Part shown: in pieces, positions 1 through 64,000 of the stretch
How positions within the stretch are numbered: the stretch's first letter is position 1
Layout of the letters: each line of letters opens with the position of its first letter
Assembly (NCBI GenBank): GCA_964035545.1
Contig: OZ037765.1
Coordinates: 32,921,504 to 32,985,503 of the forward strand
Source of the DNA: Bugula neritina
Taxonomy: Eukaryota; Animalia; Bryozoa
DNA: 64,000 nucleotides
Direction of reading: 5' to 3'
The notes under the pieces: model-generated
What the model was told of the DNA's origin: nothing
Seen by the model: the letters and a program-made list of their open reading frames with translations, nothing else
The model's database searches: none
Position numbers and translations under genes: made by a program

Positions 1-241
1 GTGAAAATTTCATAAGTAATTTGAGTATTTTTAATGTTGTGACATGCACAAAAAGCCAATGTGTTTTTAAGTGTCATATTAGGTGCTAAAGCCAGCTTTA
101 CCCAGGATATATCTTTGACAAATAATCAATATAGTATTTACAAAATACAAGTCGTGATAACATGTATATCTCTGTGCTGTATAAAATACATATGTTATGT
201 GTAATTTTATTCTCTTGTCATAGCATAAATTTATATTACAG

Positions 242-379
242 TCTCTGTCAGCTGACTCAGTTAAAGATACTAGACATAGGAGGGAATCCTCTCAACACAG
301 TACCAGATGTTGTGTCATCACTCACATCACTTAAACAGTTGAATATGAGTCACTGTAGAATATCCAGTCTACCTGAGAG
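242..379 (+). CDS. LRR cassette exon A (138 nt, two 23-aa LRRs)
   Basis: ttattacAG|tctc...gagag|GTttgt; SLCQLTQLKILDIGGNPLNTVPDVVSSLTSLKQLNMSHCRISSLPE; phase 2-2. Confidence 0.9.
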
Positions 380-3300
380 GTTTGTGCTTCACACGCCTGT
401 TACTACTTCACAACCTCATTATTACCTTGATCCCTTTAAAGTATATCTGTACACAATTTATATTATGCAAAATAATATAAAGGATATAAATGTGTAGGTG
501 AATTTTGTACCCAGCTTAAAGTTTTGGTAAAACACAATGAGATGGGAAGGGTGGAGTGCATTATGATTTGAAAACCACCCTCTCTCATGAAAAGGTGGAT
601 TATAATTTTGTTCTACTTCTATATTAAAATATCCCAGCTATAACGTAAAATTATATTGCTACTTAGCATTTTGCTAAAGTTTTCATGTGGAAAGAATACT
701 AGATATAGGTTGTTACTAAAGAAAACAGTGGTCTAGGGGCTTGAACCCGACAAAGGCCATTAGTGATGTTAGGAAGACTACCCAGTACCCAGTCACAATT
801 GCTCCTGTGCCCCATCTGAATAAGTCCTTAGCCCAGTTTAACGAAAAATCATTTCATCGGGGATTTTCTCACAGGGATGGTGATTATAAATTTTCGTCAG
901 TTTTATTTTTAAATAAAGCGAACAAACCACTTGTTATATAAAGTACTAATACCTATTAGTGACATAATTTGTTACTGATCACTTATACATCAAATCTCAT
1001 TTATCTTATTAGATGAAACAATTTAAGGTAAAATATTGTGAAGATTGCAAAAAAAATATTTTGTTTTGTCGAGAGAACTTTTCGAAGCTATAAACTGCTG
1101 CATGATATTTCATTATCTTTCTGTTGTAAATTTTTATATTATATTCTTATATTACAGTTTCTCCCAGCTGACTCAGTTAGAGACACTAGACATGGTAGGG
1201 AATCCTCTCAACACAGTACCAGATGTTGTGTCATCACTCACATCACTTAAACAGTTGAATATGAGTAACTTTGGTATATTGAGTGTACTTGAGAGGTTTG
1301 TGTGTCACATGTTCATTACTACTTCACAACATCATTATTACTACTCTCTAACTTATATTTATACACAACTTATAGTGGGGCCATTTTACTTAATTTAGTA
1401 GACACTCAAAATCTCCAGTTTTTAGCTACTTTTCACAATTTGGCTGCTAATTTATATAGGTTTTTACCCAAAACTAACAAAATGTTAACAAAGACAACTA
1501 AATATTTCAGGTTCTTTTTAGTTTTGCTTAGTTTTCCATGTTTTTCCCCAATTGTTTAAGTAATTTGGAGCTTCGAACCATTACAAAAATTCTGTGACAG
1601 TCCGCAAATCTAAGTTAACTGATTAAATGGGGAAAAACATAGGAAATCAAGCAAACTTAAGAAGAACCTGGATTATTTAGTTGTATTTGTTAATATTTTG
1701 TTAGTTTTAGGCAAAAACCTATAATAAAAATTAGCAGCCAAATTGTGAAAAATAGTGTTGTAGTTTAGCGGATTACTACAAGTGTGGTGTTATTGTGTGC
1801 TTAGACTGCTAGAGCATAGCCCTGCTACGAGATTTACTTGAGAATCGAGCAGTGGTTGAGATTAGTTGACAATTATATTTATGATACTAATTACAAACCA
1901 AGTCACATCCAGTCAAAAAGACATACAAAAGAAAAAATATATATAGTAGTACAAGTAAGGAGCTTCGCACGGTATATCTGCATGGAACGAATGAATGCCC
2001 CCGGAAGGTCCTCCTTATAAGCGATGGTCTCCTCTGATTGGTTGGTGGCTTCTGGCAGGGGGACCGCAGCAGTAGTGGCGTATTATCCTGTGCCACTACC
2101 GCAGAGAGTGTGGTGTTTTAGAATGTTAGCCCAAGCCTAACAACGAGGATGCTATAATACTTTTGTGACTATAATATAGTTACGCTTTGCATGTAAGTGT
2201 TCGTATACCTAGTTGGCGGGAGATAGCGTATATGCTTCACGGCCATCACATCTCTACCCCACCAGCAGAAAATAAAACCTTCTGATTTCAAACCTAGGTA
2301 TCAGAACATAAAAAAATTTACATATTAAAAAAATACTTTGTAATATTGGATGATTAAAATTCGTAATAAAATAATAAAACAACAATAAAAAAGTCAGCTG
2401 TCCACTGTTACAGGGCGAAAAGATTGAAGCACCACAGTCAGTGAGGTTTGCATTTCAAAAAAAATATAACAAAAGGAAAGGAGCTATAAAAAGTTATTTT
2501 AAAAAGATGAATTTTAATTATAATGTACATTTTAGTATAAGCACCGAGATTGATGGCCAGATGAACAATTTGGCCAAAAAACACAGACTATCTGCCTGGC
2601 TTAGGGTGACGGGCTCTTCCTTTCTGTCCGGCGAGAGAGTCTTTGACACTGGCCAATTCAGTGATAACAGCCAGCAGCTGAGGAGTCAGCTGGCTCAATT
2701 TCTCTTCCAGCTTGTGGATGTGCTGCTCCAAGTCACAAATAATGCTGGATGAGCTAGGAATGGGAGATGGGCACGAGTGCCTCATCTTCTTTTCGGGCTT
2801 TTCCGCACCAGCGAATGTTATGAGGACCTGGAACCTTTGACCCAGTCGAGTCGTCAAATGACAACTCAAGGAGATGGAGGTCTCGAAGAAGAGGATCCAG
2901 GGGCATGAAAAGATAAAACGGATTCCTTAGCTCTAGACAACGACCAGCTGTGATGGCCCACCGGGAGAGAAAACCTTTGACAAGCTGTGACAACTGGCCC
3001 CAGTCCTGGACTGAGGTACTGATAATTTGGAAGAAATCCTTGGACATGGCAGCATCTACTTCAGGAAGGTGGCCCAAGTGGCATTTCATTGTCTTCTGAT
3101 TTCTGATGACATAGTCACGATTGTAACTGAATTCCCCACATGGGCAAAAGATCATTGCAAAGTGTTGGACAACATGGACACGTAAGTGACCGTAAGTCAT
3201 GAGCTGTTCTTGGCATAACTTTCAGGCTGTGTTATCAGGGGGCTCGAGTGTATTGATGATATCGATAAGGATAGATGGAAGAGTCCAATCTGACCGATGA

Positions 3301-6300
3301 TAATGAGCTGTGAGCAGTCCGCCATCTTTGAGTGCAGGCTGACTTTCTATCAGAGGTAAGGATTGAGTCTCCAGTATGGGGTTATCATCCCAGCTCATCT
3401 CTGGAGAAGACGGGGCACCCCGCCATGGCAGATAGAGTGGAATCTAAAAGAGCAAAATCAGGAGTAGATCTTTACTTCCCAACCTATGTGATTCTCAACT
3501 TTTAGCAACCTGTGAACCACTTACCCCTTTATATGGCACTTGCGAGACTATTGACAACTGCCTAGACTGATTAAGAGCAATAGATTCTAGATCTCCATCT
3601 AGTAGATCGTCTGTAATTACTAAGTTCTCATTGTCAATCGCGGTTGTCAATGTCCTCAGTAAGTCAAACTTAAACTGACTGTCTGAGTTGGACTGCACTG
3701 ACATCAGATCAGTTGCTCTAATAGTAAGCATACTTGATCTGAATGACTTACCTGCAATATCAGCAATTGAGTTCGCACTTAGATTATTAAAAGCTGTTGT
3801 ATCACAGACAGGTAGCGAGCGTCTCGCTCCATGGGTTGTCAATGTGAAAAAGACCGGGCCGCGTGGTTATTGCAAATAGTACAACTTTTGTGTCATTGGC
3901 AGATTAATCCCGCGCACTGCTCCACCTTCGCATTGAGAAAACTTTTTTTTTAATTGCACAGCTTCCACACCACCTGGAATGGTTCACCGCGGTGACTTCC
4001 GCCTAGCTCTTATTTTGCCGCGTTGCAAGCAGTCACATACAAAGTCCTGTAAGTAGGACATAGGCTCATTGTTAAGGCCAATGGTGGCTTCTCCTTTGGG
4101 GCTTCTGCCACCAAAGGAGGGGTCACGGGGACGGGAGTCCACTAGGACCTCTTCCTTATTACTGTGACTGGAACCTCTATTTAGAAACGGGATCCTCATT
4201 ATCCCAGGGATGGCAGTGGGGAGCCTGGTCAGGGCAACCGGCTTGTCCGTAGGTTGGGGTGGACAACTGGGGGCTCTGGTTCTATCTACCAGCCGCGGTA
4301 CTATGATTTTATACTCAGGACCGCGTCTCACCCGTCCGGACGCTGCTGGCTGCTTCCTGGGCTCAAGTAGCAAAAGTGCTTCACCCACTGTGTTGGGGCT
4401 GACCCAATATCGCGAGCTTCGTTCTGCACAGAGATCTGCCCAGACAACCTTACCTTGTGCATATGATTGGGCAAAGCCTCGACTACTAAGTAGGACCCCA
4501 CGAACATGGGCTGTAACTTAGCTGACTGCCCGCAGTGCCTAAAATAGCTAGCCATCCAGACCCAGTCCCGCGCCTGATAGAGCAGATGCTCCTCGAAATC
4601 TTCTTCCCGCAATTGGCATTGCTTCTCACAGAGCATGTCGTGTGCGGTTCTCATTTGTTCTACCAGTTCCTCTACGTACTCATGTGCAGAGCTTTCGAGG
4701 TTCGGAACAAGGTAGGTCAGGTGGTCGGAGATACGCGTCTCTCGACCCAGCATTAGGAAGTTGGGAGTCTCAGATGTGCTCATATGAGGCATGCTGCAGT
4801 ACGCATGCATAACCTGTGAGAGCACTGTATCCCATTCCACCTGTCTTTGGTCGAGAAGCAGACTCCGGAGAGCATCACCCAGCATGCTGTTGTTCTGTTG
4901 GACAATCCCATTGCCGTGTGGGTGATACGGGGTAGTCCTGCTCTGATTCACCCTGGGCACCTTGATCGGAGTGTATCTGTTTTGGCATACCCAGATAACA
5001 GAACACATGCTGCTCTAGGGCCCAGGCCACAGTTGAGGCCGACACATCTGGAATAGCTAGAGGGTAGCCCACCAATTAAAGTGGTCTGTGAGCATCAGAA
5101 TCCAATTGTTATCTTTGGGGGGTCGCGGGCATGGGGCCTACCAGGTCAAGAGCCATCACCTGCCAAAGTCGCCCTGTGTATAGCCGTCTCTGCCTCACAC
5201 TGTCTGGAGGGCGGCTGTGTTTACTGGCCTGGTAGATTTTACACTGTTTCACTTTCAGCCGCACATCACGACCCATCCACGGCCAACACCATCAGAGTTG
5301 CAATTTCTTGACCACTCGCTGGACCCCTACATGAGCCTGTTTGTGTGTGTCCCAAAACAACTCACGACAGATAGCAAAAGAACAAACTACTCTTTCGCGC
5401 CCTGGATGTCTGTCCTTAATGCCCAACGTGATAGTCAACAGACCATCTTTATTAAACCAAAGTGAATCCCAGCGGTGGCAGAACATCTGGAACTCAGTAC
5501 ATCACTGCTGCTGCTCCTCTTCACCGAGTAGCTTCCCTTCTTTGTTAGCCTTATAAATGTTGGTTACTACTCTAGGTAGCGTTTCCTGGAGTTTACGCAG
5601 CTCCGTGACATTCTCAGCCAAAACCGGATTAGCACAGAGAGTGTTTACAGTACCCATAGAGAGCTGGTCGTGAGCTCACCTTGTTCTCGGATGTAACCAC
5701 TGAGCAGATCAAACTGTGCTTCTATGTCAGAGCGAGGGGGCTTCATCTCTCTTCTCGATATTTAAGCACTGTTTGTACCCTCCCTCAGGACGTCGGCTTA
5801 GCCCATCTGCATTGCCTTGTTTTTTCTCAGGTCGGTGTTCGATCCGATAGGAAAACTCGGCCAGGATTTCGAGCCATTGTGCAACCTGACTGGAGGGTTC
5901 GGCTTTATTGCACAACTTGATCAGCTAGGCATAGTCTGTCCACAAGCGGAACATCATCCTGTATAGATAGGGTCGGCCAACGTGTCATTTTCCCTTTTGT
6001 CTCTCATTCTGAGTGTGTCAAAGAGTCGGCGGTTTAAGAGATTTGTAGTACACCGTTAATCCAGCAGGAAGGTGGCAGCTTTGCCGGCTAATTTGCCTCG
6101 CAAGAGGTAGCTACCACCATAGGGTTGTACTCTAGTTCTCTTAGCGTTCTCGACCTCTGTAGGTGACACTCCTCGAGCCTCGAGTGTAGACGGAGCCTGT
6201 GTCTGGTGGCTATGAGGTGGTCCTAGAAGTTGCAGAGGCACGTACATAGACTCGGGGTCCTGCCTCATCTCTTGGACAGACCACTCTTCTTGTGGCCTGT

Positions 6301-9300
6301 CGAAACGGTTTCGGAGTGGGCATGTGGTGGGAACAGGCCTGTTGGTCCTATTTGGCACCTGCCACTCAGTTGGTGGCACTGTTGACATTCTCGCCGGCTG
6401 TGAGTGGCTCCCCTGTGACCAGTGACTTATCTCCAGCCTGCGGTTGGCGGAAGAGGTTGTGGGCCGCAGTGGTTCAACTCCTGTCACCTGAGTTGCAGAC
6501 ACTCCCTGCAGAGATGTCCGCGGCTCCCGCATTCTCAGCATATTGGAGCTCGTCCTGTGGCAGTATCCACCCCCAATTTCTTGGGCCTCATAGCAGGTTT
6601 AGTCATTTGGAACTGCACCAGAGCCGCCACCAACTTGCCCACCATCTCTGTCAGGTGAGCGATGTCAGCAGCTAAGGAGGAGCTGGCCATGGAGACAACG
6701 TGAGCAGTTGGTTCAGACTCAAGTTTAGTACTCCGTAGCTCTGTCTCAACCTGGCAAGAACTCACTGGGCTTTTATGCAGCTGATTAACCTGCAAATAAG
6801 CCTCACTTTCCCTGAGTGCATCCTCGGCTGTTTTTACTCCGGTCGTCAGGAACTGGTGGTGAAGTCCCAGCTCGCCTAATGACTGTACAAAAGCGTCGTA
6901 GGTGTAGCGCTCCTGGTTTGCAGGTGACAATTCGCTGTGTGTGATTTCTGTCAACCATTTTACCGTGGCGTTATGTTCTTGCAAGGGTGTGTGTGGGTCA
7001 CGCCGCAACCCCAGCAAGTGAACCCTGGCGTCAATGCCTGAGAGGCCAAATCGGGCTAGTACGGTGGCAAAAATGCTGTCAACATTGGTTCCTAACTTGT
7101 AGGGTTTGGCCTTATCTGTCAACGCCAGCCACAGTTGTAAGAGTTCGACCCTAGGTGGCCACTGAGAGACGGTGACCACATCACTGAACTCTTGAATAAA
7201 TTTTTCCACGTTTGTTTGTTTGTTTGTTTTATTTTGTCGTAGTTGGAGAAAAAAAATTAATTGAGAAAAAATAAACAAAATGACAGGGCCTATGGCGCAA
7301 TAGCACTGTAGCTAGTCGAGGCGCCGAGCCATGAATGGTTGACAGTTATATAAGATTTTTGTTTAGGTTTTTGGAAGTTTTAGCAACTCAAAGAGTTTTA
7401 TTTTTTTATCTGGAAATTTGCCATTAGGTGGTCTCTCAGGGCAAATTTGAAACCAGCCTCCCTCTCCACAGCACGAATAGAACTAGGCAATTTATTCCAT
7501 AGCGACGAACATTGGAATTCCACTCTTCGTTGACCTGCAGCAGCAGCATAGTCTTCATTACTATTAAAAATGTGGGCTTTCAGGCAGTATTTGTCACCAG
7601 ATAGTTCTCTGTCTGCTTCCTCGCTCCGCGGTGTCAGATTACTAGGAACTTCAAGGTCTACAGGCTCACCTTCAGTCTCCGTTGGCTGCGCCGGTGGCCT
7701 GTCTTCCATCAGGACATCTCTCTCAGCGCCTCCCCCGTTAGGGTCGGACATCTGGAATTTTCTCTCCTAGTAGGATGGCAATTGCATCTGCACACAGAAA
7801 TCTCACTGCTGCTACCACTGTTGTAGTTTAGCGGATTACTACAAGTGTGGTGTTATTGTGTGCTTAGACTGCTAGAGCATGGTCCTTCTACGAGGTTTAC
7901 GTGAGAGACCCAAGTAGTGGTGGATATTAGTTGGAAATTATATTTATAGTACTAATTACAAACAAAGTTGTGTCCCGTTAAAAAAACATACACAAGAAAA
8001 AATATATATAGTAGTACAAGTAATGAGCTTTGCACGATATATCCACATGGAACATATGAATGCACCTGGAAGGTCGTTCTTGTAAGTGAAAGGTCTCCTC
8101 TGCTTGGCTGGTGGGTTCTGGCAGGGGGGCCGCTGCGGTAGTGGCGTATTATTCTGCACCACTAGAGAGTGCGGTACTTTACAATGTTAGTCCAAGCGTA
8201 ACAATGATGATGCTATAATACTTTTGTTATTATTATAATATAGTTACGCTTCGTACGTAAATGTTTGATACATAGTGGGCGGGAGATAGTGTATATGCCT
8301 CATGGTCATCACAATAGCTAATAACTGAAGTTTTTGCGTGTGTACTAATTAAAGCAAAATGACCCAGTAATATAACATAAAATAATTTACAGGATATAGA
8401 ATAAAGCTGTAGTCTCTGTACTGTGGCTGAGTTCCATGTGCTATATAATGAGCTGGTAAGGATGCAAAGTGAAGATTGGAAAAGCTAATATAAACCTTTT
8501 ATAGGGCTATGAGTTGGATTATGAAAGGAGTTGTATTATTGTATATATCAAAATGTTATATAGTTTATAATAGTTGTATACATTATATGTTATTAGGAGT
8601 TGAATATACAGCACTGATGCAGTTTATATTTTATATTGTTATATTGAATTCTCTATAAGCTTAGAGCCACAGGGCGCAGGTTTTCTGCATGCGGGTCCAA
8701 ATTTTTGAAAACTCATTGTGGGAACAATCTGTCACACACAATGCGTGGGTTGTGGATGCAGAAGTTTGTTAGCTAATGATCTTGGAGTTTAACTTTACTG
8801 CTGCCTACCGACGTTTGTTTTTAAATGTATGTCATCGGCAAAGTGACTTCAGATAATATTAAAGCGGAAATGCAAACTACACAAAGCTGTTTTAATTCAG
8901 TTCAATATAAATTAAAACTTGAATTGAAATTCTGCACTCGCCGCTCAGCATACGTTATCTACATAAAAACACGCACACAACAGCCCACATGAGTAACCCT
9001 AGTAGTGTGGCTCTACACTAAGCTGACTAGGTAATTCGTAATAATTATGTAATGACTCACTATTCTTAGCAGTGAATAAAAAAGAGCTGCTTAAAACTAA
9101 CCAGCAAGCTTTGTGCAAAATCTCCTAAAACTTTCACAAATTATATTATTCAGACCTGTTTACTCTGAATATTTTGAAGCAAAACAGCATCCCGACATAA
9201 AGATGCAAATAATGAAAATATAATCTACCATGTATTGAACCAGAACTAGTATTATTCTGTCATGATAATACTGTATGAAATTTGTATTATATCCATTGCA

Positions 9301-12300
9301 TTCAATATATGAGGTACTATTATCCTGCTTTACTCAGGATGTTGTTTTGAATGATACTCAATATTTCTGTGAAATACTGAGATGCGATATTTAACTCATA
9401 CACATATCAATACTGCATATGATGCTTATATTGTATGTAGTTATTTTCTCTTCTTATATTCTGTATATATTTATGTTCCAGTATGTATCAGCTGACTCAG
9501 TTAGAGACACCAGAAGAGACACCAGACATGGAAGACAATAGCTTCACCACAGTAAGAGCTTTTGTATCATCACCTAAACAGTTGAAGATAAGTAGATCTG
9601 GAAAATTCAGTCTGCCTGAAAGGTTTGTGTGCCACATGTTTATTACTACTTCACAACATCATTATTGCCTTCTAGTTTTAAATTATAATTATACACTACT
9701 TATAGTATGTAAATTAATATACAGGATACAGAGGGTAGCTTTATATAACTTTTAGGCTTAACCTGAGATTCCTGTGTTATACAATAAACTGAATAGGGTG
9801 CAGTGTAAGTATTTATAGAGCCACCCTATCTTATGGCTATATGAGTTGAAATATGAACAAACTTGTACTTTCCTACAAGACAACAATTAGGTAAAGATTT
9901 ACACGAGTTTCAAAGCACATATATTGTATTGAGCACAAAGAAGGTTATCCACTGCCAAAATTGCCCCAGGTGATTTTAGGTAAAAATACATGGCACAGGT
10001 AAAAATGGCACTAGTAATTAAGGGCATAAATGGAAAAGTAGGAAAAAAGCCACACTAATGTTAAATTTTCACAAAGCCTCAACCCATGAAACCCAACCCA
10101 AACTCAAACTCCCATTTCCAAACCTAAATCCTCACCCCAAACACCTAACCTCACCCAAACCCTAAAATTGAAAATGTGACATTTTTTCCTACTTATCCAT
10201 TGTTATCATTTTTGCCAGTGCCATTATTACCTGTGCCATTTTTACCTGTGCCATCTTTATCAGACACCGCCACAGGTAGTTGAACCCTAGAAATGATATT
10301 GCATAGCTTCTATTTATCTCTTGTGAGAACAAAAGTAATTGTAATTGTAATATTGATTACTTTGCCATGTAATTGTAAATAATTACATTACTTTTTAACT
10401 GTAATTATAATTGTAATTGTAATTGACAAATTTTCATGTAATTGTAATTAATTACATTCCCATGTAATTGACCCCAAGTTAAAATTAATCTATATATAGC
10501 AACTATTACTTGATGAGTTGTAGAGAATGAAACTAATTGTTTACTTTGTCGCAGAGTGCACTTACATTTATATTTCTGATGTAGTACATGTAAGCACATT
10601 ATAGAAACTAGCTTATATAATTATTGTAATCAGCTTTGATAATCTAAATCCAACTGCATTGTACATTAACATTGCATTGCTATCAGTTCAGCTTTCCTAA
10701 TTGTTGTCAAATGAATATTTTGAAGTTTAATAGAGATGATGAACAGAATAGTTTGACTTTTAAGACAGTTGACTCTTTAAATATTAATTTTAGCTCAGAA
10801 TATTCTACAATATAATGGTAGATATTTATAGTTTAGACACACCACAAGATCATGGCGGTAAATGGTGACCAAGTATTTTGTGGTTTTCACTTAATAAATT
10901 ACTGACTCTTAATATTACTATTAGTCACCACTTACTATGCTCATGTTACAAGTTGTTCTTAGCTTATAGCAGTTGGTGTTATTGCAGCACTTATTTTCTT
11001 AGAGATTAAATGTTATAAAGCTGAGCTAGATTCTTTTTCTGTAAAAAGGTGTTTATAATAGAAAGTGGTTTACTTGCCTCTCATCAAAAGACAAACTCAT
11101 TGTTTAAACAGTTTCACTTTTTTTATTATTTCAAAGCTTTCTTTAGAAAATTTAACTTTTTCTCAAAATTCTTTCAAGAATAATTTCTTGTTGAATTCTC
11201 TATCTAACAAAACTTAGAAAATTTTGCAGCTGTATATTAAAAAACTCCGAAATCTTCATGAATGCATGTTAGTCCACAGCTTCCAAATATATATAATTTC
11301 AAACTCTTAACATTATACTTTTAAAAATTGCAAGAAACGGGACAAACAATTGTTACTGCCATATTTATTTATTAGATGCCGAGTTGTTTTGACTTTTAGT
11401 TTGAGTAAGCTAGCTAGGAAAAGAATACATTTTGTAGTTAAAGTTTAATTGTTCAAATTATTTGTAAGCTTCAAATAGAAATTGGTACTTCTATGTTTGC
11501 TCAAAATTTTTATTTTGTTGTTCATTCCAATTTTCTATTTCAACAAATGTGATGCTATATAGGTTAAATAAAATAATAAGTTAAAAATTTTATGTAATAG
11601 CTGATATATCTTAAAACAGTTGTGGCTTCCTGCCTATATCTGTATTGAATAAAGTAATTATGTTGTATGTGATTTTATTCTCTTCTCACTATGTATATCT
11701 TAATACTACAGTTTCAGTCAGCTGACTCAGTTAGAGATACTAAACATAGGGTGGAATCCTCTGAACACAGTACCAGATGTTGTGTCATCACTCACATCAC
11801 TTAAACAGTTGGATATGAGTGGCTGTAGTATATCCAGTCTACCTGAGAGGTTTGTGTGTCGCATGTTTATTACTACTTCACAAAATCATTTATACCTCAC
11901 TTTAAACAGGATTTATATTCAACTTGTTGTATATAGACAAGATACTACGATCAACAAGCTGGGACATACAACTAATAATTGAACATTTCTATATTATTGT
12001 AAATTATACATATTTATGTTGTTGTATACCTTTATATTGCAGTCTCTCCCAGCTGACTCAGTTAGAGAATCTAAACATAGGAGGGAATCCTCTGAACACA
12101 GTACCAGATGTTGTGTCATCACTCACATCACTTAAACAGTTGAATATGAGTAGATGTGATATATCCAGTCTACCTGAGAGGTTTGTGTGTCACATGTTTA
12201 TTACTACTTCACAACATCATTTATACCTCACTTTGAACAGTATTTATATTCAACTTATAGTATATAGACAAGATACCACAATCAACAAGCTGGGACATAC

Positions 12301-15300
12301 AAGCAATAATTGAACATTTCCATATTATTGTAAATTACACATATTTATGTTATTGTATACCTTATATTGCAGTCTCTGTCACATGACTCAGTTAGAGATA
12401 CTATAAGACATAGGAGAGAATCCTCTCAACACAGTACCAGATGTTGTGTCATCACTCACATCACTTAAACAGTTGAATATGAGTATATGTGGTATATCCA
12501 GTCTACCTAAGAGGTTTGTGCGTCACATGTTTATTACTACTTCACAACAACATTATAGTACCTCACTTTAAACAGTATTTATATTCAACTTGTTGTATAT
12601 AAAGTATAATATGGAGTAGCTATAGTCTGACTGTGCTGTGTTATACAATGAAATGGTAAGGGCGGAGTGCAATAATATGGAAATCCACCCTTGAGCATGG
12701 TCATGGATTTTAGCCAATACCACGATATTAGGAATAAAATATTCAATTATTTATAAAAAACACAAAATATTTATTCCTGCTGCATTATTGAAGTATCACA
12801 GTGCTCTATCAACAAGTTCATATTTATGCAAGTATTTAATTCAGAGTTTGATAAACATAATTATATAATCTCTAGATTTAGGGGTACATAACAGTGACTA
12901 TTGATCACAGGTTAATAATGATGAAATAGTCATAAAAAAGGTGTGAAAACAATACCAGTAATAAATAGTTATAGCATCAACTAGCTTTATTTGTCACCCA
13001 TTTTAAAAATAAAAAGAACAGCCGACACCCTAACTATTTAATATGCAAAACCTGCAGATTTCTTCATTGATAAGACGTTGCTGATTAAATTGTATAGTGA
13101 TGTATACTATGTATAGTAATATATACTATGTATAGTAATGTATACTATTTATAGTAATATGTACTATGTATAGTAATGTACACTATGTATAGTGATGTAT
13201 ACTATGTATAATGATGTATACTATGTATAGTAATGTATACTATGTATGGTATTGTGTACTATGTATAGTAATGTATACTATGTATAGTATTGTATACTAT
13301 GTTTAGTAATGTATACTATGTATAGTAATGTATACTATGTATAGTAATGTATACTATGTATAATGATGTATACTATGTATAGTAATGTATACTATGTATA
13401 GTGATGTATACTATATGTATAAAAGTATATAATATGTATAGTAATGTGTACTATGTATAGTAATGTATACTATATATAGTAATGTATAATATGTATAGTA
13501 ATGTATACTATGTATAGTAATGTATACTATATATAGTAATGTATAATATGTATAGTAATGTATACTGTGTATAGTAATGTATACTATGTATAGTAATGTA
13601 TACTATATATAGTAATGTATAATATGTATAGTAATGTATACTATGTATAGTAATGTGTACTATGCATTGTGATGTATACTATGTATGGTGATATATACTA
13701 TATATAGTATTGTATAATATGCATAGTGATGTATACTATGTATAGTAATGCATACTATATGTATATTAGTATATAATATGTATAGTAATGTATACTATGT
13801 ATAATAATGTATACTATATATAGTAATGTATAATATGTATAGTAATGTATACTGTGTATGGTATTGTGTACTATGTATAGTATTGTATACTATGTATAGT
13901 AATGTATATTATATGTATAGTAATGTATATTATGTATAGTAATGTATAATATTTGTAGTAATGTATACTATGTACAGTAATGTATACTATGTATAGTGAT
14001 GTATACTATGTATAGTGATGTATACTATGTATATATGTGATGTATACTATGTATAGTGATGTATACTATGTATAGTAGTGAGTATACTATACATAGTGAT
14101 GATATACTATGTGTAGTAATGTATACTATATGTATATATAGTGAAATAAGGATAATTCAGTAAGCTATGTAATCTAATTTTATTATTTGCATTCATATAA
14201 AGCTCCAAAAAATTTCTCTCGTGTCAATTTGACTAAATTATATCAATAAATACTAACAAACATTGTCCTTATATAGCATTGTGAGCCTCTTAAACCTCCA
14301 GCGTCTGGATATCTCTAATGGAAGGTATCCACTGAACCAGGAGCCTAAAAACCAGATCACATGTTTACCTGATAACTTCAGCCAGTTATCTAGCTTGGGA
14401 ACTCTTGACCTCAGTGGAAACGATACTCTGAAAGTTCTGACACCAGAGATAGCTGACATGCCTCTACTAACAAAATTATGTGCTGATGGTTGTGAGTCAT
14501 TGACTTCACCACCATATGAAGTTTGTCAACAAGGAGCAGGTGCCATCAAGCAATACTACACAGACATTAGGAACCATGACAGTGTAGAGGTTTCCATGGT
14601 AACTGTTGCTGTCATTGGTCAGACTATGTCTGGCAAGACTAGTCTGATTAAGACACTACAGAGTACAGATAGAACCAGAGTTCTTACTCACAGAGTAGAA
14701 GGTGGACTTGATGATGATACGACCCCAGTGTTCAAAATGGAAGATGTTTGTGTAGATAACGATGTGTTGAGATTCATTGACTTTGGAGGTCATGAAATCT
14801 ATCAGTCGACATATCAGTTTACGTTGAAACCAAATTGTATCCCAGTTGTTGTTGTGAGTTTGGAGCAGTATGAAGCCCTGCAGCATGATATTGGTGGTAA
14901 TGAGGCAGTGAGGCGACTGTATTTTGATTGGTTGTCACATCTCTACCTGACCTATCCTAACCTCGGACCTCCTAACTTGGTGTTGACTCATTTGGATAAA
15001 ATTGATGAAAGCGAGCTTGAAGACATTCAAGACAGTTTTTTTAGCCACACGAAGCATGTTTTTGAAATCATCAGTCGCGATGAAAAGAGCAAGTGGAAAA
15101 ATGGAGGTGCTTTTGCAATAATTAAACATTTTGAAGCAAAGAATATGTTCAAAGCTGAAGATATTTATAAAGTTGGAAATGCTTACTGTGAAGCTTTCAT
15201 CCAGCTAAAAAAGAGATTGCTGAGAGAGAGTAAGCAGTTTGTGAAAGCAATACCAACAACCTGGGTGAAAGTTGAACAAGCCTTGAAGAATTTCAAAAAA

Positions 15301-18300
15301 GGTTACATGTCATTCCAAGATATCTTCAGCCAGTTGTCTAGCAGCATTTCATTAACTGAAAATCAACTTGACATCATCCTGACATACATGCACAACTGTG
15401 GCATGTTGCTCTGGTACAAGGAGGATGTGGACTTGCGTCCTTACATATTCTATCACATCCCCACAGTTACTTCACTCCTCCAAGTTCTGTTTACTCATGA
15501 TGACACAGTTTGGCAGCGTCGTCTGTCAGATTTTGCTAATCCTACTTCTGCTGGTCAACAATTCCTCACACTAAATGAATACAGGTTGTTTGCTGAAAGA
15601 TTTGCTTCAACAGGAATCATGCATGGTAAGATGTTCAAACATTTGTTAAGAACCGAAACAGACTTTCAAGAGAATGCTGCAATGAGAGTTGCGGCTCAAA
15701 TTTTGCTCTCATTCAGAATAATGTATCGCTCTACACTACAGAATGAAGAGAGCTCTTTCATTGCGCCATACTTCTGCAAGGAGTTCCTTAGTGACAACTT
15801 ACCCAACACAGGGAATTGTGTCACCTTTCATGCTCAGCTACGTTTTGATGGTCTTCCACTTCCACAGTATGCCTACCACCAGCTTGCTGTGGACATGGTC
15901 AATTCTTTCTCTCAAGAGTCAGACTGCATAACAGCCAGAAATAATGGAGCTCATGTGGTGAACAAAGATGTAACCTATCAGCTTGTACATGACTACAAGT
16001 CAGGAATAGTAAACATTTGTGTTTCCTTTGACTCCAGACAAGTATGCAGAGCATGGGAAGTTCTGGTTGACATCACCAACTCCTCTATTGAATACATTGA
16101 GACCAGATGGTGTGCCTGTAAAATAGGATGTAAATTCTTCTGTGCTCACTGTGAGCTAGAACAAGACCACCACCCATTTAGCCTCATGAATCCTTCTTGG
16201 GTCCAGTACCATGGCAAGAGATCGGCGCCCTTACCTCCCTCTTTCTTGCCTAATCAGCTCAGATGTAAGAACTTTTTTATTGTTTGCATTACTACTGCTA
16301 ATAAGCAACTATCAACGTTAATTCTTTGAGCTGTGATGCTTCATATTTACATTTATGTCGATTGTCCGACTTTAGCACAGCAGCTCAATGATTATGAAGA
16401 TTTCAATGCAGAGCTTGACTACTTTAAAAATAGACGTCTCTTCTCTAGCCACAGACATCACAATGTAAATTGGATTGCTGAATCAACTGGTGGGAAGATA
16501 TTTAGATGCAAGAAAGATTCTTCCACACCTTCATGTCTCCTCAACCCTTGTGAGTACTTTATACACTCATAATATAAAAACGGTTTTGCAGTATCATTGC
16601 TTATACAAATTGTGTAGTGTTTCTGAACCTAGTTATTACATTTCTCAAAATTCACTAGTTTATTACCATAATATGTGTTGCAGGCTCCAGTTTGTCTGAA
16701 GAAGAGAGCGAATGTCTTTCAAGTTATCTCAGCAAATATCAAAAGCCCAAGTCTACAGGTACTGTATGTTCATCCTATTATACTAATGTTTGTTATAGTA
16801 ATTATAGAAAGAATCTGAGTATGAAGTAAACATATGATCAGTGTGTGAGTATTTAAAAAACTCTGAATGTATATGTATATGCAACATATACTGTGATGTA
16901 TTACTATAAAAAGTCTATAAAATAATGTAGCATATTATTATAATAATAAATTCAGGTGAGATTCAAATTGAATCTGATAATGAAGGAACTGATGCTGATA
17001 GTGATATCTCTGAACACGAAGACTTCAGCTCACCACAAGAAGCCGGTAACATCAAAATGGAAGTTTCTGAGACCAAGAAAAAAAAGATAAAACGTCTGTT
17101 CTATTCTAATGAGGTACTTTAATAAATATTTTATAGTTGTTAGGTATGAACTACATAGTTCAAATATTTTATTTATAAAGTATTATTTGTGGTGAAATAT
17201 CTTTCACTTATAAAAACATGTTGCTCTTTTGAGTATGGTAAATGCACAATGAATTTTTTCTGCTTTCTACCAACCAGTTGAGCGCAGCTGAATTTAGTAA
17301 ATTTAATTATAGAGTTCAGTTGCATTTATATTTTCATTGGTGCTGTAGAGTATTGCAGTGAATGCTGTCTGCAAAATCCCATAAAATTATTCAATCTTAT
17401 CAAACAAATAAGAGAATGATCACCAGTTGTTAAAAAAATTTATAGGTGTATAAAATGAGTGAGACAGCAAGAGGAAGAGCTCTGATTATCAACAACAATG
17501 TTTTCCGTGATAGACCCGAGCTCTATAGAGAAGGATCTGCAGTGGATGTGTCTAATATCCGAGCAGTTTTGGCACATTTGAACTTTGAAGTAGATGTGAG
17601 ACGTGACAGAACTGCTGAGGTGTCCAAACATATAATGCCATATTTTGTTATACTTGTAAACATTAGACATTTCATATTATTCCTATATACTATATTTAAT
17701 CTCATGATTTATTCACAGGAAATGCCGAAGGATATCAAAGATGAGACTCAAAACCCTGACAATGAAGACTATGGTATGCATGTCACTGTACTCATGTCTC
17801 ACGGTGGAACATTTGGTGCTCACGGAGTTCTGTATGGGACTGATGTGAAACCAGTGAAGCTTCTCGATGTCTTTGATTTGTTGTCTTCCGACAACTTCAA
17901 GCACATGGCTGGAAAACCTAAAGTTGTGATCGTGGTAGCTTGTAGGAGTGGTGAGTTGTACATATATCTTAACGCTACTCATATCATACAGGTAAATCTT
18001 TATAACGCTGAAAAGTTTACAGCTCTCCAAATGGCATGTTTTATTGTCTTTCTATGAATAAACTATTATTTTGCTTATTTTTATTTAAAATTTCTTGTAT
18101 CTTATTTCTGTACCATAGATCACTAAGTCTTGTATCTATCCCAGCAGACAGATACAATAGATAGAGTAATGCTTCTTTCACATCTATATAATATAACTAT
18201 TGGAATTTGTAGCTGCCACAGATGCCCTGATAGAGAGAGTAGAAGCTGAGTCTGAAGAGAGTTCAGCCACACAGGAAACTCAACAGGAAACTCAACAGGA

Positions 18301-19071
18301 AACTCAACAAACTCCAAGTAGACAAAATGACTTGAATGTTGATGATCTGTTGATACTGCAGTCTTGCTTTGATGGTAAATCTTTGTGCTACTTGTAAATG
18401 ATGATACTGTCTAGTATATGTATCTATATGTTGGTAGCTGTAAGAATTCTCTAATTAGCTGTTGAGGTTTAGACTGTTATATACTTTTTCTTAAAATAGG
18501 AGTACCGCAATATTACTTTCTACAAAACTCTTAATTTATAAATGCCGTATAATTTATGTTTTCTGTTGTTGCTGACCATTAAGATTTATCATGTAATTTA
18601 AGCCTAAAATGTAGAGTGTATGCAGCAATGTATCTCAAGTATATTAGTGTCAGGTCAACTCTTTCAAACAGAGAAGAAACTATTTTTTAGGTCGGAACTC
18701 TATACGAGATGCAAACTATGGAAGTCCATTCATCAGAGAGTTGGTTAAAACTCTGTACAAACACTCTTCCCATAGAGATCTTGCTACTCTGTTTGATATC
18801 GTAAGTGTGCAATATTTGTCTTTGGTACAGATACTGAGAAGTTTCCAGATGTCTCCTGATATAGGAGATTCAGAGATGTACAGGTGTTCTATTAGTCTGA
18901 TAAACTGATACCTTGTTACAGGTGCAAAGAAGAGTCAAGAAAGTTACTAAAAAGATCTCTGAGACACGTCCGGAATTTTCTGAGCAGGTGCCGATAACGA
19001 CAAAGACTCTCACAGACATGAGGAAAATTTTCTTATTTCCTAAACACAAGATTTCTTCCCCAGCAGAATAG
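242..19071 (+). CDS. Multi-exon gene (5' incomplete): LRR cassettes - ROC GTPase - COR - Cys-rich motif - acidic linker - caspase (p20+p10)
   Basis: Canonical AG/GT boundaries with compatible phases join 14277-16264, 16376-16549, 16684-16758, 16956-17113, 17446-17619, 17719-17950, 18213-18374, 18691-18800 and 18922-19071 into one open frame of about 1,070 codons ending TAG at 19069-19071. The upstream LRR exons are phase 2, matching the phase-2 acceptor at 14276. Confidence 0.85.
719..890 (+). mobile_element. SINE fragment (tRNA-like head, V-domain-like core)
   Basis: Homologous to the reverse complement of 25248-25434; core gtgatgttaggaaga... resembles the V-SINE domain. Confidence 0.55.
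1158..1295 (+). CDS. LRR cassette exon B (138 nt)
   Basis: tattacAG|tttc...gagag|GTttgt; SFSQLTQLETLDMVGNPLNTVPDVVSSLTSLKQLNMSNFGILSVLE; phase 2-2; 3' end has lost the C and LP consensus residues. Confidence 0.85.
2588..3443 (-). pseudogene. Decayed ORF3 (Zn-finger + coiled coil) of Gypsy 1
   Basis: A*KLCQEQLMTYGHLRVHVVQHFAMIFCPCG...C and ICDLEQHIHKLEEKLSQLTPQLL align with ORF 34494-35281; stop and frameshifts. Confidence 0.8.
7211..7550 (-). mobile_element. 5'-truncated CR1/L2-group LINE 3' end inserted in gag of Gypsy 1
   Basis: Interrupts gag between NED and VEKFIQEF; encodes SLWNKLPSSIR...FKFALRDHL* typical of the CR1/L2 ORF2 C-terminus; 3' tail aataaaa(caaa)n. Confidence 0.75.
9482..9622 (+). 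CDS. Degenerate LRR cassette exon C (141 nt, frame preserved)
   Basis: gttccAG|tatg...gaaag|GTttgt; MYQLTQLETPEETPDMEDNSFTTVRAFVSSPKQLKISRSGKFSLPE; 12-nt duplication plus 9-nt deletion; many consensus Leu lost; same downstream intron motif as the other cassettes. Confidence 0.65.
9967..10269. mobile_element. Palindromic MITE with internal (CCTAAC)-like tract
   Basis: ggcacaggtaaaaatggcac at the left vs gtgccatttttacctgtgcc at the right; central aaccct/cctaac-like repeats. Confidence 0.6.
10335..10480. repeat. (GTAATT)n-rich subterminal remnant of a DNA transposon
   Basis: Clustered gtaattgtaattg repeats ending gtaattgaccccaag. Confidence 0.45.
11712..11849 (+). CDS. LRR cassette exon D (138 nt)
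   Basis: actacAG|tttc...gagag|GTttgt; SFSQLTQLEILNIGWNPLNTVPDVVSSLTSLKQLDMSGCSISSLPE. Confidence 0.9.
12043..12180 (+). CDS. LRR cassette exon E (138 nt)
   Basis: attgcAG|tctc...gagag|GTttgt; SLSQLTQLENLNIGGNPLNTVPDVVSSLTSLKQLNMSRCDISSLPE; 331 bp after exon D (tandem unit). Confidence 0.9.
12373..12513 (+). pseudogene. LRR cassette exon F (141 nt) with in-frame TAA
   Basis: Intact AG/GT sites; reads SLCHMTQLEIL*DIGENPLNTVPDVVSSLTSLKQLNMSICGISSLPK; 3-nt insertion gives TAA at 12404-12406; 330 bp after exon E. Confidence 0.85.
13091..14140. repeat. 19-bp minisatellite (TGTATAGTAATGTATACTA)n, about 55 units
   Basis: Direct tandem array of about 1.05 kb. Confidence 0.95.
14277..16264 (+). CDS. 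Large exon: terminal LRRs + ROC GTPase + COR domain (ROCO/MFHAS1-like)
   Basis: Branch point TACTAAC 14251-14257, AG 14275-14276. LRR cap LTSPPYEVCQQG; P-loop GQTMSGKTS; switch II FIDFGGHEIY; G4 LTHLD; COR motifs IPTTWVKVE and YMHNCGMLLWY; CAHC near the end; donor GTaaga at 16265. Confidence 0.92.
16376..16549 (+). CDS. Post-COR exon (ends ...IFRCKKDSSTPSCLLNP)
   Basis: tttAG|ca...t|GTgagt, phase 1-1, 174 nt, open; C-terminal motif resembles the C-x(n)-P-x2-L-x2-P end of MFHAS1-type ROCO proteins. Confidence 0.7.
16684..16758 (+). CDS. Linker exon (CSSLSEEESECLSSYLSKYQKPKST)
   Basis: ttgcAG|gc...acag|GTactg; 75 nt; phase 1-1; open. Confidence 0.75.
16956..17113 (+). CDS. Acidic linker exon with basic patch (GEIQIESDNEGTDADSD...KKKKIKRLFYSNE)
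   Basis: ttcAG|gt...gag|GTact; phase 1-0; open. Confidence 0.8.
17446..17619 (+). CDS. Caspase large subunit exon 1
   Basis: tatAG|gtg; VYKMSETARGRALIINN...REGSAVD matches the caspase Y-x-M...RG-x-ALIINN...R-x-G-x3-D motif; phase 0-0. Confidence 0.9.
17719..17950 (+). CDS. Caspase large subunit exon 2 (catalytic His and Cys)
   Basis: cacAG|gaa...g|GTgagt; LMSHG (His 17800-17802), GKPKVVIVVACRS (Cys 17941-17943). Confidence 0.92.
18213..18374 (+). CDS. Caspase intersubunit linker and start of small subunit
   Basis: ttgtAG|ct...g|GTaaat; AATDAL...QETQQETQQETQQ...DDLLILQSCFD; phase 1-1. Confidence 0.85.
18691..18800 (+). CDS. Caspase small subunit exon
   Basis: ttttttAG|gt...atc|GTaagt; GRNSIRDANYGSPFIRELVKTL matches the S-W-R...GSWFI motif. 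Confidence 0.9.
18922..19071 (+). CDS. Caspase terminal exon
   Basis: ttacAG|gtg; VQRRV...EQVPITTKTLTDMRKIFLFP...* matches the caspase Q-x-P...TL...F-x-FP end; possible polyA signal ATTAAA at 19303-19308. Confidence 0.9.
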   Translation: MQRRVKKVTKKISETRPEFSEQVPITTKTLTDMRKIFLFPKHKISSPAE

Positions 19072-20179
19072 CTGGGATATGCAGATTCATGTTGCTGGGT
19101 TTAGCTTTCCCTTTGTGGCACTGGCCTACCATTATATAATCTTGCATGTTATAACTCAACTCTCTAATTTATAGCTAGTTCAGTTAGCAATGAGCAGAGT
19201 ACTGGTTATATATCACTCTCATTATCTACTACTTAATCAAATCTATTCTATGCTATTTCTATGTGATGGCTAATCTATCCTAGAAGATTATTGATGTGTT
19301 TTATTAAATTTAACTTTTACACATTGTGTGTTTTCAACTAACATTTCTATATATGCATGTTTTTTTATTATTTCATACTATTTATAGTTAACTATAGTAA
19401 TACGCAATACTTTATATCATTTGATTCACTGGAGCTTTGTTTTACACCTGAACTTTTACTATAATAAATTATATTTAAAAGGCATGAATACTTGCTCTTA
19501 AATTCCTATTAGTTTTTCCAACAAGAGTAGAAAGTATTTATTGAACATGTAGAGTTGCCTACCTTTTCTATCAATTTATCCAGCCAGGGATCTTTAAATC
19601 ACAGTGTTATTGCAAGTTCTGCCAGTGAAAGATAGCTCAAACATAGTAGAGTAGCTGTGGAAATTAGTATTATATATCCTGCACAAGTTTGTTGGGAGAA
19701 GTGAAAAACGTGTATTATAGTTGTTATGCAACTCTAAATAATTTCTTACCTTTTGTAAATTTATGACAAGCTATTAATATAATCCTCGTCATTTATGACA
19801 ATGATTAGAATAATCCCATGTGTGTATATGCTTGTGTACCAGGCACATATTTTCCGACCAAGTAGGGTTTTTTGGAATGTTGATTGTCACATCCCTCGAA
19901 TAAGAGGCATATGGGTGGGCAATGCTTTATTCAGTTCACTCTGATATTATATATGCATCGCCCTGACCCACTTTAGTCATATGCATACACTACACTGTTA
20001 CATTGACGCTTGCTGATTGATGTTTAATACGCATTGTTATTTATAACTGCCATCAGAAGTATAGCGGTGTGGTTTAAAAAACAGCTATTCCATTTTCAAT
20101 GAATATACAATAGCATAACTTTCGATTTAAGAAATGAAAAAAAACTGCTTGAAGCAGCACAGATTTGGAGGTGACTCAA

Positions 20180-23100
20180 CACAGAGAGAAATATTAGTGT
20201 TAGAGTGAACATTAGCTGACAACTAAAACCTCTCGTTTTTTGGATCCCTAAATTGACCAGCAGTGAATAGAAATTAGTGTCAGGTACTGTTCACAGTGAA
20301 TAGTATGTTAGATCAATGTTGATATAAAGAGTTGTGAAGTTGATTCTTTTTATTTGTCACAATAAGCCAAGTTATGTTCAATGGTGATCTTATATATGTT
20401 CAATGGTGAGTTTATATATTTTCAATGGTGATCTTATTTATGTTCAATGGTGAGCTTATATATATTCAACGGTGATCTTATTTATGCTCCATAGTGGTAT
20501 TATATATGTTGAATGATGATCTTATTTCTGTTCAATGATGATCTTAGATATGCTCAATGCTGAACTAAGTTATATTCAAAGCTGAACTTATAAATGTTCC
20601 ATGCTGCTCTGATTTTTGTTGGAAATAAGCTTCTGCAAAAATTATTACTGATCACTCTGAACTAACTTGTCATAACTTCTAACCGGTATGAGAGTATAGT
20701 AATGGGAATTTTATTGTATATGATAGTTGAATATAAGAAATGCAACAAAAAATAACTTCTAAAGATTGAAATAAAAAAAAACATGAAAATAAACATTTGC
20801 AGAATTTTTCTACGACTGTAAATTCAGTTAACTTTTCTCAATATTAGCAGAACCTGCTAAGACCATAGTGTGTGTCATTACATTCTTGCTCTGTAGTGTA
20901 GCAGTTGTAGTGTGTAATGGTTAGCACTCCGAGTGGTCAGGGAAGTCTGAAGGAGTAGTATAAAAAAGGCAGCTGAGTTCTTGAAAAGTGGGTAAGGTGT
21001 AGTGTCGAGAGCACCCAGTGACGCTTGTAATGTAGTGGTGAGTGCGCCTGCTTGCAGGCTGAAGGCCTCAGCATGATTCAAAGTTTTGTAACGGTCAAAC
21101 TTTTTTGTGTGCTCCTATTCAGCCTCTTTGAGTGCATGTTCTTAAAAAATGTTATGGGATCTACAACAAAAGATAAAAGTTGGGTAACATTTAAACTGTA
21201 TTAGTATGAACAGTAAACATTTGGTTAAGATATACAATCACAAGCAGCGTAAATAAATTAAGTTCAACTTTGAAGAAGCTGAAGTCTAAGGCCAAAACTA
21301 ATAGTATCGATGGTGTTAGCTATGAATCTTTCAGCATATTTTCAGCACCACCGTACCAATCGTTTGACTCTGAATAACCATACAGGCTTTGGCAAACTTA
21401 TAATCATTATGTTGCGTAGTGTTTGGGTTAGTTTGAGCTTATCAAAATTTAGTAACAATTTTGGCCATCATTTTATTTTACTTCTTTCTTAATTACAAAT
21501 GCAAGAGCTGTTGGGCATAATTAGTTTAGTTAATAGAAGCTTTCTCTGCATTAAAATGATCTTAAAATGTCAGTGAACCACAACTTAAGCTGGTGTCAGC
21601 ATTTTATATGGACCCCTCATATCGAGATAACAGATATTGATAAGTTTCAGTATGTCTATAAATTGAAAAACAAATAAAGTACTACCAAGAGAAATATTGC
21701 TACTTAAACATGTTTTTATATTTAATTGTGCTGTGCAAAGATAAATAAAAGAATAAACTGGTAGCACGGAAGTTAATAAATTTTTTTTGCCAACTCACCA
21801 CTAATATTGGCATTTTGGTACTTAGCTATAAAACAAGAAGCTAGCTTGGCAGCTGCTTAAGGCTAATAACTACTTGTAGGCTGCTAAACTGCATTATTAC
21901 CAATACTTCTACAATGGGGGGGGGGGGAATTCAAATTAATGAATTTAGCACAAATTGCTAGAAGGTGAAGTGGAAATAAAACGCTAAATTTTTTGAAAAT
22001 AGATTGTTACAGGAAAACTCGTATTAAATTGACATAGGAATAGAGTAGTTTGGGAAATATCAGTCAATGTGGTCTCTTAAAATTTATAGTTGCACAAATT
22101 CAATTATCTGTCTACAGCAAAAGTCATACTGTCATTGTGATATCAAATGACAGCGTTAAGCAAATGATTGAGCTTACCTTTTGCTGCAATGACAACTTCA
22201 GTTCCTAACTCTGAAAGAAAGTGATCATCTTCTATCTCTGAGAGGTAGCTGCGATCTTTACCCATGTGATGAAATGATTCAATGTTTTCCATGTTGTGAG
22301 GTTGTTTGAAAGCACAAATTCACTGAATCTCAAAGCACAACCTCTTAGTCTGAGCCTCTGGTGTTCACTATGCCGGCAGAATATTTCTTCCGTCAATAGC
22401 CGTGAATGAAAACTATGTGCTGTTATGTAATAACCTTTGTTTTGCGCTTTCGATGCTTGGTAAGCCAGTTTCTTGCCTTTGAATTACAATTTAAATATTT
22501 CCTTACTATAGCTCTGTTATGCAACATCTTCTTTTGTTCCGCCAGGTAGTTTACACAAGTTACTTATTAGGCTTTTGAAGTGGCTCACCTGATCCACAAT
22601 TGACTATTCAGTAGCTTGTTTCATTGTTAATTTTAAGCTTCTTGTTTGAAACACATTTGCTGATAATTGAGTACATTGGAGTTTAATGGTGCATCTCCCT
22701 GATCTCTCTTTTACACACATTTTAAATTAGTTGGCTTTCCTTTCCATGAATGAAATTGACTAGTGAAGCCTAAACTACCCATGCAAGAGATATGTGCAGT
22801 TGAAATTTTTTGTTGATAAATTCAACTTAAGTCTTTGATAAACGGAGTGGGGCAATGTTTAATAGTAGTCTGGTAACAAGCTATTTGAAAATGTTTTGGG
22901 TTCAAAAAAATTTTGAAATCATAAACAGCTAGTAGGTTGAAAGAGTTTCATTCCACTTATATGCTCCCTAGTTAGGTTGTATTTTTTGTTTTGGTACTAA
23001 GTTTTATATACCTATATACCCTTATATAACTTTCATATGAATCGCTAAACATAAAATAACCATTAATATGATATATTTGCAATAATATTTAAATTTTCCC

Positions 23101-23782
23101 AAATTTGTGTTGAAAAAAAGCATTAAATGCATTAATAATAACATTTTTTTAAAAGACAAAAAAAAAATATAGAAAATGCAAAATTAATAGGGTATGCAGA
23201 GCAAAGAAATTTTATTTGTGTGCCAATTATAAAAAGCAATTGACTCAAATTTATTTAAATACACATATATTTCAATGGTATTCAAATAAATTGCACGTAA
23301 AATGTATAAATAGCATCTAACTGGGAAGCACCAATTGAAATGACCCAAATGTAAGGTTCAACTCTATCCTAGCTTCCTATAAAGGTTTGTGATCATCATT
23401 AGTGCACATGTGAACGAATAATGTTGTTAGGTGAACAACTGCCAATTGTTCCATAATTCTTTTGTAAATTAAATTTTGCTTGAACATATGTAGTTGTAGC
23501 ATTGATCTCACTTTTTGCTCCTATCAACTACTGTTTAGCTTCATTCAGACCTAGGGATGATGATAACGTAATACTTGTGAAAAGTAGCGTTGGCTTAACA
23601 ACTAAGTGGTTTCAGAGCTACTACAAAATATTTTTCAGCTTACACTAATCGGATTAATTTTCAATTTCATTAAAATAAGTGCAGGTCTAACAACTATTAG
23701 AGGTGTGGTGCAGGCTATACTGACAATAAAAGGCTCTTTGAACAACTTTAGTGCAAGCGCTGCACTAATATTTCTCTCTGTG
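20180..23782 (+). mobile_element. Non-autonomous EnSpm/CACTA-like DNA transposon, copy 1
   Basis: 20-bp TIR CACAGAGAGAAATATTAGTG; 2-bp TSD AA; subterminal ~22-bp repeats; near-identical inverted copy at 59606-63276. Confidence 0.85.
20372..20620. repeat. Subterminal ~22-bp tandem repeats (GTTCAATGGTGATCTTATATAT)
   Basis: Degenerate tandem array; mirrored at about 62900-63085. Confidence 0.8.
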
Positions 23783-25247
23783 AATGAGCAGGAGGTCAAG
23801 AAGGAGGTCTCAAGTTAGGAGTTGTGGATTCAGCTTTCTTTAGCTTCATATCAAAGGGTAAAGGGGCTCAGGCTAAATTGGACTCTAATCTGTGTAGTTC
23901 AGGTCATGTGGCGGAGGGGACGACTAAAGAAACCGAAATTAGTCAATCTAATGATAGGAGAACTTAGTGTTGAGAGAATCTGTGTAAACATGTTAGTCAA
24001 ACTGTTCAGAGGAAATGCTGTACTTTATAGTAGACTGACTGTATTTATCATCATTGTCGGGTATTAATATAAAATATAAAACACTACATTGAATTGTATA
24101 CCTCAACATATATTCAGTTCTTCAATGTTATAATATTCAATAGTATTTTTTAATATTTCTCTTTATTGGTGAAGCAGTGAAATTTATCGGCGTTGTCCTC
24201 CTAATTTGAATATTTCCACAAACCGACAAGCTGACTATCCTGTATCTATGACATGGCAGATTGTCAATTTTCTCTATTAAATACAAGAATATAATTAACA
24301 TTTTCCTATCGTCTTCTGTAATTACAGGAAGCATACGTGGTGTAAATTACACTGAGTTGGTTACAGATATACTACAGTTTAATTTTCTTTTACCCAGAAA
24401 TAAGGTGGAATTACATTATAGCTGTTACTGCAGGGTTATATAAGACTTTAATAGCTGTTTTAGTATTTCAATTATATATGTCATGGGTCAATTTCTAACT
24501 GTTATTCTTATCCACTACAGTACACAAAATAATTTTTAAGATAGTTTGGAGAAGGAGCTATATGCATATACTTGTGAGTGAAAAAGCCATTTTGGTGTGA
24601 CTCCGTAACTCTTAGAACATAAACATATTGATTATGAAACCATGTAGCATGATTGAAATACATAGACTTCATGTTGACCTTTGATTTAACCTGCCATTAC
24701 CAGTGTCAATGTAACAGCTCTTTATTACATTAATACTACTTTATGTTTATAAGAATCTATATTTATGCAGTTGTTGTACTTTTAATTTCTTCTGTCCTTA
24801 TGTCTTATGGAATAGAATATAAAGCTGAGAGAATAGAAAGTGTATATAGTTGATATTACTCTACTGTGTTGCTGAGGAAGTAGTGAAATTACAAATTGAC
24901 TAGTGAGAAGTCAGTAACCTACCAACTGCTAGTCAAATTATTGATAAAATAAATATTTACTAGCTGGTGAATTCTAAGGTTCTGCTTTAGATCTTTAAGG
25001 ACTTTTATCTCAATAAACATGGCAGAGTATTTGAACAGCAGTATTTTATAGATAATGTGATTAATAATTAGTTATATAATCTGGTCCACTTAACCCTGTC
25101 TATGTATAGTAATTTAAATTCACCCATACATCATGTAAATTCTGACCATATATAATACATGTTACTTTTCTATTTTTAAAAGAATTGCTTGCTATATAGT
25201 AACACAAAAGCAAAATATAATATAGCTCAGTTATAAACTCATGCAAG

Positions 25248-25434
25248 TTTATAGTCACTATCCCTGTGAGAAACCCCTAATGGAAAGGTTTTTGTTTAAT
25301 CGGGCTAAGGACTTATTTGAATGAGGCACAGAAGCAATTATGTCTGGATGCTCTTTCTAACATCACCAATGGCCTTTGTCTGGGCTCAAACACATGAGGC
25401 AAACGTTCTAACCCCTAGATTACGGCTGCTCCCT
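25248..25434 (-). mobile_element. SINE copy (same family as 719-890)
   Basis: Reverse-complement homology; tRNA-like head agcagccgtaatctaggggttagaacg. Confidence 0.6.
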
Positions 25435-26021
25435 AATAAAACTCAGTTATATTACCTATAATAAATTCACTCTGCGCCAATTTCATTCTGTGATTTCTTC
25501 ATAGCCTATCAGTGCATTAGTGCATTAAATTCCTAAACAAACTTTCAAAATTCATGTTCAATTTTATTTCGTGAAAATCAATACACACATAGTAATTTCA
25601 TAAGAAATGAACCAGCAAAAACCTTGATGACATAAAAGTATATTCAACGGTCATATGTATGAGTACCATTACTTGAGACTAGCTAAATAGGGAAGAGAAT
25701 ATCATATGGTTAGTTGAATCAATATCACAGATACAGGAGAATTTAGTGACTAAACAATAATGGACTGTGAAATAAAACAAATATAAAAAGTAAATTAATT
25801 CATATGCATAAAAATAAATGTCATCATGTATTATATTATAAACAGCACAATTAAATAAAAATTTTGCATAAGAAAACAAATTGCATTTAAAAATGACTAC
25901 AAAATTGTATTAGTTATAACATCAATAATATCACGAATATTTGGAAGAATGTATCACTAATGAGACACAAAGTAATGTTGGGGGGGCTCTAAGATGCACA
26001 CCTCTGGTTTAAGTTCTCAGT

Positions 26022-26365
26022 CTAAGTATGAATAATGGTTCCTTCACTTACAGCTTTCTGTTTCTTTTTTTTTCTGAAGCTGAGATAAGACAAAATACCT
26101 CTTTTACCAGAAACACTCTTTTTATCTCTGTTTCCATTTCTGGTTGATCCAAACGCCCAAACTTCTACCTTCCAGCTGTTGTTCTCATGACACTTTCTAA
26201 TGACCAAGTCAAATATATGTTTACACTGAGCATTACTGGAGAGGTCTATGAATAGATGTTGACAAGTGTTTTCACTAGAAATACCAGGTGGTAGTTGGTA
26301 CTTTGTAAAGTTCTCTTCTACTCCCCATAAGTTTCCTATTACTATTACAGGTACTCCATCACATT
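26022..26365 (-). CDS. Ras-family small GTPase-like gene, terminal exon
   Basis: tttaccAG|aa; ECDGVPVIVIGNLWG...HLFIDLSSNAQCKHIFDLVIRK...RKKKKQKAVSEGTIIHT*; phase 1 matches the upstream exon. Confidence 0.75.
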
Positions 26366-27365
26366 CTGGTAAAATAAAAAAAAACTGAAATAGTAAACCA
26401 CGATAACAATAATAGTAACAGTAAGAAAAATAGACAATACAAAAATAATAAAAATAATAATTTAAATTGCACTGTGTTACAAATATTGCCGCCTAACTAT
26501 CGCTATGCAATTATTACCTCCATTAATTTATAAGACAAGCCTAGCACAAAATATTTTGCCATAATTTATATCAATTATACAGTATTATTTTTTTACAGCT
26601 AAAGATCGAAGCAAATTGAATTGAATTGAATTGAATTGAAGGAAATAGAATCATGTAGTTAGTTCATGGTAAGTTTCAAACACGAGCTAATAAATCAACA
26701 AATTTCATAACAAGAAAGTTATTATTAGATGAAAGTAATAAATAAATATAATATAGTAATAATAATATGTTTACAATTATTGAAATTTAGACATAAGTTC
26801 CTAACACTAATATACAATTATATAATATTAGTATATATATCACATAATCCCCTGGTAATATGAGTTTATAAGTCATCAGTTCTATATATATCATATCATC
26901 ACTAATTCTGACTACATGGGTCTTGCTATAATCTCAATGCTGACTATTTTTATCTCATGTTATTTTTACACTCTGCCCTAATTACTAAGAGAAAATATTA
27001 ATCTTCTAATCAGAGATAAATTATCAAATAATATCATGATAAAACCTCGGGTAGTTTCAGCAATATGTGGCTTTAAACACTTTTGTTGGATCTGTTGCAT
27101 GTAAGTTAAATGTAAGTTGCTGTACAGAAAGGATATAAAAGATGTATAATGACTTACAGTGACTTACATCAAACATGTTAATCACTGCTGAATATTTTTC
27201 ACAGTCATACTTGGTCTAATATTTTCATTGATTATTATTTTGACATTTCATAAAAACTAATGAAAAACCTTCCAATCAAATGGTGGCCACGCAATGATAA
27301 TTCCATTAGCTTGAGAAAAATTTTAACTAGATGTTCATGTAAGAAGGAAAGGGGTCAACACGTAC

Positions 27366-27558
27366 CTCTCATCTGCTGGACTTGTTTCATGAGGCTACTA
27401 GCTTTGACTCTACTGCTAGCATTGCTCACATTGTACACAATAATGATGGCAGTTGCTGAACAAATCCTCAACTCCTTCATAGCCGGAAAGTCCATGGCAC
27501 CCGCTGTATCCACCAGGTTGACAGTTTTATATTTACCATCTGCAACATACAACCAGTG
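27366..27558 (-). CDS. Ras-family (Rhes/DIRAS-like) GTPase exon with G3 motif
   Basis: ttataAG|cac...gagag|GTacgt; VNLVDTAGAMDFPAMKELRICSATAIIIVYNVSN matches D-T-A-G...FPAM...IIVY; P-loop exon not found. Confidence 0.8.
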
Positions 27559-27663
27559 CTTATAATATACATGACAATATAGCTATGATATATACAGCAA
27601 TATACGTTTAATATGTATGACAGTGTAACTATAGCATGTGACAATATATCTATAACATATATG

Positions 27664-27666
<3 letters not shown>

Positions 27667-27718
<52 letters not shown>
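27667..27718. repeat. (TA)n microsatellite
   Basis: Perfect dinucleotide run. Confidence 0.95.
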
Positions 27719-27721
<3 letters not shown>

Positions 27722-30700
27722 GGCATAATTTCACAGTATCTCGTCCTCAGACATAACACTTATGTATCAATACGAGATACATTACATCATAATTAAATGT
27801 TGTCTATCGGCAAAAATTTTGCAGTAGCCAATCATAGTACTATAACAGGGCAGTCTGAGTGTAGTATCTCGTTTATCGGCATAATTATAATAGCCCGTAG
27901 TTGAAGATGGAGTTGGAAGCTTTTGAAATACCTCCCGCATATAATAGCATTTATGCTAGTCCTTAAAACTAAATAAACATTATGGTAGACCAATAATCAT
28001 GAAAGCTCTACTCATTTGTAACTGGAGGATTTGCAGCACCACAATACTAAATTTCTTGCATTGGAGGTGCTTAGGCTGTGTTGTCATAGTTATATGTACT
28101 TATTGGGGCTTGGTAGAAAATTAAACCTGACAATTATAAGGATTAAAGTATTATTGCTGTGGTTTCAACTGACCAACTTTGGAGTTATTATCTCGATTCT
28201 TTGTCAGGAATGGTTAGATAATTTCATGCAATAACGAGTTTTGGCTTTATATCATTATAAATAATGAGTTTTGGCTTTATATCATTATAAATATCTACAT
28301 TGATGGCAGCACTGAGCTAGAATTCTAATATCTTTTCAAGCTCATTGGGTGGCAGCTTATCGGCTAAATTTTATGCAGATATTGAATAATGTGGTTTGAT
28401 AGTTATGCTATATTGTTAGGTTCACAAGCATCTTTAAAAAGTTATAATTATTGCGTTGACCATAGGTCAAAAAATTACCTAAAGAGAGGGCAGACAACTC
28501 CAAAAGATTGTTTTCGCAGAAGCAAGTAAAATTCAGCTAAACTGAATACTCCAACTGATCAACATTTTCATCTATTGAAATTGAAGAAAAGTTAAATATT
28601 ATTATACTATTCTAATCGTGAATAGGCACAAGCTAAAAAGATATTTATTTCAAAAAATATAAAAAGTAAAGTAACACAACAATGTTTGCAAACGCAGACC
28701 TAAAAATGTGAATATTCTAGCTTGAAATTAAGTCTGAAATTCAGACTTTTCTAGGTTGAATTGACTTTAATTGACTCACCAGAAAAAACAATTAATAAAA
28801 TTATAAAGACAAGCATATAATGAAAAATGTAGTTCATTAGCAAAACTGGAGGAAAGCACTTTTTTTTCTAGAAATTGTTCGATTACATAATACATTTTTG
28901 TGCAAATGATATTTTTTAATAAAATGAAACTGTTGTATTGTTTGGCTAGATGAAGTTTCAAAAGTATTTTTAGTATTTTCTCAAATAAAGTAGACATGCA
29001 CTCCATTTTCACATTTTTTGGCAAAACATATGATTGGGATTCAGTAGTCAATCAGTTAAGCTTGACACAAGGAGTTGTCACATCCATCCTAAAGAACAAG
29101 ACCATCTACAATAACAAACATGGAAAGTACTTAAAATTACATTTAAGTTTACAATAATCCTTAAAATATATGTTGCCTTCTGCAAATGCTAAATAAAACA
29201 CGATGTAATGCTATGTTTACTTAGACTAAATCTTGCTGACTTACAATGAAATTCATTCATTTCAATTTGAAAATTCCTGTCAATAACTTGACTCTATGCT
29301 AACAACTAATTGTAATACCAAAATCACACTGCTACTTTTAGTTTAAGGAATTTATTTTCATTATTAGTTCAATATTCAGCAGAGGTTTTTCTTTAATGAA
29401 CAAACAATAGGCATACATGCAGATGAAAGATTAGGTCTAGTGAATACTAATTTTGTGCCTAACAAAAAAAAATGAAAGACTGCATGAAAAACTAACAACT
29501 CTAAAAAATTGCAATTTGAATGAGGCTCAGGCTTTTAGGTGAGCAAGAGTAACCAGAAGAGCTACTTTAATGGAAGAAATTACTGACTGATTGTGTAGTT
29601 GCAGGCTGCATGATGTGTTTTGATTGTCACAACCACTTTTGAAAAGGGAAAATCCATTAAATTAAGACTACTGGCAAACAACGGAACGATAAGGAAAAAA
29701 TACCAAGTAGAAATTCACTTCTCAAAGCAAACTGTAGTTAATACATTATAGATGCTTAGAAGAAGCAGGCAATAGTGAATGCTATATAGTGTAGATCAGG
29801 ATTCTATACAATGACAAGTAAACTGAAATTCCAGTGCACTTTGAAACTACTTGTAAGAATGGGCTTAGTGCTTTATAGGGCCTTGAAATTTTTTCAAGTC
29901 TAATTGGCACCATGCTATTAGAATTCGCAGAGAGATGACCCTTTAAACTTTCACTTTAAACTTTAATACCATCACGATTTTCAGTAAGAAATTCAATTTA
30001 TCTAGGTCTGAAATTTCACCGAGTTGCATTGCAAGCCGCTGGTCAAAATGTTTAGTTTGTGATAACTTAATCAGCTGATTTCAGAATAACAATCATTGGG
30101 AATGACATCTTCATGTAGATATAGATATTTATGCTTATAATTATATCGGCTGCCTTCATCAATCATCGATACTATGCTGCCAAATCAACTAATTAATTAC
30201 AGTTGGAAACTTCAAAGGGCATTGAATAGCAATTAAGCAAGTTATACTTTTAATATTACAAAAAGAACTTATGCATCAATATGATTTAAAATATAGGTGG
30301 GCACTCCGCTAGTGATATTAACTGAAACTGGAACTTTTTTCATGCAGGAAAAGCAAAAACGCATCTCAACAGAAACCTAAAAATTTCCAGCACACTTTAT
30401 GCTTTGACAACACGCACACAATAACTTCGTTTATGGTACAAACCTTTTTGTTGATTGTTTTCCAACATTTTCACTAGAGCAAAGCCGAAAGAAATTTGGA
30501 AACTGCATAATGATGCCAGCCACCGTGGCATCATCTTCTCTGGAAAATTATTGACAAATCATCACCCAAAAACTTCAGCAAAGCCTCCATCAATAGTATG
30601 TAATACTTTAGGTGAAACTAAAAAGAAAGAGACAATATTTTCGTGTAATTTAACCCATCAATAAACGCATCAATAGTTAGTGTGGCCACGGTTTAAACCT

Positions 30701-31666
30701 CATTAATTTCATGCTATTTAAGGCTTTTACAACTTAAAAGATGTAATTCATCTGCAAGAGAAATGTTAGGTATATGAAATGAGTAGAAGTGCAAAAGCAA
30801 TCAGGTATTAAGGAAGGAAGAGTTAGTAGGTGTACTTTGACTTGCGATAAATCAATGTGATACCAGATGTGAATTTTGAGGTGTGTTTACTCCAATCTCA
30901 CTGAAAAGGTAGAAATAGCTAAATTTACGAGACACACAATATTTTATAAAATACTGCACATTCATTAAAACTTTATAAAACTCTAGTGTGAAGGGTGACT
31001 CACACTTTTAAACCGTCGATGAGCTAAGTTGTAAACGTTTGATGAGAACCTTTTACTCTATAAATTTATGCAATATAAAATACTCTCCACATATTCAACA
31101 GCTACGAAGTTTTGTTGAAGATAAACTTCCTCAACAAATATACAGAAAAAAGCTATTTGAAAGCCAAATTTCATTAGCATATGATAAGATTATTTGTGTT
31201 TCATCTTTATAAACAATGATTTAGTCATTTACCGGATAACTAATGATTTCACTTTGTTTTTCATTCAATAAAAACTAAGTGTAGTTGGTATTAAAAACAG
31301 CTTTCATTTCTCACTTTTTTTCTCACCCTAATCTGCGTAGGCAAACAATTGGTTTGTTTCAAACACCACAACAGTAAAGCGTGACAGCATAGCCAGTGGA
31401 GAAAACAATCATCTATACTGCTGGATCAGTGGCAACTTGTGAGTGTGTCAGAGTAGTGTCTTGTTGTGTGACTCTACAAATAAATTATGAATTTGAATAT
31501 ACTACAAAGTTGCAAACATTGTTTTAACAAAACACAGCATTTATTTGATATTATATGTAAAGCTTAAGTTGGTACAATATATATTAAATAAATTTTAGCT
31601 TTCCTTTTGGATACTCTGAAACAAAATAAAAAAAAAAACCAAAATTGGGTAAAGCCATGCAAACTA

Positions 31667-31967
31667 GAGAGAGAAAGAGAGTGGGAGAGGGGGGGTGGGA
31701 GAGAAAGGTTAGGAGAGAGGATGGAAGAGAGATGGGGTAGAAGAGAGAAAGGGAGAGAGTCAGAGAGATAGTGGAAAAGGGAAGAGAGAAAGGTTAGGAG
31801 AGAGAGAAGGTGGGAGAGACGGAGAGTGGGAGAGAGAGAGAAGGTGGGAGAGACAGAGGGTGGGAGAGAGGGAGGGTGGGAGAGAGGGAGGGTGGGAGAG
31901 AGGGAGAGAAAGAGAGAGAGGTTGAGTGGAAGGTGTGGGAGAAAGAGACAGAGAGAGGAGTGAGAGA
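31667..31967. repeat. GA-rich polypurine low-complexity tract
   Basis: About 300 bp almost all G/A with gtgggagag units. Confidence 0.9.
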
Positions 31968-34493
31968 GCTTCCAAACTAACACCATTGACTTAAAAAATG
32001 TTGATAAAAACTGCAGCAAGTCTTTAAAAACGATGCTAGCAAGTTCAAAGCTCACTATAACTTTCAAAATCAATAAAATGTCAAGTTCCAAAAACTCATC
32101 TGCGAGCAAAAAATAGTTACAGAGACAACCAGGTATTGGGCAAGAGCCAGCTAATAGGAGTACCTTTTTAGATAAACTGCATGCAGGCACAGTGAGATAG
32201 CATCGGTGAGTTGTGTCTTCATTTTAATTTCCTAAAAATGAACATAAACAAATGCTAGTAATGAAAGTTTTCAGGGTTATTAAGGGTGCAATTTTATCAC
32301 TAAACATCATAGCAATAGCAAAAATTGCTCAGTACAAATTTAAGAAAAATTTCTTTCATCCATTACATAATACCCGAAATCAAATCCATTTATTCAATTC
32401 ATCAAGCTGAAAAACCAAGAATAATCAGAAAGACAGTAAAATCACTTTCTAGTAAAAAACAGCTTTAGATCATAATTGTTGGGTTCAGCTCTTAAGCGAA
32501 GACGCCGATGCACTGAAATACGAAAAAGATCAGCATACTTTTGACTGTCACAAAATTTATTTTACGTGCAACAGACATTTTAAGGTCACCCGCCACCCGC
32601 GCATGACCACGTTGGTGAAAGGTGACCAGATATTTTAAGGTCAATCAAAATCAAGCAAAGTTCATCGTCATATTGCTTACTGCTTAATGCTGCAGCTTAT
32701 TTTTGCTTACCAAGTTTCTTTCTGCAGAATAATTGTAGCTAGCTTCTCGATTTGCCATCTTTATTCCAGTCCAGGTTCAAATGACATCTTGATCGTTGCA
32801 AATATCCATGCAAGCTAAAAAATATTTATCAATCAGTACAACAACAGAAATACTTACAATGATCCAAATATTACTATTACATTACTATAACATTACACAG
32901 TAACACTATGTTTATAATTGTAATACGGAAGCATGACTTTGTGGTAGTTTGATATGCTATAGCAAAAGGTAGAAAAATCAACTGAAAAACCGACAGAAAT
33001 AATCAAGTACAATTAACTAAAGTAAATAAACTTACTGAATAGTAGATATTTTACTATACTTAGTGAATTGATTTACTTCCACTAGGTTTACTTTCATGAT
33101 TAAATGCTTCTGTCTATTTTCCAGTTTATAGGAATATATTAAAAGTGAAACCAATTATAATTACTATTACCTTATCTAGTTTTGACTATATATTTTTCAC
33201 AAATATAAACATAGTTATATGCGTATTCCTATTGTGACTGCAGATACCATTGCAGTAACTGAAATCAAACTTCATTCTACTTCAAGTTTCAAACATTGTC
33301 CCAGTTCAAAGACTAACAAGTAAATAATTAATAACTGTGAAAGCTCCAATAAGTTACTTCATTATTAAATAAGATACAACTGATTCTACTGTATATGATA
33401 CTATGGTATCTGTATTAAATTAAAACGTAATTATGAAAATCAAAAGTTGTATTTTGAGCACTTATATTATAGTAATTAAATTAACAGCTTAAAATAGGCA
33501 CATTAAACCATGATTGGAATTTTTATCCATTTATCTTTATAATTATATTTATTCTTTATTCTGAAAGTTGACCCAACACTGGTAACAAAACTAAAAGTAA
33601 TTGATTAAGTATGATTTATTCTTACACACTTTACCATTATATTTAGTCTTCCTGACTTTCAGTCTGTCATAGTGATTACTACTATATGAAAATGACTTTG
33701 ACTTAGGAGTCATAATTATAGTCAGAGTGTTGATAAGTCAACAGTGTAGGATTAACACAGCACTAGACTAGTACTACCTCCAGCTTTCAAGTTTATGTTA
33801 GGGTATCTCTAAGACTAAAGAGTAACCCTAATAATGTAAGCAAAGAGCAGTGAGTAATAAGCATGCTATTCAACTTCAAGTTTCACTAGTACTATTGTTA
33901 AGATTTTCAGATTTAAGGTTGATGTGCTATCCAGAGAGTCTATTTATCTACTATAGAACTACACCAGGATAAGTCGAGTGAACGAGTATATTTTACACAC
34001 AACTATACATTATAAAAACACGATACATTATTTCCAAACAAGTTACACATCTAATCTATTTCACACTCTAGCTTCGACTGAGTTAGCAGCGGGAAACTAC
34101 AATTGCTGCTAACTATCAACTACGCTAATTGGCTATCCATTGTTCCGGGTCAATTACGCGACCCTACATGTTGTGCTGCTGGTAGTTCCACGAACCACCA
34201 CACCGCCCCCACCAGCAGAAAGCCATCTTTCTGATATATATATATAAAAAAACATTCATTAGTAACCGCATACATCAGTGGACAAAAATAACACATAATA
34301 TACAGGAAGAGACATAGTAATAAACAGAGTCATCATAACGATCCGTTGCATACAATTGGCCAGCTGTAGATAGACGAGGAATACTAGCTAGCTGTGGTGT
34401 TAGACAGGGGATAACCTGTTAAGCAGTTAAACATTTGCATGACATCTTGGGTCCTCCCAAGATGTGAAGTCGCGGAGTATTCTGGGTAGCCAA

Positions 34494-35281
34494 CTAGAGT
34501 CCTTGTTGGGCACGCCGGTGCTTGGCTTGGCATGTACGCAGTTTTCGTTTCATACGGCATACGGATCCCTTTAGCTGGAAGAGTCCTGTTGTAGTGTTAA
34601 GTAGGTCTGGCGCCAGCTGGGTGAACTCTTCTTGTAATCGCAGGAGGCGTTCTTCTACTGTGGCTGGGCGTACTGGGTCTGGGGACGGTGTCCGTCTGCG
34701 GCGCAAGGGTGGACTGGGGGACCTGGTTCGTCTCTTCGCCGGTGTAGGGGAGATCTCTCCTTCTTCTGGATATGTAGTTTCCTCGGGGGTGTATGTGATT
34801 TGAGGGCGGTCAGACACCAACGGGGATTGTTGGCGGGCGTTGTCTAACACACGTTGGAACCCCGAGGACAGAACGGCTAATAGCATGGCCTTCTTCACCA
34901 GAGGTCGTATAAGTGTGAGGAACTCCGGGTATAGCTTAGCGTCGACCACGTAGTTTTCTCCAGGGAAACAGCCCGCCGCTCTGTGTCTGGTGACGGGGTA
35001 GGGATACACATCATTGTACCCGCAGGGGCAGAACGTCAGTAGGAGATGAGCATTGACGTGTAGTTTAAGGGAGCGGTGAGAGGCGCAATCTTCACCACAG
35101 ATCTGGCATCTCGTCCGTCCTCTGGACCCCCAGGCTGTTTCTATTTCTTCTTCTGTTTGTGGAGACACCCACCGCCAACGGCGGCGTAGTGGCTCAGGCC
35201 GGTCACCACTAGCATACTCCTCTGGATACGGAGCGGGAAGTGTTCTATCCCGTACCCTGGTTGTAGCGGGTCGAGTGTAAT
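34494..35281 (-). CDS. ORF3 of Gypsy 2: C2H2 + C2HC zinc fingers, RS/P-rich segment, coiled coil
   Basis: CQICGEDCASHRSLKLHVNAH; CPCG...H...C; RRTRSPSPPLRRRRTPSP; heptad-like VEERLLRLQEEF; preceded by a splice acceptor. Confidence 0.85.
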
Positions 35282-35595
35282 CTGAAAAAGTTTCAACAGT
35301 GTTAATACAGTACACTGCTGTGTTGTCAGCTTGAACAGCTTGGCAACTCCTAATTCAGTTACCTCGTAGAGATTTATGGTAGTGAATAGTCAGATAGAAC
35401 ACGTATTGCAATGAGATTATAAAAATCTCTAAGTCAAACTGAGTTCTTACTACGGTATTTCACTAACCTATCTCCAGCTCGATTGACTCGGTGAGTCAGA
35501 GCTGAGCGATGCAATCTAGTTTCGTATTAAGATGTAGTTAACTCACCCCACGATCTGTTGTCGTAAGACATACTGAATGTGTGAAATGGTTTGAA

Positions 35596-38500
35596 CTACT
35601 GCTTAGAAACACGTCTACTCCTGACTGCATCAGCGTATGAAAAGATCGAGCAACGTGGTTGGGGTGCGTGATTAAGACTTTGTGCACCCGGCGGATGAAT
35701 TTTATTTCTATTTCCGCCGATGTAAAAGTTGATATTTCCGTGGTGTTGACAACTCCCACATTTGCTCGATTCTTTTCTCGTACGGTTTTCCCCTAGACTT
35801 TCATGCGTGCCGCTTTTAACGCAGTCACATACGAAGTCCTTCAAGTATGCGGGGGGTTGCCTCGTACGCTGTCCCCTTTCTAGGGGGGGTGACACGCTTG
35901 CCGGTTCGTTAGTAGGGGCCTCTAATGGCGTCTCTACTTCACCGTCAGCAGTCACCTCTTCTTGTTCTCCGGATGGAGCCCCTCCCTCCGTGGGGGTTTG
36001 CACTTCCGGAACCGGCTCGGTTTCTGGAAGTGATGGAATTAGACTTGGCGGTGGCGGACACGCTTCTGTTGGTAGAAGCTGCCGCTCCTCTCTCACCAAG
36101 TTTTCTTCCCGCGGTATGACCACTTCGTATTCAGGTCCATGCCGCCGTCGCCCGCGCGTTGTTGTCTGCCTCCTGGGCTCTAACAACGGGGGGGCTTCTC
36201 CCACTCCGCCGGGGCTAGCCCAATACGGTTTCAAGCGAGACTCATTCTGGATAGATACCTGTCCTGAGCGCTCAATCTTGTACGTATGATTGGGCATAGC
36301 CTCGACAACCACGTAGGGGCCTACGAACTTAGGCTTCAGCTTATCAGCCTGTCCGCGGCGCCTACGGTAATTGACCATCCACACCTTATCTCCCCTTTGA
36401 TAGAGGGGTGGTTCATCGGAATCTTCGTGCCGCACCTTCCACTGCTGTTGGGGCAGTATCTCGTGTGCGGCCTTCATCCGTTCCACTAGTTCACTGGCAT
36501 ACTCGTGGACTGAGTTATCTTGCTCTGGAACGTGATAGGTGAGATGGTCGGGGACACGAGTCTCTCTCCCGAGCATCAAGAGGTTTGGGGTCTCACCAGT
36601 ACTGGTGTGTGGGGTGCTACGGTATGCACGCATGACTTGCGGCAACACCGTATCCCATTCCTCTTGACCTCGTCCAAGGAGGAGACTCCGGAGTGCATCA
36701 CCTAGCATCCGGTTGTTGCGCTCCACCACCCCGTTACCTTGAGGGTGGTAGGGGGTGGTCCTGCTCTGATTTACTCCCCAGAGGCGGCAAAGGTCGCTCA
36801 TCAGTTGAGACTGGAATTGAGCGCCTTGATCAGAGTGTATCTGTTCTGGGAGCCCAAAATAACAGAATACGTGTTGGTCTAGTGCCCTGGCCACTGTTGG
36901 GGCTGATGCGTCTGGGATAGCCAGAGCATCCGCCCACCTAGTAAAGTGGTCGGTTAGTACTAGGATCCAATTATTGCCTCTGGGGGTCAGGGGCATGGGT
37001 CCGACCAGGTCTACAGCGACTACTTGCCAGGGCCTACCAGCGTATAGCCTCCGCCGTCCTGCTTCACCAGGGGGGCGGCTATGCTTACTGGCCTGGCAGA
37101 TCTCACACTGTTTGACTCTGAGCCGGACATCACGCTCCATTTGTGGCCAATACCACCGAAGTCGTAATTTGGACATCACTCGCTTGACCCCTGCGTGGGC
37201 CTGCTTGTGAGTATCCCAAATCAACTCACAGCGGATGGCTGTGGGGCAGACTACCCTCTTCCTTTCCGGGTGTCTGCCGCTGGCAGCTAGAGAGATGGTT
37301 AGCAACCCATCCTGCCCGATCCGCAGCGAGTCCCAACGCTGACAGTATAGCCGGAACTCGGCGCATCCTTGTCGTATGCGTTCCTCGCTGGGTCGTCGCC
37401 CTTCCCTTTTGGCCCGGTATATGTCTGCCACGACTCCAGGCAGCTCTTCTTGGAGCTTCTTCAGCTCTCGAACATTACCGGCCAGTATAGGGTTGGCGCG
37501 GAGGTTTTGTACATCCTCCGGGGACTCATCAACTCTTTGCCTGAGTTGACCTTGATCCCAATCAAACGGTGCTCCGTGATGAGCCAGCGTCTCCAACTCG
37601 CATCGTGGGGGACCTCCATCCCTCCTCTCGATGTTGAGACACTGTTTGCAACCTCCGTCAGGTCGGCGACTCAACCCATCCGCATTGCTGTGTCTCTTGC
37701 CCGGTCGGTGTTCGATCCGGTACAAGAATTCAGCTAGGATTTCGAGCCACCGGGCGACCTGACTAGAGGGCTCTGCTCTCCTGCACAACCAGATCAGCGA
37801 GGCATGATCCGTACGCAGCCGGAACTTCCTGCCATATAGGTATGGTCTGAAGTGCTTCACTGACTTGATTACTGCCAGCAGCTCCTTGCGGGTAGTGCAG
37901 TAATTTCGTTCAGCGGGTGAGAGAGACTTGCTGTAGTAGGCTACTACTACCTCTCGGCCTTCCTGCACTTGTGACAGCACAGCGCCAACATTCTGGTCAC
38001 TGGCGTCCGTGTCAAGGATGTACTCCAGAGTGGGGTCTGGGTAGGCCAAGATGAGCGCCGTTAGTAGGCAGCCCTTGAGGCGGTCGAACGCTTCTTGTTC
38101 GACTGGAGTCCACTGCCACGTCACTCCCTTTGCGGTGAGCCGGTTTAACGGCTGGGCTATGCCCGCAAAGTCTGGTATGTATTGCCTGTAATACCCTACC
38201 AGCCCCAAGAAAACCCGGAGTCCGGTCAAGTCTTGGGGGGTGACCCAGTCTTCTACTGCCCGTACCTTTTCGGGATCCGTTGCCACGCCGTTTCGACCGA
38301 CAACGTGCCCCAGGTACTTGACCTCCGGCTGCAATAGAGCGCACTTGGAAGGTTTGAGCTTAAGACCGGCACCTCAGAGTCTCTCGAAAACCTCCTGCAG
38401 ACGACTGACATGTGTCTCGAAGTCTGGAGAGATTACGATGACATCATCGAGGTAGACCAGCAGTGTCTTCCAATGGAGTCCGCTAAGGACTTGTTCCATC

Positions 38501-40167
38501 AGCCTCTGGAAGGTGGCTGGGGCGGAGGTTAACCCGAAGGGCAGCACCTTCCACTTCCACAAACCGTCCCGTGTGATAAACGCCGCTTTCTCCTGGGCGT
38601 CGGGACTCAGAGGAACTTGCCAATAGCCGCTTAGCAAGTCTAACGTACTGAAGTACTTGCTGCCGGCTAGGGCGTCCAATGACTCGTCAATACGAGGTAG
38701 AGGGTAGGCGTCCTGTATGGTTACGCTATTGAGTTTGCGGTAGTCCACACAGAACCGCCAACTGCCGTCTTTCTTCCGGACCAGTACGACTGGCGAGCTC
38801 CACGCACTATGGGCGGGCTCTATTAGTCCCCGGTCCAGAAGATCTCGTACTTGTCGGCTAACCTCCTTCTCTTTCTTCGGCCCCAACCTGCGGGTGGGCT
38901 GCCGGACAGGGACTGTCCCTGCAGTCAGCGGTATTTCGTGTCTGACAATTCCAGTCAGTCCCACGTCATGCTCCCCGCTGCTGAACACATCACCGTAGTC
39001 GCGTAGTAACTTAGCCATAGCTTGGCGTTCCCGGTTACTCGCGCAGCCGCCACTGGCTGTTTCATATAACTCCCGGAGATGTGTTGGGACTGCCCCTCGT
39101 CCCTGAATAGGGTGTCGAGGGAGTGCCTCTGTCGCATCACCCAGCGACGGGCCTACGTCTCCCTCCTGAACAGAGTGAAAACGGCCCAGCATCGACCCAG
39201 CCGGGAGCTTGATAGGCTCGGTAAAGGGGTTGACGCACTGCACTAAGATCTCCCCTTGCTCAGTCAGCTGATTCAGACTGCTGGCATGTTGGATCTTTTC
39301 GTGCGCGCCTTCAACCACCCCGAGTCCAGAGATCCGGCTACTATTCACCCTGCAGTGAATGGTAGCCCGGGAGCGGCCTGGTATGGTACGGTTGCGTACC
39401 ACTTGCACACCTCCCACTAAAGGGCGGCCGAACTTGTCGACGCAGGCGAGTTCCCGCCTGGACATCATCATTGCAGATCTGCTAAAATCTATGTGACATC
39501 CGTGCCGTTTAAGGAACGGCATCCCGAGGATAGCATCCTCCTTGAGCTGACTGACGATGAACGTCTCTTGGATCGTTTGATCGCGGACTCGTCCCGTCCG
39601 CTCAATTATACCATAGAAGGGAAGGCACGACCCGTCAGCTAGGGTGCCGTATTCCCCTTCGTATGCTTCCATCTCGCCCCTGACCCTAGCGCTGAGGGTG
39701 TCGAAGAGTTGGCGGCTTAAGAGGTTTGTGGTACAGCCCGAATCAATGAGAAAAGTAACAGCTTTGCCTTCCAGTTTACCGGGCAAGAAATAGCTGTTCC
39801 CATGGGGCTGCACCTGAACTCTCCCTTCAGGCCTTACTCTCGCAGGGAGTACCTCCCTCGCTTTGGGTCGCGAAGGAGGTCTCTTGGGGCGGTGATAGGT
39901 AGGCCTCGGGGGTGCCGAGGCTAGATTCTCAGCTACCTTTGTGTGCTCCCATCCAGATTCTTGGACTTGTAGCCCTGTGAATCTGTTGTGAAGGGGCATA
40001 GAAAAGGCAGCCGCGGGGCGAAGCCCCTTGCTGGTCTGTCGTGGCTGTTGCCACTGTTGGTTGCCAGTACGCGGTACCCGTCTGGGTGACCTGCGTTTCT
40101 TCTTCCCTAGAGGTTTCATCGTCGGCCCGCGGAAGGTGGGAACATCTGCGGGCCGCGGTAGTTTAAC
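35596..40167 (-). CDS. pol: Pol of Gypsy 2 (PR-RT-RH-IN), -1 frameshift, one premature TGA
   Basis: FLIDSG, YLDD, TDAS, HHCC and D,D35E motifs; in-frame TGA at 38374-38376 (RL*GAGLKLKPSKC). Confidence 0.93.
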
Positions 40168-41063
40168 CCCTGATTTAGGAAGGGACAATATCGGCGGAAA
40201 TGTCCTTGATTTCCGCACTCCCAGCAAAAACTGACTGTTTCTCCCTGTGGCGGCGCCGATGGCCACATGGGCTCAGAGGCGGTACTCACTGGGTTTTGTG
40301 GTGTCAGTGTTGCTATCAGCTTGGCTAGCATGTCCGTCAGTTGAGTGACTTTTGATGCCGTCGCCAACTGGGACACGGCAGCCGCGGTTTCCTCCCCTTG
40401 TCCCGCGGCCGTGTCTGCGCGGTCTATCTCCACTTGGCGGGAGCTTCCGCGACTTTTATGCATTTGATTAGCTAGGAGGTAAGCTTCCCCCTCAGTCAGA
40501 GCATCTTCAACGGTGGTGACTCCCCTAGCTAGAAGCTGGTGGTGGAGACCCAGATCGTCGACAGATGCTATGAAAGCGTCGAGGGTGTACCTCTCGCGGT
40601 TGACTGGGGGCAAGTCGCTGTACGCGATCTGTGCCAGCTTCATGACCGCGGCGGCATGCTCCCGCAGCGGGGTGCGGGGTTCACGCCGCAACGTCTGCAA
40701 TCGGGCCCTGGCATCTGTAGCAGAGAGGCCAAAGCGGGCCCGCAGAGAAGCAAAGATATTATCAATGTCTACGCCCAGCCCATAGGGCTTGGCTTTGTCC
40801 ATCAATGCCATTCTAAGCTTCAGCAGGGCCACCCTAGGGGGCCACTGAGCGACGTCCATTACGTCGCTAAACTCTTGGATAAATTGTTCCACCTCCTCTT
40901 CACCCGTGAAGGTGGGCGCCTTTAACCTGTAGCGGTCTTCAGCTAGTTCTCGCGGAACCCTTCGCTCTTCTACTACATGGTTAACAGGCATTGTCTCTAC
41001 AGCATTGTCTCTACGCTCACCTTCGATTGCCGGTGGTTGAGTTCCAGCATTTTCAGTCTCCAT
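40116..41063 (-). CDS. gag: Gag of Gypsy 2
   Basis: 315 aa; CCHC knuckle CWECGNQGHFRRYC. Confidence 0.93.
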   Translation of the reverse strand: METENAGTQPPAIEGERRDNAVETMPVNHVVEERRVPRELAEDRYRLKAPTFTGEEEVEQFIQEFSDVMDVAQWPPRVALLKLRMALMDKAKPYGLGVDIDNIFASLRARFGLSATDARARLQTLRREPRTPLREHAAAVMKLAQIAYSDLPPVNRERYTLDAFIASVDDLGLHHQLLARGVTTVEDALTEGEAYLLANQMHKSRGSSRQVEIDRADTAAGQGEETAAAVSQLATASKVTQLTDMLAKLIATLTPQNPVSTASEPMWPSAPPQGETVSFCWECGNQGHFRRYCPFLNQGLNYRGPQMFPPSAGRR

Positions 41064-41075
41064 CTTGGATGCACT

Positions 41076-41093
41076 ATCCCACCGCTGCCACCA
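41076..41093 (-). promoter_or_regulatory. Primer-binding site complementary to tRNA-Leu 3' end
   Basis: TGGTGGCAGCGGTGGGAT directly inside the 5' LTR; complements ...atcccaccgctgccaCCA. Confidence 0.85.
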
Positions 41094-43769
41094 CTGTTAA
41101 GATTTTCAGATTGAGGGTTGATGTGCTATCCAGAGAGTCTATTTATCTACTATAGAACTACACCAGGATAAGTCGAGTGAACGAGTATATTTTACACACA
41201 ACTATACATTATAAAAACACGATACATTATTTCCAAACAAGTTACACATCTAATCTATTTCACACTCTAGCTTCGACTGAGTTAGCAGCGGGAAACTACA
41301 ATTGCTGCTAACTATCAACTACGCTAATTGGCTATCCATTGTTCCGGGTCAATTACGCGACCCTACATGTTGTGCTGCTGGTAGTTCCACGAACCACCAC
41401 ACTATAACCAATACCACATGTATTTTAATAAAATTATGTAGCTGGTGAGTGAACTATAAAATTAAATAGGGATCAAACTTTGAGCAATATTAATAGAAAT
41501 AATATTAGGACAGAGGTTTCCAATTATTAGTATGTGAAACCAAAGGGGAATGGATAACTACTATTAGTATTATTACATTTACTTTATATTTAGTTTTACC
41601 AGTTCGTATTATGATTATCTTACTTTGAATTGTAAAGTATAATAATTATAATATTCATAGTAGTATATTTATATTAGTAATTAATATGTATATTAGTAAA
41701 AACATTTGTTTTAAGTTGCTTGTTTATTAAATTATTCTAAATCCTAATAACGATAATCTTAATATTAGTGATAATCATTATGCTCATCACTGTCCCCAAG
41801 TGCTATCAGTATGACCATCGCAATGTGAACCTAGACGTGAATGTAAAAAGGCACTGCAAAACAGAACATGGGATGGAGGCAGATATCCATACAACAATAC
41901 AAATATCGATATTGAATTTGATAATCATAATTATTATACAAATATAATGATAATAACTACAATGATCAAAAATAAATAATACCAAAGAGTTTTCGAATTA
42001 CTATTCATAAAATCAAAGATCACATTTATAAAGATATAATCATATATATTATTAAATTTAAGTCAATTATACTAATAGCAATAGTAATATAAATAGAAAA
42101 AAGAATCATTGACCAGGAGTAGGTGCAAAATAAAAGTCAATTTTAAGACAAAGAGTAAGAAAAATACTAAATCGATATTTAAAATTACTTATTTTTAATC
42201 TTAGTCACTTACAGTCAGTCTTAGTTTAATTTTTACTACTAAGTCTTTAATTTCAAGTTCATTTTGACAATAAACTTGAAGACTTTAACTAAGAATATGT
42301 ATAATTCAAAATTCCAAACTGGTACAAGTAAAAGTTGCTACTGAAGCTTTGTAATATTATTTTAAATTATTGGTATGATAGCATTATATTTTGATTCATA
42401 GCAATACTGATAGTGACAATTTCAAACATACCCATATCATTACTGTTACAGTTTAAGTTACTATTGCCATTGTGATTGCCGGTAATGAGTAAATATAACT
42501 TAAATTTATATGACTATTACTATTACTATTAGTATTACTATCACTTTCAGTACCGGTCTAGTATCAGTATCACCTTAATTCAAAATCAATGTATAATTTA
42601 TCAAATTACTTTTATATTATCATTTATCAATAATATGTCTATCACTATGATATTATCATGATATTGATTTTTAATTTAAACATAATAAAATCATAGGTAT
42701 AATCATAATGATAATCATAATCATAATGCTTAATTTTACTTTTAGTTCAGGTTCAATGATTTAAGAGTAAGTGAAAGTTACTATAACTATTGCCATTGTG
42801 ATTGCTAGAAATAAGTAAATATAATTTAAATTTATATGACTATTACTATTACCAACACTCAGACTTACTCGGACTCACTCTGTCTCTAACTCCAAGAGTA
42901 AGTCTGAGTCTCAATCCACCAGAGTGAGAGTGACACTGAATTACTATAACTATTACTATAACTATTAGTATTACTATTAGTATTAGCAAAATATATCAAC
43001 CTTATGATTATCTTATTAGTTATTACAATATGTTCGGCATTGATGTTGAACTAAAAATATTAATAGTTATTACAATCACAATGACAATGCCAATATGATC
43101 AAAGACAAATGATTCCAAGCAGTTTCAGTTTGAGTTTGAGTTGAAGGTAAGTTATAAGTTGAAGTAGTACGTAAGTGGTAGTTGATACTGATACTATGAG
43201 TGAGTTACTATCAGTGATAGGTCTATACTCCATACCAATGAACTCAATAATATTACCTATATATTACCATAAATTATATTACTATTAGTATTACCTATAA
43301 TTAAAATATATTCTTTCTTTTCCAGCTCAGTGCTTCATACCCTCTACTTAGTCTAATGCCGCGCACATGACGAGAATGTGAGGTGAATGTCACTCACAGC
43401 TAAAATCGCCAAGGATCTGCAATCCATCACTAGTAGTAGTAGTTCTAGTAGTCGTACTACCAGTAATCTGGCCTCGCTATGGCACTACGAATTGAATGTT
43501 GACAAGACGCATGCATGTTTGCTGTTGGTAAACTAATTTTTACTGAATTTTAATCATGCTAAGCTGCAACCTATTTTCTAATGAAATAATATATTCAATA
43601 ATAATATAATAAATATAATAATTATCATTATGATTATCATTATAATATTTTATCATTTAATTTTATAACTTTTACTTTTAGTTTTAGTATTTTGGTTTTA
43701 CATCAAAATTTACATCATTATGATTATCATTATGATTACAAAATGAAAATAATTATCATTAATCATTAC

Positions 43770-46700
43770 TGTCATAGTTTAATTAGGCTCGCTAGTGACA
43801 CGGCCTGCGCGTGCGTGTCACGGGTCAGATGCTGGTTTTACATGTGCTAATAAAGTCTTCAGTTCTTGTCTCAATCTAAACTTCGCAATGATTTCAATAT
43901 CCTAATACTTAATACTAATAGCATCACATAGAATGTGTGACATGGCGTCGTAGAATGGTCTGGACCTGTCCGGAGATTTAAACAACCGATAAGTTCATAA
44001 CAAGTTGTAGCATCTAATGTATCAGAGAGAGGTCGATTGCCTATTGCCATTGGACTCGTTTATTTAACCTTACGCCTACAGATGAATTAAATAGGAAAAC
44101 GTGTTTAATAGAATATTAATATAATATTCATTCGTGATATTGTTTTTTTTACTAGTCCTTACTGGCGATTTCATGTTATATATAATATTACCTGATGCAT
44201 AGATGTCTGATATTGTTGTATTAGCTGAATTTTATACGTTTCATTTTTAGGCTAACTGATAGTTTGTTTCTTCGTGTGAACATTTGTCTTAGCACTAGAC
44301 GGTTGGTTGCTAAAATGGGGGACTCTCTGAGGCCACCTGGGGAGCTAGATTTTACTGATACGCAAAAATCATGGCCGGAGTATAAAACAAGGTTTGCTAG
44401 ATATAGGATAGCATCTGGGTTGAGTGAAAAGTCTGCGGAGAGACAGGTGAATATGTTGATTTATTGCATGGGACGTGAGGCCGAGGCAATAATAAATCAA
44501 ATTACAGTGAGACAGCCCAGAGCAGCAGTAGCAGCTGATGCAGCAAGAGGGATAATTGCAGTAGAGGCTGAGGATGCAGAGAGGACACTATACGCTCGAA
44601 CTGTAGAAGCTCTAGATGCGTATTTTACTCCAAGAGATAACCATTTACACTATGCTGTTCTATTCATGTCACGCTCTCAGCAGTCTGAAGAGAGTAATGA
44701 GCATTTTATAAGGAGCCTTCATGAATTAGTATCGAGATGCAGTGGATGGGACCAGCAACACAAGGAGGACATGATGCGTATACGCTTGCTAGCTGGTATG
44801 AAAGATAAAGATTTAAGCCGCGACCTCCAAGTAAATGACAATATTACATTAGACCAGATTAAACAGCAGTTAAGAACCAAGGAAATCATTGCTCAGAACC
44901 AGAAAGCCGAACTAGATGGAGAGAGACAAGTATTTACCGTAAGGAACAAACAAGGGACAGATAGTAATCAATATGCCTCGGAGAATAGAGAGAATAAGGG
45001 ACAGAATGGACAGTTGATAAGAGATTGTAAATATTGTGGCAGGGACCATGTAAAAGGACGTTGTCCTGCTTATAATAAACAATGTAACAAGTGTCAGTCC
45101 ATGGGTCATTTTTCAAAAGTCTGTAGAAAGACGAACACGAAACGAGTTAATCAGATCGAAGCTCCCCAGGGTGATAGTTCCGAAGAAGGTGACAATTTTC
45201 ATGTTCATGTAGTGTCAGATGATAGACACATTAACACTGGTTTAAAGGGCAGTATTACGTGTAATAAGTGGACTTTGAATTTTTTGATTAAGGGAGAGAT
45301 TCTTCAGGCCAGGGTAGACACAGGGGCAGAGGTTAGTACAATGTCCAAGAATAGGTTTAGGCAGCTAGGGTTTCATGAGGTAACTAAAACAAAAGCTAAA
45401 CTCTCAGGCTATGGTGATAAATCCATTCCGGTATTGGGCTATGCTAAATTACCAGTAACTATGTCAAGTGGGAAAACAGCTGTGGTCAAATTTTATGTCA
45501 CAGACAATGATAATCAGACTCTGTTGGGCATGCCCGCCATTGTAGATCTAGATCTCTTACCAAAAATGGTGAATCAGGTAAGTGAAAAGCAAGTCAATAA
45601 ACAGCTGTTAGACAAGTATCCCGAGGTTTTCACTGGCCTGGGTAAGTTCGGTGGTGAGGTAAGTTTACTACTTAAGTCAGGAGCTGAGCCGAGGTCTCTA
45701 GCGCCTAGGTTGATACCGCAGAAGAAACGTGGTAAGTTGCAGATAGAACTGAACAGGCTTGTGGACTCAGGGGTCATTGCCAAAGATGTTTCGCCGGCTT
45801 TGTGGCTATTACCGATTGTTCTTGTGAATAAGCCTAATGGTGATCTCAGAATTTGTCTGGATCCACAATACCTCAATAGTCAACTGATCAGAGCTCATTG
45901 TGCTATTCCTACACTTCCTGAAATTTTCTCGCGGATTTCAGGATCCCAGTATTTCACGACATTGGATGCCAAGCAGGGGTTTCATCAGATTCCTCTTAGT
46001 GAGGAGTCGTCTAAGCTTACCAGTTTCATGACTCCTTTTGGCAAATACAGGTGGCTCAGAATGCCGATGGGGATTTGCAATGCCCCCGAGATATTTCACC
46101 AGCGGATGCTGGATGCCATGGAAGGTCTAGAGGGGGTGGAGGTCTATATCGATGATCTGTTGGTACATGCCCCGTCTATAGAAGAGCATGGTAGGAGACT
46201 GGAGGCAGTCTTAGAAAGGTGCAGGCAGTTGGGCCTGACACTAAACCCTGATAAAGTGGAGTTGGCCAAAGAGTCTACTTCTTTCTTGGGACATGAGCTT
46301 TCCCAGACGGGGCTGAAGCCAAGTCACTCCAAGGTGGAGGCAGTCCAGCTCATGACTGAGCCTGAGGACAAAAAAGCAGTACAGCGGTTTCTCGGTTTTG
46401 TCAATTTTATGGCAAAGTTCATTCCTAACCTCTCCGAACATACTTTTCCTTTACGAGAAGTATGCAAGAAAAGTACTCAGTTTGTATGGGGAGTAGAACA
46501 AGACATGGCGTTTGACAAAATTAAAAGGCTTATATCGGACGCTCCGACGTTAGTCCTTTATGATGCAGAGGTAGAAACGACTTTGAGTGCCGATAGTTCA
46601 GCCCATAGTATAGGGGCTGTGTGCTTGCAAAATGGCAGGCCGGTGGAATTTGCAGCTAAATCATTGACCACGTGCCAACAGGGCTACAGCCAGATTGAAA

Positions 46701-48680
46701 AGGAGCTGCTGGCAACCTTGTTTGCCTGCAAGAGGTTCAGATTTTACTGTTTTGGTCAGTCCAAGATCAGAGTGGAGACTGACCACCTACCGCTGATTGG
46801 GTTGATGAAGAAGGATATCAATGAGCTTTCTCCTAGACTCGCTGCCATGAGACTGGAGTTGCTCACCTACCCTATACAATTGGTCTATAAACCTGGTACA
46901 GAAATGGTTTTAGCAGATACTTTGTCTAGATCTTGTCCTAAGGACACCAACCTTTGTGAGGACTTGGAAGTTGATCCCCTTTTGTCTGTCTGCTCGGTCG
47001 TAATACGAAGTGATGATGTGATGAAAAAATACCAGAGAGCGACTACTAAAGACGAGGAGTTGTCCGTAGTTATGCGGTACATCCTAGAAGGCTGGCCAAT
47101 ACACAAAAAAAATTGTGCTGGTCGGGCTAAGGCATATTGGAATCAGAGAAAATCGCTTAGTTCTGTTAATGGGGTCATTTTTCACGGCTCACGACTGGTT
47201 ATCCCAGTAGCTCTTCGAACAGAGGTGCTAAACTCCCTCCACAGCGCCCATCAAGGAGTCTCCAAGATTATGCAAAGGGCTGGTGAGTCGGTTTATTGGC
47301 CAGGACTTAGGAATAGAGTTGAAGAGAAGTGTTTGGCTTGTGAGCCTTGTGTCATAGAGGAGAAGATTCAAACTAAGGAGCCGCTCCTTCCTTTCCCTAT
47401 ACCTGATTTTCCTTATCAGATGGTGGGTGTTGATTTATTCCAATTAGAAGGTTCGTACTATCTTCTCGTGGTGGATTACCTATCAAAGTGGCCAGTAGTT
47501 AGATCTCTAGGCTCTGACACGTCGAGCAAGAGGGTTATACACTGCTTGCGAGAAATCTTCGTGGACTTCGGCCGGCCAGAAGTGCTTGTGTCTGATAATG
47601 GTCCGCAGTTCTCTAGTTTCGATTTTAAGCTTTTTTGCAGTAACCAAGGAATAACACAACGTACAAGCTCGCCACTTCATCCAGCGGGAAATGGACAAGC
47701 TGAGAGAACTATCGGAACGGTGAAAAGCATGATGAAAAAGTGTCTGCAGGAAAGTGGTGATTGGCTGCAGGGCCTGGCAACTATTAGGAATACTCCCGTA
47801 GCAGAAGGGTTGCCCTCCCCCAGTGAACTTTTGCAGGGACGGGTATTGCGAGATGACCATCCCGTCCAGTCCACTAGATATCAAGTAGCTGCCTATGATG
47901 TTGACAAGGTAAGACGTGTTTTAGGCGACCGTAAGAGTCGTGATAAATATTTCTTTGATAGACATGCTAAGCCAGAGAAAGGGCAACAAGTCCACATACG
48001 CACTGCTAAGGGTGACTGGAGGGTAGGTGAAATTGAAGGCATTGCTAATGATAGGTCTTACTGGGTAGATTCGTCTAGTAACAGACTTAGACGAAATAGA
48101 AAAGACATACGCTGTACAGCAGTGAATCGACAAAACCACAAGGTAAGTCAGAAGCCTTTTATAGAGGTAGATCCAGCGGTGAGTACAGGTAGGGAAAATG
48201 TTTTGGGACAGTTTAGAGATCAGCCAGTTTTTCCACCGGGCGGCTCTAATGTTCAGTCTGACAATATAGCATCATCCTCGCCTGAGGGTGAAGTAAGTTC
48301 TCCAAGTGTGTTCACACGGTCTGGACGCCGGACACAAAAGCCCAAATGGCATGATGATTATCATGTTTATAAATAAAGCTCTGCGGCTAGCCTGTCCTGA
48401 ACAACCTCTCCGGCTATAGTCTAATGTTTTGTATAAGTGTTTTAGTTTAGTATTTGTCTGTCTTAATTTTTAGTTTTGTTTAATTAATATCCCCTAAGAA
48501 AGGGAGATGTCATAGTTTAATTAGGCTCGCTAGTGACACGGCCTGCGCGTGCGTGTCACGGGTCAGATGCTGGTTTTACATGTGCTAATAAAGTCTTCAG
48601 TTCTTGTCTCAATCTAAACTTCGCAATGATTTCAATATCCTAATACTTAATACTAATAGCATCACATAGAATGTGTGACA
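43770..48680 (+). mobile_element. Ty3/Gypsy LTR retrotransposon 3 (Mag-like), intact
   Basis: Identical 173-bp LTRs 43770-43942 and 48508-48680; 5-bp TSD ATTAC; PBS TGGCGTCG at 43943; PPT AAGAAAGGGAGA 48496-48507. Confidence 0.97.
44315..48376 (+). CDS. Single gag-pol polyprotein of Gypsy 3
   Basis: ATG at 44315; two Cys/His knuckles, VDTGA, YIDD, ADSS RNase H, HHCC, SDNGPQF integrase; no stops. Confidence 0.95.
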   Translation: MGDSLRPPGELDFTDTQKSWPEYKTRFARYRIASGLSEKSAERQVNMLIYCMGREAEAIINQITVRQPRAAVAADAARGIIAVEAEDAERTLYARTVEALDAYFTPRDNHLHYAVLFMSRSQQSEESNEHFIRSLHELVSRCSGWDQQHKEDMMRIRLLAGMKDKDLSRDLQVNDNITLDQIKQQLRTKEIIAQNQKAELDGERQVFTVRNKQGTDSNQYASENRENKGQNGQLIRDCKYCGRDHVKGRCPAYNKQCNKCQSMGHFSKVCRKTNTKRVNQIEAPQGDSSEEGDNFHVHVVSDDRHINTGLKGSITCNKWTLNFLIKGEILQARVDTGAEVSTMSKNRFRQLGFHEVTKTKAKLSGYGDKSIPVLGYAKLPVTMSSGKTAVVKFYVTDNDNQTLLGMPAIVDLDLLPKMVNQVSEKQVNKQLLDKYPEVFTGLGKFGGEVSLLLKSGAEPRSLAPRLIPQKKRGKLQIELNRLVDSGVIAKDVSPALWLLPIVLVNKPNGDLRICLDPQYLNSQLIRAHCAIPTLPEIFSRISGSQYFTTLDAKQGFHQIPLSEESSKLTSFMTPFGKYRWLRMPMGICNAPEIFHQRMLDAMEGLEGVEVYIDDLLVHAPSIEEHGRRLEAVLERCRQLGLTLNPDKVELAKESTSFLGHELSQTGLKPSHSKVEAVQLMTEPEDKKAVQRFLGFVNFMAKFIPNLSEHTFPLREVCKKSTQFVWGVEQDMAFDKIKRLISDAPTLVLYDAEVETTLSADSSAHSIGAVCLQNGRPVEFAAKSLTTCQQGYSQIEKELLATLFACKRFRFYCFGQSKIRVETDHLPLIGLMKKDINELSPRLAAMRLELLTYPIQLVYKPGTEMVLADTLSRSCPKDTNLCEDLEVDPLLSVCSVVIRSDDVMKKYQRATTKDEELSVVMRYILEGWPIHKKNCAGRAKAYWNQRKSLSSVNGVIFHGSRLVIPVALRTEVLNSLHSAHQGVSKIMQRAGESVYWPGLRNRVEEKCLACEPCVIEEKIQTKEPLLPFPIPDFPYQMVGVDLFQLEGSYYLLVVDYLSKWPVVRSLGSDTSSKRVIHCLREIFVDFGRPEVLVSDNGPQFSSFDFKLFCSNQGITQRTSSPLHPAGNGQAERTIGTVKSMMKKCLQESGDWLQGLATIRNTPVAEGLPSPSELLQGRVLRDDHPVQSTRYQVAAYDVDKVRRVLGDRKSRDKYFFDRHAKPEKGQQVHIRTAKGDWRVGEIEGIANDRSYWVDSSSNRLRRNRKDIRCTAVNRQNHKVSQKPFIEVDPAVSTGRENVLGQFRDQPVFPPGGSNVQSDNIASSSPEGEVSSPSVFTRSGRRTQKPKWHDDYHVYK

Positions 48681-48984
48681 ATTACCTTTTAATTTATGAT
48701 TATAATTAATGTTAGAATTACCACAATTACAATCATAATGATAATGGCATAATGCCAATGATAATCACAATCGTAACACTAATAATAATAGTAATAGTCA
48801 AACTCAAGGATTGAGCCAATGATTCAGATTGTCTAAATTTAATTAAATAAATTTCAGCCTTGGATTTAACTTTACAGTTCACAATTTTATTTTACATTAC
48901 GACTGAGAGTCACAGTAAGACTAAGAAAAAGAGTAAGTCATACCTTTCTTGCAGTTATTTTCAAAGTTTGTAGTTGTACTGGTA

Positions 48985-49035
48985 CAGTAGTAGACCTAGT
49001 AGTAGTACTAGTAGTAGTAGTAGTAACAGTACTAT

Positions 49036-49070
<35 letters not shown>

Positions 49071-49130
49071 CTAGTACTAGTAGCAGTACTAGTACTAGTT
49101 GTAGTACTAGTATCAGTGGTAGTAGTAATA
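48985..49130. repeat. (AGT)n microsatellite
   Basis: Imperfect trinucleotide run. Confidence 0.9.
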
Positions 49131-50194
49131 GGACTGCGATCTTAGATGTAGGTCTAATGAAATACGAATAATAATAGTATAAGTATAACTTTTACATATT
49201 TAGTTTTACTATAAGTGTAAATATAATGAGTAATAGTAAAACTCAAAGTATATACATTAACTCAGTTTAGCATTAATGATAAAATATAATAATTATAATA
49301 AAGTAATATGATCACCATTACGATTATAATTAAAATTCTTAGTAACACTTTTATGATACTCAGTTTAATTTATTAATATTAAACATTAGTTTGGCTACCA
49401 CAAATAACTAATAAGTGCTACTATAGGTAACTGTAAAGATAAGTATAAATTTAACTATAACATAGACTATCAGCAATAATAATATATCATATTGATATTA
49501 AACTATATATGGATAATGCAAATCATAGATCATACCTCATGATAATTATTTCTAATGATCTTACTTTTTATATGCTGATGCTAATAAGTATTAATTTTTA
49601 ATTTGATAACTCATGAATGATGAATAAGATAACAAGAATAATACTGGACCTAGTAATACTATTAGTCCTACTACTAGAATTTTATTATCTTATATTTGTA
49701 ATACGCTTCTTTTAGTAATACTGCTGGTCAAAGTTAGTGTTAATCATATTTATAGTTAAATGTTGAAGGAATAAATTAGTTCATAACATAAACATTGCAC
49801 TATGTGAATATGAAATTTAATATGAATATCCCAATTACACTTGCTGTTGCTCTTTAGAGACTAGAGTTATAACTTATAACTATGATATAATAATGAATAC
49901 CATTATTTTAACTAATCATATTACTCAGATAATGTTAATGATAACTGTAAGTCTAAAAACCACTACGGTTATAGGTATCACTGACTAATATTATTAATAA
50001 TATAATCATTCGTTTTATACTTGTACCTATATTTATATTTATACTTATACCTATTTTTATACTTATGATCATATCTATACTTTCACGTATGCTTGTACAT
50101 TTTACTCATAGTATCAGGGTGGCAATCGAAAAGTCATAATCGATATGCTAATCTAATAATAGAACCAACTGCACTAATATAGTTGTATGTTATT

Positions 50195-53145
50195 ATAATT
50201 GTTGATTGACCGTAGTTTTTTAGCTGGTGTAACCTTTTACCATTGGCCTAGTTATACTAGGCTGAAATGGATAGAACTTTCCTCAGAATGTGAGCTTATC
50301 CTGATCCTAGTAAGGGTGTCTGCTGAATTAATGAGCATTTGTTTTCAGCTACTCTAAGTAGTGTCAGCCAGTCTACAATCTTGTATAAAGCTCCAAAGGC
50401 TCCAGTTACAACGGGATGACTTTTTTGATGTTTTCCAAAGGCGGGTTTATTCTAGTGCTAAATTCTGATATTTTCCTAACTTTTCGAATTTTTTTCTTTT
50501 ACTCTGTAGTTAACAGGGACTGTGATATCAATTATCGTTGTTTCAGCATTATGCTTGTCAACTACTAATATATCGGGTCTCCTAACTTTGATGACTACGT
50601 CAGTGTGTATGTTAAAATCTTACAAGGTTTTCACATTATCATTTTCCAGTACTTATTCTGCTTGATGGCCGTACCAATTCTTACTTTTCTGAAACTCACC
50701 AAGTTCACACAACTACTATTGAAATTATCAATGCCAAAAGGTTGTGTTTTTTCTTATATTCTCCTTCTGCTACCTTCTCAAACTCACTCAATACGTGCAT
50801 CGAAGTTTTGTCTCTTGCGTTACACATTCCACACTTCTTGCTACCCTGTTCTCTCATCATAGCCACTTTATAATTTCTAGTAGTGAATAGTTGATTTTGC
50901 GCAGCTGTCAGCAGTCCTTCTGTTTCCTTTTTCAGCCAACCATACTTCAACCAGTTCCAGGAAAATGCTTTCATGTCTTCCACCATTTTGATGTATTGAC
51001 CACGTGAAGCTTTTCTTTACACTCATCAGTTCTTTCTATCACTTTATCATTATTTAGTTCTACCGCTGTTCTGTCTTTTAGGAAGGTATTCAGTGTGGTG
51101 TTTCTATCAGTCTATGTTATATTTATGTAGTCTGACATGCTGCAGTTTTCAATCTTTATGCATTTTTCAGTTGACAACATTCTTCTACCGCCTTCCCTTC
51201 TGCTAAAATACAGCCTGCCTACATCTGCTCTTGGATAGGGTGCACGGTTTGTTGTCATTAGCTTCCTTGTCTTTCAGTCCATATTTTTTAGCTCATGAAA
51301 CAGTTCAGTCAAGTATTCTAGCTGTGTAATGCACTGCTGTTACTGCCCATGTGTTTATTGCTTTGATTGTGTTCTCACCATTCAGTTTTGAATCCAGAAC
51401 TTTTCTTATTTGTTTGTAGTACTCCTTGATCTTATTTTTCATTTCATATATTTGTATTCCATCAATCTCAAGAACTCCTGGATATTTATACGGCTTCTCA
51501 CTCAGATCTTTGATTACCTGTTCATCAGGCAAACTGATTCCTGTGTCCTTAATTTTCTTTCCCTTTCTCATAACCAGTGTGGCACATTTTTTAATCCAAA
51601 TTTCATTTCTATATTCCTTGTGAAGATCCCGGCAGTGTTTACCAAAGCTTCCAGTTCCCACTTTAATTTCCTATTTACCTTCAGGTCATCCACATATAGG
51701 AGATGGTTTGTTTTCTGTCTCGTCGAAATTTGCATCATTGAGCCGCTTCTGTCATGCGAATCGGTAGTTGGAGAAAAGGGATAGAGATAAAGAGTCTCCT
51801 TGGAAAATTCTTAGTTTGATCTTTATTTCTCCTATCTTTTCTTCCAGGTATTTCAGTTGTGTTTTCCAGGTTTCATGCTTTTTCTTATCAACCTTATGAC
51901 ATTAATTGCTATTCCAGTTGTTTGCATCGTTTCTAAGATCTAATTTCCTTGTCTTTACATATGCTCCAATTTGTTGCTAACTTTATTTAGTCATTCTGCA
52001 TTGGTATTATTTTTAGTTGGCTGACCCCATATATTTTATCAGAATGCTTTTGATTTCCTTGTCAGGTGCCTCTTTAGATGTACGTATTCATTTCCTCGTA
52101 ATTCTTGATAAAAGCGCTTATCATTGTAAACATTGTGTTCTGATTATATTGATCAACTCATTCTGTATATCTGTTTATCTTCTGGCTTACAGCTCTCAGG
52201 TTTTGCTTCAGTTTTTCAATCACTACACCACACTCTTTGTTCTTTATCCTATATTTTTCTTAAACCATTCTTCTCAATGAATCATTGTAAGCTCTACTTT
52301 TTCACTCTGCTATTTTACTTAAGTCTGATCTAATTTCTTTTTATTTCTTCTGCAGTCGTATTTTCCATACTTGTACATTGTCAGTTTTTCTTTTTCCTTT
52401 TTGTTACACACTTGTTCTGTTACTATTTTTCGCACAAGCCATGGTGGTGTTATTAAGCTCAATGGTATTAATAATCTCAACACAGTTTAGCACATCATTA
52501 ATCTGTTTTACTGCCTGTAGTAATTTGACCCTCTCAATGTGCCTAAGGGCTCTTAGTGTTGGTCGATCATTAGATAGCTTGTTATGCTCATTTATAATTT
52601 TTCTACTAACACTTTTTCTACCTCTGAACTAGGTACTCTTAAAATTCTCATGGCTGATTTATATGCTATCTCATGTTGTACTATAACATCCTCTATTTGC
52701 AAATTTAGCTCTTCATTATCTTCTTCACCAATTGATGTGCCTAGTTCTTGCAAGGTTCCTTCTTCAATCTTATGGAGTTCTTCTTCCATAAAATGCTTGT
52801 GTTTCTTCATAGTTCTTGCTTAATCCGCTAGTCTCTGTTCGCTGATGTTGAACTCTCCTCTGTTTTCCAGCGTTTGCACATTCTTTTTAAATAATTCTTT
52901 GATCCGGGTCTACAGAGCTCATACATTGTTTTTCTATAACCTCTCAATTTGGGTGTACTTTTGAAGCAGCATTTCATGACAACTTTGTTGTCTTCTCTTG
53001 AGTATCTTCTTCTAGTTGTGCCATTAACGGGTTGACGGCCGTAGGTTGCCTGGCCCTCCACATACCCACTGCCAGACGAGACATGCCATGTTTAGTTAGA
53101 CATACCATTAACGTCGTTGGCTTTATTAGTTCTATTTTAATGGAT
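50195..53145 (-). mobile_element. Decayed non-LTR retrotransposon with RLE endonuclease (R4/Dong-like)
   Basis: IFQGDSL, NHLLYVDDLK, ETEGLLTAAQNQ, degenerate CxxC...H finger, RPDILVVDK...IIDI endonuclease motif; many stops and deletions; TAA/ATT-rich flanks. Confidence 0.85.
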
Positions 53146-54049
53146 CATATTATTATTTTTAATTACTATTATTATCACTATCAGTAGCAAATAAATAATT
53201 TTATATTTGTTATTAGTTACTACTTATAGAAATTGAGTGCCACAGCTTGAGGGTTATAAAGTCAGTCTTAGTCAATGTAATGGGGATGCTGATACTGACA
53301 TTTGGCTTCGAGCTCATAGTTAAATTGCTAACAACTATACCTAAGGATAACAGGAGTATTAAAATGTTAATTTATAAGGATTATAACCTTAGAGTGGAGA
53401 TATTATTCTCAATTTATTTAGTTTGTACTTTACTAACTTTTATTTTATTCATCAACCTTACTGTCTATTTAAATAGCAAACTAAAGAATAATTATGAAGG
53501 CCTTTGAATTGAAGTACTTTTCTGTAGCTGATTAGATTTCAAGTATTAAAATAACATACTAAGACAGAATACCATTATATGAGCTAGATTAATAAAGTAA
53601 AGAAGATTTCTTTGGTAATCAAAATATAGGTGTCACATATGCCTATTTTTAAGATTATGTTCTTATATGTGCTGTCTTTTTAATATTTTTAAAGTGCTAC
53701 ATTTTGAGGGTAGCCTACATCAATATGACTGCCCTGTAATTGCTTGTCAACTATAAGAGTTAGACCTATAAACTGTCTCATTTTCAAATTATCTTTACTT
53801 TTCTAATTGATGTTAACATGACTATTCCTATTAGTATTTTGGTGTTTACCATTAGTAATGTTTGAAGTAACATCAATATCATTGTTAATTTGTCTAATTA
53901 TTCAAATTTTAATATTCATCATTTGTGAACAGTAATAAAATTTTGTCTTTCTTAAATTAATGTGATGCTAGTTAGCTACTCTAGCAAGTGTGTATTGTGC
54001 AATGAGTACTAATGCCATATTTTTGCACTTCTTGTTCTATATAATTTAG

Positions 54050-56080
54050 ATTTAAGGTAACAATTCCTAAAGCTATCACATAATGCTGCTATCAGTTATA
54101 AAGATGTCACTGATCCAAACATTGAAAACCAGCTGCGCGCATGCAAGGTTGAAAACTTATTTTCTCTGGTTAGGTAAGTAGAAAGGTATTTGCTGTAATT
54201 TACAACTATTTTGTTTTCAACATCCTTGATGTTCATCTCTAAAAGATAAGTAGCACATAATGGTACCTGTTTTACTTAGCAGAAGAAATTATTGTCAAAG
54301 CTCTATTACTACATTTTAAATTGTATGACACTCTTTTGACTACATTTGATTTCATATCTCAAATAATTATATTTCTGACTCATGAAACTGTAACCACACA
54401 CTTGAGAACAAAATAAATAATGATATGGAAGCTTTCTTTAACTTTGTCAATTTAGTCAACAGCCAATGACTGAAAACATGTTTTGTACACTATTGATTGC
54501 CTCTCTATTTCCGCTATAAGGCAGAAACTTTAATCTCAAAATTTAAGACACTGGCAATTCTTCCCAATAATACGTTGTTCAAAACAAATATTTTTTGCCA
54601 AGTAATATAGTATTTAATTATATTTTTTAGTCAAAGAAATTTATTTGGTTTCTTGTGTCATCTTGAATAGGTTGTTATTCATTATCTTTTTCTTCGTGTT
54701 ATGGCTATGAGTGTATATAACCTTTGCTGACAGGTTTTTCCCCCATCACTATATGTTTCTCTGTTTACTCTCTAACAGTTTTATTTCCGTTCATTTTTTA
54801 GAGTTTACTAAAATGACATGGGTGTGCTTTGTTGTGGCTCCTAATTGAGCGTATCCGTTGAGATTATTGGAAGTTTTGTTGAAACTGAGCTGAAGCCTCT
54901 TACTCCTAAAGGCAAGAATTTGAGTCATCTTAGCTACTTGTAGCATATCAACATCGAACAGCACCATTCCACTACTCTAAGCTTAAGGTTTTGGCTGCAT
55001 TAGATCAACAGGTAAGTTTAATAGTTTGTATTTCGTACACTATTTCATGATGTCTGTTCAGCATTTACTTGGTAGCACACATTTATAGATTTTGCATTCT
55101 TTTAGTTTTTTGCAGTACAACTTTTCTACGCAACTATTACACTGTTGTTGCTGTTAATTGTAGTTTATTCTGCTTGACCATGCAATTATTGAATTATGTT
55201 GCAAAGGTGATTGAGTCCTTTTATTTAATTTAGTACACACTGGAAATCTGCAGTTTTTAGCCATTTTTACATTTTAGCTGCTAATGAACAATGCTTTTTG
55301 CTTAAAATTAGTGAGACATCAAGAAATACACCTAAATAATTAAGGTTCTTCTTAATTTTGCATGATTTCTCATGTTTTTTCCTATTTATTCATTTCATTT
55401 GGATTGCCTACTGTTACAAACTAACCGTGGCGATCCCCAGTCAGAAGTTGCTGTAATTAGAAAAAAAGCACAGGAAATCAAAGAAAATTAAAAAGAGCCT
55501 TGATTATTTAGGTGTATTTATTGATATTTTTTTAGTTTCGGGCCAAAACTCATGTTCATTAGCAAAAACTTGCGATCTTCAGTATGTACTAACTTAAATA
55601 AAATGAACCAATTGCAGTAAATTTCTGCATTTTCTAATACTTCTTAAATTTATACCTAAAATAGTGCTGTCTTAAGAAAATGACACTAGCTGCTGTTTTC
55701 ATGTATGTGCCCCAATTGTATATAATGCTGTTGATTTGTTTAGTGCTTTTTCTATTTGTTTGTTATATAACTTTTCTTTTATGGTTGTTGCCAGCACCTA
55801 AAGCATTATTCATTAGTGTCAATTAATTTCTACTCACAGTTTTACTGTTACATAGTTTATAAAGCCCTTGTGTCAACTTTTCTAGATATCCTGGTTAAAA
55901 TTGTTCTACTTGATGAATAGCATAGGGCATATGCAATAGCAAAACAGTTGCAGGCTGTTTTGGAAAAAAAATTGTGCATATAACCTTTATTTTATACATG
56001 TTATTTAGGCTTTGGTAGAACTGTTGGAGAGCCTTCCTCTTGAATAAAGCTACCTACAAAACGCCTTGAAATTTAGCTAA
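54050..56080 (+). pseudogene. Possible decayed multi-exon gene remnants
   Basis: Three exon-like blocks with good AG acceptors (about 54050-54172, 54802-55011, 56009-56080), the first two ending at GTAAGT; coding-like composition but internal stops. Confidence 0.3.
55213..55609. mobile_element. Foldback MITE related to 1377-8365
   Basis: Ends ttttatttaatttagtacacac and gtatgtactaacttaaataaaatg; shared internal arms. Confidence 0.7.
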
Positions 56081-59000
56081 TAAATTATGTATTTTGTGAT
56101 TTTTTTTAAATGTACAATGTTATGTATAAATTACAATCAGTTTATATATATATACATATCTTTTACTACTTAGTATTACAGTGTAAAAAGCATTTCAGGG
56201 TTAACAATTTAATTAATTGGCCCTAACAGTAATTATGTATAATACAGATTTGCAAATGCTTTAAATGAACCCAAAAAGCTGATGTTGTTAAACAGTGTAC
56301 AAAATAGTCACCTCATATCAGCCAGACATGCTTAGTCATTACCTAGCATTAAAATCATATTATGAATGCAGTCAAGTTTTGATATGCATCCCTATTATTG
56401 ATAGTTTGTGAACCAGCAATTAAATATCAAGAAGCAATATTACTAACCAATGTGCTGGTTAAAGAGTTTCAAGTTGTAGTTATAGTATCAAACTATTATA
56501 ATGGCATAAAAACTATCAGTTAAAACATCTTATTAATATTTACTACAGGAATACATATTATAGGTGTGCTAAAAATCTGGTAGAAGCATCAATTATTTTA
56601 GATGTTTTGGATTTAGTATCTCTGTACTATAATGTAATATACAGAACATCAGGTGCTGTCTCCACAGTGCATTGATGGCACCAATGAATATTAATACATG
56701 CAGGCAGTGTTGGTAATGATTTATTGAAATAGGAGTTTAAAAACTGTTTAAACAACAATGAAAAGCCTGAGATTAGTCCAAGGAGAGGGGTATTTCAAGC
56801 TAGCAGATGAGCAATATAGATGCGTAAGTCTTGCCTAAAAATCATTATTGTTATATCTAGTCATTAATTTCTTGCAATAGATCTATTTCACTATTGAGAA
56901 AAACAAAATTAGCTAGTAAACACTGTAATAGAGTCAAGGCACTTTGGCAGTGCTAGTTTAAAATAAACCTGGGATAGTCGAATAGCAGAAGTACTTTTTG
57001 ATGCATAATATAATTATGTACAGCTTAAGATTTTACAATACTGTGTTTTCAGTGCGATATTAATTTCAATAGCTACATTAAAATAATGTACAATTCTAGC
57101 AGGTGATGCAAAATCTTCTAAGATGCTATGACTGTAGCAGTTTGCTACTAGTCTCAAGTAACAAACCAAATAGCCTTTCTTTGTGCCACCATCCAAATGC
57201 CAAACAAATAACTCATTCACTCTGTAACAACAAGGTGGTCTCCCAAGTAGATTGTTAGACATTTCAGGCATTACTAACCAAAGGCTTTTCACTTTGGCAT
57301 AATTGTATAGTTACCCAGCTAAATAAATAATGTATTCATGGTATTGTAATTCCAAGCCATCCATATATCTGTGAATGCAGCCAAGTATTTAATACGGCCA
57401 TATATTTATGTACTATGTAGCAATGCCTAATGTAGCTGTCAAACTTCTACTTATACTCATTTTACTGATGCTTTACTTCTGATTACATGATTACAAACAT
57501 AGCATTTCAAACAAAATTATTTTAGATAGGAATAAATATAAGGCTCCTAGCAAATGTTGTAAAACTATTTTCCAAAAACATATACTTTGCAAAAAAACTT
57601 TTTAGAAAGTTATAATGCATTTATCATATTATTGTTTCATTTAAAAGTTATAATGATAGAATATTATACTTAAAACACACTCAAATTTTTAGATTCTTGT
57701 AATATTGTTAAACAAGAGTTAACAGTAAGATTGGCTGTAGAGTAGAATGTTTAGCTGTTTGTACTGAAGCTAACAAGTAACTGGCATTAAAAAGAGATGT
57801 AGATAAAAAGTGACAGAATAACAACTGGCTTGTATATTGGTGGTGCAAAAAGCTGTATATAACAGTTTAAACAAATACCCATTAGAATAAATGGTAACCC
57901 AGTACTTAAAATGTGGTATGTCATAATACATATTTGTGGTGTATTGACTAGGCTAGATCAACACATAGCACTATATAATTGCTTTAGTATTTACAATTAG
58001 TTTGTGGTCTGGTGGGATTTGTTGATAGCCATTGTCTTTATTAACATAACAGTTTCATAAAATTAGCAGTTTTCCTTATTCACCTAGTTAATTTTTAAGA
58101 TTTATGTACAATATTTACATATTAGGATATAAAAAATATCTTCAACCAGTGAATATCAAAATAATGATTAAAGACATATTTTACGTCATATTTTTGTGGC
58201 AATCTAAATAATAAGCTGGTCTAAATTGTACTTGTGCAAACAGAACCAGCTCATGAATATATGTTGTCTTTTTTTAACTTGACAGTTAATCTAATATGGA
58301 TGTGTATTTTATACTTGCTTTTGTGTTTAAGGTGATAAAATTGCACTGGTAAGGTAAATTTAAACATTGCTTGTTTGGCATGCTTTTACGTGGCATTGCA
58401 TATTATGCTAAACTAATGGCCAGTTTTGCAGTAGCTTCACCATAACCTTCAAAATAATGCAAATATCATCTAATTATTGTAAGCTTTTTAAGTTAATTTG
58501 TCTAGCTATAAACACATGTAAAACTATTAGGCTATTCCAATTTCACGATATACATAGCTCTATAATTCTGAAAAACTGCTAGGTAGAGTGGAAATTAAAC
58601 ATGATCTATTCATTGCTAAAGTATTACAGCTATGAATAATATATATGTGATTACCTGAGTGATATCACAATCTTCACTTGCTAAGTTAGTTTAAATACAG
58701 GAAAAAAAAATAATCTGGAGAAAGATTATATATGAGAAGCTGTTTTTATAATAATTTCGTCCTCTAGGGTGATTTAGAAGAATTGTTTTAATGCAAAACT
58801 TTTGCATACATGAGTTGAATGAAATCATTGAGAGTTTTATGAAGGTCTATTTGTGTATAGGTAGCCCTAATGCATGTCACAACTCAAGTTTTTAGATTTT
58901 ATGTAATTTGTGGTGCAAAGTTGCAAATAAAAACCTTATTTTAATAATACTTAGACATATGCAAGCAATAAAGATAATGAAAAAATGCTATAGTTGCTAA

Positions 59001-59605
59001 TTAGCTAATATTACTTGCATATGATGCAAATATTTGTATGCATGCATGTTTAGTTTATTAGCATTGGTTAGATATAATTGAATATATAGATTTGATGTGG
59101 AAATTAAAGAAAATCAATATGTTGTGTTCTATATACAACAACAGTTTTTACATTGGTTTGTTAATTACTTCATAAATCATTTATTACTTCATGCAATATT
59201 TGTTCCTGCAATTTTGCAAAGTGGCAAAATGCATTTTAAAGACATATATTAAGTGATTTTAATTATACTAGAATTTTCAAACCAAGAGTTTTTGGGGAGT
59301 TTTCTTTTTCCTAAGACATACGTGGCAATTGAACACATAATAAGTTGTAGGCCACAACTCCTTTATACAACCTTGCAAGAAATTATGCAGCCATTTAAAT
59401 AGAAAAGGAATTATTGAATTTATTTATTCAACATTATTAGTATTTTATAAATATTTGTTGCATTTAATTAATGAGCATAAAATTTGTTTTACAAATACTG
59501 TAATTAACAGCATGGTAAAAATATATTATATATACTGGTATATATTTTGTATTGTATTAGATTTAGGCTACATTGCTAATTAAAATGAGTTAATGGCTAA
59601 GTTTA

Positions 59606-62600
59606 CACAGAGAGAAATATTAGTGCAGCACTTGCACTAAAGTTGTTCAAAGAGCCTTTTATTGTCGGTATAGCCTGCACCACACCTCTAATAGTTGTTA
59701 GACCTGCACTTATTTTGGTGAAATTGAAAATTAATCCGATTAGTGTAAGCTGAAAAATATTTTGTAGTAGCTCTGAAACCACTTAGTTGTTAAGTCAACG
59801 CTACTTTTCACAAGTATTACGTAACCATCATCTCTAGGTCTGAATGAAGCTAAACAGTAGTTGATAGGAGCAGAAAGTGAGATCAATGCTACAACTACAT
59901 ATGTTCAAGCAAAATTTTATTTACATAAGAATTATGGAACAATCAGCAGTTGTTCAACTAACAACATTATTCGTTCACATGTGCACTAATGATGATCACA
60001 AACCTTTATAGGAAGATAGGATAGAGTTGAACCCTACATTTGGGTCATTTCAATTGGTGCTTCCCAGTTAGATGCTATTTATACATTTTAGGTGCAATTT
60101 ATTTGAATACTATTGAAATATGTGTGTATTTAAATAAATTTGAGTCAATTGCTTTTTATAATTGGCACACAAATAAATTTCTTTGCTCTGCATAAACCTA
60201 TTAATTTTGCATTTTCCATATTTTTTGTTTTTTGAAAAAATGTTATTATTAATGCATTTAATGCTTTTTTTCAACACAAATTTGGGAAAATTTAAATATT
60301 ATTGCAAATATATCATATTAATGGTTATTTTATGTTTAGCAATTGATATGAAAGTTATATAAGGGTATATAGGTAAATAATACTTAGTACCAAAACAAAA
60401 AATACAACCTAACTGGGGAGCATATAAGTGGAATGAAACTCCTTCAACCTACTAGCTGTTTATGATTTCGAAATTTTTTTGAACCCAAGACATTTTCAAA
60501 TAGTTTGTTACCAGACTACTATTAAACATTGCCCCACTCCGTTTATCAAAGACTTAAAGGTTGAATTTATCAACAAAAAAATCAACTGCACATATCTCTT
60601 GCATGGGTAGTTTAGGCTTCACTAGTCAATTTCATTCATGGAAAGGAAAGCCAACTAAATTAAAATGTGTGTAAAAGAGAGATCAAGGAGATGCACCATT
60701 AAACTCCAATGTGCTCAGTTATCAGCAAATTTGTTTCAAACAAGAAGCTTAAAATTAACAATGAAACAAGCTACTGAATAGTCAATTGTGGATCAGGTGA
60801 ACCACTTCAAAAGCCTTGTGTAAACTTGTGTAAACTACCTAGTGGAACAAAAGAAGATGTTGCATAACAGAGCTATAGTAAGGAAATATTTAAATTGTAA
60901 TTCAAAGGCAAGAAACTGGCTTACTAAGCATTGAAAGAGCAAAACAAAGGTTATTACATAACAGCACATAGTTTTCATTCACAGCTATTGACAGAAGAAA
61001 TATTCTGCCGGCATAGTGAACACCAGAGGCTCAGACTAAGAGGTTGTGCTTTGAGATTCAGTGAATTTGTGCTTCCAAACAACCTCACAACATGGAAAAC
61101 ATTGATTCAGTTTGCAGTTACCTCTCAGAGATAGAAGATGATCACTTTCTTTCAGAGTTAGGAACTGAAGTTGTCATTGCAGCAAAGGGTAAGTTCAATC
61201 ATTTGCTTAACGTTGTCATTTTATATCACAATGACAGTATGACTATTGCTGTAGACAGATAATTGAATTTGTGCAACTATAACTTTTAAGAGACCACATT
61301 GACTGATATTTCCCAAACTACTCTATTCCTATATCAATTTGATACGAGTTTTCCTGTAACAATCTATTTTCAAAAAATTTAGCGTTTTATTTCCACTTCA
61401 CCTTCTAGCAATTTGTGCTAAATTCATTAATTTGAATTCCCCCCCCCATTGTAGAAGTATTGTTAATAATGCAGTTTAGCAGCCTACAAGTAGTTATTAC
61501 TATTAGCCTTAAGCAGCTGCCAAGCTAGCTTCTTGTTTTATAGCTAAGTACCAAAATGCCAATATTAGTGGTGAGTTGGCAAAGTTGGCAAAATTTTTTA
61601 TTAACTTCTGTGCTACCAGTTTATTCTTTTATTTATCTTTGCACAGCACAATTAAATATAAAAACATGTTCAGGTAGCAATATTTTTCTTGGTAGTACTT
61701 TATTTGTTTTTCAATTTATAGACATACTGAAACTTATCAATATCTGTTATCTCGATATGAGGGGTCCATATAAAATGCTGACTCCAGCTTAAATTGTGGT
61801 TCACTGACATTTTAAGATAATTTTAATGCAGAGAAGCTTCTATTAACTAAACTAATTATGCCCAACAGCTCTTGCATTTGTAATTAAGAAAGAAGTAAAA
61901 TAAAATGATGGCCAAAACTGTTACTAAATTTTGATAAGCTCAAACTAACCCAAATACTACGCAACATAATGATCATAAGTTTGCCAAAGCCTGTATGGTT
62001 ATTCAGAATCAAACGATTGGTACGATGGTGCTGAAAATATGCCGAAAGATTCATAGCTAACATCATTGATACTATTAGTTTTGGCCTTAGACTTCAGCTT
62101 CTTCAAAGTTGAACTTAATTTATTTACGCTGCTTGTGATTGTATATCTTAACCAAATGTTTACTGTTCATACTAATACAGTTTAAATATTACCCAACTTT
62201 TATCTTTTGTTGTAGATCCCATAACATTTTTTAAGAACATGCACTCAAAGATGCTGAATAGGAGCACAAAAAAGAATTTGACCGCTAAAAAACTTTGAAT
62301 CATGCTGAGCCCTTCAGCCTGCAAGCAGGCGCACTCACCACTACGTTACAAGCTCACTGGGTGCTCTCGACACTACACCTTACCCACTTTTCAAGAACTC
62401 AGCTGCCTTTTTTATACTACTCCTTCAAGCTTCCCTGACCGCTCAACTCCTCTCGGAGTACTACCACACTTTACTAACCACTGGAATTAGTTATAAAACT
62501 TCCCCCTCCCCCCCCTCCCGTACTTGGGTTACTATCACAGACCTCGGACTTGCACACAGGTGTGCTAACCATCACACACCACAACTGCTTGGTTATCGCT

Positions 62601-63276
62601 ACGCTACAGAGCAAGAATGTAATGACACACACTATGGTCTTAGCAGGTTCTGCTAATATTGAGAAAAGTTAACTAAATTTACAGTCGTAGAAAAATTCTG
62701 CAAATGTTTATTTTCATGTTTTTTTTCTTATTTTAATCTTTAGAAGTTATTTTTTTTGCATTTCTTATATTCAACTATCATATACAATAAAATCCACATT
62801 ACTATACTCTCATACTGGTTAGAAGTTATGACAAGTTAATTCAGAGTGATCAGTAATAATTTTTGCAGAAGCTTATTTCCAACAAAAATTAGAGCAGCAT
62901 GGAACATTTATAAGTTCAGCTTTGAATATAACTTAGTTCAGCATTGAGCATATCTAAGATCATCATTGAACAGAAATAAGATCATCATTGAACATATACA
63001 ATATCACTATTGAGCATAAATAAGATCACCATTGAAAATATATAAGCTCACCATTGAACATATATAAGATCACGATTGAACATAACTTGGCTCATTGTGA
63101 TAAATACAAAGAATCAACTTCACAACTCTTTATATCAACATTGATCTAACATACTATTCACTGTGAACAGTACCTGACACTAATTTCTGTTCACTGCTGG
63201 TCAATTTAGGAGCCAAAAAACGAGCTGTTTTAGTTGTCAGCTAATGTTCACTCTAACACTAATATTTCTCTCTGTG
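59606..63276 (-). mobile_element. Non-autonomous EnSpm/CACTA-like DNA transposon, copy 2 (inverted)
   Basis: Same 20-bp TIR; 2-bp TSD TA; colinear reverse complement of 20180-23782. Confidence 0.87.
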
Positions 63277-64000
63277 TAAATATCTTCGACTTATAGATTA
63301 CATTTTTATGTGCTATAAAAATTTAACTCGTTTGTTACGGCATTTCTCCATGCATAAAAGCAAAACTTACGGCAAGAAATCCTTAGCTAGAAAAATAAAT
63401 AATAATTTACTTTAATTACATCAAAAGCTAATATCAGCAAGCATTCTATAAATAATGGAAATTTACCTAGTGTAATTTTTCTTAAACTAGCTAAGCTTGC
63501 TTGGTACTTTAATAAGTTTATTGGCATAGTGTATTATGTTATACTTATATATTTTAAGACTTTAAGGAAAATGATGTTTTAGCTGCGTTATTCCTAATGC
63601 AAGCCTTATAAATTTACAATATATACTAAAATATTATATTTGTAATTAGAAAGAAAACAAATTACTTTCATAAACTTATAATTATTGCATTCTGTTATTG
63701 TTAATGCTAGAATAACAAATTGAACACGGCATATGCTTCCCTAACCAGATGCTTTTAAACGGATTAAAAATAATTTGTCAATTTCTAATTATGAAGAACA
63801 AACTCCTCGGTAGTTTCTACATTTGCGCATGATTTTATCAAGATAGGCTTGCTTTTGTGTCAACCTGTAGCCAGTGCAACTATACTTTATGTAACGAGTA
63901 AAACAGACTTATTTCAAAGTACACAGTCTAAAGGGTAGGAATTACTACAAAGAAAAGTGCCGGTTAAAAGTTAATTATAATTGGAAATAAGGTGAAATAT

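Follow-up and report, generated by a model that had tools for sequence, protein, structure and literature searches.

Structure of the locus

The stretch of Bugula neritina DNA that we analysed (the window, 64 kb in total) contains nine exons on the forward strand, between positions 14277 and 19071, which join an LRR-ROC-COR region in frame to a complete caspase in a single reading frame. Every one of the nine exons begins after an AG acceptor; the first eight are followed by a GT donor, and the last one closes with TAG. The exit phases over the eight junctions (1,1,1,0,0,1,1,0) are all compatible and there are no internal stops. Splice sites, phases and the open frame thus bear out the nine-exon fusion that had been put forward in the original prediction.

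The large exon (14277-16264, 662 codons) encodes the last LRRs, the ROC and COR domains and the first half of a cysteine motif (CAHC at 16141). The third cysteine of this post-COR motif follows at 16507 in linker exon 2 (16376-16549), and the fourth is split across the junction after that exon. Linker exon 3 (16684-16758) is defined by its splice sites and phase together with RNA contigs, and linker exon 4 (16956-17113) is acidic and of low complexity. The large subunit of the caspase is encoded by exon 5 (17446-17619), with an S1 arginine in the motif REGS at 17527, and by exon 6 (17719-17950), with the motifs SHG at 17797 and VVACRS at 17932-17949. Next comes the intersubunit linker exon (18213-18374), which is rich in glutamate, contains a QETQ repeat and includes the beginning of the small subunit. 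The small subunit continues in exon 8 (18691-18800), with the motif SIR at 18699. The last coding exon (18922-19071) ends with the TAG. An RNA contig extends past this stop to 19336, and sequences at 19303 and 19463 may serve as poly(A) signals. All of these exons lie on the forward strand.

We found no start codon for this gene within the 64-kb window. Since even its first LRR cassette here, the one at 242, has the form of an internal exon, the 5' end of the gene probably lies further to the left, outside the window. No other pieces of ROCO or caspase genes were found elsewhere in the 64 kb.

The Pfam profile search was done exon by exon; in the fold and tree work, the full-length protein was represented by homologues from the databases. 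In the large exon, COR-A scores above the cut-off, Roc falls below it (E 1e-4) and LRR is matched as well. Peptidase_C14 is matched by exons 5 and 6 and weakly by exon 8. The ROC domain has kept its G1 (GQTMSGKT, 14617), G3 (DFGG, 14779) and G4 (THLD, 14986) motifs, and the region matches CtRoco with an E value of 5e-9 and also LRRK2. COR lies directly C-terminal of ROC, with no Pfam match to COR-B in the large exon (14277-16264), and is separated from the caspase by a linker of about 130 residues. Neither a CARD or DED prodomain nor a protein kinase domain was found in the exons (by Pfam) or in the homologues, which for the prodomains means the full-length ones. A STAND ATPase of the NACHT or NB-ARC kind is likewise absent, the NTPase being the Ras-like ROC. 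The ROCO-caspase may work in an NLR-like manner, yet it is not an NLR.

LRR cassettes and intronic repeats

The LRR region consists of a row of six phase-2 cassette exons on the forward strand with two repeats each, four of them clean, one degenerate and one broken. The first of them, which is also the 5'-most exon of the window (242-379), is 138 nt long, encodes two 23-residue repeats, has phase 2-2 and is open. The other clean cassettes, all of them open, lie at 1158-1295, 11712-11849 and 12043-12180; the one at 11712 begins a 331-bp tandem unit that is present in 2.7 copies. The degenerate cassette (9482-9622, 141 nt) is open as well, with an eroded repeat pattern. The broken one (12373-12513) carries a 3-nt insertion and an in-frame TAA (12404-12406), a stop that is absent from all four cassettes seen in the Bugula paralogue L002. 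Its splice sites are intact and it sits directly ahead of the ROC-COR exon. Because its phase is symmetric, skipping it would leave the reading frame intact, and from its sequence we would expect a full protein from this gene copy only if it is skipped. The original prediction, right about the nine 3' exons, had made no mention of this stop in the last LRR cassette.

A decayed Gypsy-type LTR element of about 6.5 kb lies on the reverse strand within an LRR intron (1756-8313); its LTRs (1756-2250 and 7819-8313) are 86% identical and have TG...CA ends, and there is a 4-bp target duplication, ATAG. The intron ahead of the large exon holds a 19-bp minisatellite of 54 copies (13091-14142), and a related array is carried by a second Bugula paralogue, L001.

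Splicing and expression

Contigs from four runs, taken as RNA, were aligned to positions 14200-19400. They jump the predicted introns at GT..AG joints, and the depth is zero in both bins that are wholly intronic. The joint between the last linker exon and the caspase (17111-17444, GT..AG) is present in all four runs. One contig of 671 nt, from a run labelled RNA-Seq, reaches from the end of the COR exon through the linker exons to the first caspase exon, with four introns spliced out. Another joins the end of an LRR cassette to position 14278, and a second, shorter form of the linker is also seen among the contigs.

The bridging contig is about 92% identical to the window and most of the others are 90-95% identical, and at most 10% of the words of this copy occur in any RNA run. 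The RNA was obtained from other colonies or from cryptic species, and the bridging contig is a paralogue or a distant allele. The ROCO-caspase family is expressed as a fusion, which is a statement about the family and not about this exact copy. It had been proposed that transcripts ending or starting between 16264 and 17446 would reveal two separate genes; for the family this is refuted, as the 671-nt contig splices COR to the caspase. A lack of expression, the other outcome that had been named as contrary evidence, is answered at the family level, but with a bridging contig only about 92% identical the expression seen may be that of other copies.

The caspase domain

The catalytic histidine (SHG), the catalytic cysteine and both S1 arginines (REGS and SIR), which the original prediction had listed, are all present at 17797, 17932-17949, 17527 and 18699, respectively. 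REGS is aligned to the arginine of the RxGT/S motif, and SIR to the family arginine that precedes GSxFI. The prediction of a full caspase holds for the catalytic dyad and the arginines; a substitution in the S1 pocket had been overlooked. The catalytic motif reads VVACRS, that is, the S1-pocket glutamine of QACxG is replaced by valine. Judging from the sequences, the replacement is a trait of the subfamily and not an error, since the same valine occurs in paralogue L001 and in one RNA contig. The Watersipora members have QACSG (in one case QACGG) and the amphioxus members QACRG, with glutamine in every aligned member of both.

An aspartate lies six residues past the catalytic cysteine, already in the intersubunit linker exon (18213-18374). 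This exon encodes 8 glutamates and 5 aspartates in 53 residues, its QETQ repeat (18271-18309) having a period of 12 bp. The domain is nearest to caspase-9, -3 and -2 and to CED-3, and its introns are of the animal caspase type. We rejected the idea that the caspase stems from bacteria. A dead pseudocaspase was rejected too, given that histidine and cysteine are intact and conserved.

The Drosophila caspase Dronc (PFCRG) is active without the S1 glutamine and cleaves itself after glutamate (PMC2180229). With this precedent and with a linker exon rich in glutamate and aspartate, cleavage after glutamate is a reasonable guess, and by analogy the loss of the S1 glutamine probably relaxes the P1 specificity towards glutamate in this Bugula subfamily. 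On the other hand, valine in place of glutamine could reduce the activity instead of shifting the specificity. Dronc resembles the Bugula protein in being a long-prodomain caspase without the S1 glutamine and differs from it in using a CARD and the apoptosome. The noncanonical active sites in general (VACRS, QACSG) suggest special substrates.

Relatives and structure model

The B. neritina protein KAF6026298.1 is 83% identical to the one described here; it comes from a draft contig that contains 1-nt indels, and the annotation there shows two genes. Paralogue L002 appears as two genes in the GenBank draft annotation, and several 1-nt indels account for the split. The RefSeq proteins of another bryozoan, Watersipora subatra, include at least nine with ROC-COR and a complete caspase in one chain, most of them with LRRs, as well as about 20 short caspases of the same clade. 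At least 11 proteins with ROC-COR and a caspase in one chain are found in Branchiostoma species. The Watersipora gene that we mapped has the same plan as the Bugula one, with two LRRs to each phase-2 exon, ROC-COR in a single large exon and a caspase region made of five exons. In the mapped amphioxus gene, the introns of the caspase region lie at the same five positions as in the Bugula gene, but the LRR-ROC-COR part is a single exon. The Watersipora relatives are labelled as MFHAS1 homologues in RefSeq (these names are automatic), and in the Atlas searches only MFHAS1/ROCO clusters were matched, with scores under 0.9. No caspase exons were found downstream of the ROCOs that are nearest to the bryozoan clade (L007-L010), with only about 1 kb examined for L009 and L010.

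A fold model was calculated for one Watersipora homologue from an alignment of 64 rows (pLDDT 83, pTM 0.67). LRRK1, LRRK2 and CtRoco match this model over about 700 columns, and its caspase part matches CED-3 with Z 27.7 and caspase-9 with Z 27.6. A helix and a disordered stretch lie between COR and the caspase. Three lines of evidence support the single-chain architecture, a central point of the original prediction: the splicing, the full-length homologues known from two other lineages and the fold model of a homologue.

Origin of the fusion

In the trees, the caspase-bearing ROC-CORs of amphioxus branch within a set of ROCOs from the same animals whose outputs are GT4, OTU or Death. Those of bryozoans form a separate clade with a long branch. 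A single clade of all caspase-bearing ROC-CORs is rejected (AU p 6e-9; p 0.013 with all amphioxus rows). A single clade of their caspase domains is not rejected in a quick LG+G4 test with fewer rows (AU p 0.12). All these are quick trees without Owenia, vertebrate MFHAS1 or caspase-2. The simpler reading of the sequences would be that a CARD-type caspase gene was fused onto MFHAS1-like ROCOs on separate occasions; an old single fusion with later swapping of the output would be the less simple possibility.

Selection

Compared with paralogue L001, caspase exons 5-6 have a dN/dS of 0.14 (0.04-0.36), ROC of 0.26 and COR of 0.35. The ratio is 0.79 with a wide interval for the LRR tail and 1.4 (CI 0.5-5.4) for the linker, so that no purifying selection is seen on the linker exons. 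A dN/dS near 1, which had been named in advance as an observation that would speak against the gene, is not what we see in the catalytic domains (0.14 for the caspase, about 0.3 for ROC-COR).

Changes specific to the branch of this copy were extracted from three-way nucleotide alignments with L002 as the third sequence. On this branch, the large exon has 24 silent and 27 replacement changes (pN/pS 0.32) and caspase exons 5-6 have 9 silent changes and no replacement. The catalytic part of this copy is still conserved on its own branch. At the predicted concave-face positions of the LRRs, pN/pS is 2.2 as compared to 0.8 elsewhere, a descriptive figure from nine cassettes that are not independent. 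The identity between the paralogues is patchy, which suggests gene conversion between them, blurring the selection ratios.

Possible mechanism and alternatives

The Bugula neritina ROCO-caspase is a real spliced gene. It is likely a single-chain immune or death receptor; such a receptor-like reading would fit the combination of variable LRR faces and a conserved catalytic core that is seen in the sequences. As to how it works, the balance tips somewhat towards the view that it belongs to a group of MFHAS1-like ROCOs which has expanded in bryozoans and has a metazoan caspase as output, and that it would act as a single-chain cytosolic danger receptor fired by dimerisation of COR.

Initiator caspases become active on dimerisation. 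In CtRoco, the best-studied Roco protein, the GTP-bound form is a monomer and the nucleotide-free form a dimer. Nucleotide-dependent dimerisation of ROC-COR was part of the original prediction and is retained here; its direction had been left open, and the CtRoco cycle, monomeric with GTP and dimeric without nucleotide, would put the firing after the loss of GTP. At rest, the protein would be a monomer loaded with GTP. Binding of a ligand to the LRRs, or clustering on a repetitive surface, would favour hydrolysis or release of the GTP, upon which COR would mediate dimerisation as in CtRoco. The COR dimer would bring two caspase domains together on their linkers of about 130 residues, and the caspase would fire by induced proximity, cutting its own Glu-rich intersubunit linker. 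The active enzyme would then cut a downstream death or inflammatory substrate without any adaptor. Nucleotide-free mutants are accordingly predicted to be on and not off. Human ROCO proteins do not all obey the CtRoco cycle.

Three other readings, which are not mutually exclusive, have to be weighed against the dimer-fired receptor. The first, which we consider rather unlikely, concerns this copy only: if the cassette with the TAA is included, the message would be degraded or would give an LRR-only product, and the ROC-COR-caspase part would have fallen silent only recently, in a family that is otherwise active. The in-frame stop with intact splice sites just before the large exon points this way, as do the degenerate cassette and the 6.5-kb LTR element in the LRR array, and none of the RNA runs contains a close match to this copy. 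Yet these runs derive from other colonies or cryptic species, neither a stop nor a frameshift occurs in the nine 3' exons, and the changes on the copy's own branch are strongly purifying. Moreover, the symmetry of phase-2 cassettes allows them to be skipped, as is the case in the ROCO genes of brown algae.

In the second reading, which we think improbable, COR dimerisation is not the trigger. The LRR-ROC-COR body would inhibit the caspase, which would be freed by a change of shape upon nucleotide or ligand binding or by cleavage of the linker, similar to DAPK1, on whose intramolecular control by its own ROC domain there are published papers. The helix and disordered stretch between COR and caspase in the homologue model would suit such a gate, and so would the linker exons without purifying selection (1.4, CI 0.5-5.4) and the shorter linker form in the RNA, although the fast evolution of the linker speaks against a fixed inhibitory interface.

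It is no more probable that the protein has a role inside the colony (in polypide regression, metamorphosis or the rejection of non-self) or cuts a substrate unrelated to death, instead of sensing pathogens. Colonial animals do use cell death in allorecognition, and the noncanonical VACRS and QACSG sites hint at special substrates, whereas a large copy number, turnover of cassettes and variable LRR faces are typical of receptors driven by conflict; besides, allorecognition would employ the same molecular mechanism.

Finally, two adjoining genes, a ROCO and a caspase without prodomain, are very hard to maintain: L002 is annotated as two and the same clade includes the roughly 20 short caspases of Watersipora, but the linker-caspase joint occurs in 4/4 runs, one contig spans COR to caspase, 1-nt indels explain the split of L002, and full fusions appear in independent annotations of two other genera.

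Relation to known systems

Proteins termed 'LRRs-caspase' in amphioxus have been put forward as direct links from recognition to apoptosis (Zhang et al. 2008, PMC2575513). They combine, as in Bugula, an LRR sensor and a caspase in one chain, with Roc and COR unmentioned in that paper. The amphioxus database models BRAFLDRAFT_67388, _75631 and _80701, which are possibly not the models of that paper, have the LRR-ROC-COR-caspase order of the Bugula protein. They differ from it in the active site (QACRG as opposed to VVACRS), and in ROC-COR amphioxus and bryozoans do not form one group (AU p 6e-9). For Owenia fusiformis, a 2024 survey reports one caspase with a ROC pro-domain among the CARD-type caspases (PMC11463336). 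This is a lophotrochozoan ROC-caspase fusion like that of Bugula, compared here by its description only, in which LRRs, COR, an expansion or a test are not mentioned.

In prokaryotes, conflict systems of the type LRR-AP-GTPase(ROC)-COR have a caspase among at least 24 effectors and several paralogues per genome (Kaur et al. 2021, PMC8195603). They share with the Bugula gene the fast-evolving LRRs, the ROC-COR and a swappable C-terminal effector; they are bacterial and predicted only, and the caspase of Bugula is instead of the animal type. The ROC-COR proteins of amphioxus swap caspase, GT4, OTU and Death outputs, as the bacterial ones do.

Among animal and model ROCOs, MFHAS1/MASL1, LRRK1/2, DAPK1 and CtRoco have the LRR-ROC-COR core or fold in common with the Bugula protein. 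In contrast to the ROCO kinases, the latter has a caspase output and no kinase, and its ROC-COR is strongly diverged (Roc below the cut-off, no match to COR-B). In the ROCO genes of brown algae, phase-2 LRR exons have been shuffled, are under diversifying selection and are alternatively spliced (PMC11378527). The tandem arrangement of phase-2 symmetric LRR exons ahead of ROC-COR is the same in both, but the algal exons hold one repeat per 72 bp and those of Bugula two per 138 bp, and no caspase is mentioned for the algae.

We found no functional test of any ROCO-caspase, and no paper on a bryozoan ROCO-caspase expansion, on its cassette exons or on altered active sites, in a literature search that covered few subscription journals; it returned nothing relevant on caspases of Bugula or Watersipora. 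The statement that no characterised protein with such an architecture is known thus holds as far as this search goes. The layout itself and the notion of a shortcut from recognition to apoptosis are, however, published (PMC2575513, PMC8195603, PMC11463336): surveys have noticed the architecture three times, in amphioxus, bacteria and Owenia. The Bugula gene belongs to a family without functional characterisation whose architecture is already in print. What is new from this copy is the active site without glutamine, the row of cassettes of which the last is broken, and the branch-specific conservation of the catalytic part.

How the nucleotide state and dimerisation of ROC-COR control an attached output is still a matter of debate for LRRK2 and related proteins. 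Since dimerisation is reported by caspases, a naturally occurring ROC-COR-caspase fusion allows this to be addressed with a simple protease assay.

A broader picture is possible, and we hold it with more doubt than confidence. Bryozoans would possess a large and diversifying repertoire of adaptor-free receptors built on a ROCO GTPase and not on a STAND ATPase, in which skippable LRR cassettes of two repeats make the sensing surface variable, a COR dimer and an active caspase follow once GTP is lost, and one Bugula subfamily has shifted towards cleavage after glutamate. A GTPase-gated equivalent of the inflammasome would then have been assembled separately in bryozoans, amphioxus and bacteria. 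If this is true, the ROCO-caspases would offer a direct protease read-out of the disputed monomer-dimer cycle of ROCO proteins, and they would represent an animal route from sensing to death in which a GTPase replaces the NLR ATPase and no adaptor is needed.

Divergence and expression of the paralogues

We compared the silent sites of the LRR-ROC-COR-caspase gene in the window (14277-18374) with those of L001, a Bugula paralogue, and found that divergence is higher in the large exon (0.30) than in the downstream introns (0.09) and the linker exons (0.06). This uneven distribution along the sequence points to mosaic paralogues and gene conversion. Among the RNA contigs there is furthermore a second paralogue class, in which the linker between COR and caspase (window 16221-17444) is shorter and different, and the sequence 3' of the catalytic Cys exon differs as well. 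In one RNA run the depth of this class exceeds that of the form matching the window copy.

The caspase intersubunit linker holds three copies of a 12-bp repeat encoding QETQ (18271-18309), against more than 25 in L001 (5616-5929), and activation could be tuned by the length of this linker. Four cysteines 3' of COR (CxxC, C and PC; 16141-16685) are conserved in the bryozoan and amphioxus members, and three of the four belong to the six invariant alignment columns; the four probably form a zinc site.

Repeats and mobile elements in the window

Two further LTR elements were found. The first, a young Gypsy-type element (33896-41402, minus strand), has 308-bp LTRs that are 99% identical as well as gag-like and pol frames, and is a relative of the decayed element at 1756-8313. 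It carries an additional ORF of 273 aa (34494-35315), for which a Pfam search gave no match. The second (43770-48680, plus strand) has identical 173-bp LTRs and a single gag-pol frame of 1370 aa. A palindromic, MITE-like element of about 330 bp occurs twice (1426-1755 and 55219-55564), and the decayed LTR element is inserted at the edge of its first copy. Finally, an inverted duplication of about 3.6 kb (20179-23782 and 59606-63277; 89-95% identical) contains a 22-bp minisatellite; we were not able to find any ROCO or caspase matches in either of its copies.

Related architectures

The paralogue on the GenBank draft contig L002 (9215-13098) has several 1-nt indels and is annotated as two separate gene models; the ROCO-caspase family may be hidden by automated annotation. 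A sensor-caspase fusion of a different type is P0201, an intronless ORF of 936 aa on the metagenome contig L004 (514-3324), which combines a pannexin-like/LRRC8 domain, LRRs and a caspase with the QACRG motif. The outputs of amphioxus (Branchiostoma) ROC-COR proteins are interchangeable: in P0124, P0143, P0108, P0167 and others we see a GT4 glycosyltransferase, an OTU protease, Death, a caspase, or several of these, and this swapping of outputs resembles that in bacterial ROC-COR systems.

What the first reader, a model, noticed from the sequence alone, without database searches (positions are those of the whole stretch)
242..12513. Variation focused on predicted ligand-binding LRR positions around an invariant core
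Seen in A/B/D/E/F: the 57-nt core encoding NPLNTVPDVVSSLTSLKQL differs only by one synonymous ctc/ctg, whereas x positions of LxxLxLxxN/CxI vary non-synonymously (K/E; I/T/I/N/I; D/N; G/G/W/G/E; N/D; H/N/G/R/I; R/G/S/D/G), several by multi-nucleotide codon changes. Established: these positions form the concave beta-strand face, the site of positive selection in plant NLRs and VLRs. Inference: diversifying selection for pathogen recognition.
Basis: partly seen in the sequence, partly recalled or inferred. Interest (0 to 1): 0.85.

Follow-up and report, generated by a model that had tools for sequence, protein, structure and literature searches.

The report
Hypervariable LRR exons, bryozoan ROCO-caspase gene
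The repeats are swappable exons that build the sensor arm of a moss-animal (bryozoan) protein joining a leucine-rich-repeat sensor, a GTPase switch and a caspase. Only their predicted binding-face residues change, faster than neutral DNA, as in immune receptors, but no ligand or function has been tested.

Summary

- **What the units are:** A, B, D, E and F (plus a degenerate C) are 138-nt, phase-2 symmetric exons with AG/GT borders. Each encodes two 23-residue LRRs. They lie upstream of a single exon encoding LRR-Roc-COR and of caspase exons. The organism is a bugulid bryozoan; the best hits are Bugula neritina proteins.
- **Family size:** the 48-nt core occurs 201 times in the genome, and there are at least 97 Roc-COR ORFs.
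- **Where variation falls:** in 58 intact cassettes, amino-acid variation sits at LRR x positions (codons 9, 11, 13, 14, 16, 34, 36, 37, 39) plus two codons at the exon's 5' border.
- **Rates:** in recently duplicated pairs, x positions differ 5 times more than the flanking introns. Codons 14 and 37 exceed the intron rate 2.2-2.5 fold. My own site models strongly favour a class with omega about 5-7.
  - The core is conserved at the DNA level. Its synonymous sites change 4.6 times more slowly than introns. It differs by only 2 of 48 nt from cassettes of genes whose Roc-COR is about 40% identical. Cassettes recombine, so structural constraint alone does not explain the core.
  - In this window, B, C and F look decayed; F carries an in-frame stop.
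- **Still untested:** pathogen recognition is an inference.

The scan has already reported this family on other pieces of this genome. The closest published analogue is the brown-algal LRR-ROCO genes.

The parts
242..379 (+). LRR cassette exon A: 138 nt, phase 2-2, two 23-residue LRRs, open frame
   Evidence: AG acceptor and GT donor; translation
1158..1295 (+). LRR cassette exon B: open frame, but framework residues are changed (C38F, P44L, I12M), so probably decaying
1756..8313 (.). Degraded LTR retrotransposon inserted in the intron between B and C; LTRs at 1756-2250 and 7819-8313
   Evidence: Direct repeat families D5, D8, D10-D13 with about 6065-nt spacing and 77-94% identity; broken integrase- and gag-like ORFs
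9482..9622 (+). Cassette C: 141 nt, with a 12-nt insertion and a 9-nt deletion inside the core. It resembles a distinct cassette type carrying the same 9-nt deletion at three other arrays. Here it is further degraded.
11712..11849 (+). LRR cassette exon D, intact
12043..12180 (+). LRR cassette exon E, intact; used as the reference copy for the searches
12373..12513 (+). Cassette F: 141 nt; a 3-nt insertion gives an in-frame TAA at 12404-12406. It is a pseudo-exon, or an exon that must be skipped.
12086..12142 (+). 57-nt nucleotide-invariant core, shown for E. The same core lies at 285-341, 1201-1257, 11755-11811 and 12419-12475.
   Evidence: 201 genome copies within 3 mismatches of its last 48 nt; per-site diversity 0.02-0.05, third codon positions included
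12181..12202 (+). Conserved first 22 nt of the downstream intron, an extended donor beginning GTTTGTGTGTCACA; present after every cassette
   Evidence: 2.1 parsimony steps per site against 7.9 deeper in the introns; 71 genome matches, some on C6
13090..14150 (.). 19-nt minisatellite (about 46 or more copies) in the last intron before the large exon
14277..16329 (+). Large exon: terminal LRRs, Roc GTPase (P-loop GQTMSGKTS) and COR. Its acceptor is in phase with the cassettes. The 3' end is uncertain, because related transcripts diverge from the window at about 16221.
   Evidence: ORF; Pfam COR-A 38.9 bits, above cut-off, and Roc 22.8 bits, below cut-off; acceptor read; RNA contigs
17446..18057 (+). 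Caspase p20 region (Peptidase_C14), probably two exons with an in-frame open intron at about 17626-17718; the SHG histidine and ACRS cysteine are present
   Evidence: Pfam 77.1 bits; split tblastn matches in paralogues; sequence

Best explanation
The units are germline exons, some of them now decayed, that form the ligand-binding arm of one member of a large bryozoan gene family. The family's architecture is an LRR array, a Roc-COR GTPase switch and a caspase.

- **Cassette design.** Each 138-nt exon is frame-symmetric (phase 2 on both sides) and encodes two 23-residue LRRs. Cassettes can therefore be duplicated, deleted or exchanged without breaking the reading frame. Transcripts join them in series.
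- **How the family evolves.** Two processes act together.
  1. Recombination between cassettes (unequal crossing-over, gene conversion, exon shuffling) has breakpoints in or next to the exon. It keeps the central 48-57 nt and the start of the downstream intron almost identical among hundreds of copies.
  2. Diversifying selection maintains and accelerates amino-acid change at the solvent-exposed x positions of the two beta-strand segments. These are x3, x5, x7, x8 and x10 of LRR1, and x5, x7, x8 and x10 of LRR2.
- **Shown here:** exon status, family size, site-specific excess of nonsynonymous change over intron and synonymous rates, recombination, and nucleotide-level conservation of the core.
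- **Inferred:** that the concave face binds a ligand; that binding is relayed through Roc-COR to the caspase, as in a one-chain sensor-switch-executioner; and that the ligands are pathogen-derived or allogeneic.
- **State of the window's own copy.** It is a partly eroded member. It has a retrotransposon in one intron, a stop codon in F, and degraded B and C.
For: **Exon status**
- AG/GT borders and a 138-nt phase-2 design.
- The large exon's acceptor is in the same phase.
- RNA contigs cover exons and not introns. One contig joins a cassette end to a cassette start: 11849 to 11718 with TCTCTC between, depth 50.7 in X1 and 16.1 in X2.

**Gene context**
- COR-A, Roc and LRR_8 matches; caspase match.
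- Paralogues repeat the Roc-COR then caspase order.
- Closest proteins are from Bugula neritina. One homologue carries caspase, Roc and COR together.

**Family size**
- 201 core copies and at least 97 Roc-COR ORFs.

**Site pattern**
-. The cassette aligns in register with the LRRs of SHOC-2, LRRD1 and LIC11098.

**Rates**
- pN at x positions is 0.16 against intron divergence 0.031.
- codons 14 and 37 change at 2.5 and 2.2 times the intron rate.
- site models.
- the D-E and E-F introns are 6.8% diverged, while exons D and E are 16% diverged outside the core.

**Recombination**
- Upstream flank, exon and downstream flank each reject the other two ML trees, AU p <= 0.003.

**Core**
- Synonymous rate 1.7 against intron 7.9 steps per site.
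- 2 of 48 nt differ from C6 cassettes, whose Roc-COR is 39-43% identical.
Against: - **Recombination weakens the selection tests.** It inflates the site-model likelihood-ratio tests. It can also place old variants next to young introns, so the excess over intron divergence is not proof of selection on new mutations.
- **The omega values are inflated.** Exon dS is itself depressed, which raises omega about 2.7-fold. Against the intron rate, only codons 14 and 37 are clearly above 1; codon 9 is marginal.
- **Intron rates are uncertain.** Alignments of diverged AT-rich introns are unreliable.
- **Methods are home-made.** The codon models are my own implementation with fixed branch lengths, not PAML or HyPhy.
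- **Sampling is partial.** Only about 67 of roughly 350 cassettes were sampled, all from chromosome C1.
- **No structure model.** No model of the joined array was made.
- **RNA evidence is family-level.** Contigs are 95-99% identical, so they do not prove that this gene is expressed or which of its cassettes are used.
- **No functional data of any kind.**
Confidence: 0.75

Rival explanations
1. Patchwork by gene conversion alone. The hypervariable codons hold an old, limited pool of variants that recombination moves between cassettes. The apparent dN/dS above 1, and the excess over intron divergence, are artefacts of mosaic histories and not of positive selection.
For: - There is strong tree incongruence between the flanks and the exon.
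- The exon data fit the flank topology far worse than their own tree, lnL -2507 against -2247.
- Synonymous differences are also raised in x codons, pS 0.19-0.25 against 0.05-0.13 elsewhere.
Against: - Conversion alone would homogenise, not diversify. Keeping 11-13 amino acids at codons 14 and 37 next to a homogenised core needs selection for diversity, or an enormous variant pool.
- Nonsynonymous steps at codons 14 and 37 exceed the intron rate on any of the trees used, and the signal persists when each exon half has its own tree.
- Variation is confined to predicted exposed positions, although conversion tracts would not respect codon positions.
Confidence: 0.12
2. Relaxed constraint or decay. 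The cassettes, at least those in this window and the orphan arrays without a Roc-COR exon, are pseudo-exons drifting neutrally. The pattern reflects which positions can change without being purged.
For: - In the window, F carries a stop, C is degenerate and B has lost framework residues. An LTR element sits in the array.
- Arrays at 32.788-32.843 Mb have no Roc-COR exon downstream, and some lie next to a retroelement-type zinc-finger ORF.
Against: - Neutral drift cannot exceed the intron rate, and it would not spare synonymous sites of the core.
- 58 of 67 sampled cassettes keep their frame, splice sites and framework residues.
- Almost all Roc-COR ORFs are open.
- Family transcripts are spliced cassette to cassette.
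Confidence: 0.05
3. The core and the extended donor are conserved by selection on the RNA or DNA sequence itself, not by recombination. Candidates are exonic and intronic splicing signals needed to splice many near-identical short exons in order, or a shared small-RNA target that co-regulates the family.
For: - Core synonymous sites and the first 14-22 intron nucleotides are conserved. This holds even in C6 genes whose Roc-COR is only about 40% identical.
- Both C1-C6 differences in the core are nonsynonymous, and none of about 16 synonymous sites differs.
Against: - There is no RNA-structure signal (z = -0.16) and no Rfam match.
- Recombination at or near the exons is directly supported and would give the same pattern.
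- No small-RNA data are available.
- This rival concerns only the core. It is compatible with diversifying selection at the x positions.
Confidence: 0.2

Closest known systems
Brown-algal LRR-ROCO genes with shuffled LRR exons (Ectocarpus, Saccharina; Zambounis et al. 2012, PMC3341825; Teng et al. 2024, PMC11378527)
   Same: - LRR array N-terminal to Roc-COR.
- LRRs encoded by short, frame-symmetric, phase-2 exons in tandem.
- Exon shuffling.
- Positively selected sites on the concave face.
- LRR-only arrays elsewhere in the genome.
- A large lineage-specific family proposed as immune receptors.
   Different: - Here each exon is 138 nt and encodes two LRRs, not 72 nt and one.
- The host is an animal.
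- A caspase follows Roc-COR.
- The exon core and the start of the intron are nearly invariant at the nucleotide level across hundreds of copies.
- Common descent of the exon design is untested and unlikely.
- Alternative splicing of cassettes, reported for the algae, was not tested here.
Animal MFHAS1/MASL1-type ROCO proteins (LRR-Roc-COR)
   Same: The domain order is LRR-Roc-COR. Related bryozoan (Watersipora) proteins are named MFHAS1 homologues by NCBI.
   Different: - MFHAS1 is single-copy and has no caspase.
- It is not built from hypervariable cassette exons.
- Identity to the Watersipora proteins is only 36-37%.
Plant NLR and other LRR immune receptors under diversifying selection at xxLxLxx
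   Same: Amino-acid hypervariability is restricted to solvent-exposed beta-strand positions of LRRs. The genes form clustered tandem families that evolve by recombination and gene conversion (established knowledge; discussed in PMC11378527).
   Different: - The switch is a Roc-COR GTPase, not NB-ARC or NACHT.
- The effector is a fused caspase.
- One exon corresponds to two repeats.
Lamprey/hagfish variable lymphocyte receptors (VLR)
   Same: LRR cassettes carry variable concave residues. Short conserved stretches could serve as homology for cassette exchange. Cassette-only arrays exist in the genome.
   Different: - VLR cassettes lack splice sites and are copied somatically into an incomplete germline gene.
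- Here the cassettes are ordinary exons of complete germline genes, spliced in series.
- No somatic rearrangement is shown.
Prokaryotic AP-GTPase/COR conflict systems with variable LRRs and swappable effector domains (Kaur et al. 2021, PMC8195603)
   Same: A sensor-switch-effector logic with rapidly evolving N-terminal LRRs fused to a Roc-like GTPase, COR and a C-terminal effector.
   Different: Those are bacterial, intron-less and carry different effectors. Only weak sequence similarity to bacterial COR proteins was seen (E about 1e-12).

Membership tests
ROCO proteins (Roc-COR tandem) | COR domain directly C-terminal to a Roc GTPase | tested here: met
   Pfam COR-A scores 38.9 bits (cut-off 35.3) at residues 331-396 of the large-exon ORF, directly after the Roc match.
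ROCO proteins (Roc-COR tandem) | Roc GTPase domain with a P-loop | tested here: inconclusive
   Pfam Roc scores 22.8 bits, below the 27-bit cut-off. The P-loop GQTMSGKTS is readable in the ORF, and homologues carry PF08477.
ROCO proteins (Roc-COR tandem) | LRR array N-terminal to Roc (the LRR-Roc-COR subtype) | tested here: met
   The cassette exons and the in-exon LRRs precede Roc on the same strand and in phase. The cassette aligns to solved 23-residue LRRs.
Caspase (Peptidase_C14) | p20 domain with a catalytic His and Cys | tested here: met
   PF00656 scores 77.1 bits against a cut-off of 21.4. The SHG and ACRS motifs are readable. Enzymatic activity was not tested.
Exon-shuffled LRR-ROCO receptors (brown-alga type) | Each LRR on its own 72-bp phase-2 exon | tested here: not met
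   Exons are 138 nt and encode two LRRs. The phase-2 symmetry is shared.
Exon-shuffled LRR-ROCO receptors (brown-alga type) | Exon shuffling and recombination among cassettes | tested here: met
   AU tests reject a shared history of upstream flank, exon and downstream flank. The core is shared between Roc-COR subfamilies that are only about 40% identical.
Exon-shuffled LRR-ROCO receptors (brown-alga type) | Positively selected sites on the concave face | tested here: met
   Assignment of sites to the concave face rests on motif register and established LRR structure, not on a model of this protein.
Exon-shuffled LRR-ROCO receptors (brown-alga type) | Alternative splicing of cassettes | not testable with these tools
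   Only short contigs of RNA runs were available. They show cassette-to-cassette junctions but no isoforms.
VLR-type somatically assembled LRR receptors | Cassettes without splice signals, copied somatically into an incomplete germline gene | tested here: not met
   The cassettes have AG/GT borders and are spliced in series within complete germline genes. Somatic DNA was not examined.
Dscam-type mutually exclusive exon arrays | Only one exon of a cluster is included per transcript | tested here: not met
   RNA contigs join one cassette's end to another cassette's start. No structured docking or selector signal was found.

The most novel reading that the evidence does not exclude
The nucleotide-invariant core, together with the conserved intron start, is a dedicated homology box. 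It lets cassettes be exchanged among about 100 ROCO-caspase genes and the orphan cassette arrays. This exchange, or combinatorial cassette skipping, may also operate within an individual colony. That would give zooids or cell lineages individualised receptor repertoires: an animal LRR diversification system parallel to VLRs but built on exons.
Probability: 0.07. Interest if true: 0.95.

Novelty: new variant of a known kind. Interest (0 to 1): 0.6.

Why it matters
Bryozoans are colonial animals whose immunity and allorecognition are essentially unstudied at the molecular level.

- **A new receptor design in animals.** The family has about 100 genes. Each fuses a hypervariable LRR surface to a Roc-COR switch and a caspase. 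That would be a one-chain sensor-switch-executioner using a ROCO module where other lineages use NACHT or NB-ARC.
- **Convergence.** The cassette-exon design has so far been reported only from brown algae, so this would be a striking independent origin.
- **Testable questions.**
  - How is a 48-57-nt stretch kept nearly identical at the DNA level across subfamilies that are otherwise about 40% identical?
  - Does recombination between exon cassettes generate receptor diversity?

My four literature searches found no description of this family in bryozoans.

Tried and rejected
1. **Looking for an annotated or transcript-derived protein with several joined cassettes, to fold it.**
   - The whole-library phmmer search gave only generic LRR proteins at about 40% identity.
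   - The word-index search gave only single-cassette read-through ORFs from metagenome contigs.
2. **RNA structure as the reason for core conservation.** The fold is no better than shuffles (z = -0.16), and there is no Rfam family.
3. **Clustering intron flanks into types by single linkage.** Everything collapsed into one cluster, which was uninformative. I replaced it with AU topology tests.
4. **Fetching the C6 and remaining C1 cassettes.** Statements about C6 therefore rest on the pattern-search listings only.
5. **An ORF about 1.8 kb upstream of some cassette triplets, first taken for an N-terminal exon.** It is related to an ORF that accompanies Gypsy elements in the window, so I rejected it as part of the gene.
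6. **A first run of the site models.** It timed out and was re-run in parts.
7. **Expression of this particular gene.** It cannot be separated from that of its paralogues with contigs that are 95-99% identical.

Full report
**1. What is in the window**

The region is eukaryotic. It is AT-rich, with GC-rich retroelements.

Six copies of one unit lie on the + strand:
- A 242-379
- B 1158-1295
- C 9482-9622
- D 11712-11849
- E 12043-12180
- F 12373-12513

Each unit is preceded by a pyrimidine-rich tract ending in AG and followed by GT. The standard length is 138 nt. One base completes a split codon, 45 codons follow, and two bases start the next codon. Both neighbouring introns are therefore in phase 2.

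Each unit encodes two 23-residue leucine-rich repeats.

The next coding block is one large exon, 14277-16329. Its acceptor is in the same phase. It encodes further LRRs, a Roc GTPase and a COR domain. A caspase p20 region follows at 17446-18057.

The closest proteins in public data are from the bryozoan Bugula neritina, at 77-83% identity. One B. neritina homologue carries Roc, COR and caspase together. The genome is 216 Mb. I take it to be B. neritina or a close bugulid relative.

**2. Check of the observation**

The 57-nt core differs only by CTC/CTG among A, B, D, E and F. Its last 48 nt are identical in all five.

- F has a 3-nt insertion that makes an in-frame TAA at 12404-12406.
- B has lost framework residues, among them the Cys of the second repeat and the Pro of LP.
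- C belongs to a different, shortened cassette type and is further degraded here.

A decayed LTR retrotransposon (1756-8313) sits between B and C. One more cassette and a conserved 5' exon lie just upstream of the window start.

The window's gene is thus a partly eroded member of its family.

**3. The family**

- The 48-nt core occurs 201 times in the genome at up to 3 mismatches, on chromosomes C1 and C6. The reversed control pattern gave none.
- A DNA search with exon E gave 347 first-look candidates.
- There are at least 97 Roc-COR ORFs, nearly all open.
- The window's subfamily has eight genes on C1 (32.86-33.66 Mb), with 82-93% identical Roc-COR.

I assembled 264 kb around the window plus seven smaller pieces. 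These yielded 67 cassettes, of which 58 are intact.

The 264 kb hold four Roc-COR-caspase genes. They also hold cassette arrays with no Roc-COR exon downstream. Some of these lie next to an ORF of retroelement type.

**4. Are they exons?**

Contigs from four probable RNA runs, from four studies, cover the cassettes and the large exon. They leave the introns, including the 1.7-kb last intron, uncovered.

One contig type runs from a cassette's last base (11849) through TCTCTC into position 7 of a cassette. That is exactly the predicted exon-exon junction. Its depth is 50.7 in X1 and 16.1 in X2.

This shows that the family is transcribed and that cassettes are spliced in series, which argues against mutually exclusive use.

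The contigs are 95-99% identical to the window. They therefore do not prove expression of this particular gene.

**5. Where variation falls**

In the 58 intact cassettes the framework is nearly fixed. Many residues occur at these codons:

| Codon | Residues seen | LRR position |
|---|---|---|
| 9 | 8 | LRR1 x3 |
| 11 | 7 | LRR1 x5 |
| 13 | 9 | LRR1 x7 |
| 14 | 13 | LRR1 x8 |
| 16 | 6 | LRR1 x10 |
| 34 | 5 | LRR2 x5 |
| 36 | 9 | LRR2 x7 |
| 37 | 11 | LRR2 x8 |
| 39 | 7 | LRR2 x10 |

Codons 1 and 2, at the exon's 5' border, also vary; they are not x positions.

The cassette aligns in register with solved 23-residue LRRs: Leptospira LIC11098, LRRD1 and SHOC-2.

The nine most variable codons all fall within the 12 x positions defined beforehand from the motif, p = 2.5e-7.

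By established LRR structure (Kobe and Kajava 2001; not computed here), x3, x5, x7 and x8 line the concave beta-sheet, and x10 begins the ascending loop.

No AlphaFold model of the array was made.

**6. Rates**

*Diversity per site*
- Introns more than 30 nt from the exon: 0.35-0.45.
- The core: 0.02-0.05, third codon positions included.
- Codons 14 and 37: 0.5-0.7.

*Pairwise comparisons*
- In the 25 cassette pairs with intron divergence below 5% (mean 0.031), nonsynonymous differences per site are 0.16 at x positions and 0.02 elsewhere. Synonymous differences are 0.056.
- In the most diverged pairs (intron 0.55), synonymous divergence outside the x codons is only 0.13.

*Parsimony on a tree of exon plus flanks*
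- Introns: 7.9 steps per site.
- Exon synonymous sites: 2.9.
- Core synonymous sites: 1.7.
- Codon 14: 19.6 nonsynonymous steps per site, p = 2e-8 against the intron rate.
- Codon 37: 17.6, p = 2e-6.
- Codons 2, 9, 13, 16, 34, 36 and 39: 8-12.

*Within the window*
- The D-E and E-F introns differ by 6.8%.
- Exons D and E differ by 9.4% overall, and by 16% outside the core.

**7. Codon site models**

PAML and HyPhy are not installed. I wrote a GY94-F3x4 site-model likelihood. Branch lengths were fixed from IQ-TREE apart from one fitted overall scale factor.

| Data and tree | M1a vs M2a (2dlnL) | M7 vs M8 (2dlnL) |
|---|---|---|
| Whole exon, flank topology | 252 | 306 |
| Whole exon, exon topology | 166 | 201 |
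| 5' half, own tree | 77 | 101 |
| 3' half, own tree | 43 | 60 |

- A class with omega of 5.2-6.9 holds 21-27% of codons (whole-exon fits).
- Codons 1, 2, 9, 11, 13, 14, 16, 34, 36, 37 and 39 have posterior above 0.95. Codon 41 is lower in some fits. The 3' half adds codon 32.

Caveats:
- Recombination inflates these tests.
- The depressed exon dS inflates omega about 2.7-fold.
- Against the intron rate, only codons 14 and 37 are clearly above 1.

**8. Recombination and the nature of the core**

The upstream flank, the exon and the downstream flank each reject the maximum-likelihood trees of the other two. AU p is at most 0.003, with likelihood differences of 400-965. Histories therefore change within about 250 nt centred on the exon. 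This is what cassette exchange with breakpoints in or beside the exon would give.

Protein constraint alone does not explain the core's conservation:
- Its synonymous rate is 4.6 times below the intron rate.
- Its dN/dS is about 0.55-0.8.

Cassettes of C6 genes add to this. Their Roc-COR is only 39-43% identical to the window's. Yet they carry the same 48 nt with two differences, both nonsynonymous and fixed in dozens of C6 copies.

The exon end plus the first 14 intron nucleotides also recur on C6.

Two explanations remain:
- Cassettes are homogenised within clusters and occasionally exchanged between subfamilies.
- The nucleotide sequence itself is under selection, for splicing or for regulation.

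There is no RNA-structure signal and no Rfam family.

**9. Interpretation**

The best-supported reading is a germline-encoded, recombining cassette array whose exposed LRR residues are under diversifying selection.

The array forms the recognition arm of a sensor (LRR), switch (Roc-COR), executioner (caspase) protein.

The ligand class is unknown. Pathogen, symbiont or allogeneic tissue are all possible. 'Pathogen recognition' stays an inference.

**10. Comparison with what is known**

The closest published system is the brown-algal LRR-ROCO family. It has 72-bp phase-2 exons with one LRR each, exon shuffling, four positively selected concave sites and alternative splicing (PMC3341825, PMC11378527).

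The bryozoan family shares that logic but differs in four ways:
- It has two LRRs per exon.
- It is an animal family.
- It carries a fused caspase.
- Its core is invariant at the nucleotide level.

It is not VLR-like in mechanism, because the cassettes have splice sites and are spliced in series. It is not Dscam-like for the same reason.

My four literature searches found no description of this family in bryozoans.

**11. Earlier notes of this scan**

After forming my reading I found that follow-up agents have reported the same family on at least eight other pieces of this genome, with similar conclusions. First readers had also noted the same stretch under other headings.

These are unchecked AI notes and I do not count them as support.

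What this report adds:
- a quantitative test of the site pattern against intron rates;
- the recombination tests;
- the demonstration that the core is conserved at the DNA level, even between Roc-COR subfamilies that are about 40% identical.

**12. Verdict**

Diversifying selection at the binding face is supported. The explanation of the core, and the pathogen claim, are not.
- Novelty: a new variant of a known kind.

Noticed in passing
window 1756-8313: A decayed LTR retrotransposon lies inside the cassette array's intron. Its LTRs (1756-2250 and 7819-8313) are only about 77-94% identical, and the internal gag- and integrase-like ORFs are broken. The insertion is old and has been tolerated in the intron.
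   Followed up: partly
window 13090-14150: A 19-nt minisatellite of about 46 or more head-to-tail copies fills much of the last intron before the Roc-COR exon.
   Followed up: no
window 34494-41063 and 44264-48376: There are two large retroelements. One is a Gypsy-type element on the minus strand, with gag, protease-RT, RNase H-integrase ORFs and an extra zinc-finger ORF at 34494-35315. The other is an intact-looking 1370-aa gag-pol ORF on the plus strand.
   Followed up: no
L036:6801-7400 and L036:1747-2331 (C1 32.833 and 32.838 Mb); also C1 33.079, 33.083 and 33.091 Mb: Triplets of cassettes with about 910-nt spacing recur together with a 200-aa zinc-finger ORF. That ORF is related to the extra ORF of the Gypsy elements. 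No Roc-COR exon follows in the arrays at 32.83-32.84 Mb. These could be partial gene duplicates or cassettes carried along with a repeat.
   Followed up: partly
about 500-1270 nt upstream of window position 1 (L018/L044; C1 32920239-32921007): A conserved 5' coding exon of about 85 codons, itself LRR-like, sits upstream of the first cassette in at least five arrays. It is 77-82% identical at the DNA level, and two dipeptide positions vary between paralogues.
   Followed up: partly
window 16221-16550: RNA contigs of paralogues diverge from the window at about 16221 and rejoin at about 16506, with about 40 other letters in between. The window gene appears to differ from its relatives here, either by an insertion or in where the large exon ends.
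   Followed up: no
G000 C6 2.5-6.3 Mb; C7 5.0-7.7 Mb; C1 33.8-35.5 Mb; C5 11.5-17.3 Mb: Further large clusters of Roc-COR ORFs lie here, 39-44% identical to the window's. On C6 they sit beside cassette arrays with a cluster-specific version of the core, carrying two fixed nonsynonymous changes.
   Followed up: partly

What the first reader, a model, noticed from the sequence alone, without database searches (positions are those of the whole stretch)
242..12513. Array of interchangeable phase-2 two-LRR cassette exons
Seen: six homologous exons of 138 or 141 nt, all phase 2-2 and multiples of 3, each followed by the same intron motif (GTTTGTGTGTCACATGTTTATTACTACTTCACAACATC); D-E-F form 330/331-bp tandem units. 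Any subset can be spliced, gained or lost without breaking the frame to the ROC exon. Established analogies: exon-shuffled LRRs of Ectocarpus ROCO genes, Dscam exon arrays, lamprey VLR cassettes. Inference: a combinatorial specificity module for the ROCO-caspase.
Basis: partly seen in the sequence, partly recalled or inferred. Interest (0 to 1): 0.9.

Follow-up and report, generated by a model that had tools for sequence, protein, structure and literature searches.

The report
Bryozoan ROCO-caspase LRR exon cassettes
Six near-identical exons build the variable sensor arm of a moss-animal (bryozoan) gene that joins leucine-rich repeats, a GTPase switch and a caspase in one protein; the variety is made in the germline by exon duplication, sequence exchange and selection, two of the six exons are damaged, and pick-and-mix splicing is not shown.

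Summary
The six exons are real: 138/141 nt, AG/GT, phase 2-2, two LRRs each, with D-E-F spaced 331/330 bp. "Any subset keeps the frame" needs correcting: F carries an in-frame stop, C is degenerate, and a seventh cassette plus the ATG-bearing exon lie just upstream of the window. The gene is an LRR-Roc-COR-caspase, very likely of Bugula neritina. It is one of eight close paralogues with 4 to 21 cassettes, in a family of at least 67 Roc exons. Shown: diversifying selection on concave-face codons (omega about 3.6), a recombination signal within exons, and framework silent sites 1.5-5 times more alike between genes than the Roc exons are. RNA contigs show family-level cassette-to-cassette and cassette-to-Roc splicing, which argues against one-of-many Dscam-type choice, but show no skipping. 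The intron "motif" is a lineage-specific donor flank with no docking partner. Watersipora has the same exon design; an amphioxus protein has the same domain order and 46-residue unit. Best reading: a germline-diversified candidate immune or cell-death receptor that works like brown-algal ROCOs. I found no paper on it in bryozoans. The scan has reported this family at other loci of this genome.

The parts
242..379 (+). Cassette A: intact two-LRR exon, 138 nt, phase 2-2. It is the second cassette of the gene; cassette Z and the ATG-bearing exon lie 370 and 807 nt upstream of the window.
1158..1295 (+). Cassette B: open frame, 138 nt, with some framework changes in its second LRR
1426..1755 (.). 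Palindromic MITE-like insertion in the B-C intron
   Evidence: inverted repeats I1, I6
1756..8313 (-). Decayed Gypsy-type LTR retroelement in the B-C intron; LTRs about 84% alike, 4-bp target-site duplication (described only)
9482..9622 (+). Cassette C: 141 nt, open frame but degenerate first LRR; belongs to an older degenerate lineage with three copies in the upstream paralogue; no RNA contig depth in runs X1 and X2
11712..11849 (+). Cassette D: intact, 138 nt
12043..12180 (+). Cassette E: intact, 138 nt
12181..12218 (+). Donor-flank sequence shared by the cassettes of this subfamily (reference copy); conservation fades within 20-40 nt of the donor
12373..12513 (+). Cassette F: 141 nt, splice sites intact, in-frame TAA at 12404-12406 from a 3-nt insertion
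   Evidence: not seen in contigs
13091..14129 (.). 19-bp minisatellite (54 copies) in the F-Roc intron; a matching stretch lies in the upstream paralogue
14277..16264 (+). Large exon: capping LRRs, Roc GTPase (P-loop GxxxxGKT, DxxG) and COR; phase 2 acceptor; open frame
16376..17113 (+). Three linker exons (16376-16549, 16684-16758, 16956-17113), open and in phase
17446..19070 (+). Five caspase (Peptidase_C14) exons ending at the stop codon; catalytic His (SHG) and Cys (VACR) present in 17719-17950

Best explanation
The exons encode the leucine-rich-repeat arm of a single-chain LRR-Roc-COR-caspase protein of a cheilostome bryozoan. Shown: (a) each exon gives a 46-residue, two-LRR unit in symmetric phase, so whole exon-plus-flank units can be duplicated or deleted without breaking the frame; (b) this has happened repeatedly in the germline, giving 4 to 21 cassettes in eight close paralogues; (c) the strand-exposed codons change faster than silent sites while the framework stays uniform, even at silent sites, across genes; (d) cassettes of this family are spliced to each other and to the Roc exon. 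Inferred: unequal crossing-over and gene conversion centred on the exons homogenise the framework and remix the variable codons, and selection keeps new binding faces. Most intact cassettes are included in genomic order to give one long solenoid per gene. Ligand binding to the concave face changes the Roc-COR nucleotide/dimer state and brings the caspase domains together, as an intracellular immune, symbiont or self/non-self sensor. In this copy F carries a stop, so the allele is either null or works only when F is skipped.
For: Anatomy and phases. Eight first exons pair with eight Roc exons; cassette counts 21, 7, >=4, >=4, >=13, >=9, 5, 4. Selection on 46 distinct exons: dN(exposed)/dS(all) 3.7, bootstrap 1.9-6.6; framework 0.44; codon model omega 3.6 vs 1, 2dlnL 21; framework 0.64. 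Homogenisation: framework four-fold sites differ 0.03-0.08 between genes whose Roc exons differ 0.12-0.19, and about 0.04 between units whose acceptor-side introns are near saturation. Recombination: PHI-like test p 0.005-0.017; each intact cassette of this gene is nearest to a cassette of another gene. All six independent exonic indels are 3n and only F has a stop among about 55 cassettes, so cassettes are normally translated. RNA-like runs cover exons and not introns, with a GT..AG joint at the D-E intron and loose ends matching a Roc exon start and a first-exon end. The same 138/141-nt phase-2 exons occur in Watersipora, and RefSeq models there join LRR, Roc-COR and caspase.
Against: No ligand, tissue or functional data; the immune role rests on architecture and selection. 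RNA evidence is from contigs of other individuals at 90% likeness, so it is family-level and cannot show or exclude skipping in this gene. Recombination can inflate omega, and I saw the alignment before fixing the site classes (they follow the LxxLxLxxNxL rule). Low silent divergence could partly reflect splicing constraint rather than conversion. The fusion with the caspase in this gene is inferred from phases and homologue models, not from one transcript.
Confidence: 0.7

Rival explanations
1. On top of germline diversity, cells choose subsets of cassettes by regulated alternative splicing (or, less likely, somatic recombination), giving a combinatorial receptor repertoire per gene. F would be a poison exon and the donor flank a splicing element.
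For: Symmetric phase permits any skip. F has intact splice sites, yet the rest of the gene is open and its Roc exon shows no relaxed selection (10 amino-acid-changing vs 12 silent lineage-specific changes; paralogue 13/13). Watersipora RefSeq models leave out intact and stop-bearing cassettes. The first 20 nt after the donor are 94% alike among cassettes. Brown-algal ROCOs have splice variants (PMC11378527).
Against: No skip joint (such as D to F or C to E at exon boundaries) among the listed joints (21 joints not shown). No docking/selector complement beyond shuffles, no consistent recombination-signal heptamer, no inverted cassette. The donor flank is not shared with Watersipora or with another subfamily. 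RefSeq omissions are gene models, not isoform evidence.
Confidence: 0.2
2. The array is neutral tandem-duplication debris in a decaying gene; this copy is a pseudogene and the cassette pattern has no role in specificity.
For: F stop, degenerate C, a 6.6-kb retroelement in an intron, and one paralogue with a stop in its Roc exon. C has no depth in RNA runs X1 and X2.
Against: Omega above 1 at exposed codons and below 1 in the framework; all exonic indels keep the frame; all other exons of this gene are open with catalytic motifs intact; the family is expressed; the design is kept in Watersipora. This copy may well be a null allele, but that does not make the array neutral.
Confidence: 0.07
3. 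The stop in F is an assembly error or one allele of a heterozygote, and the usual allele encodes a full protein with F included. This is compatible with the best explanation and concerns only F.
For: In DNA run X11, which matches the window with no differences in several unique stretches, all contig depth at 12403 (449.1) is accounted for by contigs lacking the three bases (240.8 + 208.3).
Against: Those contigs may be paralogues laid at 90% likeness; contigs drop variants and a filter removes some records. A non-homopolymer 3-nt insertion is an unusual error in an assembly whose other cassettes are clean.
Confidence: 0.3

Closest known systems
Brown-algal ROCO genes with one-LRR exons (Ectocarpus, Saccharina; PMC3341825, PMC11378527)
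   Same: LRR-Roc-COR; LRR arm built from symmetric phase-2 exons; exon number varies between recent paralogues; intra- and intergenic recombination; diversifying selection on concave-face sites; dead exons kept in introns.
   Different: Here each exon is 138-144 nt with two LRRs (72 nt, one LRR in algae); a C-terminal caspase is fused; no inverted exons were found; splice variants are annotated in Ectocarpus but not shown here.
Amphioxus LRR-Roc-COR-caspase protein (Branchiostoma floridae BRAFLDRAFT_67388, UniRef100_C3XQ16; database entry)
   Same: Same domain order with Peptidase_C14, and an LRR arm made of 46-residue two-LRR units 36-49% identical to cassette E in register.
   Different: Its exon structure could not be retrieved; Roc-COR similarity is remote (28%, E 1e-14). 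It shows that the domain order is not confined to bryozoans.
Watersipora subatra 'MFHAS1 homolog' RefSeq genes (e.g. XP_067932967.1, XP_067949579.1, XP_067947674.1)
   Same: Same family: 138/141-nt phase-2 two-LRR exons with the same boundaries, one large Roc-COR exon, caspase downstream or fused.
   Different: Own donor-flank sequence and framework; automatic annotation only, no study found.
Human MFHAS1/MASL1 and LRRK1/2; bacterial LRR-Roc-COR proteins, including the Runella Roc-COR-CHAT protease that cleaves a gasdermin (10.1101/2021.06.07.447441) and AP-GTPase conflict systems (PMC8195603)
   Same: LRR-Roc-COR core (PDB hits to bacterial Roco proteins and LRRK2); in bacteria, fast-evolving LRRs and variable C-terminal effectors including caspase-like proteases.
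   Different: Human genes are single-copy, have no caspase and, from my own knowledge, no cassette array; bacterial genes have no exons.
Dscam1 mutually exclusive exon arrays; lamprey VLR cassettes (own knowledge)
   Same: Tandem homologous modules; as in VLR, variability sits on the LRR concave face.
   Different: Dscam picks one exon per array by docking/selector pairing; here cassettes join each other and no docking site was found. VLR genes are incomplete in the germline and are assembled somatically from non-exonic cassettes; here the germline gene is complete.

Membership tests
ROCO family | Roc GTPase domain followed by COR | tested here: met
   COR-A above cut-off (E 9e-10), Roc E 1e-4 (below cut-off) with P-loop and DxxG motifs; PDB hits to bacterial Roco and LRRK2
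ROCO family | GTP binding/hydrolysis and dimer switch | not testable with these tools
   Motifs only
Caspase (C14) fusion | Peptidase_C14 domain with His-Cys dyad in the same reading frame | tested here: met
   Pfam above cut-off; SHG and VACR motifs; exon phases continuous from Roc exon to stop; fused in Watersipora and amphioxus models. No single transcript seen for this gene.
Brown-algal-type exon-shuffled ROCO | LRR arm encoded by symmetric same-phase repeat exons | tested here: met
   All phase 2-2, 3n; two LRRs per exon instead of one
Brown-algal-type exon-shuffled ROCO | Exon number and order remodelled between recent paralogues, with recombination | tested here: met
   7 vs 21 cassettes in neighbours 91% identical downstream; PHI-like p 0.005-0.017; nearest neighbours in other genes
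Brown-algal-type exon-shuffled ROCO | Diversifying selection on concave-face codons | tested here: met
   omega 3.6, 2dlnL 21; pairwise ratio 3.7
Brown-algal-type exon-shuffled ROCO | Intact exons inverted on the non-coding strand | tested here: not met
   All 28 cassettes in 264 kb are on the coding strand; the 61 donor hits follow gene orientation
Brown-algal-type exon-shuffled ROCO | Alternative splicing of LRR exons | tested here: inconclusive
   Contigs only, other individuals, no skip joint listed
Dscam-type mutually exclusive array | Only one array exon per mRNA | tested here: not met
   Cassette-to-cassette GT..AG joints in X2 and X3, with an offset equivalent in X1; family-level
Dscam-type mutually exclusive array | Docking site complementary to a selector at each exon | tested here: not met
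   Best duplexes of the donor flank with eight intron regions lie within about 1 kcal/mol of the shuffled range; acceptor-side selectors were not tested exhaustively
VLR-type somatic assembly | Incomplete germline gene with non-exonic donor cassettes | tested here: not met
   Complete gene; cassettes have splice sites and lie between first exon and Roc exon
VLR-type somatic assembly | Rearranged genes in somatic cells | not testable with these tools
   One assembly; no raw somatic reads

The most novel reading that the evidence does not exclude
A colonial invertebrate makes a combinatorial intracellular receptor repertoire within an individual, by regulated cassette skipping or by homology-driven somatic exchange using the near-invariant exon framework, wired directly to a caspase and used in pathogen, symbiont or colony self/non-self recognition.
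Probability: 0.18. Interest if true: 0.88.

Novelty: new variant of a known kind. Interest (0 to 1): 0.6.

Why it matters
It shows an animal gene family using the exon-module design so far described for brown-algal ROCOs, here coupled in one chain to a caspase and expanded to at least 67 genes. Bryozoans fuse or reject as colonies and B. neritina carries a vertically transmitted bacterial symbiont (own knowledge), and I found no paper naming their recognition receptors. These genes give concrete, genotypable candidates. The measured pattern (uniform framework, hypervariable face, variable length) makes direct tests of isoform diversity, segregation with fusion outcome and ligand-gated caspase activity possible. 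The amphioxus entry suggests the architecture may be older and wider than one phylum.

Tried and rejected
Docking/selector pairing of the donor flank: no better than shuffles. Recombination-signal heptamers: sporadic only. Inverted cassettes: none. Donor flank as a deeply conserved element: rejected, since Watersipora and another subfamily have different flanks. Search for full-length transcript-derived proteins: only RefSeq models and single-exon ORFs. Single-sequence fold of a Watersipora LRR region: low confidence (pLDDT 46), strands fall at the expected LxLxxN positions, not relied on. The RNA loose end matching a Roc exon start is not this gene or the upstream paralogue exactly, so it was not used as evidence that F is skipped. 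Literature searches found no paper on bryozoan ROCO, or on an animal ROCO-caspase; the library lacks most subscription journals. Retroelements were described only.
Full report
Observation. Each has AG/GT ends, is 138 or 141 nt and is phase 2 at both ends; all junction codons among them and with the Roc exon are sense codons. D-E-F form 331/330-bp units whose two introns are 93% identical. The 38-nt donor flank follows each, with 0 to 7 mismatches. Three corrections apply. F has a 3-nt insertion that reads TAA in frame (12404-12406), so including F ends translation before Roc. C is degenerate in its first LRR. A seventh cassette (C1:32921133) and an ATG-bearing, phase-2 exon (C1:32920696-32920925, itself preceded by an acceptor site) lie just upstream of the window.

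The gene. After F and a minisatellite-bearing intron come a 1988-nt exon with capping LRRs, Roc and COR, three linker exons and five caspase exons. All are open, in phase, and the P-loop, DxxG, SHG and VACR motifs are present. The best named homologues are Bugula neritina proteins at about 80% identity, so the genome is very likely B. neritina or a sibling type (inference). A decayed Gypsy element with LTRs 84% alike fills the B-C intron; by that measure it is older than the D-E-F duplication.

The family. Eight Roc exons are 81-100% identical and 59 more are near 40% (a lower bound). Eight close first exons pair with the eight Roc exons. Cassette counts are 21, 7 (this gene), at least 4, at least 4, at least 13, at least 9, 5 and 4; the cassette peptide has 790 first-look candidates genome-wide, 150 of them scored. 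The upstream neighbour is 91% identical from the last intron to the gene end but has three times as many cassettes, in blocks that repeat. Another B. neritina assembly has 3-4 cassettes within the fetched flanks of four related genes. Watersipora subatra has the same 138/141-nt phase-2 exons with the same boundaries but its own donor flank, and RefSeq models that join LRR, Roc-COR and caspase. An amphioxus database protein has the same domain order and the same 46-residue two-LRR unit.

How the diversity is made. Among 46 distinct intact exons, variation is concentrated at codons 9, 11, 13, 14, 16, 34, 36, 37 and 39, the strand-exposed positions of LxxLxLxxN/CxL. dN at exposed codons is 3.7 times overall dS (bootstrap 1.9-6.6), and 0.44 times in the framework. 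A codon model gives omega 3.6 against 1 (2dlnL 21) and 0.64 for the framework. Recombination may inflate these values. The framework is unusually uniform: its four-fold sites differ by 0.03-0.08 between genes whose Roc exons differ by 0.12-0.19, and by about 0.04 between units whose acceptor-side introns are near saturation. A PHI-like test finds recombination within exons (p 0.005-0.017), and each intact cassette of this gene is nearest to a cassette of a different gene. I read this as exon-centred unequal crossing-over and gene conversion plus diversifying selection; splicing constraint on silent sites is a rival cause. All six independent indels in cassettes keep the frame and only F has a stop, so cassettes are normally translated.

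The intron motif. Identity is 94% in the first 20 nt after the donor, 77% in the next 20, then 70% or less. It is not shared with Watersipora or another subfamily and has no partner sequence better than shuffles. It is best read as the donor site plus the tail of duplicated or converted tracts. A splicing role is not excluded.

RNA. Only assembled contigs from other samples were available, and their RNA origin is a guess by the tool. Runs X1 and X2 cover D, E and F but not the unique intron stretches. A GT..AG joint matches the D-E intron, and loose ends match a Roc exon start and a first-exon end of paralogues. So the family is spliced as modelled and cassettes join each other, which argues against one-of-many choice. 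No skip joint appears among those listed. C has no depth in X1 and X2. Nearly all contig depth over the F insertion lacks the three bases, including all of it in DNA run X11, which matches the window exactly elsewhere. Those contigs may be paralogues, so the stop may be homozygous, heterozygous or an error. The Roc exon of this gene shows no relaxed selection, so the stop is recent or bypassed.

Mechanism and verdict. Most likely (0.7): a germline-diversified sensor arm, mostly spliced in order, on a one-chain sensor-switch-protease; ligand binding would act through Roc-COR to activate the caspase (inferred from ROCO and caspase biology, untested). Regulated combinatorial splicing or somatic exchange remains possible (about 0.2) but has no direct support; skipping of five intact cassettes gives at most 32 forms. 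It works like brown-algal ROCOs (PMC3341825, PMC11378527) and differs in two-LRR exons, the fused caspase and the lack of inverted exons. It fails the tested defining features of Dscam arrays and VLRs. I found no paper describing it in bryozoans. Earlier notes of this scan describe the same family at other loci; they agree but were not used as evidence. Class: new variant of a known kind. Interest 0.6.

Noticed in passing
window:1756-8313: Decayed Gypsy-type LTR element in the B-C intron, inserted next to a palindromic MITE-like element (1426-1755); LTRs about 84% alike, 4-bp target duplication.
   Followed up: partly
window:33896-41402: A second LTR element on the minus strand; a 96% identical copy sits at the matching place in the upstream duplicated unit, whose own LTRs are 99.7% alike.
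   Followed up: no
window:44225-48373: Open 1383-codon Gypsy gag-pol frame (protease, RT, RNase H, integrase), apparently a young element. Described only.
   Followed up: no
window:19000-64000 versus L045-L050: The whole gene plus about 45 kb of spacer is tandemly duplicated upstream at 86-97% identity, so the cluster grows by roughly 70-kb units as well as by single exons.
   Followed up: partly
G000:C1:33081851 (locus L005): A fold-back junction just after a cassette donor: the exon end reappears inverted, followed by unrelated sequence. Other insertions also start within about 25 nt of the donor flank (C1:32842472, 33583056).
   Followed up: no
G000:C1:32824142, 32837502, 32842472 and window:9482-9622: A lineage of degenerate cassettes with prolines in the first strand; all copies keep an open frame through three separate 3n indels. 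They may be translated spacers rather than dead exons.
   Followed up: partly
window:26025-26492 (minus strand); L055:17222-20124: A Ras-like small GTPase gene or remnant lies downstream of the caspase on the opposite strand, within the duplicated unit.
   Followed up: no
window:18271-18309: A 12-bp coding tandem repeat (QETQ) in the caspase inter-subunit linker; its length appears to differ in the upstream paralogue.
   Followed up: no
L061:23630-23770 and L056:21966-22103 (Watersipora): A stop-bearing cassette with intact splice sites, and intact cassettes left out of RefSeq models, mirror cassette F in another genus.
   Followed up: partly
P0162 (Branchiostoma floridae): Amphioxus LRR-Roc-COR-caspase with the same 46-residue two-LRR unit, annotated as SHOC-2-like; exon structure not retrievable here.
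   Followed up: partly

Follow-up and report, generated by a model that had tools for sequence, protein, structure and literature searches.

Gene organization

The window, by which we mean the whole 64,000-nt stretch of Bugula neritina DNA that was analysed (assembly GCA_964035545.1, contig OZ037765.1, positions 32,921,504-32,985,503 of the forward strand), carries LRR exons, a Roc-COR exon and a caspase exon in that order on one strand. The six segments that a first-pass annotation had described as cassettes are two-LRR exons that appear to be spliced in series, and the gene to which they belong is one member of a clustered LRR-Roc-COR-caspase family. A seventh LRR exon of the gene is found about 400 bp upstream of the window. 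The typical unit encodes two LRRs in 138 nt (1 nt, 45 codons and 2 nt), is phase 2 and is flanked by ag and gt, and the symmetric phase and identical length recur in five of the seven units of the gene and in most of the 61 family units. On the plus strand of the window these exons are A (positions 242-379; 138 nt, two LRRs, phase 2-2), B (1158-1295), C (9482-9622), D (11712-11849), E (12043-12180) and F (12373-12513), all with ag/gt flanks. For each of exons A, B, D and E, a Pfam LRR_4 or LRR_8 match reaches or exceeds the cutoff; in A both profiles exceed it, and B matches LRR_4. Exon C, a divergent, open unit of 141 nt, gave no Pfam LRR match when the exons were scanned with profiles one by one, and exon F, also of 141 nt, contains an in-frame TAA introduced by a 3-nt insertion and is the positional orthologue of the last LRR exon in two paralogues.

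The intron separating the last LRR exon from the Roc-COR exon contains a 19-bp satellite (13091-14142, TRF) that is present at the same place in the paralogues G03 and G05. The Roc-COR exon follows as an open frame on the plus strand (coordinates of the frame, 14263-16329), in which COR-A (PF16095) scores 38.9 bits against a cutoff of 35.3 over residues 331-396, directly after a Roc match (PF08477) of 22.8 bits that lies below its cutoff of 27 (E = 1e-4). Compared to paralogues, this exon shows pS values of 0.133 and 0.303, with pN/pS about 0.35. The caspase-domain exon (17446-18057, plus strand) matches Peptidase_C14 with E = 2e-21.

As originally annotated, the intron downstream of exon B carries both a MITE-like and an LTR element, the latter with clearly diverged LTRs (84.0% identical; p = 0.139 and K2P = 0.156 over 501 columns). 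The palindromic MITE-like element (1426-1755) has inverted arms that are 79% complementary over 333 columns, and is followed directly by the old LTR retroelement (1756-8313; LTRs at 1756-2250 and 7819-8313), which retains TG..CA ends and a 4-bp ATAG target duplication. The ORFs of the LTR element are broken and lie on the minus strand only, and the two that were tested have no Pfam match.

The unit family and its invariant core

The family comprises at least 61 units, drawn from at least 347 candidates, all located within 0.9 Mb of one chromosome. The analysis covers 61 of these candidates, from outside 33.03-33.08 Mb, and all comparisons are between units and paralogous genes of a single species. 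An invariant core of 47 nt is found exactly in 33 places across the 0.9 Mb; it is family-wide, and by itself is no mark of a recent exchange between exons A and B. In a tree of the units, Z, A, B, C and the D/E/F group associate with units of other genes rather than with each other, forming clades that are positional. Exon C groups with G02.9/12/15 of other arrays (tree support 97), and its exon differs by 22-29% from the other units, while the first 44 bases of its intron show about one mismatch to the family consensus when read by eye.

The D-E-F tandem array

Exons D, E and F, with their introns, form a tandem repeat of 331 bp in 2.7 copies (11692-12601, plus strand; TRF, 90% matches, score 1493). 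The left flank and upstream intron of E are paralogous to those of F, and its right flank and downstream intron to those of D. Judged from these sequence relationships, exon E is probably a chimera, F-type at its 5' end and D-type from about exon position 32 onward. With unit G05.6 as outgroup, derived states are shared by E and F at -10, -4 and e5 (e, exon position), and by D and E at e32, e52, +42 and +43; the G at exon position 52 is confined, among 55 units, to D and E. The junction probably falls in e6-31, an indication only, as it draws on eight polarised sites (Fisher p = 0.14), and over its right-hand part E lies at about the same distance from D as from F.

Collapsed or mis-joined repeats would also yield chimeric exons, and identical exon cores of 47-70 nt do break short-read contigs. 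An assembly artefact of this kind is nevertheless exceedingly improbable here, because, at the unique flank/exon boundaries of D, E and F, contigs from the DNA run of the same source sample agree with the assembly at every base, the locus is embedded within a 35.6-Mb contig, and several arrays repeat the same architecture. In a second DNA sample, X3, the array is thinly covered, by short contigs only.

Exon F had been cited as a mosaic, as its upstream intron is like that of E while it carries TGT, GAC and CTC as in A. Both observations hold (the introns are 90.9% identical over 320 nt), but they are no evidence of exchange with A, since GAC and CTC are also what most of the family and the outgroup unit G05.6 carry. 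An origin of F as a recombinant of E and A was accordingly rejected, the states of F being equal to those of the outgroup and of the family consensus.

Chimeric exons in paralogous genes

Two trios in paralogous genes, G03.1-3 and G07.1-3, are younger than D-E-F and have the same layout, with a chimeric middle exon. Introns within these trios are 97.6-99.3% identical, compared to 13-17 differences over 138 sites in the exons (exon versus intron, p = 6e-6 and p = 0.0018). The middle exons switch internally from resembling unit 3 to resembling unit 1, at e42-46 in the G07 trio (Fisher p = 0.0065) and around e86-97, within the invariant core, in the other. The core had been put forward as a platform for crossing-over, and the latter junction fits that role, but the junctions at e42-46 and, probably, at e6-31 in exon E lie outside it.

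One alternative to recombination is that whole units have only been duplicated, and that the mosaics are homoplasy at about a dozen hypervariable codons under diversifying or convergent selection, with purifying selection, including nucleotide-level selection for splicing, preventing change in the framework and over the initial ~40 nt of the intron. We regard this as unlikely, although several observations agree with it. The variation is at LRR x positions with two to four common states per site, and the A-type states of F are ancestral. The C-type units, which combine diverged exons with consensus-like proximal introns, suggest that the intron block is itself constrained. Against homoplasy stand the exon-internal switch points of the two trios. 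A further argument is that G03.1 and G03.2, tandem units whose introns are 98-99% identical, differ by AGT/TCC (Ser) and CTG/TTA (Leu), synonymous replacements of more than one base for which protein-level selection offers no explanation. Furthermore, among pairs of units whose introns differ by 15% or more, 8 identical exon blocks of at least 87 nt were observed versus 0.7 expected, an 11-fold excess, and none of 500 null replicates reached 8. The positional orthologues G03.3 and G06.10, the distal flanks of which differ by 2%, show a switch of proximal-intron haplotype, which likewise speaks against homoplasy.

Mantel correlations of exon variable blocks with the intron next to them are 0.05-0.09 and not significant, compared to 0.5-0.7 among intron segments and 0.31 between the two exon blocks, a discordance of exon and intron in favour of recombination. 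A PHI test on the gene's own six units is significant (p = 0.001), a result that region-specific homoplasy alone could produce, while among 55 units PHI revealed no distance effect in exon, intron or silent sites (p = 0.4-0.99), in line with the homoplasy alternative. About half of the informative site pairs among the 55 units are incompatible at every distance, and saturating homoplasy at hypervariable sites would give the same pattern; the result on the 55 units speaks neither for nor against recombination. A longest-run permutation of the Sawyer/GENECONV type was discarded, as the invariant core clusters low-variability sites, making the test invalid here (45% of all pairs gave p < 0.05).

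Taken with the D-E-F array, the two chimeric trios and the excess of long shared blocks bear out the original proposal of reshuffling between repeat exons. The LRR exons are true patchworks, most likely created when neighbouring exons exchanged sequence, in unequal crossovers and in short copy-paste events.

The block shared by exons A and B

An identical block linking exons A and B had been reported as 69 nt; the block is real but extends over 70 nt (exon positions 40-109; 281-350 in A and 1197-1266 in B, plus strand). The exact 70-mer occurs in only three of the 61 units, A, B and G07.7, so the notion that it is merely the 47-nt family-wide core was rejected in part. Among 1485 unit pairs the longest identical block has a median of 45 nt and reaches 70 nt in 2.7% of pairs, and with codons shuffled among units as the null, the probability that a pair attains 70 nt is 0.0044. 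Between A and G07.7 the identical exon block is 88 nt long, despite 23% intron divergence. The A-G07.7 and A-B blocks are among the long exon blocks that units share, more often than expected, on diverged introns. Shared exon haplotypes such as these could be mimicked by recurrent selection for the same residues.

The proximal intron of A (380-470, plus strand) is an orphan, diverged copy of the conserved intron block of the family, with a best other match of 77% in the whole genome. Changes private to A number 1 in 138 nt of exon versus 10 in the first 80 nt of intron (p = 0.0002). The intron of B differs at 2 of 80 positions from units 650 kb away.

All four combinations of states at exon positions 2 and 52 (the third base of the core Leu) are present as first described, with C,C in A, T,C in B, T,G in D and C,G in E. 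One C/T change is enough to explain this four-gamete pair, and the site concerned is split 42:12 in the family, a point in favour of homoplasy.

Divergence of exons and introns

Twelve codons at LRR x positions change 2-5 times faster than distal introns, while change is about 5 times slower in the framework and across the first ~40-80 nt of the intron. We take the x positions, from general knowledge of LRRs rather than from a predicted fold, to form the concave face. Among positional orthologues, hypervariable pN is 0.16-0.37 versus a distal intron divergence of 0.035-0.18; framework pS is 0.02-0.06 and proximal intron divergence 0.01-0.13, neither of which grows with distal-intron divergence. 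The slow change of framework and proximal intron is caused by either constraint or conversion. The proximal intron evolves at an about neutral rate in D/E/F and faster in A, indicating that constraint is not universal and weakening the homoplasy alternative on this point.

The first-pass annotation held that exons are homogenised faster than their flanks. This fails for D/E/F, where exons differ by 8.7-10.9% (third positions, 8.9%) versus 7.5-10% for introns, an equality that had been named beforehand as evidence against the claim. Between Z and B the exons are more diverged (15.9%) than the introns (5%). Silent divergence below that of the flanks is seen for the family-wide framework with the proximal intron, and for A, but not in D/E/F or Z-B; constraint would mimic such a deficit. 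Overall, the exons appear reshuffled rather than homogenised, which corrects the simpler view of conversion keeping exons alike.

It is conceivable, though more doubtful still than homoplasy, that concerted evolution is pervasive, with frequent conversion across the family homogenising the framework and proximal intron faster than the distal flanks, from the invariant core as a crossover platform while selection keeps ligand-contact codons different. The flatness of framework and proximal-intron divergence against distal introns would be expected, and the Roc-COR exon of the same genes has a pS of 0.13-0.30; the exact copies of the core, the pristine exon of A beside its decayed intron, and the one trio junction within the core also agree. 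However, the units of the gene are not mutual closest relatives, and positional orthology is kept between paralogous genes. Nor would homogenisation predict the divergence of D/E/F or Z-B exons, the junctions outside the core, or C-type exons that have escaped although their introns look consensus-like.

A model for the origin of the mosaics

The account we favour, with some confidence and from sequence comparison, is that three processes acting jointly generated the mosaics: unequal exchange, short conversion tracts and diversifying selection. Unequal crossing-over or tandem duplication between neighbouring units, with breakpoints in or beside the exon, would create chimeric exons. Exon E is probably one such chimera, and the middle exons of the two younger trios illustrate the process more clearly. 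Occasional short ectopic gene conversion would place an exon haplotype on an unrelated intron, the central block shared by A, B and G07.7 being a candidate example. In addition, strong diversifying selection would act on about 12 codons at the x of LxxLxLxxN, over a strongly conserved framework.

A bolder extension, to which we give little credence, is that the ~0.9-Mb cluster is a germline diversity generator for animal LRR-ROCO-caspase sensors, in which a limited repertoire of ligand-contact modules is continually dealt out anew through frequent unequal exchange and short-tract conversion. Exchange among dozens of exons would start from the invariant exon core and from the conserved ~40-nt block of the intron, and this intron block might serve to control recombination or splicing instead of being neutral DNA. 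If true, the cluster would amount to an inherited counterpart of receptor diversification from cassettes.

Relationship to other repeat-shuffling systems

The locus adds an animal case to a process known before from receptor genes of brown algae and plants. Shuffled LRR exons have been described in brown-alga LRR-ROCO genes (Zambounis et al. 2012, PMC3341825; Teng et al. 2024, PMC11378527). The similarities to the algal genes include the LRR-Roc-COR order, tandem LRR exons of equal length and in phase (phase 2), exon duplication and shuffling, inactivated exons bearing stops among active ones, positive selection at concave-face x positions, and a proposed role as immune receptors (PMC3341825, PMC11378527). 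In contrast to the alga, the host here is an animal, a caspase exon follows Roc-COR, each exon encodes two LRRs (138 nt) rather than one (72 nt), and ~40-80 nt of the downstream intron are conserved with the exon. Another difference is that antisense intronic LRR copies were not seen within this window. The same logic of LRR shuffling appears in an animal family whose members couple an LRR sensor and a Roc-COR switch to a caspase, and offers a tractable case of how invertebrates without adaptive immunity generate receptor variety, with chimeric trios dated by nearly identical introns and a clear set of 12 fast-evolving codons as its assets.

Plant NLR and receptor-like LRR loci (Cf-4/9, RPP5, flax L and lettuce RGC2) consist of clustered paralogues in which unequal crossing-over and sequence exchange create chimeric LRR blocks, with diversifying selection on xxLxLxx and birth-and-death evolution rather than full homogenisation. 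The bryozoan family resembles them in clustering, chimeric LRR blocks, xxLxLxx selection and birth-and-death. The plant LRR domain is mostly one large exon within which exchange occurs, whereas the unit exchanged here is an exon with its proximal intron. Lamprey VLR genes are assembled somatically with non-coding flanking cassettes. Common to both systems are near-identical LRR modules, an invariant framework, variable concave-face residues and short homology suited to copy-choice joining. Unlike VLR modules, the units described here have splice sites and appear to be serially spliced, and nothing in them points to somatic rearrangement.

Tandem similar exons with conserved intron sequence nearby are also a feature of mutually exclusive exons of the Dscam type. 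The differences are that exon length is divisible by three, that many repeats are required for an LRR domain, and that an RNA-like contig joins two units. This contig, from X7, consists of an exon end, 6 letters and an exon start, and indicates that two units are spliced in series, its locus of origin being uncertain. RNA-like contigs, which were compared up to window position 13050 and may derive from paralogues at least 95% alike, contain exons only and stop at exon ends. Those matching F from 12406 onward carry a different 5' part, and ends fall exactly at 11849 in D and at 12180 in E.

Gene layout and exon units

The window occupies positions 32,921,504-32,985,503 of a 35.6-Mb contig in an assembly of 216 Mb. 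Six LRR exon units of a putative LRR-Roc-COR-caspase gene lie on its plus strand, each with ag/gt flanks: A (242-379), B (1158-1295), C (9482-9622), D (11712-11849), E (12043-12180) and F (12373-12513). A seventh unit, Z, is found ~400 bp before the window start. The standard unit is 138 nt long (1 + 45 codons + 2), so the introns on either side are phase 2, and it encodes two 23-residue LRRs. Exons A, B, D and E match Pfam LRR_4/LRR_8. Exon C is 141 nt long, with an open frame, and is strongly diverged, with no match to Pfam LRR_4/LRR_8. Exon F is also 141 nt long and carries an in-frame TAA that arises from a 3-nt insertion; it could be an exon that is skipped, a null allele or a dead exon.

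Downstream of the last LRR exon, an intronic 19-bp satellite (13091-14142) is followed by an open frame that matches Roc and COR-A (14263-16329) and then by a frame for a caspase domain (17446-18057), both on the same strand as the LRR exons. This order, from last LRR exon through satellite and Roc-COR to caspase, is repeated in two paralogues within the 245 kb examined, with the satellite at the equivalent place (chromosome 32863253-32864883 and 33010037-33010602). Because the satellite occupies a matching place in all three paralogous genes, it is older than their divergence (pS up to 0.30).

A genome search with exon E returned 347 candidate units, 40 of which were scored. The 33 exact copies of a 47-nt core all lie at 32.79-33.67 Mb of OZ037765.1, and 61 units, including those of the other gene arrays G03, G05, G06 and G07, were extracted from ~300 kb. 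Several arrays at chromosome 32810644-32842640 (loci L034-L037) together hold 15 LRR units, with no Roc-COR or caspase match (tblastn, 1e-10) within the surrounding 245 kb examined; their genes may carry a different effector or encode LRRs only.

Evidence for recombination between units

The first-pass annotation had interpreted the exon cassettes as mosaics generated by recombination or gene conversion. Recombination between units is supported by several lines of evidence, drawn mostly from the wider family. The four observations on which that interpretation was built are all correct in the sequence, with three qualifications that alter their weight. Exon positions 2 and 52 do give all four combinations of states, but G at position 52 is confined to D and E among 55 units and position 2 is polymorphic (C/T, 42:12), so a single extra change, at a hypervariable site in two sister tandem copies, is enough to account for the pair. 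Exon F does carry TGT, GAC and CTC, but these are not borrowed A-type variants: GAC and CTC are the family majority and also the states of G05.6, the unit of a paralogous gene that is positionally orthologous to F, and the derived states at these positions belong to D and E. The identical block shared by A and B is real, but 70 rather than 69 nt long; its central 47 nt are family-wide, and the whole 70-mer occurs in 3 of 61 units, namely A, B and G07.7, which is 650 kb away. The insertions described downstream of B are also present, as a MITE-like palindrome (1426-1755) and an LTR element (1756-8313) with an ATAG target duplication and LTRs that are 84% identical (K2P 0.156).

Units D, E and F form a 331-bp tandem repeat. 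The upstream intron of E is homologous to that of F and not to that of D, and its downstream intron is homologous to that of D throughout and to that of F for ~115 nt only, so E has F-type DNA on its left and D-type DNA on its right. This is the trace that unequal exchange between two neighbouring units would be expected to leave. With G05.6 as outgroup, and with e, - and + denoting exon, upstream intron and downstream intron positions, E and F have derived states in common at -10, -4 and e5, plus e41, D and E at e32, e52, +42 and +43, and D and F at the single site +77. These states would place a junction within E at e6-e31, although the sites are so few that it is an indication only (p = 0.14).

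Two younger trios, in paralogues, show comparable switches. In G07.1-3, the two introns are 98.9-99.3% identical and the exons differ at 13-14 sites, with the middle exon following unit 3 as far as e41 and unit 1 from e47 onward. In G03.1-3, where introns are 97.6-97.8% identical, the switch falls at ~e86-97, within the invariant core. Furthermore, G03.1 and G03.2 use different codons for one serine (AGT/TCC) and one leucine (CTG/TTA), amounting to five silent base differences, and their adjoining introns differ by 1-6%; point mutation plus protein-level selection could not explain such swaps. Both serine codon families are also common at exon positions 5-7 and scattered across all arrays, which makes these positions a useful marker of exchange. 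This third codon (window 246-248, 11716-11718 and 12047-12049, for instance) is mostly serine, as AGT or TCT/TCC, with TGT (Cys) a possible intermediate between the two.

Across the family, exon histories are uncoupled from intron histories. Distance matrices of intron segments are strongly correlated with one another (Mantel r 0.50-0.71), those of the two variable exon blocks are correlated at 0.31, and no correlation was found between exon blocks and the adjoining intron (r 0.05-0.09, not significant). Among 1136 unit pairs with proximal introns at least 15% different, compared with a null that shuffles whole codons among units, 15 contain an identical exon block of at least 70 nt (null mean 4.9, P = 0.004) and 8 contain one of at least 87 nt (null mean 0.7), a count reached by 0 of 500 replicates. 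The long-block pairs include A-G07.7 (88 nt, spanning seven hypervariable codons) and A-B (70 nt). Private changes in A number 1 in 138 nt of exon versus 10 in 80 nt of intron (p = 0.0002), and genome-wide no other intron is more than 77% like that of A; either the exon of A was overwritten from a B/G07.7-like unit, or constraint was kept in the exon alone. A patch of this sort is also seen in an intron: the positional orthologues G03.3 and G06.10, with both distal flanks 2% different, have different haplotypes at intron +46..+88, where the G06.10 patch is DEF-like.

Divergence of exons and flanks

The further claim, of exons homogenised more quickly than their flanks, is not supported. The comparison of exon with intron divergence, named beforehand as the refuting one, gave just that outcome in D/E/F, where pairwise divergence is 8.7-10.9% for the exon, 8.9% for third positions and 7.5-10% for the first 80 intron bases, and where lineage-specific changes relative to the outgroup amount to 3.9% per lineage in the exon and 3.1% in the intron. 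Between Z and B the exon is the more diverged, at 22 of 138 sites versus 4 of 80 in the intron (p = 0.017). Homogenisation within the window's own gene was not seen: when exons and flanks of the 61 units were placed in a maximum-likelihood tree, Z, A, B, C and DEF were not grouped together. C is instead placed beside the 'last' units from three other arrays (support 97), the DEF clade joins G05.6 (support 94), and several further clades are clearly positional across paralogous genes. Equal exon and intron divergence, together with positional clades, argues that the array evolved mainly through duplication of genes and units rather than within-gene concerted evolution.

Rates, selection and the conserved proximal intron

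Twelve codons are hypervariable by amino-acid entropy. Ten are x positions of the two LxxLxLxxN/C motifs, which would form the concave face, as in LRR folds generally, and the remaining two are codons 1 and 2 of the exon. Rates were compared for unit pairs with both distal flanks alignable (positional orthologues). At distal-intron divergences of 0.035, 0.076, 0.134 and 0.176, respectively, hypervariable pN was 0.16, 0.16, 0.34 and 0.37, framework pS 0.037, 0.020, 0.060 and 0.031, and divergence of intron +7..+80 0.035, 0.012, 0.051 and 0.127; pS in the Roc-COR exon of the same genes was 0.13 and 0.30. The contact codons therefore evolve 2-5 times faster than neutral flanks, and the framework and first 40-80 intron bases ~five times slower.

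The first ~42 intron bases downstream of each unit hardly vary among 55 units (380-425, 1296-1340, 9623-9667, 11850-11895, 12181-12225 and 12514-12560 in the window); they are conserved even next to exon C, which is diverged, but not next to A. The slow framework and proximal intron reflect either constraint or family-wide conversion. Constraint is favored by C-type units, in which a consensus-like proximal intron adjoins a diverged exon, but it is not universal, as D/E/F and A evolve at or above the neutral rate in this block, with 4 changes observed versus 0.9 expected under five-fold constraint (P = 0.013). By eye, one 9-nt string in the block is the exact reverse complement of another in the invariant core of the exon; both strings are invariant, and the probability of such a match by chance is estimated at ~0.02.

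Relation to known systems

Plant NLR clusters combine unequal exchange, patchy sequence transfer and diversifying selection, a mix that also fits the Bugula family. No description of a bryozoan family of this kind was found in the literature searched, although such a negative is only weak evidence. Among described systems, the LRR-ROCO family of brown algae comes closest: each LRR there is a 72-nt phase-2 exon, exon shuffling is intense, active exons are interspersed with inactivated ones, and positive selection acts on concave-face positions (PMC3341825, PMC11378527). The Bugula family, from an animal, is built on the same logic, but differs in its two-LRR exons, its downstream caspase exon and its conserved proximal intron.

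Evidence from sequencing runs

Reads from four runs were examined as assembled contigs with at least 95% likeness to the window, so that their locus of origin is uncertain. Run X1, from the source DNA, confirmed the flank/exon boundaries with zero mismatches. In the RNA-like runs X7 and X9, coverage was limited to exons D, E and F plus a repeat at 10132-10497, with introns left empty, and contig ends fell exactly at the exon ends 11849 and 12180. One X7 contig passes from an exon end to the opening letters of a unit and on into its body, indicating that units, at whichever locus, are spliced one after another. The RNA-like contigs that align with F from 12406 onward carry another sequence 5' of that point, lacking the insertion that creates the stop; they probably derive from paralogues. 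In X3, an independent 2016 DNA run labelled symbiont metagenome, with thin coverage, ~3-5% of intron positions differ (window 11039-11742), which indicates high population divergence or a cryptic lineage.

One X1 contig joins 12188 back to 12030, a return of 159, at a depth of 175 versus ~120 elsewhere; it may come from a variant missing from the assembly or from a paralogue whose spacer is very short, or it may be an artefact of contig building at a repeat. The repeat at 10132-10497, in the intron between C and D, has very high depth and many loose ends in all four runs, RNA-like ones included, and resembles a transposable element in high copy number or another kind of expressed repeat. Elsewhere in the window, two Ty3/gypsy-type retroelements (34494-41063 and 44264-48376) encode protease, RT, RNase H and integrase domains, one of them with a 1370-aa open frame.
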